A stretch of 56,921 nucleotides of DNA, filler included, from Porpidia crustulata (GCA_964255105.1; 3 parts of 3 records of this genome joined end to end with filler, not necessarily neighbours in it); one strand, 5' to 3'. Counted from the first letter of the whole stretch, positions 1 through 56,921 are shown. A program made the numbers and translations. Notes: a model not told the origin generated them from the letters alone.

Positions 1-146
1 GGGATGGGTTTGTGGCTTGTTGTGTGGCTGTGTTTGTGGCTGATTTTGTGGCTGGTGTGTGGTAAAAGGTAGGGAAAAGGGAGGAGTGATGGGGAAGTAG
101 TGGGTAAGGAGAACAATGTGAGGGAGGGGAAGCAAAGTGTGCTTAC

Positions 147-3100
147 TGGTTTTGTAGGCAAAGAGGAGATGATCTTGTCCATTGACAGCCGCCGCTCTGG
201 ATACATTTCGGCCCGGCGCACATCAAGTACTGTTGGTGGCGAAAGCCAGGAGTTAGCGTGGTTATGCTTTCGACGCAAAGCACAGGTAAAACATTCAAAT
301 CTTGAAATAGAATGAGCGGCAGACTTACCTCCAGACTCAAAATCAGTGGGACCATAGAAGCTCAAGATCGCCACTGGAGGCTTCAATCCTGCCTCTTTAC
401 TCGTCCACGCCGTTGTCATGGCCAAATGCCCACCAGTCGACCACCCTATCACCACAATTTTCTTCTCATCAACCAAAATACCTCTGCTCCTCACGGTAGC
501 CTGCAAGCCCGTTCGTGCCCATGCGTAAGCGTCGCAGGTATCCCTGATGGGACCGTCGAGGAGGTTGATTTCGGGACAGAGTCTGTAGTCGATACTGACG
601 GGTAGCACGTTGTGGGCGAGAAGGAAGGCAGTCTGGAAGGGTCGAATCGCTTTTCTGGAGAGCGTCATGTGCCCACCGCCGTGGATCATGAGTGCTAGAA
701 GCGGAAGGGTGAGTTAGCAGTGATGCGGTGGAGCGATGTTAAGGGGATTTGTGGCACTAATTGGGAGATGAGTGTGTACCGACAGGCATGGCTTTTGTGG
801 AAGCCTGGGCAGGCAGGTAGATGTCTGCCTCGATCTGAGTGCCGTCTACTTCTTTGTACACTACTGTCTGTATGCCGAGCTGTTTCTCATCATGGCGCAG
901 GGGTGCAGTCACCTTTTCGTTGTTGGATGCCACAAGCAGTCGCTGCGTATTGGATTCTGGAGTTGGGCCCTGCGAATACGATATTCTTTTGAAACCGGCC
1001 TGCTCGAAAGACTGTACCCATGATTCTGGAGGCTGCAGAGGGTAGGTCGACCCGTCATTCGCGAGCCACCAGCCATCAAGCAGCCCGAAGACGATATCGT
1101 ACCAATCGACCAGCTGCGTTACTTCTGAGAGCACCATGAAGCCTTGCGCATTCAAAATACTTTTTAGTCTGCTGATCGTTTTCGTCTTGGCCTTCGTCGC
1201 ATGCACGCAGTTGGTACCGATAACGATGTCGTATGTATCCTTGAGCGAAGCGGGCATGTCGGTTTCCAGATTCAAGGTCTGAAACTCCATCCAGGGGCAC
1301 TTTGCGAATTTTGCCTTGGCGCCTTTCACGAGCGAGGGAGAGATATCGGTGAACTTGTAGGAGACGGGTATGCCGCTTGCTTCTAGTACCTCGGCGAGCC
1401 GCGTCGTTGTGCCGCCGAAGCCGGCGCCTACTTCGAGGATTCGTACGGGGTAGGCGCTGGACGTGGTGCTGCTGGAAGATACGACGGTGCGGAGGAAGGC
1501 TACTAATTGTTCCGTTAGGGTCGATAGCATCGGCGAGGCGCAGTAGTAGTCTTCCATGACTTTTTGGGCTGCGGCGCCACGAAACATGAGGGTGATGGGA
1601 TCGGTCTTGCCGGTTAGACAGTCGGCTAGTTTTGGGCCTGTCAAGGCCATGAGTCGAGCTTCGCCAGCATACGGGGAGAATTTTGTAACGAATTGCTCAT
1701 GGAGCTCCTGAGATGATGTGGATGGCGTCTGTTTGCTGCCGCGGATGAGGGCTGATCCCTGCCTGGCCAAGATGTCATGCTTCTCGAGAATGTCGAGCAG
1801 TCGATTCATCACCTTTTTGTGTTTCGGCAAATGAGGAATCGAGGGAACTTGTTGGCCTTTGGAAATTTGACCAATGTCTGAGCCTAGGGCTTGAAACGCC
1901 TCGCATATGTATGCCAGTAGCAGCTCGTCTTGCTTTGGAGCTACTTCGGTCCAGTAGTTCAGGAACCCACGTCTAGCAGCCGCTTGGTCGAAGGATGCCT
2001 CGCATTGAACTAGCGCTTCCATGGGACTCGCCAACTCGACCCCTTTGCCTTGCCCCTTCTCCACTTGAATCATCTTCTCGGACCCATTTGCTTTGTCCTG
2101 ACCTGCTAGACTTTTGGGCCCTGCGACGGCTGCTGGCGAAGATGCTCCCTGGGAGGCACCTCCCACTCCCAAGAAATCCAAGATTTCCTGGACAGTAGAC
2201 TCCAGGGTGAATCTATCGTCTTCGATTTCGATCTTAAACGCGTCCTCGAGATCGCCTTTAAGCTCAATCGCGGAGAGTGAATCGATACCGAGTTCTTGAA
2301 GGGTGGCTTTGCCATTAATAGAGGCAATGGGGGCTCCTGAAGTCTCGGAAAGTAACTTCATAGCAATTTGGTGGGCTTGTGTGTTTTGTGGGCTAGCATT
2401 GACGTTGGATGAGGGCGAGGATGAGGTTGACGGTGGAGTGGGAATTGCAGTCCGAGACCCAGAGATATTGGAAGTAGGAAATACCACTTTCTTGGTCGAG
2501 CAGAAAGGGACGAGCAGTTCCGAGAGAGCTCCGTAGCTGCTTAAAAGGAGATCCTCGGCAGCAACCTCCTTGCCAAAGTGTGTCTGAAGCTCTTCTGCAA
2601 GTTCAACGGCGGCTAGAGAATCTACGCCTAGGTCGCCGATGTTGGCATCGTTCGCTATATCCGCAGGGGAAAGGCCTGTATAAGTAGCAATGATGTTCCG
2701 CAGTCGCTTTTCAGCGCCATCATCGACAGCCTCTGGTGTTGCGATTCCGTCATCGCTATCGATTGATGTTGCACTACTGCTGTTGTCTAATCCGGGTGGG
2801 GTCTCGGTACCTTCGACGGACGTTACTGTGGATGTCGTCTCGGAGGACTTGACTGGTACCGATGGGAGACTTTGGTTTCCTGTGGTACTCCTTTGGGACG
2901 GCTTTGCGTTAGCAGAGTCTAGGAATTTCTCAAGCTTCGAGATCAAGAGCTTGGTGAATTGTGCCCCTGTAATTATCATGGCTAGGGCTCCTTGACGTGT
3001 CATGACGAAAATATCGCCTGCTGCTTGGCCATCGCCCGTGCTTGTATACTTTGTGTAGACGGTCCAGGACCTACGGTTGTGGAAGTCGCAAGCTGGGGAC

Positions 3101-6100
3101 ATCGAGACGTGGTCGACTCCTGTTGCGACGTAGACGTCTTCGCTGGTTACCAGGTTGCTGCTGTTGATAAGTAGGCCCACGACCTGGATAAATGTGTCGA
3201 TAGCTACGGTATCACAGTATTGAGTTACAGTGCTCTCTTCGAAACCAAACTGGGCTTTTTCTGGGAGGTCGATATTGGCTATCGCCTCAGCCTTGTCTAG
3301 TGTAATGTGCGAAATCCCTTGGAGGAAGTCGGCGTAATGGACGACTTGGGAGAACAAGCCGTAAGCCCGGTTGGACATCAGCTTCTCCGTGTTTGGCTTG
3401 CTCTCTAGCTCACTAATACTGTACGCGATGAGTCTCTCGTATGTTCTGAAATCAGGCTGTGGTGTCAGCACAATTTTGCCCTTGGCATGCGTTGAGGATC
3501 TTGTTTTTGAGCCGGTCGTGGAAGAACTTTTGATCACGAAGCTCCATGCTTGCGAGCCGTTGCACTTTTCAAGCGTCAGGGAAGCCTCTCGATCGTGGTC
3601 GACGCCTAGAGCTGCCTGGAAGGACAGGTCAAGGAAGCAAAGAGTACCGGCTTCCACATGTCCTCTGAGCAGCTGCACTCCCATTGCCGCGCATTCCATG
3701 TACATTGATGCTGGACAAAGTGGTCTTTGTCGAACCGCGTGGCCAGACACGATCTTGGTAAAACGCTGTGTTCCTAGGGAAATGTTGAATTCCCTCGAAT
3801 TTTCGTTCTTGCTCGCACCTTTCCCAATATTCACCAGTCTTATGAGCGCCTTGGGCTCTTCTTGATTCTGTGTAATCGTTACCTTTTCCACTACGGCGCT
3901 TTTCTGGGCCTCAATGACCCGATCAACGTTCTTGAGCCAATGCTCGGTTGGTTGGAATTGATACGGTGGGAGCCAGATTTGTTTATAGGATCTCGCTCTT
4001 GGCGGGAGGAAGCTCCAGTATGATACCGGGATTCCTTCACGCCACAAGTTAGTTGTCACGTTTGACATTAACTTCATAGGCGCCTGAGAATCTGACGTCT
4101 TTATAGCCTGAAGAGAATGATCATCTGGCGTGGCCAAGGCTCTTTTGATCATTGGGATGATTGGTGAATCCATACCAGCCTCTAGCCAGATGCAGGGGCC
4201 AAGTCGTTCCTCTATTCGCCGAACAGCGTCTGAGAAATATACGGGTTCTCGCGCGTGCTGAGAAGGTCTTGTTGCTGATATTGGGTTAATCGGCTCCACA
4301 GTACAGGTTTCTAGGGGAATTTCCGGCTTAGAGTAGGTCAGTGATGCGGACAGCTGGCTAAGATCCTCGAGAATGCCTTTCGTGAATTTCGAATGAAAAC
4401 CATGAGTGACACTGAGGCGCTGGCTTCGGGTGCCGGAGAAGCGCGGGTCTTTATTCAATAGACTTTCGGTCCGATCAATGGCGAGGGAGCTGCCTACTAC
4501 GACCTGGCTTGATGGAGCGTTGTAGCATGCGATTTCAATTTCTGGCTCTGCTGAATCCGCGCCGACACTGGTAATCACGCCTTGCACAATTTCACGACTG
4601 CTGTGAATTACAAGCATGGTCCCCTTTTCTGAACCCCATTTTGTTGCCATCAACGATGCCCGTGATGCGATGAGCTTGAGACCGTCCCTAAGTGAGAGTA
4701 CCCCTGAGACCACCATGGCCGTCAACTCACCAAAGCTGTGGCCGATCATTGCATCCACCCGGAGACCTGCGTCAATCCAGCATCTGGCGCACGCGTATTG
4801 CATGGCGAAGGTGCCACATTGTAGCGTTACCACGTCTGTCAGCGGCTCTGACTGGAAGATAGAAGGTAGGAGCGTGGAAAACCCAAGGTGTTGGACAATC
4901 GTGTCGCATTCATCGATGTAGCTTTTCAAACGAGGGTGAGACTCATACAAGCTTTCCTCCATGTTGATGGTTGTTTTGGTTTGCCCTCCAAAAGCTAGGA
5001 CAACTCGCTTTGGCGTTTGTGGCACCTCAAAAGAGGATTGAGCCTCGTTTTTAAGATTCTGTGCCAAGTTGTTGATGTCGGACGTAGACGTTACAAAGAC
5101 TTGCCGGTGAAGCTTACGTCGCTTGCTTAGTGTGAATGCTAGATCGCCTAAACTGGGCTTTGGCGTCTTCTTTTGGAGGTATTGACCCAGAACTTCGGCA
5201 TTTGCGTACAAACTTTCTCTTGACGCCGCACTTATGATTATCGGGTACGTTGGTTCGGCCTCAGCTGTCGTAATCTGCTTGGATCTGTCTATTCTCTGCG
5301 GAAGGCCTTCGCAACATATCATGGCGCAGTTACTCCCTGCCGCCCCATAACTATTCACGCAGGCCGCCAACAATTGGGCTTCCCAGCGGGTGGCCTTTGA
5401 TGCAATCATCATTCTATCTACTCCTAAAGCAGGAATCTTGGGGTTGAGAGATTTGTGACTCGCCTGAGGTGGGATACCGGCATTATTGATCATGGCGAGG
5501 ACCTTGAGCAGACTGGCTACACCTGCTCCAGTCTCTGTATGACCGATGTTACCTTTGAGAGAGCCAATGTTCAGCAGGTCGGTTCGATCTTGCCCTCCAA
5601 ACACTTCGCGAATACTTGCTATCTCTAATGGATCTCCGGCTTGAGTGCCTGTCCCATGAGCCTCGACATAGGAGACTTGGTCTGGCTTCATACCAGCTTG
5701 GCGCAAAACGGTTTGATAGAGTTTCTTTTGCGCGGCAGAATGCGGAATCGTAATTGAGGAAGACAGTCCCCCCTGATTTGTCGCTATGCCGGGAACGACA
5801 CCGAGAATCTGATCGCCATCTACCAATGCTTGACGAAGGAGCTTCAAAACAACCAATCCTCCACCTTCAGAGCGACAGTAGCCATCTGCGGCTTGATCAA
5901 ATGGTTTGCATTGACCTGTAGGACTCAGAAATCCGGCTTTGGCCAGATCCAGGAAATTGTTGATGCCGGTCATGATGTTAATGCCTCCTGCAAGAGCCAT
6001 GGTACATTCGCCTGTTTGAACAGCCTTGCAGGCTCGGTTAATTGCAACCAGAGATGATGAGCAAGCTGTATCTAATACCTCAGAGGGACCACTCCAGCCG

Positions 6101-7803
6101 AAATAATAGCTTATTCTGCCACAAAGGAAAGCCCTGATTGTACCCGTCGAGGTATATGCTGTTGGTGGATGGGCGTTTGTGTTGTCGAGATATTCCGCAA
6201 AGCTAGCGCCGATGAAGCATCCAACTGAATCTCCTGCTTCGCGCCGGTGCGAAGCCAGGTACCCGCTTGATTCCATGGCTTGGTAGGCAAGTTCAAGGAG
6301 TACGCGTTGTTGAGGATCCATGTTTAAAGCTTCTTTGGGATTGGTGCGGAAGAATGCATGATCAAAATTACCGACTTGATCAATAAAATTGCCGTAGAAT
6401 TTCCTCTTCTGGGTAAATTTGAGGTCCTGAGATGAACGGAAGCTCCCATGCAAATCGAATCTGTCCGTGGGGACTTCCGCATGTCGCGAAGTACCGCTGG
6501 AAATGAGATTCCAGAGCTCCTCCATGTTGTCAGCTCCAGGTAGGCGACAGGAAGCGCCGGTGATTGCGATAGCATCTCTTGGGTAAGAATAGCCATCTTC
6601 CAATCTATTTTTCCGCTCCTTGTGCGTTGTTTCTGCTACAAAGGACTGCACATCCACCTTTGTGATCTGGAGCTGAATTTTATGAAATGGGGATAGCGGA
6701 ATGCAGTCACCAATTCCAAATGTCGCAAATGTGTGAGTGCGACGTCCGGACAAATCGAGGTCCTTGGCCAGCTCCGAGAGGAGCGTGTACCATTCGCACC
6801 GTGACGCGAGGATTACATTAATTGATTCGTGGGTGAGCGAACCTTCTGTTATCAGACCACCAGTCTTATTAGACCTTACCGGAACTTGCAAGCTGGCGGC
6901 ATCAGGAAGCCGAAGGATGTTGGTCCTGTCGCACAGCTGGCACAGCTCGAGGGCAAGTTCGGAATTCTCGGGGTTGTGCACTTTGCCTCGAATGTGCATT
7001 TCTTGCACGAGTAAACCCTGCTCTCGTGCGTAAGATTGGAGCTTGAGGAGGACCGGCACTGGGCCGACAATGCTGATTGTTTTCGGGTCTGTAACTGCGG
7101 ATATGTATGACTGTGCGCTTTGTTAGAATTCTATATTGTGATGGAAGTTATGAGAAAAATATGTATTCAAAGAACCCACCCCGGGGAACTTGTCAATCAA
7201 CTCATCTCCCTGGCCGACCCGCTTGGTGCGAACAACAATGGTCGTTGCTCCTGGCATAGATTCGTCGTCTCCTAGTTCGCCATAAGTCCCGATTGCAAGA
7301 GCGATTCGCGCGGCTATTGCCGCGTTCTCTGCCACTTCGGCTTCGTTTTCAGAACAAGCAATTGCCATGGCTGGTAACAAACCACCGCAATACCCCTGAA
7401 TACCACCCCCAGCTCGGAGCTGCGCCATAAATTGGGAATGTGACATCCCATGGAGCTCTAAATACTGAAAGTACTGGCATATTTGGATCACAACGAGCAG
7501 TGGAAGCGATAAGATTCCAGACATGCAGTTAGCAATTTGGGAGGATCGTCCAGTGGTGATCCATTCTGATAGATTCTGCATATATCGGAGGCCTTGGCCC
7601 AGATCGGCAACATCCTGACGTTTATTGGCGAGAATGGTCCATACGTCTTTAAGGTCGAGTATGTTTTGTACAAAAGGTTCGAGATACGTATTGGAGCGGA
7701 GGAAGGAGTGTAGTTCGCTGAGATAGCTCTCCCCAGGAGCTTTACTTTGCGGACAAAATACCGCTACAGAGGCCGTTTGGTGATTGTTTGGGCTGGCCGA
7801 CAT
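147..7803 (-). CDS. Non-reducing C-methylating iterative type I PKS (SAT-KS-AT-PT-ACP-ACP-CMeT-alpha/beta hydrolase); 3' end lies beyond the left edge of the window
   Basis: Exons approx. 7803-7180, 7110-780, 694-329, 229-147, with GT..AG introns. Motifs: SAT GYCGG; KS DTACSSS, EAHGTGT, KGNIGHTE; AT GHSFG; PT GHAVRQRPLCPASMY; two ACPs LGVDSL and LGIDSL; CMeT ILEVGAGFGGTT; C-terminal hydrolase ALMIHGGGH...VIGWSTGG. Confidence 0.96.
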
Positions 7804-8576
7804 TGCCGACGTTGGTGTGTTGTTGAAACCTGGAATATTTGGAGATGTTGTGGTTCCAGTGGGGTAGAGACCAGGCGAATGTTCACGGTCTCTTTTAATT
7901 GGAGGTTTAGGAACAGACTGCCTTTCTAGGATGTTGATTCGCAGTTATTCAAACTTCTGTGCTACTTCTTTCGAAGTATAGATACAACACCGAGATTTGC
8001 TGCACCGAATTCGGCGGTGCATCGGGCCTTGGATCTGCGTGTTGCATAATTATCGATATAGCTCAGTATACAGAAACTCCGGCCTCAATTTCGGTGTGAA
8101 AGGATGCTGTATATCCTGCATTAGTGTTCGGTGGGTTCAGCGCATAATGTGTTTCATTCGGAGCTTATTGAGAGTTGTGGGTCCCTAAGATTCGAACGCT
8201 GCTTCCATGTAGGACATACCGCGATACCTTGTGAAGTATCATCAATCTTTTGCGAGTGAGTTCGTCTTTATAGATGTTCGCTTAGATCACAACCTCCTGT
8301 GAGGGCAATTTTTGACATTAAGAGGCGTTCCTTTCTGGGTCTGCGATTCTAGAAGAATCGGACAATTCTTGACCATAATTGAAAGGCTCAGTTATACCGT
8401 CAATACAAGCGAAGGTGCAACTGGATTGGAGTCTCTGGCTGCGACGTATCTTTCATACAACATCACTAATCAAAGTACCCTTTTTGAATTGCATGGTGCG
8501 GTTTCCATAAAACGGTTCGAATTCTGTGGTTTCTATTCTCTGGTGATGGTGCTGAAGACGAGCTAGTTTTGAGACA
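7804..8576. promoter_or_regulatory. Divergent (bidirectional) promoter of the PKS and P450-1, rich in CGG/CCG triplets
   Basis: 773 bp between head-to-head ATGs. TTCGGTG or its reverse complement occurs at 8003-8009, 8090-8096 and 8127-8133. An imperfect palindrome, tgcaccgaattcggcggtgca, lies at 8001-8021. Confidence 0.55.
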
Positions 8577-10330
8577 ATGTTGACACTTTCCGACATGCCT
8601 TTTCCATGGCCAATCTCGGTCAACCAAATAATGGGCACTTCCAGTGCCATCTTGGTTCTTGTAGGTATCTGCAGAAAGATTGACCACCACAGAGAAGGCT
8701 GAGCCAAATCTTCAGTATTATGTTATCTCCGCCATCTACAACATCTACTTTCACCCATTATCCAAATATCCTGGACCAAAGATGACAGCAGTCTCACGCT
8801 TACCTCTCATATACTCCACAATAACGGGAGATACATGGCGGTTCACTGGCAAGCTCCATGCGCGACATGGACCGATAGTTCGGATTGCTCCCGACGAGAT
8901 TGCCACTACATCCTCAGGCGCGTGGAAGGACATATACACATCAAAGCCGCTTATGCCAAAGGATCCATTCAGCCAGACGCCACCCATGAACGGAGCTGAA
9001 TCTCTCTTCACCGCTGCAGGTGAAACGCACCACCGTATTCGAAAAACGTTCATCAACGCCTTTTCTGATAGAGCATTGAAGGACCAAACCCCGATAATCG
9101 ATTCTTACGCCAATCTCTTGATGATACGGCTTCGCAGAGAGATCGGAAAAAGTCCCGAGGGTAAAGTTGACATGGCTAAATATTATGGATACGCGACTTT
9201 GGACATCATTGCAGATCTTACTTTTGGTGAATCTTTCTATGGCTTAGAGGGTGACAACGAACACTCCTGGATCCTGGGCTTCTTTCTCGGCGCAAAATTT
9301 GGCTCTGTGAGAAATAGTCTTAGTCGTTTTCATCCCATTGACAAGATTTTCGGGTGGATATTCCTTCGGTTGACAGCCAAGAACAGGGCGCGCAGCTGGC
9401 AAATCGCGACAGGAAAAATCTCACGTCGACTAGAAATGGGAGATTTGGGCCCGTCAAGATCGGATTTTATTACGCCTGTTGTTGGGAGGCTGGACGAGAC
9501 GCAGCAAAAGGGCATCACGAGGAAAGAACTGAACACTAATGGGCTTGCCGTCGTCATTGCTGGGTGCCAATTGACGACTGTGGCACTGGCCACCGCCACT
9601 TATCTTCTAATGCGCTACCCTGAGACTTTGAGGCAGCTCACCGAAGAGATCCGGAAGAGCTTCGAGTCAGAGACCGACATCACCATTCCTTCCACTGTAA
9701 ATTTACCATATCTTACGGCTGTTATCAATGAGACCCTACGCATCCACCATCCCACGCCTATCAATCTTCCGAGGGTTGTCCCGCCGGAAGGACAGATGAT
9801 TGATGGGCACTGGATTCCTGGGGGGGTCAGTGCATCCTTTCTCTTGCATCATCCATTTCGCTGCATGTAAAGAAGATACACAGCCGCTGACCTAGACCCA
9901 GAACATCATTGGCGTAAATTTGCAAAACATCCAGAACGATCCGAATAACTGGGTGGAGCCTCGTGTTTTCCATCCTGAAAGATTTCTTCCCGAAAGTGAT
10001 TCAAGATACCAGAAGCGTTTCGATCACGATGATAAGCAGGCGTTCCAGCCGTTTTCCGTGGGTGGGCGGAATTGTATGGGAGGAAAGTAAGTGGCGATGA
10101 GATGACTTACAGCGCATTGCATTTTCCGGTTGTTTTGTAATCTTCGTGAACTGATATTTGATAACAGGGTTTTCCTCGCAGAGGCAAGATTGATTCTCTC
10201 GAAGATGGTCTGGAACTTTGATCTCGAGATAGTTGACCGGAACGATTGGAGTTGGATGGACCAAAAGGCTTATCTCGTCTTCGAGCCTAGAGCGTTGATG
10301 GTCAAGCTAAAGGAAAAGGCTTTGGCGTAG
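8577..10330 (+). CDS. Cytochrome P450 (P450-1; Tri11/CYP65-like appearance) with an atypical I-helix
   Basis: Exons approx. 8577-8660, 8716-9825, 9902-10086, ~10168-10330. Motifs: FHPLSKYPGP, ETLR (ExxR), HPERF, heme loop FQPFSVGGRNCMG. The I-helix reads IAGCQLTT. Confidence 0.93.
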
Positions 10331-11861
10331 GATTGCGGGTGATAAAGCAGATATTCAACATACCGGCCGAACCTGCTTTTCTTTGCATTTGAATACTGTG
10401 AGGGCTGCACGGTCATGAACTTAAAGCCCTTGTGCATTTGGCAATTCGATGCTATGGTTCTCTATCATTGGACTGACGCGGGGGCATTTAGATATTAAAA
10501 GTCTGCTGTGCAATATTTAGAGAGAGCAGACCTGTGTCAGAGACCACGCTCTCTGTACATATGTGTAGCTTATTTGAGTTCTTGTAGTAAACTGTTACTC
10601 CAAGACGACGTGAGAAGATCATTTAGGCACACTTCTATCCTTCAGAGTAGCAGTGAGCACGCAATCTTGCGAGTATCAATCCATCATATGCATCATATAT
10701 CGGACTCTTCAAGGGCGCCTCCAAAACTTACAAGCTTCAATGGCACCGTAGCGCAGAAGCTTACCGCAATGTATCTCATCAATACATTGACTCAACTTAG
10801 TTGCATGAGAGCTCCCTAGTCCCGTAAAAAGTATGTACCTCTTCAGCAGCCTTCACTAGAGTATGGCTCTTCTAATCGGAATCACGCAGTGAAGGTATTT
10901 CGAGCCGCCATCGATTTCATAGCTATGAGTAAACCCCTTGCAGCGCGCTTTCGAGATTGGGTGCTGTGGGTTCGGTGGACATTACGCGTTCAGGGTCTGT
11001 ATTGCTGTATGCGTGACGACGCTTGACGGAGACATAGTGGAGCGACAAGGCCTTGCAGTGTAGAGCTGTAGACGTAGATGAGAGATAGGTCAGAGGTGTA
11101 GGCCGTGTTCAACTAGGATGAAATTAGTACGTTGGCAGTGTGGCGGTGTCCGCCACATGGGGCTGGGGGCGCTAGCAGGGTTGTTCACGCACTCTCAGCC
11201 CTCCTAACAAAAACAACTACATAAATGCTTAATTCGTGCTTCATATTTCAATCCCTGGTACTGTAAAGTCGCTCCTAAAAAGCACCTGCCTATCCAATTC
11301 TACAATGCCGTGAAGTTCACTCACGATCCTTGGGCTGAAAATATAGGCGCTTCCTACCTGCCGGGGGCGCAAGAGACGTGCGATGCGGTCCAACAGGGCT
11401 GGAAAAAGTAAATTTTGCTCTGACTGGGAGAAGTAGAGACAACGAGGTTTGGATCGAATAGATCAGAGCCTCTATGTCTGGTAGATGCGTGACGCTGAGG
11501 GTTATACCCGAGAAGGTGTATCATCGGTATACTCGAGACGGATCGCGCATATGCAAGACAACATGCATCTTTTTTCATTCGGACGTACAATCGGGCCATT
11601 TTATCTGCCGAAGTATCTCCTATCTTGGCACCTTGGACGACTCCGAGTCGAAGCCGAACAGCGAAGATCTATGATCAAATATCTATTACCAAATCATACG
11701 AATTGTTTCCCTTCACATATCGCTAGCTACACGCTAACATGCCTCAATGTATTTCCTGATGAATTGATATCTCGCATCTTGTTATTGTCTATATTACTCG
11801 TCTACATAGCGAGAGCGGATCGTAAGCCTCTCGGTCTTATTGATATAGGGTTAGTAGCACT

Positions 11862-13622
11862 ATGCCAGCCGTTGATCTTCTCACCGTTTGGCCGGTGACG
11901 ACCGCCGCTATCTCTATCTCCCTCTACGTTATCCTCCTATACACCTATCGCCTCACTCTCCATCCACTTGCCAAGTTTCCTGGTCCACGCCTCGCAGCGG
12001 TGACTTTCTGGTTTGAGCTCTACCATGACTTTTTCCGCGGTGGTCAATACCTTTTCCGCATCCGCGACATGCACGCCAAATATGGTCACATCGTGCGAAT
12101 CTCTCCCGATGAGCTGCATATCAACGATCCTTCTTTCCTTCCGGAGCTGATGCCCGCCGGCGGACGTCGCAGGGACAAGTATCCGCGTATGATACAAGTG
12201 TTTGGCTTCTCACAGGCTGCCGGCGCCACGGCTGATCATGACTTGCATCGTACACGGCGGGCTGCGATGTCAAAAATGTTCTCGAAAGAGTCAGTGAGAA
12301 GGCTGGAGCCGATTATGAGGACGAACTTGGATAAGTTGTTGGTTCGGTTGAAGGAGTTCCAGGATGATGGGAGGGAGATCAGCCTGTTGCCCATGTTTGG
12401 AGCCTTTACTAATGACGTAATTTCCGAATATGCATATGGCTTCAGTCTGAATTGGATCCAAGCACCACAGTTTAATCGAGTCTTCTTTGAAATGGTTGGT
12501 AGCAGAAGTTATATACTTGATCTTGGCGGCTGAAAGTGTTCCAGATTGATGGTTTCCATGACCTTGGGCCTCTTGCAGTCCAATTTAAATGGTTTATGCC
12601 GCTCTTCGCCAGGCTGCCTCGGTGGCTAGTATTGAAAATAAATCCCGGTTTCGGAACCTTTATAAAATTCAAATTGGTAATCTCGGCGGCTTGATTGCTT
12701 AGTTGACAATGCTAAATTCTTGGCAGCAACTGCTAAGCAACATTGCTAGAGTCGCAAAATCCCATTATGAAGGGAAGGATAATAAGACGGTGTTTGATGA
12801 AATCTTAGATAGCAGGTTATCAGAGGAAGACAAAAAACCGCTCCGCTTACTCCAGGAGGCCCAGAACTTTTCGATTGCTGGCACAGAAACCACATCTTGG
12901 ATTCTGAGCGTACGCCATACAATATTGAGGTCCATTTCATCTTGCGAAAGCTGATTATAGTCCCAGATCATGACCGTCCACCTTCTTTCCACCCCAAGGG
13001 TCCTTACAAAACTAAGAACCGAACTCAAGGCTGCCCTCCCCGACGTCTCCGCCCCATTGTCAATTAGGGATATCGAACAGCTGCCATACCTTAGTGCAGT
13101 CATCACAGAGGGCCTCCGCCTCGCACTAGGTACCAGCCAGCGCCAGACGCGCATCAGCCCTAACGAGGTCATGACTTACAGCGACGGCGAGAAGCAGTGG
13201 CCTATCCCTATTGGCGTGAGTATCGCCCTGCCGTTTCCAATTCCTATACATGGACTTTCTGACCAGCGCTTCAGACACCCGTCGGCATGGCCGCGCCCCT
13301 CATCCATCATAACCCGGACGTCTTTGCAGATCCCATGGAGTTTCGCCCTGAGCGCTTTATCGAAAACCCACAACTGAAGCGCTACCTAATGACGTTCTCA
13401 CAGGGGTCTAGGCAGTGTCTGGGAATGCAGCTGGCGTACACCGAGCTTTATCTGCTCCTGTCGGAGATTTGGCGCAGGTTTGGCAGTAAGGAAGATCATG
13501 GAGAGGACGGCTGGTGGGAATTGTTTGAAACGGATCGAAGCGATACTGATATGGCTTCTGACCGGTTCGTGCCGTATCCTAAGGCGGACAGCAAGGGTAT
13601 TCGGATAAAGGTGTGCAAATGA
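11862..13622 (+). CDS. Cytochrome P450 (P450-2; Tri4/CYP58/CYP682-like appearance)
   Basis: Exons approx. 11862-12494, 12545-12676, 12727-12909, 12967-13215, 13275-13622. N-terminal TM helix plus LHPLAKFPGP, I-helix IAGTETTS, EGLR, FRPERF, heme loop FSQGSRQCLG. Confidence 0.93.
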
Positions 13623-15066
13623 AGCAGGATCAATGAAACAGTGATTCTTGGTGCTGTCTTTACCATAGATAGCCAAGTAGCTTAAATAATTCAGTGCCAT
13701 GATCTCATGGTCAACCTTGGCTGATACTCTGTACCAAACGTGAAATGTGACACTAATAGTTTCAATCATCTTTATGGTGAAGCATCGATATCTTGAGAGA
13801 TAATCTAGTTAGCCGTTGGCCAAACCAGGAAGAAATCTCATCTTGGATTTCCATGGTGGCCTTGTCGGCCTTCTCCCATAGCTGTAGGAGGTTTGAAAGA
13901 CTGTCAAGTACCCAGAATCAAGAAAGACGTGTGTCGTTTGTGAGGGGGATACAGTTTGAAGATCGAGAGGGAAAAGTAAAGCTTGAGACAAAGACGGTCT
14001 ACGCCACCATCCATTACGTGAAGTTGACAGGTTGTGGACAGGCGGAGGACTCTCCGTAAGTACTAGAGGGTAAGTAGGCAGCCTATTCTTTCCTCACGAT
14101 CTGCACCTGAATTGCCAATGTAATTCAATATTTCACGCTGTGGGATGTAGTCCAAAGACGATATGATAGGCTACCTCCTCCGCTGCCTCCTCATCGATCT
14201 TGCCACAAAAAATCATTGCAAGACCTCGCTATCTATCTCGTCGATAAGATCCTCGATATCTCGGTCTCCCTATCCGTGCTTACCGCCAAAATTTTATTCC
14301 GATCCAGCTCGAACCTCAAAACTCTCTTCATCCGCATTACTCTTGCCAACGTCTGGGATATATATACGCCACGGCTGCCGCTGTCACTGGGAATCAGAAA
14401 AGATGTCTAGAACAATACAAGTGATCTTGACATGCGGTCTAGTAGTGTGTTGCTATTCTCCTACCTTTTGCCCTCATCATTAATTGATTTCATACCATTG
14501 AGCTAATATGTTCTACATATACACACGTAAATTTAGCGGAGATCGAGAACGTGACTTGCTCTAGTGGTGATGATGTTTGGAGCAAGGTGTTCATGATTAT
14601 AATACTGCTTTACTGTTTACTCGTTATCGGAGATATGCTCCGTTGCTGTCCATTTGCTAAGGAACGTCGGATGGAGGAAAGATGATTTGGGTGCTCTGTC
14701 GAATATCCTTGGGAGAAAAGATAGAGTAGGTAAAGCGGTTATCGTATTTACCTGTGTGCTTGAGGGAGGCAACACCAAAGGCGCAGATACTAAAGAGGGT
14801 GATCACGTCTATAGTGAGTTAGCTTACTCTATCGGTCCATTTCTCGTAAAGAAAATAGTTTATAAGAAGTTGAAGAAGTATGGGTAACGGAGGCTACGAA
14901 TGGATTTTTCCAATCTAGGAGTGGCTATCGAGAACACTGATGCGTATTGCCCTTCGTGCTCATCGAACTTGATCAACGGGCGTGAGTCCGAGCACCTTCC
15001 TTTAAATGGTTATGGTTTCTTTGTAGAAGAAACAGAGTCGAGCAAATTCTGGTGGACTAAAATGCC

Positions 15067-16624
15067 CTAAACAGTGTCATGCCCTTCCCAACTAGCCTCG
15101 ATAAACGACAGTTGAGAACCAGGTGGGGTTTGAACCCCAAGAAATTGAAATCTCTCGTCTGCTTCCCGAAACAACTCGGCCCAATCGTCGCGTCCGCGTT
15201 CTTTCGAGTTCAGCATGGCCATCATGCCCAAGTCAGATGTTCTATAAATATTGGTCAGTGCATCTAACACGGGTCGTAGTCGCAAATGCTTGCAGAGAAT
15301 AGGAAACTGACCGCGTTTTCTTTTCCAGAGTGAACGGGAGAACGTTGGGCTCGGGTAAGCATATATCGCTAATTAAGATTCGTGCACCATGTTTGAGCGC
15401 CGGTATCAGGCATTTAAGTATTTTGATTGAGTACTTGTCGGACCAATTGTGGAAGATTCGGCAGAAAAGGTAGACATCTGCCCCTTTAGCTACCCTGTGT
15501 GGCTCAGTGAAGAAGTCATGCGCTGCAAATATGACGCGAGATTTGAGATCGGAACGAATCTTGGCTGGGCCGTCGGCCACAACTTCCGGGAGGTCCAGTA
15601 CGATACAATTAAGAGATGGAAATCTTTCGGCAATGGCTATGCCACGGGTTCCATGCGATCCTCCCACATCAACGACAGTTCCTTCGCCAATGGCACCCCA
15701 AGGATAGTGGTCAAGTAGAGACGATATTGCTGAGCCATTTCCAGATTCAAACGCAGTCATGGCGTCTGCGAAGCGTTTTGCGCGGGCGGGATCTGTTCCG
15801 AGCTCTGTAAAGAATGGAACACTGGTATTTTTCGCAAGAGCAAATCCCTACCATAGAATCGTTAGCCGCTAAGATACCAACAATATAGATGGTTGAGCCC
15901 TACCGTGTGCTCTGGCTCCTGGGATCCAGGCCAACGTGCCAAAGCATCAACAGTCTGCCAAACAGATTAATGGATATTCTAGAGTTCGAAGTAGACTTGG
16001 CTGCCTCACTCGTGCTGCTGCAGGCCATGATTCTTCGCATATCATTCCGACCCATGCATGCAACATCGGGTTCTCCATTAGTAATTCAGAGGCTGCTGTA
16101 TGGGTCACTATGTCGTTGTGCTCTTTGAATATGTGATTGGTCATGGAATGACGCATTATCCGGCGTAGAGTTGATTCATCCAATCCGCATCTACTAGAAA
16201 TTTCCGCATAGGATGCTTCCCCAGAGAAAGATTGAGCAATTTTAAAACGATAGATTGCTTGGAGGCTGACAAGGTCCATGTACTAAAATGTTCAAGGGGT
16301 TAAATTCGCACTTGTTGTCATGGGCAGTTCTCACACCATTAAGGCACTATGTCGTAGCATCGCCACTGGCCCAAGCATCAAAGCCTGGAGCTCTGAAACT
16401 GCTTCAAGTACGACAGTCTGAGCTCCTTGGAGTTCTTCCGATGGTGGCAACATTGCGAGCGTTGAGGTATCGAATGAAGGTGCAGGGAGATTGTGTGACA
16501 CAAGACATTCCTCAAATTTCTTTGTGCTAGCCAAAATCGTCGAGGCCAAGTCCACGATTCTAGAAGACGCCATACTGCTGTTGCCGTTGACTAAAGTCTT
16601 TGGACCAGAGATTTCTGATAGCAT
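15067..16624 (-). CDS. SAM-dependent O-methyltransferase (Methyltransf_2, OmtA/AflP-like)
   Basis: Multi-exon gene. N-terminal LPAPSFD region and winged helix (LRRIMRHSMTNHIF), SAM motif VVDVGGSHG, AHDFF, RIFHNWSD, C-terminal DLGMMAMLNSKER. Start is either 16624 or 16573. Confidence 0.92.
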
Positions 16625-16800
16625 GATGAACAAAGTACAGCTTGAAGTAGACACAATAAAGAGAAAATTCTAATATCCTAGAAGATCAACCTACGCCTCA
16701 GGGTAGAGAGTGCCGCAACAAAACAACAATAGCAATAAATGACAGATTGATTCAGTATGGCTTGGACCTCTGAGGCCAAAAAAAATACTCCGAATCCATT

Positions 16801-16828
16801 GTGGATCGAGTTTTGTGGATCGAGTTTT
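16801..16828. repeat. Perfect 14-bp tandem duplication (gtggatcgagtttt x2) upstream of the O-methyltransferase
   Basis: Read directly from the sequence. Confidence 0.85.
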
Positions 16829-17057
16829 CGGGGCTATAATCCACCGAACTCAAGGTAAGTAAAACACCAAATCCAGACTTTTCGGCACCGGATTTCCATC
16901 CGACCTAAGCCGAACGTAGGTCCTATGAGTCGATCAAATTGATCAAGAGCGCATCAGGTTCGATGTATGGACAGCTAAGAAGTCGGGCTGGCGTCTCGCG
17001 ATTGTGCGGCAGAGAAGGAAGAATCTAAGGAAAGTCCGAAAGAAAGTTACATGCTTA

Positions 17058-17144
17058 TTCTTACCCCCCCAACGGACCACCATAACCCTAAATTAGTGAG
17101 TCCAGCCCTAACCCTAGCACGGCTGGTCCGTTGAGGGGTGAGGA
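17058..17144. repeat. Short inverted-repeat element (MITE-like) with internal CCCTAA hexamers
   Basis: Left arm ttcttacccccccaacggacca pairs imperfectly with right arm tggtccgttgaggggtgagga. The interior contains taaccctaa and ccctaacccta. Confidence 0.6.
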
Positions 17145-17962
17145 CTAGTAAACGTAGCCATATACCATTTTCATTTTGACATTATGACCACTCACATTTT
17201 ATACCCGCAAGGAAGTCAGTACAAAACATAATAGAGGCATATGAAAGCAGAGATTTGATAGCAGTGACAGCGATGTCCCCGCAACAATAGCTCGGTAGTT
17301 TGATTTGGACGCAAAGTCGCGAGATGGCAGATATCGTAAGTGTGAGCCCTCCTCAAGGCAGATGCTCGTCCTAAAAGTCTTTAAGAAGATCTCGATACGT
17401 ATACAAGCACCTTTTTACGCCAACAACTCTTCGGCGGCTTGATAGTGCTTTCGAAGATTCAAACCGTACCAATGAGGTATCACAACGATGACCAACCATG
17501 CCCCACATTTCCCACGCTGCAGCCTTGCCCATGAAATCCATTTCGGGGTGTGCTTTGTGGCCCAATAACATCTTTGTAGGTCTTTGCTCCGAACTGCCGA
17601 CCTTCTCCGCATGCTCAGAATTGGGGCAGTGGGACTTCGATGCTTGATCCTTTTACTCGGAAGAGAGAGTTTATCCTTGGCGTTACACTGCATCTTGAAA
17701 CGCAGGGAGTACTTCGGCTGTATAACAAAACTCAATCAGCAGCTGTTAATGTCTAATACCAGGTATATATGAATGGTTTCCTTTTTTGGGTGCTGCCTGA
17801 TTCGAGAACAAGCTTATATCCTTTGTCTTAACTCATCTGCTTCATTTATTACGAACAGCTTTACTTCCTCTTCATTTACTTTTACTACCTTCCATCACGC
17901 AATTTGATATCTAGGCTTTGAACCTGTCATTAGGATTATACTCTAAAAGATTTGTTTCTACT

Positions 17963-18914
17963 ATGTCTTCTACTACTGTAATAGAAACAATTACAAGTAC
18001 TCCCACTACCTATGGCAGGCTACGATATATTCCGGCTGGCTACACCCCTATGCCTATACAACAGCCTTTTGGATTGCCTGATATCTCCGAATATGGCGAT
18101 GCACGTGTTATGCCATTGCACGATATGCGCCCAATTCCAACCGTTGATGAACTTCCAAACGCCAAAGATGGGACTGCAAAACTCTTAACCCATGGGTTTA
18201 CAGCAGTGAAACATCCCTCTGTCTTGCATTCGGCCCCCTACACTTCCGCAAGTTGGAATGATCCGGAGCTTCTTCAAGAAATCTATGTTTCTGAAGTCGA
18301 AGAAATGTTGAAACGGATAACAGGCGCTAAAACAGTAATCACTGAGACTCTTCTCGAACGAGGTACCCCCAAGAGCGGACAAAACCCTAGCGCTGCCAGT
18401 ACTGGTCCTGATCAAAAAAATCCGACCAAGGAAACACAAGCTGAACCCCTGAAAAAACCTCAAACCCCGTTCTCACCCCCCCCCAAAAGGTCCACGTTAG
18501 CTAAGTTTGGCCTACCTCAAATCGTCGGGTTCTCCCCCGCATTCGGTGGTATACCACCCGCTCCTAAGGTCCACCTTGACTACGCTCCGGCTGGGGTTCG
18601 CGCCCACATCCGGCAATTCAATCCTGCGATGACTGCCGCATGTGCCCCCATCATCGACGCCGAAGATCACCTCCTTGCCGCCAACCTTCCCCTCGACGCT
18701 CACTACTCCACCTCCCCTGCTGCTCCCCGCTGGGCCATATACTCCGTTTGGCGGCCATTGAAACCGGTGAGACGCGATCCGTTGGCCATGTGCGACACTC
18801 GCACTTTTGCAAAAGAAGACTATGTTTTAATCGATGTACCTGCGCCAACCATGGACTCTGACGGGTCGGTGAAAGAAAAGCACATCATGAAGGCCTATGC
18901 GGGTAGAGGGAGTG
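17963..18914 (+). CDS. AsaB/CmcJ/GA4-desaturase-like oxidase (putative Fe(II)/2-oxoglutarate-dependent), 3' truncated by the assembly gap
   Basis: Family-typical segments LLTHGFTAVKH, YVSEVEEMLKRITGAKTV, PAPKVHLDY (HxD) and RWAIYSVWRPLKPVRRDPLAMCD. Confidence 0.8.
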
Positions 18915-19014
18915 NNNNNNNNNNNNNNNNNNNNNNNNNNNNNNNNNNNNNNNNNNNNTTAATTAATTAANNNNNNNNNNNNNNNNNNNNNNNNNNNNNN
19001 NNNNNNNNNNNNNN
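18915..19014. other. Artificial assembly linker (N run + TTAATTAATTAA + N run)
   Basis: 100 nt; the central 12-mer gives stop codons in all six frames. Confidence 0.97.
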
Positions 19015-20916
19015 GCGCTTCCGTTGGACTTCTCCGTTCTTGGGGAGTTTTGGGGAGGGTGGAAAATTCGCTTTTTTGGGAAGGCGACTTCGCTCTCTTC
19101 GCCGAGTCGATGAACCAATGTTTGATGGATGCCAGTTGATTGATGAAAGCGTGCTGATGCCGTCGTCTAGCCCGCACTGTCGAATGGCCGTTTGGAGGTG
19201 CTAAAAGATCTGGATTGGGATATACCAATTGGAGCGTGCTGCCACGTGATCTTCTCCTTTCTTTAGGAGGCGGAGCTGGTCGATGTCGGGAAGAGTTCCG
19301 GGAGCGGACTGGGTCCTTTTCTATAGGCGGAGGTGGAGTAGGTGATCCCGGTGATCGAAGAGTAGAACCTTCTGGCAGCCGAGGAAGCTCTGGCAGGATA
19401 AGTTGAGGGGTCGATAGACTACGCCTCTCACGTCTCCCTCTACTTCGTGATACATCAGCATTGGGTGAACCAAGTGCCTCTTCATCTACTTCTTTCAAGG
19501 GCGCAGCGATACGCTCGAGTCGACTGCTAGCTGCACTGATCCTTCGCATACTTTTGGTCTCAGCTTCTCGTTCCTTGCGTTTTCGCTCCCTTCTCTTTTC
19601 CTTTCGTTCTTCTTTTTCAATCAATAGAGCCCACCATCCAGCCAAAGCATCACATCGTTGAGCAAGCACATTTTCGATTACTCTATCTATGTCAACTCCA
19701 GCGCTGCGCATCCGGTCTAATGTATCCTTTTCCACACTCGTAGTGAACGGCAGTGGTTGAGTAAGCTTTAAAATCGCTTGCTGTTGAGGTGCATTTTCCG
19801 CCAGAAACGGACTGGTCAAAATGTCTGCTATTGTAGGACGATGAAGCGGCCTTTTCGATAGCAGTTTCGTGATCAACTCTTTCGCGTCTGGAGGTAGTGA
19901 GTCGGCGTATTTGGGCTCGCTACAGAGAATCTTATGTTTTGTCGTCATATCATCATCATCGTCGAACGGAAGCTCGCCGGTTAACAGCGCATACAGTATA
20001 ATACCCAAACTCCAAACATCGACCTTCTCCCCCGCGTACTTTTCGCCTCTGAGCATCTCCGGTGCACTGTAACATATTGTCCCGCAGAAAGTTTGAAGAT
20101 AGCTGGCTTTGCCCTCATACTCACGAGTAAAACCAAAATCGCAAAGTTTCACATTTTCCGATTTGTCTAGTAGTATATTTTCCAACTTTAGGTCTCTATG
20201 AACACAGGACTTGCCATGTACATAAGCCACAGCTCCGACAAGTTGCGTGAATATCTTTTGCGCCTTTTCCGGTGGTATTGGTCCATTGCGGAGAAGGTAG
20301 TTGTATAATTCATCACCTATAGCATTCAGCAGGGGTTCAGTATTTTAGATCAGTTGCTCAAGTACCAGGACAGTACTCCAAGACAAGCCAAACCAGATTT
20401 TCCGTTACGATTACTTCGTACAATCGAGCAATATGGGGATGCAGAAATTGCCTGTGATGATGAATCTCTCGTGCGAGGTTGGAATCGTCCTTCTTCGCGG
20501 ACTTGAGTACCACCTGCAGATGTGTTATTTTTTGCCGTTTTGTCGATTGATCTAAGACCTCTACCTTAGATCCATTGGTGAGCTTATGTGACGCAAGATA
20601 GACTTTGCCAAATGATCCCTTGCCTATGAGGCGGCCCAGTGTGTAATTTCCAACGGAGCGTAATTCTTTGGAAGAGAATTCTCTGTTCGGGCAAACAATG
20701 TCACTACCGATTCAGGGCATTCAGGATGAAAGGCTTACTCTAGAAGGTCATGATAGGAGTTGGCAAGCTGGAGTGAATTGCCATAAGTCAGCAAATGTTT
20801 ATCAAAGCCGTGCGGTCAGCATTGCGCTCTCCGAATGCGCTTGAGCAGTCATACAAACAGGCACTTACCTTGGCTTTCTGTTCTTGCAGCTCAGCCTTGG
20901 TTTTGACAGCCGGCAT
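19015..20916 (-). CDS. Ser/Thr protein kinase, CAMK/AMPK-related (Ppk16-like); C-terminus cut by the gap
   Basis: Short 5' exons give MPAVKTKAELQEQKAK-LANSYHDLLE-...NYTLGRLIGKGSFGKVYLA. Then HRDLKLEN, CDFG, FCGTICYSAPE, DVWSLG. Confidence 0.92.
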
Positions 20917-21438
20917 ATGTCGCAGTGCTGTCCGAGTGGGAGGCTATCCGCACTTGGTCCGTTGTGGAGGCCGGAGGAGAAGCGCGGAATTCAGATTGGT
21001 CCAAGTGGAAGACACGCTGCAAAATGGCGATGATACCGATGGCATTGGGGTTGATGGTCAGCAAAGATTGAGCTCGGGATCAGAAAATTTGGATTTTCAG
21101 CTCGCATTGCGGTCACACAGGCGGGAGATTCGAGTGGGATCAGCGTCTGTCGCCGCAAATAAAATCCCGGAGCCGCCGTGTTGCTGTCAAAGGCAGCGAG
21201 GCAATTTCTTGGATTTTTCCCCAGTCCGTAACGAATCAGAGCAAGTGCTCTCGATTACATACATGGGAAAATTGGTTATGAATCGCATACATTGTCTATG
21301 AAAGCCGATAGGATTATGGCTTCAATGGTTTTTTGTTACGCCAACATCCTTTCCTGCAAAAATCCTCTCAGATGCTATCATTAAAGGCATTTCACCATCA
21401 CTGAGGATCCAACTGATTTGCCATTCGAGCAATGCAGG

Positions 21439-22520
21439 CTATAATTTGATCTTTCCTTGACCTCCATCATTCCTATCCATGTTCCGCTCCGCGCCAAGCA
21501 CCAGTGCTACATGCTGCGATAATGCCACCACATCCCCACCCTCATCCATAACTACAACCTCGAGGTCCATCCTCCCATTCCTTATAAGTTTTGACCGCAC
21601 CCTTACAAACAACCACTCTGCACCTTGTGGAGGAAGTGCCTTTTTCACCTCAACGTTGAGCAAGAGGGTCGGATACCAGAAACGAGCCCATTGACTGCGA
21701 TCGAGCTTTGATTTGGGAGCTGGTTTTGCCAAGATCGATGGAGACTGCAGGCTTCCAGGACTAGCTGCTTGTTCCATTGCTTTCTCTAGCTCTTCAGGGC
21801 TGTATCTCTCTACTATCTGTGGGAACGAGTCCACGACATACCCAAGCGACTCATTGGTGAATCGCTCGCCCTCCTTCTCGAAACAAATCCATTCGTCCAC
21901 GAGCGCCTGCGCCACAGGCCTCCGGGGGAGATAGATTTTAGCATGCCGAGAGACTTTGCGGAAAGAGGCAAATGGTTTCGGATGCAGCAGGACCCAGTTC
22001 GGATCCGTGTTCGCTCGCAGGGCTGCGGTCGACTGGAGAGGAAAAGGCGGCGGTGAAAGTAATTGTGGTGTCTGGAGAGAAATTCCAGATTCAAGAGGCA
22101 GATTTGACTGGGTGAGATAGCCAACGACGCATGGGAGGTTATTCGGAGGTCCCGAGAAGAGCGTAACATGAATGGTTGAAGTGCGACGGCCAAGTTTCGA
22201 ATCCTGCACCACGATAGTTACTGGGCCAATCGAGGTACGTCGAAGGAAGGTCAGGTAGAGGGTTATGGTATGCGGCTGGTTCTGAGAGGACAGTGTTGTG
22301 CTGAAATGCAAGCTCGCGGTGGAGAGGATGCAGGAAGTCACGAAGCCGCCATGGGGAACTGTAGAGCTAGGTAAACACAATGAACCCAGCGATTGTGGAG
22401 GTTATAAGGTGTTTTACCACTGCCAATGGCCCACTCATCGGGGAGAACGGCAGAGTAGCTATGTGAATCTATAGCTTTTACAGCTGTGGCTCGGGCCAGC
22501 GTGCTCAGTGGCTCTGCCAT
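21439..22520 (-). CDS. Acyl-CoA thioesterase-like protein (double hot-dog fold)
   Basis: One intron (~22360-22417) joins DEWAIGS to VPHGGFV. Also FLRRTSIGP, WYPTLLLNVEVKK, NGRMDLEVVVMDEGGDVVALSQH. Confidence 0.85.
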
Positions 22521-22911
22521 TCAAGCAAATCAAGAAGAAGCGTGAGGCTACGCCCTTGCAAGAGAGTGTGTACGCGACAAGCAAACAATCTTGTTCCCAG
22601 CTGTTGAGATTCTCTCGCCATACTTTCTACTCTCTGTCGTTCGAACATGGAATATCTGTGACTACAAAATCGAACCTCGGCATGAGATTCGGGCAGTTCC
22701 GCGCTTAGTCAGTTGCCCACCTGAGGTGAGGCAGACAGATAGGGGTCTGTTGTTATATGACGGCTATCCATGTCGCTTTCTGACTGACTAATTCAATAAG
22801 TCAACGATTTAGACCGTGCAGTGAGTTCTACATAAATAATAAGGTGTATCGCTACTTCTATGAGGCTCTTTTTCTACCATTCAGTATCTATATCTGTTCA
22901 TGCCAAAGACT

Positions 22912-26196
<3,285 letters not shown>

Positions 26197-27093
26197 ATTA
26201 TTGTAAATGCGTTGTGTGCCTTTTATGGATAAATTCGCAGAAAGCTGATGGAAAACGAAGACAACTGGGAAGCGCCAGGACGTGGGAATATACGTACAGC
26301 TCCAGGCTTTAATGAAAGACTTGAGAAAATAGTTATGACGCACAGAAGTCCATTTTCCCGAAATTATAAAGACGTGTCCTGATCGGTTTTAATCAGATGT
26401 TGGCTTTCTCACAACCACGCTAGGCAAAGTCTACCGACTGGGGAACGGAATGTTCTTTTTAGAGCTGACACTCGAATCATATCTAGTTCACAAAACTTAC
26501 CGTATATGCGTATGTAACGAATTTGCACGAAGAACAATATCATTTGTGGATTTACAAATGTGCAGAAACTTCGGTTCACAGCGACAAAGTGATGAAACGC
26601 AAACTTTCGAGATGATCCCCACGTGCTCCCTCGCCGAATTCACGTCGTTGCGTCCATCGCTGTGATTTTCTGCTGTTGTCAAGAGTCACCGCTGAATTGG
26701 TCGTGAGAGTCAGAATGGGTAGAGACCGATCTTGCATTGCGTTACCTATGTCGAATACCTCTCGAGGAGAAAATAGGATTCTGGGCTTAGACAACGCTCC
26801 TACGAAAGAGACATCTCTGCAGTTCAGCCGATTGAGCTGATGACGAACACCGTCGACTTTCTAACACACGCGCAAAAGAGTACTAAATCCGGGAGACTAA
26901 GAAAACATATTCGCAGGGTGAATGAAAACATAGAACGTCGTGCTAAGACTCCTCGCTAAAGTCCATAGCTGACCTCTTCTCCCCTCCCCTGCCTCATGCG
27001 CTCACCATGACCCATACATCGCTGTGTATATAGCCAAAATGCTTGATTTTAGACATAACGACGATGTGGGTGCATGAACGCGCAAGCATTTTC

Positions 27094-28433
27094 TTAAGAT
27101 TCGGTAGCGGAAGGTGCAGCGGCAGGGGTCTCTGAAGCTGCAGGCGCCTCAGTCTTGGGCTCTGCGGTCTTCTCAGCCTCCTTTGACGTCTCCCCAGCGG
27201 GAGCAGCCTCGGCATCACCACCATCTGAGGATGTCCAGAGGGTAAGATTGTCGCGGAGTAGCTGCATAATCAGAGTGCTGTCACGGTAGGACTCCTCAGA
27301 AAGTGAATCGAGCTCGGCAATAGCATCATCAAAAGCCTGCTTGGCCAAGTGACATGCCCGGTCAGGGGAGTTCAAGATCTCGTAATAGAAAACCGAGAAA
27401 TTTAGTGCGAGTCCAAGGCGGATAGGGTGAGTGGGAGTCAGCTCCGTTTGCGCGACATCGGTAGCATTCTACTTATTGTCAGCTTTACGACGGCATCGCG
27501 TCTATACTAGGATATCTCACCTTATACGCCTCATGCGCAGCAGTAGCGGCAACCTTGCGCTTCTCGCCGGATGCAAATTCTGCGAGGTAACGGTGATAGT
27601 CACCCTTCCTAGATTGAGAAAAAAGTCAGCCTTGAAGCCTAGATTAACTAGCTCTCATGTAACGTTATGATAGCATACATCTTGTGATAGAAAACCTTTG
27701 ATTCCCCAGATTCAGCCTTAGGAATAAGAGATTCGTCCAGGACATCGAGCACATCTTGACACACACGTTCCAACTCGGTCTCAATCTTCTGACGGTAGTC
27801 GCGGATGGTACCGACATGCTTATCCGTACCCTTCGACTCCTCTTTCTGCTCGATAGACGAGATTATGCGCCAAGAAGCACGTCGAGTCCCAACTACGTTC
27901 TTGTACGCGACTGAAAGTAGGTTCCGTTCATCAACAGTGAGTTCACCACCAATCTATGGTTCATGTCATCAAACTATAAGGAAAGCATTGTTCGATAGAG
28001 TGCGAATGCATCAGACGGAAGTAGTACCTTGGCAACTTCCTGTGAAATGTCAGCATCAAACAGTCGGTTGCAGATCAGAGTTGCAGACCTTCATGTACGT
28101 CACCATCTCTAATGCCGCGGCGATTAGTGTTTGCTAAAAGCGTTCGAGAAGTCCCATGATGAACGGTGCTTACCATCGTAACGCTCGGCTTGCTCACACA
28201 GCCTCGCAAGGAAGGTCTTGCTATTCGGTCATTAGGATCACTCTCATTTCGCACATGTAGTAGCAGTGTCAGGATAGTACCTCTCGCGCTGTTGGATAAG
28301 GTCATTCAGTTAGCTATCAGTTATCATCCTCTTATCCAGCTGCAAATAGCCAAGCAAAATGTGATGCCAGGGTTTCAGGGTTTCAGAGACACGATGTTTG
28401 AGAGGCGCGTCAACGACTTACTTCGCTCGTCAT
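27094..28433 (-). CDS. 14-3-3 protein with a run of 5' micro-exons
   Basis: Spliced start [33 protein letters not shown], then [47 protein letters not shown] and [21 protein letters not shown]. Confidence 0.97.
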
Positions 28434-28890
28434 TTTGTATTGGTTGGCAATGCTTGTGGGATGCTGTTGTTCTTTTAATAGACGAGAAAGATGGATTCGC
28501 TGTGGTTGTTGTGGTTGACAGGTCGCAAATGGGTTCCAAGGAAGGTGTAGTTGATTGTCTGAGCCATCGGCGAAAAGTTTAGCGATCCCAATCTCAGAAG
28601 TCTGCCTAAAGCGGCAACAAATCAGCCACACGTGATGTGCTGCAACAACAATGCGACTTCGTCTTCTTAACATATAGGTAGTGAGGAGAATCTCAGGGAT
28701 TGCTGTTTCGATCACATGATCATTGTTGCAACTAAGGTCTAATCCGCTGACCAGCTTGCTCTAGAGTCCCTCGCTTTTAGGTCTCACAACCTGTCGTTTG
28801 TTTCGTGTCACATGTGAATCTTGACTTCATGCGGACTCTATTTAACGGTACCTACCTCAGTATTATTCCTGCTACTACAAGCCTTTGACA

Positions 28891-28973
28891 CACAGGGGGT
28901 GAAATGGGTCATTGCATCAATTTGATAGGGCATTCTCGCTCAAGTATAACAATGACCCATTTCATCTCCTGTG
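28891..28973. repeat. Intergenic hairpin / inverted repeat with 24-bp arms
   Basis: cacagggggtgaaatgggtcattg pairs with caatgacccatttcatctcctgtg; the two mismatches are both G-T. Confidence 0.85.
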
Positions 28974-29139
28974 ATAAATGAGAATTTATTTTAGACAGTG
29001 TGGCAGACGAAGTCTTGCAAATACGTTAGACAGATGGCCGGAAAAGCTTTCGAGGAAGGCGAAAAGGGGGGATTCAATGTGCTTTACAAACTATTATTTA
29101 CGCATAATCGTTACAGCATCGTCTTTGTAATCACCGTCG

Positions 29140-31261
29140 TTACCATAAATGAACCATCTTTAAGATATCATGTCGAGTGAAGAAGGACCTGTTCCTTTTG
29201 CCCAGGATATCTATGAGGTCGACTAATCAGCAATATGGTCACGCCAGAACAAAGTGGAGGAGTCGACTTACACATCGGAATGCTGAGCAAACAAATACCA
29301 AGTTGTATACTTGCAATTATGTAAAAGGTCTTGAGTATGCCTGCCTTGACCAGCCAGGAGTAGGCGCTCCAGGTCAAGCCAAAGCTGAACATGTTTTTGA
29401 AAATAAGCAGGCAGGTAAAGGCTTCAACGGCAATCTCACCTAGACCAGATTAGCATTTATCATGGGCTAGACTATCGTGAGACAACTTACGATGTGCATC
29501 CACAATATATAAAGCACTCGCCACAGCTCCCAAAACCATGCCCATGACCTCAAGCGCAAAGAAGAAGTCAGGCCAAAACCAGCCATACTTCCCGACCTTG
29601 GCAGCCGTAATGCCAAAGCCATACAAGCCTGCGCACCCAAACACGAGCTGTACAATTACCAGTACAATACGAAACTCCGGTTCATATACGCCCTTATTGC
29701 GTCGGATCATGACTTTGGTAGACCAATCTGAAAGCACGCCGGCCACAATAAAACCAAGTATCGCTCCAATGAAGGGGCCTGTATACATATAGCCAGTCCT
29801 CACCTCGTCAAACCACAGCTAGAAGCGATTAGCACACAGGTTACAGAGATCGAATAATCGCTTACAGGTGGGCCTAGAAAAACTGCTGCAAGCACAATAC
29901 CTATCATCACTGTCCAGCCAATCAATGTGCCTTGTATGAGGCAGGCCCAAAAGATTGCTGGGTGGAAAAACAGTGGCAAGGGACGGAATAGGAGCTTGAA
30001 GAAGCTCTCGTCTGTTTTGCGGCCATTGAAAAGCCTTAAGCTTTGAGTAAAGCTAACTTTACTCGGAATCACATCTTGCTTTTCTTGCATTACATGACGA
30101 TCTTCAGAGTTCCCATCTTGCTTCTCAAATGAGACTGGACCACTCGTGCCAGGGCTTGCGCCGGTAGCAGCGACATGGCTTGTATGTTGGACGGAGTTCT
30201 CGCCAACCAGATCGGTATTAAAAGAAATGTCTCTTCGAAAAGCTGTTTCCGGAACGAAGAGGAATATGAGCGGTAGCATTGCACCGGCAAAAATTGCAAT
30301 CATATAGAATGACCATTGCCAACCTGCAGGGAGGAGAATTAGTATCGTCCGTAAACAGGGAGTCGTTCTGCAGATGTATACCTATTGTGTGAGTTATTTT
30401 GCCAACAATAACCTACACACGAGTTAGAAATTGGCCTTTTGAGAATTACACAAGGTAGCATTCTCTCACGGGAGTGAAGAAAGCTCCACCAAAAAGGGCT
30501 AAGTTAGACAACGCCATGCGCTTGCCACGTTCCTAAAATACCATGAGCTTATCTTCGCCACAGATTCGTCCAGACGTAACCCACATGGACGAAGTACAAG
30601 TCGCCCACACTAGCATTTACCAAGGCTTCGAAAGGGGCAAGTCCCACGCCCTGGATTATTCGCGCCCATAGCAGACTTTTGTAGCTCTTTCCACTTGCGC
30701 CACCCCATGCGCTGCTGACAATAATGAGGACAGTCCCCAAGATATACAGATGCCTTTTGCCCCAGACCCGTGCTGATGCCACGAACAGGAAGCCTGCTAC
30801 TCCAACTCCGCATAGATGATACCCAGTGGCTAGTGCCAGCTGGGTGAAGTCTCTCTTGTAGTATATCGCCAAGGTGACGGTGTTTGCAGCGAGCAGTGGG
30901 CTCAACGTTGATGCTATTACCGAGATGGCGGATAGAATGACGAGAATCACGTCGCGTTTCCACAAGGGCCAGTTCTACATCCAGATTAGCTTCCGTTATC
31001 TTTTTTTGGATATCCGTACGCACCAGAGGGTCATTAGGATCGTCACTTGGCTGGGGGACAAGTCGGATAGGTACCGATCCACTCCTGTCATACTTAACGT
31101 GGGAGTTGATCTCCGCAAGCCCAGCAGGTCGACTGACATCATCAAGGACGTAAGATGTTCCTAGGCAGTCATGAGCAACAGATCGAACATATTTCTTCTG
31201 TAGTGTGATTTATACCTGGAACATGCTCGGATCTTGAAGGTTCCAAAATTCCGAGACCCAT
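29140..31261 (-). CDS. MFS transporter (DHA1/HOL1-like)
   Basis: Starts MGLGILEPSRSEHVPG. Contains VPQPSDDPNDP, ARVWGKRHLY, ARIIQGVG, SVGDLYFVH, FVPETAF and GVYEPEFR, with multiple hydrophobic helices. Multi-exon. Confidence 0.9.
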
Positions 31262-32136
31262 GCTATCCACGTCGAGGAATAGGTCACAAATCTTTAGTAT
31301 ATTCAAGTACGCTGCCGGCGATCATGCAAAATGGACAGGTTGTCTACTAGGACACTGACGAGCATCTTTCGAGGTACGAACTGATCGAATTGGATACGTT
31401 CCAATTCATCTTCGGCGCACATGTTCACACGATCCTGGGCTGACATAGGGCTGAATGACTTACACTTGCTGAGCACGCTAAGGTACTACTAGTGTTCCTT
31501 ATTGGTGCGTACGCAGTACGGAAGGAACACATCGCATCCTCACTCTCCAATCATAGAATCAGAACCCAAGACATGAAATGGCGAGCTTACAGAGTATGTA
31601 CACGGGCTTTTCGCTGGAGTTTCTTACCCAAAAGTCAAGGTCTAATTTGCTGTCTCACAATTTCAAAATCGAGTGATCGAAGTCGAAGAGCCGCCGAATT
31701 GTGACAATCTATTTAAGTGACTAAGGTACTCCTACGTGATAATACATGGACTAGGATTTGTTAGATGACCATGAAAGTTGAGCAATCTCTGAATTAATTA
31801 AGTGTTTAATTCATTTTTTAACTAAAACATTATTTAAATATTAACGTTAATTCTTTTCCTGGGCAATTCTGGCCGTGATTGGATCCTTCAAGTGTCATTT
31901 CTTTGCCCTAATCTTTTAACCTCGCAGAAGCGGCATCGGGCCTATCACTCAAGCGTCTTCCCGCTAAACTCTGTTTGCTCGTTTGGGTCCAATTCTAGAC
32001 CAACCCCCTTTCCCCCTTACCCATTTAAGAGGCTATAAGGCGTCGAGTTGCTCACCCCTCGCGGCTGTTTAAATTCTCCAAGATCCCCCACGACCAATTT
32101 GTTCGTATCCATCATTACTTTCAATCAAATCGCACA

Positions 32137-33093
32137 ATGAAGGCCGTTCATCTCTCAATCCTCGCTTTCGCCGCTCTTAGCGCGGCGCAGCTTCCTCCTC
32201 TCCCCGATTGCGCTGTGAGTGAGAACAGGCACATTTATCTAATTATCAACTGACAAGAGGCAGAAACCGTGCGCCAATACGCTACCGCCCGAGTGCAATC
32301 TCGACGTGGGCTGTATCTGCAAAAGCCAGAGCTTCATCAGCAGCATCTCGTGCTGCGTCAAGACCAAGTGCTCTGACGCTGACCAAAAAAGTCAGTTCCC
32401 GAAAAATACTTGCGGTTCACCATAGCTGATACCTCGTAGAAACCCAGCAGGTTGCCCAGCAACTGTGCGATACGTCAGTCCTCCCAATGACTCTAGCCGT
32501 GTCCCTTGCGCATGAAGACTTCGTTTCACTTAGTCGTGCTAATGCGTACACCCCAGTGCCAATGTAAAACTGCCGACTACAGCCTCTTGCCCCGGTTCCT
32601 CGGGCACGACTTCTTCGACCAGCAGTATGATGGCCTCATCTAGTACTGCTGGAGCGGCAGGTGCCGTAGCCACCGGAACGAACACGTCAAACGGAACGAT
32701 GGCTGGTAGGTTAAACAATAGCACACTTTCAGATATCCTCCTCCAAATTCCGATTCATTCCAAGACTGTCTGCTCGTGGAACAGGATGTTTGATTGATTT
32801 TCGATTTTCGATTCTTTTCATCTTGATTTCTATCTAGCAACTTCACTCGCTTCGTGCCTGATTTAGACTAATTCACAGCTGTAGGTTCGTCTACCTCCAT
32901 GGGCGCTTCAACTGGTACCGCGGCTGGTGTTACATCGACTGGCAGTTCTTCGGCAACGGGCTCCTCGTCTGGCAGTGCGACTGGCACAAGTTCGGCGGCG
33001 GCAAGCACCTCCAACGCTGCTGCTGTGCTCGAAGCGTTTGGTTCGGGCATTGGCGCTCTTGGTGCGGCTGTCGCAGCTTTAGTGTTGCTCTAA
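32137..33093 (+). CDS. Secreted CFEM-domain protein with Ser/Thr-rich stalk and probable GPI anchor
   Basis: Five exons read manually: signal peptide MKAVHLSILAFAALSAAQ, then LPDCA-KPCANTLPPECNLDVGCICKSQSFISSISCCVKTKCSDADQK-TQQVAQQLC, an S/T-rich linker and a hydrophobic tail SNAAAV...LGAAVAALVLL. Confidence 0.88.
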
Positions 33094-34696
33094 GTCATAT
33101 TATCTTTGCATAGTACTTCGAACTGTATATTCTTAACGGACCAGATCGGTGGTGGGAAAAGGTCAGGGTCCGTAGGACAGGTCAGGAAGGATGGCGTATT
33201 TTGGAGAACTAGTACGAGCAAAGTCATCCTACGTTGAAGACACTGAAGTCAGGAAACACATGCGTGAGATGTCCGATGCAGATTAGCTTTGAAGTATATC
33301 ATCGTTCTTACTGAGAATCGATTTCTATCTTGGCAACGACTACTCGGCCAAAACTCCTTCCTTCAATACCGGAAATCCTTTCATTACTCCCAGAGGCCTG
33401 AAGGCTAAGGGGCTCGGAAACCTCCCGATAATGAGGCAGCTTATCTCTGCTTGAAACGTAAAGAGAACGAGGGCAAGCGTTGCATGCATGACGGAGCATC
33501 ACCAAACCTCTACCAGCTCTTTGCCGGCCTCCATCTCCACCAAGACCCCTATACCCAAACTAAGACTAAGCTTCCGCTCCAAACTTCCTCAAGAATCTAG
33601 GAGCAATCCGTAGAGTATGGTCAGCATGTGAGTGCATCAGGAAGGTATCGGCTTTTTAGGAATTGACTTTGATTCCATCAAATTTTGTAGCGGTAGGGGT
33701 TCGAGCGGGAAAGATAATGCAAAAGGGATGGAAAGAACCTTACGAAGCCTTGTCTGCGTCGAGGATGGAGTCTACGTAATGACTAGGGAGTTACGAACTC
33801 GGTCACTTTCCAATAACGAAAGAGAGGAAGTTGTAGATGAGAGTGTGCTACGGTATACAATCATTTGGGTGAAGATGCAGACCTGAAACCGTTGTAGCAA
33901 TTCATGGCCAACCAAGGATCCCGATACGGGAATGAGCACAATTTACCACCACTTCGCCCCTAATGAGAAACAGCCAGATCGACTATTCTGCTTTATTTGC
34001 TTCAATCAGAGCTTTTCTGGATAGCATCATGGATTGTAGAAGAAGACAGGAGTTGTTACATGAGATGGGTAAAGGACAGTTTAATCTTCGCAGAACCAGA
34101 TCAGTTGATATATCAACAATCTACCTATTTGTTAGAGTTGTAAGTGTTTCAGAAGGGCATGTCTAGCCTATCAGACTCCCGCAAATGCCCGTATCAAGTT
34201 GCCCCCCTCGGGAAGCACTTCCCCCCACGTAAGCCTCCAGCTGTGTTTCTGTGTTACACCTACCCGTCACCAGCAGTCCTATCTCGCACGACTCCAAACT
34301 CTCAGCTCTACCTAATGCCACTACGACCACCGCATCATTCTCTATGGATCGAGTGGAACGTACCTTTGGATGGTCTAGAGAGGCCCGCAAATATGCGCAT
34401 TGGACCCAACTCTAAGCTTCCGTCATCGGAAACAGCGACCCAGCTCGCACTTGCTACGAGCTCTTCAACGCATATAAAAGGCAATTCCTTCTCGCAATTC
34501 AATCGCAGTTTTCATCCTTCGTCAACAACTCAATCGTTGTAATTCTTACAAACAATCCAAATATTGTCCAGGCATAGAGTCGGCTCTACCGCATCGTCGC
34601 CTATCTTGGATCAATTATATACATTTAATCACTCTGTCAGCGGCGGCCTCCTGACCGCAACGGACTGTCTTTACGGCTGAAAACAAGGCTCAAAGC

Positions 34697-36557
34697 ATGG
34701 CTCAAAACATGGCCGAAAAAGGCTTCGGAAGAGAAAAACCGAGCAGATCGCCAGGCACATCGCCAGGCTCGTCCATGTCGGTGATGGGCGGCCCTACGGA
34801 ACCTGTCTACGACGAGACCGTAGTGCAGAAGGAGAGCATCCCTCGGAGGATATGGGACAGTTTCAAACGGGATCCCAACGCGTTTGCCACACCGAAAGGT
34901 GTCATTGGTGCCAATGGCCAGGTGTTCGATGATCAGACGGCCGCACAGGCCACTGCCGATGCGCCGTTGGCGAGAAAGCTGAAGGGTCGGCACCTTCAGA
35001 TGATTGCCATTGGTGGCTCCATTGGTAAACGACCCACGTAATCTTAGCTTTGCTATGCTGATACCTTTAGGCACCGGTCTTTTCGTCGGGTCTGGTAAGG
35101 CGCTTGCAAACGGTGGCCCAGCATCATTGGTGCTGGCCTACAGTCTCATCGGCGTCATGCTGTTCTGCACCGTGCACGCTCTCGGCGAAATGGCGGTCTT
35201 GTTTCCCGTGGCCGGTTCGTTCTCCGCCTATTCGACCCGGTTCCTGGACCCTGCATGGGGCTTCGCAATGGGATGGAATTACGCCCTGCAATGGCTTGTC
35301 GCCTTGCCGCTCGAGATTGTCGCTGCAGCCATTACGGTCAAATACTGGCATTCCTCCGTCTCGCCTTCCGCCTGGGTTGCAATATTCCTGGTGCTCATCA
35401 TAAGCATCAATCTATTCGGCGTCAAAGGGTACGGAGAGGCGGAGTTTGTCTTCTCGATCATCAAAGTCATTGCGGTGATTGGGTTCATCGTTCTCGGCAT
35501 CGTCCTCGATCTTGGTGGTGGGACTGACAATGCTTTCATTGGCGGCAGCCACTGGCGAGATCCTGGCGCCTTCAACAACGGCTTCAAAGGGCTCTGCTCC
35601 GTCTTCGTGACTGCGGCCTTTGCCTTTGCGGGCACCGAGCTCGTCGGCCTTGCTGCAGCTGAAACTTCCAATCCCCGCAAGTCCCTTCCCACTGCGGTCA
35701 AGCAAGTGTTCTGGCGTATTTGCCTGTTCTACGTCGTGTCCCTTACACTCATCGGTCTCCTGGTACCCTACACGGACCGTCGCCTTATTGGCCAATCCAG
35801 CTCCGATGCAAAGGCTTCTCCTTTTGTCATCGCCATCAACAATGCAGGAATAAAGGGGCTAGACTCGGTCATGAATGTAGTAATCATGATCGCGGTCCTC
35901 TCCGTTGGCAATTCCTCCGTCTACGGCTCCTCCCGGACCTTGGCCGCCCTTGCAGATCAAGGTCAAGCACCCCGTTTCCTGTCGTACATTGATCGTCAAG
36001 GCCGCCCGCTATATGCCATTATCGTCGCCTCCGCTTTCGGGTTCCTCGCTTTCCTGGCAGCTTCCAGCTCCGTTGATCTTGCTTTCACCTGGATGCAAGC
36101 CATATCCGGGCTGTCCTCCATCTTGACATGGGGCTCCATCTGCTTGGCGCACATCCGATTCCGCAAAGCCTGGAAGGCACAAGGTCACACCTTGAATGAG
36201 CTGGCTTTCCGTGCTCAATCTGGCGTCATCGGCTCCTGGATCGGGTTTCTCTTTAACGTGCTCGTGCTTATTGCCCAATTCTGGACCAGTTTCTCGCCCA
36301 TACCTCAAGGTGGACAAATGATCACGGGCGTTAGAGCGCTGACGGAGAATTTCTTCCAAGGATACCTAGCAGCACCGATTGTGCTGCTGTTTTATATACC
36401 TTATAAGTTTATATATAAGACCAAGGTGATGCGATGGCGGGACATGGATCTGCAGACGGGAAGGCGCGATTTGAACGTGACGGAGTTGCTTGCCGAAGAA
36501 GAATTGGAGAGGAAGGCGTGGCCAAAGTGGAAAAAGGCGTACAAGTTTTTCTGCTGA
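34697..36557 (+). CDS. gap1: General amino-acid permease (APC/YAT family, Gap1-like)
   Basis: LKGRHLQMIAIGGSIG joins TGLFVGSG across intron 35025-35070. Also LGEMAVLFP, GYGEAEF, FAFAGTELVG, ASPFVIA, C-terminal FFC. Confidence 0.93.
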
Positions 36558-37919
36558 GGAATAGATGAGCGTGTGAGCATTCAGTGTTACTGATAATGCA
36601 GTGAGAGGCCAGTTGGCTTTTTTCATTCGCGGTGATGGCCATTTGGTGTCTTGCGTGGTTTACAAGATTGGAGAATGTAACAGGAAAAGAGGGATGAACA
36701 TACCTACAAGCAGCCACCTTAATGTCACGCAATATCGCTCCCGTCCCGCTCTAATTCGTCTCCCGACAGCTAGCAACTTGGGAATTATATATACCGCCGG
36801 CGCTCACTTAATGCTTCACATGAAGATTTATTTACCACACCATGGATCGATAGAAGAACTATTTCTAGCTATGTCTAACTTAGGTATCTATAAGAAAGCG
36901 AAATGGCAGGAACAGCATTAGCAAGCTGACTGGCTTTTTATATACGCCTTGATAGCCGCTTGGCTTTTTGTTATAGCAAGGAATTGGAAGATGCTGAACA
37001 CATAAACGACACATCATCAGCGCCTTCTTACAGCGTTGGTGCGGGAGTATAATATATACTATACCTCTTTCTCAACTAAGTAATCTCGTTGGCTTCGAAA
37101 ACAAAGATAATCAATGACGACTGACTCGGCTTTGGTCTGCACAATAGCTATGAATCAGGCAAGCAAAGGAAGCAGGGAATGAGCAGCATATCCAAGTCCC
37201 GCTCAGATTCTCAGCTACGAGAAAGTCCTATAATACACCACCTCACAAACTATCAGTCCCATTTCAAAGCACAGGAGATTCCTGAATCCACACGCATCCT
37301 CCGAGATACCACGCTCGATTACTTCGATACACGCTTTTAAAGCCTCATCAGACCGAGGGATATGGGTCGGGGAGCACAAGCAAGCCAGAGAGCCCGTCGT
37401 TCGAGGGGGAATGATCTCGCGCAAGGCGCTGGATGGGTATGAAAACGTCCTTCAACTAGGCGAGGACAATAGATGATTCTGGTGGTGTCGATGCTGGTAC
37501 GAGGGTTTTTGTGGCGTTCGTGGGTTTGGGGTTGGAATCGAATTTTAGGAAAGGGGGGAGTCTGATGGNNNNNNNNNNTAGTTGGTTTTTTGGGGGGTGG
37601 GGGGTTTGGGGTTTTTAATGAATTTTTTGTAATGGGGGTTGTGTTTGGGGTTTGGGGATGTGGACTTAGAAAATACCCTGGGATTTGAATTGTGGGGATT
37701 CGGATGGGTTGGTTTTGTAATAGTAGGGGTCTGGCTAGGAAGATGGTTAATTTTATGGGAGTTTTGGTTGATACTTGATACTTAATTTTCTTCTTCTATC
37801 GTCTGGCATTCAATTGCTCATGTCCCCTTATCAAATCTCAAGAAATCAAGAACAAAGCCAACGACCCCAACGACCGCATAATCCTACGCTCTCCATCCCC
37901 CTTTCCTCCCCCCCATCTC

Positions 37920-38019
37920 NNNNNNNNNNNNNNNNNNNNNNNNNNNNNNNNNNNNNNNNNNNNTTAATTAATTAANNNNNNNNNNNNNNNNNNNNNNNNN
38001 NNNNNNNNNNNNNNNNNNN
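37920..38019. other. Artificial assembly linker (N run + TTAATTAATTAA + N run)
   Basis: Same 100-nt structure as at 18915. Confidence 0.97.
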
Positions 38020-38567
38020 TTGTTGAAGGAATGGTGTTTTGTTGTGCGTGTATATTATTTATTTGAGGCGATGATATCGGATTTAATTTTGCTGTTATTA
38101 CTGTTTAAGTGAGTTTTCCTTCACTGTGCCTGAGTTCTGTCATCCCCTCTCAGTCACATATCCCAAAACATTCTCCCAGATCTCCATCACGTCTACATCC
38201 AACACCTCTGACTCGCCACCGCGCAGTCCTCAAACCTCCTCGCCGCCGTCTTCGTGATCCTCAGCACGCCGTCATTCAATCTCTTCTTCGCCCTCTTCGA
38301 AATCAATGTATTCATCGACGTTAGCATATTCACATACGCAGCCTGTTGGAAGCAGGCGGTTCCATTCATGTGCTAGTAGTCATGAACATGTCACGCGATC
38401 TGTCACTCAACATGCTACGTGATGTGAATCAGTCACTTAACGTATATAGAAGAATTTCAAAACTCCAATGATTGTCAGATTTCTTAGATGAAACCTCAAT
38501 TTATAGATGAATTGAATGCTAGAGATTAAAACTATCTCGTCTTAGATTCTTACGCAGCGTACAAATA

Positions 38568-39665
38568 TTATTCGTGTGTCTGATTAATTTCGCGGCAGCG
38601 CACTCTAAGTCCTACTGTAATACCCAAATGATCGCTAGCCCACGCCTCGATTTCTTTAAGAACATCATTCTTATTGGAGCCCGCTTCACGAGAACGTTTG
38701 TAGAATTCGTTGTCCGGATCTATATACACCTTGGCGGGTTTTTCAACGTACTTTCCCTTCAGGATAGAAACCTTTGTCACTTCAGACTCCCAGGCTTCAA
38801 CCTTCGCCTTTACTCCTATTCCCAACCGCCCGATTTTCCCAGTCAAATCCTGGGCCTCAGTAAGCGCAACCGTATCAGCCGATCCTGTGATAAAGAATTT
38901 GTCGAACCGCTTCCGAGCCCTTGGACCCCGTGACTGATAGCCCCAGGTATTTCCTTTTGCTCTCCCTAAGGTGATATCTTTTTGAAAGGGTTTCAGCGGC
39001 GGAATAGCAGGCGGTGGGGTCTCTTCCTAGACATCGCATAAGTTGACGTTCTCGGCTTTGTGGTTGGCGGCATCGACTGGCGAAATAGGGTTCATATCCC
39101 CTCTTATCAATCCTGCTGTAATTTCGGTACAAGATGTTGACGGTGCTTTCAGTAGAGCTGAGATTTGAGCCAACTGAAGAGGTCTTTGCTCCTTTCCCTC
39201 CGCTTCCGGTAGAGACTCTAGGTGCGTCATACAAAGCCTTAGAACTTGGGTGAATTGTGTGGGACCTTCTTCAGAAGAGAGAATAGGAATATCAACCACG
39301 AGAGCATCTCTACCCATTTGAATGGGTGGAGGTGGTGGGTCACCGAAAATTTCCTTGAAATGATTCATGGCTGAGGAAGCGCGGTGGGCTCGTCCTAGAG
39401 CCATGAAATCAATGTTCCAGGATACGATTCTCAGTAATTTGCCGTGGCTGAAGCCTGCCTGGTCGGAAACGGATCTGGAAGGTCGCCAGCTGAACGTCAT
39501 TGCTTCGCAGATGGATGGTATGAGGAGTTGGGGTGCCGGGCAAAGTTTAGGAAGAGGTACATTTAACATCGAGTATTTTTGTTTACGAGAGTGGGCGGTA
39601 TTAAAGGCAAGCAAGAGAGTGTTTCTCGACCTTGGCATCAACTGGACGAGGACTTTTGATGGCAT
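38568..39665 (-). pseudogene. Endonuclease/exonuclease/phosphatase (EEP, TDP2-like) pseudogene
   Basis: One frame carries LRIVSWNIDF, MGRDALVVDI, THLES, GDMN, NTWGYQ, RFDKFF and WASDHLG. It is interrupted by a TAG at 39027-39029 (DV* where DVW is expected) and lacks the LQEV segment. Confidence 0.75.
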
Positions 39666-41025
39666 TGTCGAGGATCTGTTTGACTGTCAGGAAGACAAGT
39701 TTCTAATGAATTGGAATGACTTCTATACATGCTTTGGAGAGGCAATGGAGCAACGCCCCGCTCGATAGTGTAAACATCTTATTTCCGATAGTGTAACACC
39801 TCCTTACTTAATAAATATGTTTGAGGAACAGTGATTGATATGATTCACATCTACGCTGCCGCATACTCTGCTGAGATCGCTGTCTCCATCTATCTGTGCT
39901 CTTTGATGCCCTTACTTGGGAGACCAGACAGCACGCCCGGTAGATCCTGGCGTTTGCGGTCCGCTTGCAGACAGATGGGGAGGCAAGTGTCCGAGGTAGA
40001 GAGCTAGTCACCAAGTCCACATTTACCTGCATGGATGTCATCTTCCGTGTGGGAAAGATCAAATATGCCGAATGATTCGTTGACTGAAAGGCCCCTGACA
40101 GTAGAAGACTCAACTTTTTCCAGATGTCAACTGAGCGTGGTGAGGTGGTCACTATAGGCGAAGGATTCGTAGCGTAGTCCAAGCTAGACTTGTGTAGAGA
40201 ATACGCATCAGCTTAGTAACGACAATATACTTGTCGCCAGCCGGATTTAAGTACGCATGCCGAAGTTCGAAAGTGCGCGGTACATGTTAAGGCCAATAGG
40301 GAGTGATACATGGTGGGTAGACTACCTTTGCAGTTAACATTCTCGGTACCCGCTTGTTTGCTTCAGGCAGCTTGTACTTTTAGTGAAGTTTCATGCTCCA
40401 GGAGACCAGTTCGATTCTGCAGGAGTCCGACCGCTAGAGTCAATCTGCACCGATTCTCAAACGAGCAGAAATGTCACGAAATTTTGAAGCACGATTGAGT
40501 CGCATGATATTCCGAGTGAATGTGATCAGTAGCGAGATCTATTCTTTCGAGTCACTCCATGCTCATGGATGAAAGATTCCAAGTGTATCTCTTGGTAGCG
40601 TGATATCGTCTGTACGAAGATACGATGTACTCCGGACACTTTTTCATGTCAGAGGTGATCTAGGCCTCCTACATCATTTGACGCCAATATGATCAATAAC
40701 AAGATATCTGTGGATGTGTGAGATATCTGGACTTGATGCTACACGAAGGAAGAAGATCCGTCGTGTAATCAGTAATAACATGAACATTCGCTCCGAGCTC
40801 CAAGATGCATGATTTGCACACCGATGAGATCTGGTGGGCAACTGCCCAAAGTCTCCAACTGCCGGCGATGAAGTAGTCTTCTGTATCACGCAGTATCGAC
40901 TGCAATACAGAACTATTTGCCATAATTTCTGGCCGATGGCTTGAGGTATGTCGGGGATTGATAGGATAGAATATAGGTTGATAGATTGAATCGGTCTACA
41001 TGCCACGTACCTATAATATTGAAAT

Positions 41026-42127
41026 CTAGCACACTATTACCTCGTTGATCAACCGTTTGTGGGATTCCATGGCCTTTTTAGCATAGCCCTTCATGTCCTT
41101 CCAAACCTGGTCGTCCCCACGAGGCCCGCCATCGAAGACCTCCATTGAAAACCAGCTGCGAAACCCAGTCTCAAGAACAGCTCTCACGACTCGGTTCACA
41201 GGAAGATAGCCTTCATCAAAGGGAACTGGTCGCAGGCAGCTGCTCCATCTGCCTCTAGGTCTTAGACCATTCTTGTCAACATCGGGGCTGAGCGGCTTTT
41301 CAGGTCTGTATGCATCCGATATCTGAAGTATGTATATCTTTTCTGATGGTACAGTTGCGCTGAGTTCCTCTAAGCTCTTGCAAAATTGGGTCTCAAGAGC
41401 GTCAGGCCCGCCCTCGTGTTCAATCAGTCCAGATGTTGTGGTTGGGTCTGCCCACTCTCCTCCCGCAATCTGAAAGGTATCAAGGCATAGACCGATATTG
41501 GGCCTGTCCACCATCTTTACAATATTCCAAATATCCTTCCAATCAGGAGCATGGGTTGCCCAGCACCAATTCTCGTAAGCCAAACGAAAGTTATGTAGCG
41601 CAAGGAGGTCCGATAGCTCCTTCAAATCGGCAGCAAATTGTTCGAACGAGCCGGAGACATTCGGGAAGTCAGTCGAACCAACCTAGAGCGTGCGTGAGAA
41701 AAGGCCTAAAATGTATCTGTAATTGACCTTTCTGGCTTACTTGCAGCATGTCTGTTCCAAGAGCAACCATGATTTTGATCCACCCTTTCGCTCGTCTGAA
41801 TGCATCCTTTTGTTCTTCAGACTGGGCATGCCAGCCTTCAAAATTTGCAAATGGTTGGAGCATAACAATCTTGAGTCCGAGTCCATCGCACAGTGATCTA
41901 ACCTGTACGCCAGCAGCGCAAAGGGTATCAAAGTCCTCCGACTGCACATCTTTCTTGCAGTATTTTGAAGCATAAGTCAGTAAATCTGGGAAACCCAGTT
42001 CGATGCCCTGAAACCCAGCAGCAGCTATCGCATCGAGCTTTTGATGCAAGTCATGATCTGGCGTTCCGATCGACACGGTAGCGTAGCAAGTGGGAATTGA
42101 ATCGAGGGAAGCTTGAGATAGCACCAT
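41026..42127 (-). CDS. Xylose-isomerase-like TIM barrel protein, 3-dehydroshikimate dehydratase (qa-4/qutC)-like
   Basis: KLDAIAAAGFQGIEL, LQPFANFEG, AYENWCWAT, NIGLCLDTFQI, LQISDA, WFSMEVF. One intron at about 41683-41740. Confidence 0.82.
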
Positions 42128-43541
42128 AGCTGGAGATTAGACGGTGGACGCAGTTGGAGATCATTGGGATGCCAACAGACTCAGCGGGCAACTTTTGCAC
42201 TTGTTGGTCGCTTTGTCCAGCAGTATGGAAATGCGCATCGCAATTCCCGACAAGTACAGTGATACATTGCGAAATGTGATCCAAGTACTGACAACAAGAG
42301 TCGATATGTGGTCACGTTTTTGATAATAACGTCATGTGAGTCTCAATGAAGTCGGAAATAGTTGAAGAATTGTGGCAAGGGCCACCCACAAGGCTGAGCT
42401 TACTCTGACCTCTACCAGCTTCCCCTCCACGCTCTGCCTCCACCAATTTCGAGTCCGCCTATCTACACACTGCTCAAATTCATCAAATCAAGAAGAAAAA
42501 TACCTTCTCACTGTACCCAGCTCGTCGGGCCATAGCGCCCTCCAAACTATCCATACTAATTCTATCTTTGCATTCTTTCTCCGTGCTGTTGTACCGTAGT
42601 TCATTCTCAATTCAATGTATTTCAAACCCCTTCATACATTCGCGCAAGACTATGGACCGTCTTGTCTAACATGCGGATACTAAGGAAGTTTCGAGCAGAC
42701 TAGTCAAGCTGACCAACGTGCTTGTTGCCGTCAACATTACAATGTGAGGTGTGATTCTTCGACTGATAAAAAGTCCTTAGCTTAGCCTCGCCGTATCTCG
42801 AAGTCCTTCTCCCGGCCTCGATGGTACAAGTGTGGGAATTTCAGAAATCCCATGGTTGTTGCGGAACATACCCAGGTTCCCAAGGAAATCAGTGTGTGAC
42901 GACCATCTACTCCGGGCCATCAGGAGATGGGAATGTCCTGAGTCGTCAAGTTACATTAATACTATTTCTGTCCTGCCACCTTGTATGCACGTGCAAAGCC
43001 TCATTTAGGGTAAATAAACCCAGAATAGGTAAGATTATTGTTGGAACACGTTCTACTAATTGGCCAATTATCATGATTCGCTTGTCGTCGCCTTAGTTGG
43101 AGGCTGCTTACTCTTCGTGGCGGTTCATGTCAAGTATCCTAGATATCTCACTCAGCAGACTAATAGGCTAGATGTTTTCACATTGCCAGGACTTACTTTC
43201 GTGATTGGACCCAGGACAAACAATAGCGACATGTTCTGGTCAACAGGCCTTTATGGTGCTTAGATGAGCCTCAATTGGTCTAAGGTAGCTCCATCAGCTT
43301 ATTCAATGTCATCTATCGCGAAGCTTTGCGCTGTACTATATAAGGTTCATGGATCACCTCATTGTGTCCCTTTTCACACATCTCTCAAACATTCAATTCT
43401 TTTCTAAGTCTTCCAGCGTGTGTAAGAATTATTTCTTTGCTGTTATCGCACTATCGCTTTCTCCTCAGAAGTAATCCAAAAGCTTCATTATATTTCGATT
43501 GCTCAGTACCTCCAGCTCTTTCCTATCTATTACATAGCACT

Positions 43542-44815
43542 ATGAAATCAAGCAGTATCATCCTCGCTGGAGCGCTTGCTACGGCGGTTTTTGCTTCCCC
43601 AAATTACGACCAAATGCCCACAGTCACCGTTACTCAGTCTTGTCTCTCGGGACAAACGAGTGCAGCAGCATCGCATGACCAAGCCAGTGCTTTTCCGTAC
43701 CAAGATGGCGCTTCTACCGTCACAATTACCGTGACAGAAACAATGGTTGTCCCACCCATGACAGTCACAGTGACATCCACTGCAAATTCCATTGTCACAG
43801 TCACTCATACAACTACTTTCGGAGGTCAATTACCCCCGTCTCCTGATGTCCCAACCACATACACAACTAGTGCCACAACGACGACTCCACCAAGCGCCGC
43901 GTATACCCACCACGTGGACGTTGGGACCTTCAATGGCACGGTCAAATTCGTTCCGGACAATGTCAAGGCGGCTATTGGCGACGTGGTCGAATACAACTTC
44001 CTCGCGAAGTCACACTCTCTCACCCAGTCCGAGTTTCTCACCCCATGTACCTTCAACGGCGGCTTCGATACCGGCTTGAACCAATCCAACCCAAAGAATG
44101 TGTCCGGTTTGTTCATTGTCCCATTTCCGGTAACCACTCTTAAGCCTCAGTGGTTTTACTGCAAACAACCAGGCCCATCCAACCATTGGTACGTATTTCC
44201 AGGTTTCATCCCTTTTCATCCATCCCCACTTGAAACACATAAATACAGAATAAGACAATGCTGACCCTGAGTAGTGGACTTGGTATGGTCTTCGGCTTGA
44301 ACCCAGGGAACAAGATGGATGCTTTCCGACAAAATGCCATCCGCCAGAACGGGAACAAAACTACTACGACTCCCCCTACTACCACAAGCACCGCCACCGC
44401 CTCAATTACCACAGTCACCGTAGGCCTTGACAAAGGCAAGACCTTAAAGTTCAGCCCCGCCTACCTTCCCAAAGTCGCCCCAGGCCAAACTATTCACTTC
44501 GATTTCCGCGCCGCCAATCACACTTTGACCGAGTCCTCGCTCGAGAACCCCTGCAAGAAGCTGTCCGGCACCACCATCGACACCAATTTCCAGAACGTTA
44601 ACAAGCTGGATATCCCCGAGCTGAAGCCATTTGACCTCCCCGTCACGGACAATAAGCCCAGGTTCTTCTACTGCAAACAGGCCAATGGGACACCAAATGG
44701 CCACTGCAGCAAGGGCATGGTGTTCTCTATCAACACCGACGAGGCGACGAACGACTTGTTCCTGAAAAATGCGGAAGCAACGCTGCCCAAAATTAAGGGA
44801 CGTACTAGGGCTTGA
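43542..44815 (+). CDS. Secreted Ser/Thr-rich protein with two cupredoxin-like domains
   Basis: Signal peptide MKSSSIILAGALATAVFA. Domain 1: SHSLTQS...WFYCKQPGPSNHCGLGMVF (intron ~44189-44273). Domain 2: NHTLTES...FFYCKQANGTPNGHCSKGMVF. Confidence 0.85.
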
Positions 44816-45760
44816 GATGGTCAGGGACGAAGGTTGGAGGCGCAATTGTATTTGGGTGCTTTTTATAGCAGCCGACTGTTCCACTCTTTTAGACGGGTTG
44901 TATAAACGGAGTATCACATTCTACCGGGTTTTAATGTAACTCCTACTACCCCATCGTACGATGTCAACTTAGCTTCGGTGACAAATTGACTGTTCAATAT
45001 CAGTAGACCAGTAATTAGGATACAATTCATCCAACTACCGATCTTTTGGTTGGGCTAGGGAAGATAAGTCTGAATTCAAGCGTCACGACCGTCTGGCAGA
45101 CTGAAAGCCAAATGATGAGTTAAGATAGAAGATTGCAATATTCATAGAGACCCTATCACGTATTGCATCTTATCACTCCATCTTGAGAAAGAAATTATTG
45201 GAGTCTCACTATCATCACAGTTCGAGAAACATGAAAGATGGAGGCAGACACGTTAGAACCCGGCGAAGCAATAAATCGATTTAAAGGCCTGGGAGATGAA
45301 ATCTACGACTAGAAGATATTCCTCCAGGAGGGTTATATTTCTCCTTACTACTCAGGCCAGTCTTCAATCTTCGGGGACAAAGAGTCGATTGCAGGCCGGC
45401 GTTCTCGCTTCTGTGTCCGAAGATGAGAAACTAGGCTGAATACAGTCTGCACCGAATAGGTTATCAATGGCTTGCTGAGAAATCGTTGTGAGATGTTTAT
45501 TCAGGGTGGCGACGGTAGTGGGATAATGGTACTTAGAAGTCTCGGCACTCGCCCCGCGCCTCTACTCTCTAGCCCTAATTTCTACCGTTCCCAATTCTCC
45601 ATTCCGTCATGACGCACTTTACTGTTGTTGATATGGCAGATCTGGAGATGCAAGCGTTTGTCGGTCGCGCCACCCCCGCCTATAAAGCATACTCAGGATC
45701 AACTATGGACGTCTCGTCCCTTGCCCAACTCAGCGTCACTACACCAACCAGCCGTCAATA

Positions 45761-46375
45761 ATGTCTCCAACCATCTCAGAAGCGCTTGGCAATGACCACA
45801 AAACCATCGACAGCTACGCCGAGAGGATCAAGAGCTCCGATACCCTAGAGGAGAAGACTCAATGGAGAAATCAATTCACTTGGGCGTTGGCCCGCCATGC
45901 CATCAGCGAGGAGCTGACTGTGTACCCGGCCATGGAGAAACACATGGGCCAAGAGGGTATTGAGCTGACTGACGTTGACCGCCAACAGCACCAAGCCGTA
46001 TGTAATGTGCCCCTCTATCTTACATATATATTTACTAACACATCACAGGTAAAGGAAGACCTCTACAGGCTCCAAAGCATGTCACCCTCGAACTCCGATT
46101 TCCTTCCCCTCCTTGAGCTCCTTCTGAAAGACCTCCACACCCACATCGAGCATGAGTCCAATGAGGACATGCCCCGGCTGGAAAAGATCCTGTCGCGAGA
46201 AGAGAGCCAAGCGTTAGCAAAAAGCTTTGAGCGCACAAAGATGTTCACGCCGACAAGAAGTCATCCAAGTGCGCCGAATAAGCCTTACTTCGAGAACTTT
46301 GCTGCGATGCTCGCCGCACCGATTGACAAATTCATGGACTTGATGAAGACCTTTCCAAGCGATAATAAGCTTTGA
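45761..46375 (+). CDS. Hemerythrin/HHE cation-binding domain protein
   Basis: DH, LARHAISEELTVYP, QH, HIEHESNEDMP, PTRSHPSAP. In-frame 51-nt intron at 45998-46048. TATAAA at about 45681. Confidence 0.88.
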   Translation: MSPTISEALGNDHKTIDSYAERIKSSDTLEEKTQWRNQFTWALARHAISEELTVYPAMEKHMGQEGIELTDVDRQQHQAVCNVPLYLTYIFTNTSQVKEDLYRLQSMSPSNSDFLPLLELLLKDLHTHIEHESNEDMPRLEKILSREESQALAKSFERTKMFTPTRSHPSAPNKPYFENFAAMLAAPIDKFMDLMKTFPSDNKL

Positions 46376-46411
46376 CGAGCGCTTGGAAGAATTGAGACGG
46401 ATATTAAGCAG

Positions 46412-47573
46412 TCAAATCATAATCATCATGATGTTCAGGCACATGACATAGAAATGCTTCGGACATTCGGCCGAAGTCCAAGATTTGATGCCTTTTGTCC
46501 TTCGTCCTCGGGTCTTACGGCGAAAACTGCCATTAAGCCATAATTTTTCTAGAGCTGCAAGTCCCGATCCTCCCCTGACCCTTATTGAAAAGATTGTCCA
46601 AAGTTTCTTCAGATTCACTTCATTTACATCTCGTAAAATGTTGCCTGATTTGACGGTCACTTTCATTATCTCTTTACAAGTCACCTTTGAAGTTGATTCG
46701 CGCTATGACTTCCAGCGTTAATTTTTGTCTACTGTGAGGCGATTTTTCTCCGCAGAATTCCATAGGCCACGTACAGCTTCGCTCGCCATTGTTTGCGAAT
46801 CTCGAATTGAGCCCTCCACACCGGTCTTATTCTCGTCCCAGCTTCCCTTTTCCCTATTAACAACCACCCAAGTGCCGTCTTCGATCTCTACTTCAAGTAC
46901 TCCGCGTTCACAAATCAATTGTCATGGCCTGATTTCGTTGGACGCAAGATACATGACTGCGAAAAATTTCACACCTCGTTCAAGTCTCATATTCTTCTTT
47001 TGTGATTTCAAGTGTAAATACTCCACAACTACACTAAGTGCTATCCTAGGCACAGCATAATTTTGCGAGGCTATGAGGGGTACAAGACAATTTAAAGGCA
47101 GACCATAATTATGGCAATACTCACTTCAACGCGCAAAACACCAAGGCAATCTTCAAAACGATGATGTTCATAGCTTCAGCTAATCATAAGTCAAGCGAGT
47201 AGATCAGGAAGCGAAGAGAGAAATTTACTAAAGCGCCATCAACAAAAAAAAAAGTGAAAAAGCCATCGATACTTACGACGGCAACCGAGTAAGTAGTCTC
47301 TATAGGAAATTCGACCGATGAACAAAGCGCTGCAATAGCATGAGATAATGAATTCACATCGGCGACCAAGAAAGAAAGAAAGACTTCACGCATCCCCTCT
47401 TGAAACGACGGCGAGGTCATTCTTGCTTCGGCGTATCGAGGTCTCACTGAATAATAAACTATAGAGTCCTCGTCACGGTTCTTTTCATCTTTGACGTGAG
47501 GGATGAGAATACTCAAATTTTCGGATTTATCTATCCAACTGTGGTGTGAAGGAAAAAACAGATTCGATTTCAT
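46412..47573 (-). pseudogene. Possible decayed gene of unknown function
   Basis: ORF pieces 47573-47184, 46918-46718 and 46684-46412 can be chained across single in-frame stops and a GTGAGT..TAG intron. No family recognised. Confidence 0.35.
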
Positions 47574-50500
47574 CTTTGTCGTTGTTTGTTAACTACGATA
47601 ATCTGCCAGTTTGAGCTTTCGATGACTTCAGACGACTTTGATCAACCCGTCTCTATGACCTTAGGTTTTGGACTCGATTCCCGAGCGAATCGCATTTTCG
47701 CCAGTTGACGGTCATTCAAGGTTCAACTCACCTTTATATACCGGCAAAACCATGACTTCTTTTCATAATTCGACAAAGACCCTCATCTCTCTCAGTCTAA
47801 CTCATTGATCCTCGACTCCCTCATTGAACATTACCCTTGTCAAACATTTTAAAACACCTGTGAAGTCATAATTCATAGGTCTCTCCCGATCCATCATACT
47901 TTTCATGGTATCTTTTCGCACTGTTTCCCGAGGTTTTCTTCCGTCAACCTCCATCGTATCCTCTCCTTTCTATCCGACCCAAACCCCCCGTTACAAAATC
48001 CCGGAACCACCATCCTCCCATATACAGCCTCTCCTACCTCATCTTCTACGAAGAAACGAGGCCCTTTCTGATTAAATCAAGACATCATTGATGATGCACC
48101 TCCACCAAAACCTCAAACCCTTTTGGTCAAGTATGGAAGAAAATTAAGAAAATTAAGTAAATCTTCGAAGCGCATTCCTCATCTCTAATTCCTTCACCAT
48201 CGCCCAGCCACTGGAATTTAGAATCCTCAATCAGGAGATCCGTCCATGTAATGGATATCACGGCTCGAAGGAATTTCCTCAAGACGCCGAGATTTCCAAA
48301 AAAAAAAAAAAATTGCGCGATGACGGGAGTTGTAATGCGGAAGTAAACGACGAGATATCATCTTCAACCCTTGGGGCTATGGTTTTGTTGCTTCATTTTT
48401 TAAATTTCCTCTTACGGGTTTGATCCACACCTCCATCCTACCCCCTTCAAGTCCTTCTCTCCATCAAATACTACCTTGCCTCTTCCCCGTTAAACCCCAG
48501 AGCCATCCGCTCCAACCCCTCCCTCTTCTTCCCTTCCCACCATCAGAGCCATCCGCTTGAAATTCCCCACTCTCCCTCCCCATTCCTGACCACTACCGCA
48601 CCGCCCCCCCGAGCTCGCTGATCGCTACCTCGTTCTCATGCTTCTTGTCCCTGAGATGTCAAGGTATCGGATTCCAATGGGGAAGAAAGCTTATGTGCTA
48701 CTTTGCTGGCGATGGCATAGGGCTGCTAGACGGTTTCAGGGTCTGGGGTATGGAATTTGTTTAGGAGGAAGAGTAGTGGGGGGTAATTCAATTTTGCAGA
48801 TCGTAGTAGCAAGGAGGATGGGAGAGGGGGGATTTTTTGTGTATGGCGTGTATCTATTTTCATGTTCGGGGGTCTGGTGGACTTGGGGTCTGGGAGTCGA
48901 GGCTGCTGGATTTGTGTTTCAAAAAATGATAATGACGAAGAGGTGAGCAGCACGGCTGTAGTATTAAACAATCGTTAATATTAAGCTTGGGAGACGAAAG
49001 ATTTTGCTTCCATCTCGATAATACAAGAATGGACACAAGATCAAAGGGCGAAAAGATCGATATTAGAACAGATTTGACAAGTCTCTTATATCTACAGCAT
49101 CTACCGGACAACGTCTCCACCAAGAAACATAACTCGTGTTGCAATTTCGAGCAAGGAGAAGAACCCAAAACACGAAATTCATACGCCCCTTAAACCAATA
49201 CTGAGAAAAGAGACTCGACGTCCGCATTGAGTGTTTTCATTATTCCTCCCTTGATCTCCTGACAAATACAACGACGAGTCACATGCGCCTGATATAAATT
49301 CAAAGAGCCCCATTGAATTTCCATTGGTAGTGTCTCCGTAAAGCCACTCTGCGGCCAGCTGCACACACACACGAACCTGGAAAGACCCTTGATGGCACCA
49401 CCTTTAATCCGTCTGTAATAAATACGGATATCAGCACCGTGACTTCGGTTTTGTTGATCCGAGACATCGCCAACCGCAGTACTAAGTCTAAAGCCAGATG
49501 GAACGCTTACTCTACTGCATCAAGCACCGCAACCACGAACACCGTTTCTGCACTTTTAGAGGGGGTAGAGGTGGAGACGAAGGTAGAGCAGGCGATGGTG
49601 GAGAAGTCTGAGGGATGTATTGGGAAGAATCTGGACAGATCAATTGGTGGCAATCGTGCCACCGTTTGTGATTTGGGGAGACGGTGTCGAACCAGCACAT
49701 TTCGGCAGCTGATGAGCGGAAGAATAGCTGGGGTACACCTTGTCAGCCAAAGGTCGGATTGATCAGAGCCTAAGATGACTTACTTTGAAGAGAGAACTTC
49801 TCGGCGAATGTGTTCAGATGGCAAGGAGCGATTGGAGGCAATCTGGAGACTGAGGGCGGGACAGGAAAAAGGGGGGGAAGAAGGAAGAAGAGGACGTGCC
49901 CGGAAACGTCCATAAAGCATTGAAAGTATTGTGCCATATGAAAGCAATTCACGGCGTGAACACTTGCTGTTGTAAACGATTGGCGATGGTGTTGTTCGGC
50001 TGCTGTGGTGAACAGACCGTCGGTGTTAAGCGATGGCTTGCTGCTCAAAACAACAGAGCATAAGGAACGTTACATCGGAGCCAGGTTGACAAACATGCAT
50101 ATCCGCCGACCACCTCGAAGAGTTTTCAATTTGAGCCCGGTCACATATGTTCATTTCCAATCCGAATCGTTCTTCTCTACAAATTAGCTGTACATCTTGA
50201 GAGAACCGCACTTTTCCTGAAAGATCAATGAAGTGCATCTGAAAACTGCCGGTTGACTCGCTTTTGTTGTTCATTACACAAACATTCTATCTTTTCTGTT
50301 ACCTTGAAGATTGGACAAGATTATAGCTACCCAGCGCCATCGATGCGCTCCGCTGAGGCTTCTCAATTGTAGCGCGGAGAGAGACATAATCCAGACGTCA
50401 TTCTCTGAACTTATTTTGATCTTGTACCTGTTGGAGAGGGATCTTGGCATAATCAACGTGCATTTCTGACTCACTTGCATGGCATGTAAAGATAATCGAA

Positions 50501-53500
50501 TACGCTATAGCAGCATCATTTGGGGATCCAGTCCAGCACGATATGTTGAATCATAATATGGGTAGATCAATGATTGTTTCTAATCCTTGCAACGCACCCT
50601 GTAGATACAGGTTATTCTTGGGTGTTCCGTAAGACAATTGAGCCTGTAGTCATGTTTCTGTTCTCAGCTCATGGGCGTTTTTAAGAGCCATCGCGCGAAT
50701 ACTGCCTGGCGCCAACTTCAATACCTGAGGGATATCAATCCTAGATTTTGGTGGTGTATCGGGTGCAGCTCTGACCCAAGCTGAAGGCCTGCAGGCATGG
50801 CCGGCATAGAGTTTAATCAGCTTACTGAGTTCTGTGATGATTAGGAAAACCGATTGAATCCATTCAGGCGACGTCGTCTCATCAGATCTAGAAACACGAA
50901 TGGTACAATAAGCCTATTTCACTATTAGTTCGAACCAAGGAGACCCCGGAATGTTGTACTTACTGAACCTACCAGTCGTGTATTCATTGCGAGAATTTAC
51001 TGTTTGAAGGATCCACATTTGCCAGCTGCCTCTGATTGATGGTTGGATAAAGCGAACTTGACGTTTTGTGAAGGAAAGTTCTTTCGCCGACTGAGCAGCC
51101 TGAGTGATGGGCTGCAAAGTTTTGTGATTGCAGTGACATCGTAGACTAAGTAGAGTAGTTTGGGTCCTTTGATTGCATCCGAGAGCTGCTACAAAATTTC
51201 ATCGAGAGAAGCTCAGGTAGTGTAAGGTCTCCAAGCTGCGAGATTCAGCTTCACCATCGCGACGGATACGAGGCGAGCCACTTTGACAGAGAATGGTTAA
51301 AAGCAACACAGGCATACGCGTTCCCTCTCGAACCCTCTCAAATACAGCCCCGATAGCTAGCTCTATCTTCAACGGAGCCGCCCCAAGGGTCAAATAGCCG
51401 AATGTGCAATAGGCTTCTTCACGATGAGCACTGCTGACGGCAGTCAAAGTCATACAAGACCCAACTATGGCCGACAAGAATCCATGACGGACAGGCTTGT
51501 GTAGGGGATAGAGATATTTGACACAATTACCAGAGATCGACAGAAAGGGCCTCGACAACCTGTGAATTGGTTTCTAGAAGAGTGCTTGAGGAAAGGGCAG
51601 ATCATCAAAGAACGCTCCTTCGCGATCGATCTAGCCTTCAAGTTCTAGATTATTAAGGGGAAAAGTTGTCATCTGCTCGAAAACAAGTAACACTACGAAG
51701 TCCTTGGCGAACCTATCATCTGATCTGTCTAGATGTCAGGGGGATCTAAGAGACTGGGACTCTCTGGACATTTCCCATCAGCCTTGCACTTCCAACGACA
51801 GAGGACAAGAGCATCATCTTGGCTTAGGCTATGCGAATTCGCTAACGAGGCCTCGTCACAGGAGGGATGCCCACCTGCAGGTTGATTTGATTGCAGAGTA
51901 GCATGATTGGGGATCCTTCAAGGTAACGTCAAGCACACCTCAATGTCCCGCTTGATTGGCGGCACTATGCTCCCCAACATAATCCATGGCTTGATGTCAA
52001 AAGCTCGCAAAACGCCTCTTCCGGACAATATGTGAGGATTGGGGAATGCGTTGATTGATTTAGCTTTTGTATAGGTGCTAAACCTCGCTGTTGATCTTCA
52101 TGGTTTTTCAGATGCCCCATGAACATAGCCGTTGGACACGCGTACGCCTCGCTTTAGCTTTTTTCTATCAGTGCGCCTTGAAGGTCCACGGTCACTCATT
52201 CCGCTCTCTAAGCCCACCAGCATCCCGGGAGCATGTAGAAGTTGACTTGGCGCTTTGAAATTCGCGTCCGCTTGCCAAGCAATTTGCTACGGTGCAGCGG
52301 TTAATAGGTAGAATATCGAGAAGAACGTTCACAGACACTCGCTCGATAGATAGATTTGCTTATGCCCGATTGGGTCGATGTTGCGAGGGCTGACGCGGCC
52401 GGCGGGATGACTAAGAGAGGTCAGGGCATTTCACCAGAATGAATGTCCATGAGCCCCTTCAGACATCTCGATTCCCAAGTGCGTAGATTAGATAGTGACT
52501 CCATCGCAACGTGCAGATCGCTCTCTTCCCCCAATGTCTGCCCACTCGCTGAGATACGTGAGTACTTGCTTCTCAGTCGGAAAACATGCTACTACTGCTG
52601 TGGTCAAAGTGCGACATTAAGGAACGCATCAATTGATAGTGTGACAGCTCACCTTCTCGTCTCGTTTCGACCCTGCTATTGCGCACATCCACTAGTTTCG
52701 GATGCCTCCTCGGCCGTTATATATAGGGCAGAAGTGCCACGTTGTTACATATCTGTCGACGACACCCTCATATCTAAGCCTCTGCACTTTCATACCCACT
52801 AGGTGACTAGGTACTCTAGTACTGATCGTTGACAGCCATCAGTCGAAAAGTAAGAACAAACATGGAATCAATCACAGTGGTGAAATTGAATGATGCGGAC
52901 GTTGCAGTATTTGCGTCCTTATTGATGGATTAGGCTCCTGCGTATGCACAGAGTACGGACGTATCGTTCTTGTACTCCATGAATTGCTAATCTTCGCCCA
53001 GCCTCCACCCTCCAATTTGCTGCTGACGCTCTGTCGGTGCTTAAAGGCTTTTCTTAGGGCCGTATCACCTTTAGTTAGGCTCCAGCCCTGCCGCGGTGAC
53101 ACCGCCCTTCCACTTCATGTTCATCCGTGTCTTGGCAGGATGAGGCAGGATGAGGTCTGTCAAACCATGGCGAGACCCTGTCAATGATCTTACATTCCAA
53201 TCAATCAACAGCGGCACTCCAATCATCATGTCTCAATCTGCTCGGCTTATTTCACTTATTGCGAGTACGGCTCGTCTGCAGCTACTGTAAGGTATCTGAC
53301 TGTGGAGGCTGTGTATCTCATCCGTCTCCCTACCGTATCTTCCATCGGAATATATGCATCAAATCCTCCGCTATAACATTCGTTAAATAAGGTAAATATA
53401 TAGACCATGTAAATACCTGACGCGTCAGCTTCTTCGAGTCGTCCTCATCAATCTCACCTACAAGGCTGTCCGCTCTGTCAAGTTCTTCTTCTCTTCACTC

Positions 53501-53581
53501 TTCCACCTCAACTTCCTCTTTACAATCTTTCACTCGCTCGTGCCTGCAACTCACTTGTAATCCATCCCGTATTACTTCAAG

Positions 53582-54683
53582 ATGTCTGGCGAACGAATAA
53601 CGTGTCTGCATGTTGGCGATCATCCTGAATTTCCAGGAGTGTGCTCTGTCCAAAACACAATCTATGGCTACTACCCAATACTGGGCGCCAACATCTTTTT
53701 CTGCGCCTTCTTCGGACTGTGCATGATCATCCAGCTGGTACAAGGAATTACCTTTCGATCATGGTCTTTCATGGCAGCTTTGGGTATAGGATGTCTAGGC
53801 GAGGCAGTCGGTATGTTCGAGACATTGTCACAGACTCAACATCTACTGACACCGCACAGGATACGTTGGCCGAGTTTTGCTCCACAGTAATCCCTGGGAC
53901 CAGACTGGCTTCAATATCCAAATCTGCTGCCTCATCATCGCCCCGGCCTTCTTCTCCGCCGGCATCTACCTCACCCTCAAACACATGATCCTGACGTTTG
54001 GGAGTGACTTCTCCCGCATCCGTGCGAAGTGGTATACCTGGATCTTCATCGGGTGCGATTTCCTCTCTCTGGTTCTTCAGGGCGCTGGAGGAGGCATCGC
54101 CGCGACCGCGAAGACCGATAACACGGAGAAATTGGGCAACAATTTGATGATGTCTGGTATTGTATGGCAGGTGTTCACCCTACTCGTGTTTGGCGTGTTG
54201 GTGGGAGACTATTATCTGCGACTACGATCGCGCCGAGGAGAGATGGGACCCACAGCCACGATCATTATCAAGGATCTCAAATTCCGTTTATTCGCCGGAG
54301 CTTTGGTATTGGCCTTTCTCGCCATCTTCACTAGATGTTGCTACCGTATCGCCGAGATGGCCAAGGGGTGGAAGAACCCCATCATGCAAAACGAGACCGA
54401 CTTTATTGCTCTCGACGGAGTGTCAGTACCCCTCCATAAGAATATCTCCCGTACATGAAACCTAACACGCAATAGAATGAACATGCTTGCCGTCCTCGTC
54501 CTCACCATCTTCCACCCTGGCTACTGCTTCCCGCAAATGCAAATGCGCAACAAACATCTCGTCACCGACGGCAACTTTGTCCAAGCCAAGATCGAATCCG
54601 ACTACGAATCCAATACCGTCTCTCCGAATCCCGAAGCAGCGCCGACCAAGAGACGAGGTCTTGGCGGGCTTTTCCGCAAGTAA
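53582..54683 (+). CDS. RTA1/Rsb1-like 7-TM lipid-translocating/resistance protein
   Basis: YGYYPILGAN, GEAVGY, IQICCLIIAPAFFSAGIYLTL, FIGCDFLSLVLQGAGGGIA, RCCYRIAEM, FHPG. Introns at 53811-53859 and 54422-54475. Confidence 0.92.
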
Positions 54684-55263
54684 GATTCACTGCTCGACAT
54701 TTTCCTCTCGTCACATAGAGCAGCAGCTGGGCGCGGCGCGGTACAAAGGATATCCGGGTTACGTTAACACTAACGGCCGGTGGGTAATCATACGGTCTGG
54801 TCTGTAGAATAGAACCAGATCCAACGAAGACAGGCGGGATTTTTCTAAAATTAGACGAAACGCGTTCCCGAAATGAGAAAGGATCTACATTTCCAATTTC
54901 CCCTCTCCATTCTGTTTGTGCCTGAAACGCGTAACGCTCGCATTCACCCCTAATTTATACCCCGAGCTTTGACAACGCAAAGCGACGAACGAATATACTC
55001 CTACACACAAACACACACCCCTCAATCGAACATCGCACCTAGGCGTAGACGACTTTTTGGACTGTAACATTAGGTGCTTCATGTACGAATCGTTGCTGTT
55101 TCCACATCAATATACCCAATCGAGTCAACTACGTTCTTTTCAACTCCTTCTCATACACAATTTCACTTATTCTTCTCCTCTTATTCATTCACTTCAACAT
55201 TCTCAAACTCTTCGTTTCTCCGATCTTTTATTCTTCCTCTTCAACATCGTTCACATGCTTTCG

Positions 55264-56215
55264 TTATTCATATATCTTTTCCGCAATCACGTCCACCAAA
55301 CACCAAATCTCCTTACCCCCACTCCACCGGTTTCTTAACGGCCTCTTCCTTCTTAATATCCTCGGCGTCGACAAACTCGCTGCCGTACCATTGTACGATG
55401 AGTTGCTCGAGCCGAATCAGCGGAAACGGCACGGGGACCTAGGTGTATGACTTCGATGCGGACGTTCGGCGTATGCTTCTTGCCTTCAGGCGGTCGCAAA
55501 ATAGTGGATCGATGGAGTCAGTGAGGGCCGTGCTGGTCGTGACGATGCCTACGGCCGGCTGCGTGTCTTGGGATCCGCCGATTTTGGATAGGATGATGGT
55601 GTTGATGTCATCGACGTCATCTAGTCCTGCTTTCACTGGTAGTGAGCTCGTGTGGACAGCGCGACCTGTTGCGTCTGAGGAGCAGTAGCTGAATGGTATA
55701 CCCGCCCAGGTGAGAGTGCAGACGCCTTGATCGAGGAGCGCCAGCGCCGGCTTTTCTGTCGACGAATCTGGACGAAGCTTCTAGCTCCAGAGATACAGTT
55801 AAGGAGAATTGGGCGTAATTTTGTTGTACTGGTAGATTCGTTAGATTAGCTCCTCTTGCGGGCATCGGGTTGCTGGTAGATATCACGTTCGCATAGCCTC
55901 CATCAACACTATGTTATATTCTTTTGCGATTTTGCGCAGTTTCTCGCACTGCGCACAATCATGGTCGCAGGCTTCTCCGCTAAAAGAGTGCACCTACATT
56001 GAAGCGCTGAGAGCACATTCTGGTAGTGGAGGGGGTAAGGGGTGGATATATAGACAATATCGAAACCACCATGATTCATTATCTGCTCCTATGAGTTGAA
56101 GATCTTCATAGACTTTGCATTGGGGGCTGTTCGATGTGCTGGCTATGTTATCACTCTTCATTGGATCCGGCGGTGGAGACAGTCGCGATCTCGTGCTTGA
56201 TAGAATCAGATTCAT
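55264..56215 (-). pseudogene. Possible decayed gene of unknown function with several in-frame stops
   Basis: A protein-like frame continues through TAG at 55994 (…SASM*VHSFSGEACDHDCAQCEKLRK), a putative intron, TAA/TAG near 55800, and TAG at 55439 (…KSYT*VPVPFPLIRLEQLIVQWYGSEF…EKIYE stop). Confidence 0.4.
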
Positions 56216-56921
56216 CTTGGGGAAGGAGGATGTCAGGGCGGAAGCCGCTGGCGATACTGGAGAGACTGAGAGAGGCTCAGCGACAAGTCAATTGAAATTT
56301 CGACTTTGTGATAGTGTGAATAGACGTGAAGGGAAATTATAACCGGAATTTGAATCCGACAGGTTCAAGAAGAGAATAGATTGAGTGAAAGCGATCAGGA
56401 AATTCCTAAAGCAAGATAGAGAACCTCGGAGAAGTACTAATACCTAGCAAAGACTATGAACAACAACGAGTTCATAGATAGTGAATGAGAGTGCCGTACT
56501 GTCTATTATCCTAAACATAGTACCACAGGACAAACGCCAGAAGGTTGAGCTCATTTGCCTCAAAGTTGTTCTTTTCCAGGCTGCTGCGCTGTCCTTGAAA
56601 CCGGATAGATGGAGACACTCTCCAACGAGCTCCTTGATTCATTTCTTATAAACACGGACTTCGTGAGCTCACTTCTATCATGTCGAGAAAAAAAAAGTAG
56701 AAAGTGGGAAGCGAGAAAACTCAACCCGCATCAATCAAATCCACACAATTATTTGATCAATCATCAACGTCGCATATAACATTAAGCAGCATCTGTATGC
56801 TCTCTACCCTTACTCTTTCATAACATGCATTAGCCCTCCCATTCACCCAGGGACCGATCCCTCATCTAGCGCTGAAACCCGCCGAGAAGTCTAGACAAAA
56901 ACGTCTTCATCACTCATACAA

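Follow-up and report, generated by a model that had tools for sequence, protein, structure and literature searches.

A contig of Porpidia crustulata that probably carries a PKS1-family ('dsd') beta-orcinol depsidone gene cluster of type IV content

To which of the known lichen polyketide cluster families do the biosynthetic genes at positions 147..18914 of this Porpidia crustulata DNA belong, and which product might they make? The window, i.e. the whole stretch of 56,921 nucleotides that was analysed (GCA_964255105.1), joins three contigs. Positions 1-18914 are one complete assembly contig, and the PKS ORF of this genome is on record on a contig of 18914. An artificial stop-codon linker follows (18915..19014; N44, TTAATTAATTAA, N44), and the same pattern is found again at 37920-38019; such linkers set the contig apart from unrelated ones. 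As the five-gene finding corresponds to one whole contig, a kinase gene located after 18914 is not established as a physical neighbour. The preliminary description had placed five biosynthetic genes here and all are present according to Pfam, NCBIfam and structure matches: a non-reducing polyketide synthase (NR-PKS), a divergent P450, a second P450, a PF00891 O-methyltransferase and a CmcJ/NvfI-type oxygenase. Since none of the 17 intergenic ORFs of the contig has a Pfam match (0/17), the contig holds these five genes, and both of its ends fall within cluster genes (the PKS at the start, the CmcJ-type gene at the end). Beside the PKS, a span of 10.3 kb accommodates the four genes that are candidates for tailoring: dsd3, the presumed dsd2, dsd7 and dsd8.

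In our view this contig probably represents a cluster of the PKS1 family ('dsd') for beta-orcinol depsidones, from a lichen-forming Lecanoromycete, with the content of type IV: dsd1, dsd3, a presumed dsd2 and dsd7, together with a candidate dsd8. The family dsd1-dsd11 was described by Kim et al. (New Phytol 2025; PMC13062703, cited throughout from part of its text), who demonstrated functions for pks1, dsd3 and dsd6 and tied cluster type to chemistry. Type IV, defined by dsd2, dsd3 and dsd7, is associated with (nor)stictic acid, the genera concerned being Sclerophora, Letrouitia, Xylographa and Usnea (PMC13062703). The features shared with this type are the PKS architecture, the divergent Dsd3-type P450, a second P450, the PF00891 O-methyltransferase and a putative NF041278 gene. 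The initial proposal of a 3-methylorsellinate-type depside/depsidone cluster with an O-methylated, oxidised product of the stictic type is therefore supported, in that it fits a type IV PKS1 cluster (PMC13062703).

The PKS, of the dsd1/pks1 type, is encoded on the minus strand (147..7803, ATG at 7803) and was delimited by Pfam domains and a homology-guided splice model. This model contains four exons (7803-7180, 7110-780, 694-329 and 229-147), three complete GT-AG introns of 69, 85 and 99 bp and the donor of a fourth intron (GTAAGC at 146). Position 147 is the final base of the last visible exon, and the contig start cuts the gene in this fourth intron. The visible part amounts to 2468 aa; to judge from homologues, which extend further, approximately 150 aa at the C-terminal end of the hydrolase are beyond the contig start. 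The number of introns (three and the donor of a fourth) agrees with the four reported for PKS1 and PKS23 genes (PMC8262933), the comparison being one of number and not of positions.

The Pfam domain order is SAT-KS-AT-PT-ACP-ACP-CMeT-alpha/beta-hydrolase, which, with the structure match of the CMeT domain (5mpt), bears out the methylating architecture first proposed. The SAT domain (7279..7728; PF16073, E 6.8e-12, residues 73-222 of P0002) encloses a GYCGG stretch, and the KS domain (5458..6573; PF00109, E 6e-76; PF02801, E 7e-34) contains DTACSSS, EAHGTGT and GNIGHTE stretches, which we take to be KS motifs. They are followed by the AT domain (4195..4965; PF00698, E 7e-23), with GHSFGE, the product template (PT) domain (2947..3387; PF14765 PS-DH, E 3e-8, residues 1246-1392) and two tandem ACP domains (2224..2706) with LGVDSL and LGIDSL, respectively, recognised by PF00550 in two stretches (best residues 1473-1536) and by PF23297 (residues 1588-1633). 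The C-methyltransferase domain (982..2004) matches PF18558 HTH_51 (E 1e-25) and PF08242/PF13489, and residues 1720-2069 match the solved CMeT domain of PksCT at E 1.3e-76. Finally, the release domain (147..692), of the alpha/beta-hydrolase Abhydrolase_3 type (PF07859, E 7e-15) with HGGGH and GWSTGG, is split by the 99-bp intron (328-230); its match covers profile positions 2-120 of 210, the domain being cut short by the contig start.

The PKS is 83.5% identical to that of Letharia lupina (P0007), 78-79.5% to three Xylographa PKSs, and 64%, 63% and 60% to those of Icmadophila, Letrouitia and Botrytis aclada, respectively. Letharia, Xylographa, Icmadophila and Letrouitia are genera listed with pks1 clusters, and Letharia is filed under PKS1 type III and Xylographa under type IV (PMC13062703). 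A KS-AT tree was built from 115 rows, after omission of the genome's own ORF (P0004) and removal of five of the 119 matches for a short KS-AT match (P0066, P0071, P0078, P0084 and P0110). It holds only unnamed and species-named matches, without labelled Atr1, MPAS, PkbA, MpaC or AusA, none of these names being found among the 120 PKS matches listed. The window PKS and Letharia belong to one clade of 40 rows (support 86), which adjoins the Xylographa clade and is nested in a 96-row clade (98*). The 13 named rows of this large clade presumably all represent lichen genera, and Botrytis, Monilinia and the Dothideomycetes are placed in the other clade, of 19 rows. The PKS can be assigned, indirectly, to the PKS1 clade and not to PKS23, PKS8 or others, on the strength of the species names and locus tags of its relatives and by elimination.

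The gene facing the PKS points to the same family. A shared intergenic region of 791 bp (7804..8594) separates the two divergent start codons, and the P450 that begins there on the plus strand (8595..10330; exons 8595-8660, 8716-9825, 9902-10086 and 10168-10330; 507 aa; PF00067 and homologue comparison) has an intact heme loop, FQPFSVGGRNCMG. It is 88.6% identical to a protein of Lobaria immixta (P0124), 86.4% to one of Xylographa opegraphella (P0126), whose tag adjoins that of its PKS, and 58.2%, over the full length, to MollD (P0184), the mollicellin depsidone P450 of Ovatospora. It thus has the attributes of dsd3, a MollD/Atr2-like P450 on the strand opposite to the PKS, with starts 791 bp apart; a Dsd3 is reported to be 57% identical to MollD (PMC13062703). 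MollD catalyses ether formation and hydroxylation as Dsd3 does (PMC13062703); it differs in its source, a non-lichenised fungus, and in its substrate, a heterodimeric depside. PKS and P450 tags are adjacent in X. opegraphella (1471/1472), X. pallens (5956/5957), Lecanora helva (5/4), Gyalolechia gomerana (2428/2427) and Letrouitia sp. 1 (753/754) and two apart in Botrytis aclada; adjacency in five named genomes, with this sixth case, makes the pairing more than chance. As regards the roles first suggested for the P450s, ether closure has been shown for the MollD/Atr2-like P450 beside the PKS and not for the other one: Dsd3, whose nearest relative is Atr2, both forms the ether bridge of the depsidone and introduces the hydroxyl at C-8, as demonstrated with the Parmelia orthologue (PMC13062703).

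This other P450 (11862..13622, plus strand; 514 aa; PF00067) was modelled on the guidance of P0364 with exons 11862-12494, 12545-12676, 12727-12909, 12967-13215 and 13275-13622, and its heme loop FSQGSRQCLG is intact. It is 91.4% identical to P0364, the next full-length representatives reaching at most 48% over exon 1, and only 27-28% identical to Dsd3-type P450s. It is presumed to be Dsd2 rather than dsd10 by elimination from the published cluster types. In the ESM Atlas, P0364 falls in generic P450 clusters only.

The O-methyltransferase (15067..16573, minus strand; 423 aa; PF00891, E 6e-22) is of the Dsd7 type, with five exons in the splice model: 16573-16337, 16282-16010, 15954-15904 (a micro-exon of 51 bp), 15847-15312 and 15241-15067. 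Over the full length it is 76.4% identical to MMC27_005952 of Xylographa pallens (P0246) and 66.7% identical to the proteins of both X. carneopallida (P0244) and X. opegraphella (P0245). With the main exon, these three proteins are the only close named relatives (82% for X. carneopallida MMC34_002564, 80% for X. opegraphella MMC26_001466 and 74% for X. pallens MMC27_005952), the next match being at most 55%; this search returned no Letharia match, in line with the filing of that genus under type III. Judged by these identities, it is orthologous to the Xylographa enzymes. The published dsd7, the PF00891 gene that defines type IV, was taken from X. carneopallida (PMC13062703), and it is by PF00891 and the Xylographa identity that the gene is taken to be dsd7 here. 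Two of the three Xylographa O-methyltransferases are on the same contig as the PKS, at 4-5 tags and on its far side, whereas the order here is PKS, dsd3, second P450, O-methyltransferase and CmcJ-type gene, with all tailoring genes on the P450 side, a difference that tells against the type IV reading. Altogether, three genes (PKS, divergent P450 and O-methyltransferase) were tied by searches to genomes listed in PMC13062703, and their likeness to the Xylographa proteins is 78-79.5%, 86% and 67-76% (full length), respectively. The metagenome search with the O-methyltransferase exon gave 27 loci, of which two, L001 and L002, are close (83-84%). Neither (0/2) has a second P450 or a CmcJ gene in its flanks, which also tells against the type IV reading; the flank of L002 carries MFS and FAD-binding ORFs instead.

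The fifth gene (17963..18914, plus strand) starts with an ATG at 17963 and is one open frame whose 3' end is missing. It matches the NF041278 model (77.9 bits, just below the cut-off of 80, E 9e-22, for a protein lacking its 3'-encoded part), the solved 2-oxoglutarate-dependent dioxygenase 7eus (E 7.5e-10) and NvfI (E 2e-3), and it has no match in the Pfam copy searched. By the NF041278 and 7eus matches, the 'Fe/2OG oxidase' of the preliminary description would be a CmcJ/NvfI-family enzyme (dsd8). It has an H-L-D stretch at 18572-18580 and, if the His-x-Asp...His metal-binding triad is the hallmark of this family, as we assume, the distal His would lie in the missing 3' end. The sequence at 18363-18500 is of low complexity and may represent either an insertion or an intron that keeps the frame, and several candidate in-frame GT...AG introns (78, 96, 102 and 138 nt) are found. 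In the ESM Atlas the protein clusters with PF27522 'YDMC' at 0.92-0.94, a lead only, from a family outside the Pfam copy searched; a literature search for '7EUS' gave nothing relevant. The published dsd8 was named with the same NF041278 model and, in the part of the text cited, is given no role (a single mention in the text, Table 1; PMC13062703). There is a modest chance that this oxygenase, adjoining the O-methyltransferase, performs a late oxidation in the stictic-acid chemosyndrome. Examples of such a step, as we assume, would be the oxidation of the ring-B methyl toward the lactol or hydroxylations to constictic- or menegazziaic-type congeners. If true, this would be the first function of the CmcJ/NvfI family in depsidone biosynthesis and could explain why dsd2 and dsd5 alone failed to advance virensic acid.

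Under the PKS1-family reading, the following pathway can be proposed. The NR-PKS would build 3-methylorsellinate from an acetyl starter and three malonyl extensions, with C-methylation by the CMeT domain and aldol cyclisation by the PT domain, and its hydrolase-type release domain would esterify two units into the depside 4-O-demethylbarbatic acid, by analogy with the pks1/dsd1 orthologue of Cladonia rangiferina, which makes this compound when expressed (PMC13062703). The Dsd3-type P450, like its Parmelia orthologue, would then close the diaryl ether, giving the depsidone, and hydroxylate C-8. The FAD oxidase encoded by dsd6 would convert the alcohol into the aldehyde, virensic acid. The second P450 may act on the methyl group of ring B, oxidising it so that its aldehyde can form the norstictic acid lactol, the O-methyltransferase would methylate the 4-OH to give stictic acid, and the CmcJ/NvfI-type oxygenase might add a further, still undefined oxidation. 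Demonstrations exist for no more than the three initial steps, namely formation of the depside, closure of the ether with hydroxylation, and formation of the aldehyde; the earlier view of such pathways as enzymatically uncharacterised has nonetheless been overtaken by the 2025 paper (PMC13062703). Stictic and norstictic acids occur widely in the medulla of lichens and serve as chemotaxonomic characters, and the contig is a convenient template for completing the reconstitution of their pathway. Its value as a discovery is small, since the cluster family had been published in November 2025 together with its types and the link to chemistry.

The contig lacks dsd4, dsd5 and also dsd6, which is needed for the aldehyde, and this speaks against the stictic-type depsidone reading. 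Neither on this contig nor on the other contigs of the window, which carry housekeeping-type genes only, did we find the families of dsd4 (regulator), dsd5 (aldo/keto reductase), dsd6 (FAD oxidase) and dsd9 (MFS) (PMC13062703), an MFS gene at 29450-30974 aside; they are not seen because the contig ends. This MFS gene, on another contig, looks unrelated to the cluster.

That the same PKS1/dsd family leads here to an end product other than stictic acid is unlikely, yet it is the alternative that survives best. The product could then be norstictic or salazinic acid, if the methyltransferase acts elsewhere, a different O-methylated beta-orcinol depsidone of the psoromic type, or compounds of the stictic chemosyndrome formed via the CmcJ-type enzyme. 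Such an outcome would accord with the sole paper on these clusters, which, in the part cited, terms the late pathway hypothetical, reports no products with dsd2, assigns no role to dsd8 and holds that enzymes outside the clusters are often required (PMC13062703). Against it, the combination dsd2, dsd3 and dsd7 accompanies (nor)stictic acid in the four genera named above (PMC13062703), and the O-methyltransferase is, by its identities, the orthologue of those of Xylographa.

It is considerably less probable that the cluster is a silent, decaying or incomplete copy yielding no product in the thallus. After removal of the GT-AG introns all visible frames are open (2468, 507, 514 and 423 aa, and 317 aa for the fifth gene), the active-site stretches of the PKS and both heme loops are intact, and identities to the orthologues are high; integrity cannot be judged for the two end genes, cut by the assembly. 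Such cases exist, as pks1 of Cladonia grayi has a premature stop (PMC13062703), and since Sclerophora sanguinea has dsd1-dsd7, yet no lichen acid was detected in it according to the same text, gene content is no guarantee of product. Among the sequencing runs listed, no RNA run contains the stretch; one run of DNA type does, and may be its source.

Slightly less probable again is a cluster of the atranorin type (PKS23, atr1-atr4; Kim et al., mBio 2021, PMC8262933), making a cortical depside and not a depsidone. The likeness is real, PKS23 and PKS1 being paralogues that share the first product, the domain order and the number of introns (four), with a related P450 beside the PKS in both, as Dsd3 has Atr2 as its closest relative (PMC13062703), and our comparison included no labelled Atr1 sequence. 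However, dsd1 and Atr1 are only 54% identical (PMC13062703), whereas the window PKS is 78-79.5% identical to the type IV PKS1 enzymes of Xylographa. In the atranorin cluster, Atr3 is a Trt5-like carboxyl methyltransferase (Pfam08241), atr4 is an MFS pump and there is no second P450 or CmcJ-type gene (PMC8262933). The contig, on the contrary, has a PF00891 methyltransferase, a second P450 and a CmcJ-type gene, and no MFS gene.

In other fungi, CMeT-bearing NR-PKSs with hydrolase-type release domains make monomers too. Nevertheless, a monomeric 3-methylorsellinate (cichorine/phthalide) or usnic-acid type pathway, which the preliminary description had kept as an alternative, is extremely improbable here, given that expressed pks1 yielded the depside 4-O-demethylbarbatic acid (PMC13062703), that the usnic-associated PKS8 is treated as a PKS family and cluster network separate from PKS1 (PMC13062703, PMC8262933), that PKS1 is placed in NR-PKS group IX (PMC8262933) and that the P450 beside the PKS is 58% identical to the depsidone-forming MollD.

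Outside the lichens, the PKS1-family cluster has its counterpart in the BcPKS16-type clusters of Botrytis, Monilinia and Dothideomycetes. These differ in that they fall outside the lichen clade of the KS-AT tree, and the main-exon search found no close orthologue of the O-methyltransferase in them. They share a PKS of the same Pfam domain composition, at 53-61% identity, and a Dsd3-like P450 that is 60-67% identical and, in B. aclada, two tags from the PKS. In Lasiodiplodia and Bipolaris, the Dsd3-like P450 and the PKS are each on an equally long contig.

The cluster at 147-18914 occupies one whole contig of 18,914 bases, and it is a further member of the family of PKS1 ("dsd") depsidone clusters published in 2025. 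The protein collection likewise gives 18914 as the longest contig for the PKS reading frame of the cluster. The gene models follow alignments of full-length relatives against the DNA, with introns placed at GT-AG pairs, so that all splice models are homology-based predictions. The NR-PKS (minus strand, ATG at 7803) has predicted exons at 7803-7180, 7110-780, 694-329 and 229-147, and a fourth intron, beginning with a GTAAGC donor at 146, extends past the contig edge. Its 2468 visible stop-free residues carry, by Pfam, SAT, KS, AT, PT, two ACPs, CMeT and an Abhydrolase_3-type release domain, the latter about 150 residues longer in relatives; the CMeT matches the solved citrinin synthase CMeT at E 1e-76. 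The first P450 (8595-10330, plus; four exons, 507 aa) starts 791 bp from the PKS start codon on the opposite strand and, like the second P450 (11862-13622, plus; five exons, 514 aa), has an intact heme loop. The O-methyltransferase (PF00891; 16573-15067, minus; five exons, 423 aa) includes a 51-bp micro-exon at 15904-15954 that codes for TVDALARWPGSQEPEHT, is flanked by introns of 55 and 56 bp and is silently dropped by a single-intron model.

The fifth gene, a putative CmcJ/NvfI-type oxygenase (plus), runs from 17963 with its frame still open where the contig stops. Nothing in the local Pfam copy matches it, and the truncated protein scores 77.9 bits against NCBIfam NF041278 (cut-off 80). Among solved structures, the 2-oxoglutarate-dependent dioxygenase 7eus matches at E 7.5e-10 and NvfI at E 2e-3. 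Between 18363 and 18500 the sequence is of low complexity, which may reflect an insert or an in-frame intron. With five genes modelled and none of the 17 intergenic ORFs among them giving a Pfam match, the five biosynthetic genes placed at 147-18914 by the preliminary description are therefore confirmed, coordinates included.

According to Kim et al. (New Phytol 2025; PMC13062703), PKS1 clusters comprise eleven genes: dsd1 (pks1), the P450s dsd2, dsd3 and dsd10, the PF00891 O-methyltransferase dsd7, the CmcJ/NvfI NF041278 oxidoreductase dsd8, and dsd4, dsd5, dsd6, dsd9 and dsd11, with dsd3 transcribed divergently from dsd1. Type IV clusters (dsd2, dsd3 and dsd7) are described there from Sclerophora, Letrouitia, Xylographa and Usnea and associated with (nor)stictic acid. 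The genes of the first contig correspond one by one to type IV, with dsd8 as an extra gene, and this content supports the earlier reading of a cluster for an O-methylated depsidone of the stictic type. The atranorin cluster (atr1-atr4, PKS23) is no match for this contig: it has an MFS pump and a methyltransferase of another family (Atr3, a Trt5-like carboxyl methyltransferase, in the 2021 paper PMC8262933), and it lacks a second P450 and a CmcJ-type gene. PMC8262933 also gives four introns as common to PKS1 and PKS23 and places both in NR-PKS group IX with AscC and StbA. Species lists and sequence identities suggest that the window PKS is PKS1 and not PKS23.

When the main PKS exon was used as query (8000 candidates scored), the top named matches were lichen fungi. 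Full-length identity was 83.5% to Letharia lupina, 78-79.5% to three Xylographa species, 64% to Icmadophila ericetorum, 63% to Letrouitia, about 60% to the Botrytis/Monilinia 'BcPKS16' and about 53% to Dothideomycetes. A KS-AT FastTree, rooted at the midpoint only, was built from the window and 114 of 119 matches, five being left out because their matches were short, and the PKS ORF of the window itself (P0004) being excluded; its rows carry no labelled Atr1, MPAS, PkbA, MpaC or AusA. The window and Letharia fall in a 40-row clade (support 86) adjoining the Xylographa clade, and both are enclosed in a 96-row clade (support 98), all 13 named rows of which we take, by name, to be lichen genera. 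The rows of Botrytis, Monilinia and the Dothideomycetes make up the other clade.

The first P450 is closest, among named matches, to proteins of Lobaria immixta (88.6%), Xylographa opegraphella (86.4%) and Lecanora helva (71.8%), and is 58.2% identical to MollD, the mollicellin depsidone P450 of Ovatospora. By locus tag it adjoins the PKS in five genomes, with PKS/P450 tags MMC26_001471/1472 (X. opegraphella), MMC27_005956/5957 (X. pallens), ACLMJK_000005/4 (Lecanora helva), Q9188_002428/2427 (Gyalolechia gomerana) and Q9214_000753/754 (Letrouitia sp. 1), and lies two tags off in a sixth, Botrytis aclada (EAE96_010883/10881). The main exon of the O-methyltransferase is 82% identical to X. carneopallida, 80% to X. 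opegraphella and 74% to X. pallens (next match at most 55%), the full-length values being 66.7% to the first two and 76.4% to X. pallens. The X. opegraphella and X. pallens genes share a contig with the PKS, five and four tags from it respectively, and sit at its flank opposite the first P450, so that the gene order of the present cluster is rearranged compared with Xylographa.

Two metagenome contigs carry O-methyltransferase copies 83-84% identical to that of the window in a different neighbourhood. One (L001) has its copy at 1088-2680; the other (L002) has it at 1241-2803, with an MFS transporter (5194-6608) and an FAD/NAD-binding protein (6862-7485) downstream and no P450 or CmcJ-type gene nearby. 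The second P450 and the CmcJ-type gene are absent from the O-methyltransferase flanks in both. These neighbourhoods fit reports that tailoring genes are reshuffled in PKS1 clusters. The second P450 itself has one full-length representative at 91.4% identity (P0364) and a few fragments at 71-92%, all others being at or below 49% over exon 1; we presume by elimination that it is dsd2.

In PMC13062703, Aspergillus oryzae expressing a Cladonia rangiferina pks1 without introns yielded 4-O-demethylbarbatic acid, Parmelia dsd3 produced the ether bond and put a hydroxyl group on C-8, addition of dsd6 led to virensic acid, and expression of dsd2 and dsd5 is described as giving no further product. By analogy with these orthologues, the window PKS would make two 3-methylorsellinate units and esterify them, Dsd3 would close the depsidone ether and hydroxylate C-8, and an oxidase absent from the contig would yield the aldehyde. 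The second P450 might then oxidise the ring-B methyl, later the lactol, and the methyltransferase might cap the 4-OH to give stictic acid. These last two steps are proposed from the co-occurrence of genes and compounds and from the structures of norstictic and stictic acid. The residual interest of the cluster lies in the late-pathway enzymes.

The window consists of assembly contigs strung together and is not a single uninterrupted stretch of chromosome. Artificial linkers (44 N, TTAATTAATTAA, 44 N; TTAATTAATTAA gives a stop in all six frames) lie at 18915-19014 and 37920-38019, and a 10-N gap at 37569-37578; gene neighbourhoods across any of these points are uninformative about physical linkage. 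Members of the dsd4, dsd5 and dsd6 families were not found on the second and third contigs. The third (38020-56921) has several long ORFs without Pfam match, a xylose-isomerase-like TIM-barrel protein (41026-42136), a hemerythrin-domain protein (45686-46375) and an RTA1-like protein (53850-54458). The second (19015-37919) has a housekeeping-type gene set: a Ser/Thr protein kinase (19015-20711, minus, truncated at its 3' end where the contig begins), an acyl-CoA thioesterase (21439-22401), a P-type ATPase (23446-25818), a 14-3-3 protein (27094-27468), an MFS transporter (29450-30974) and an amino-acid permease (35004-36557).

Outside lichens, the plant pathogens Botrytis aclada, Lasiodiplodia and Bipolaris maydis have a PKS 53-60% identical to that of the window with a Dsd3/MollD-like P450 (60-67%) close by. 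A beta-orcinol-type product is therefore possible there, and these fungi may, judging from their genes, also be producers of such depsides or depsidones.
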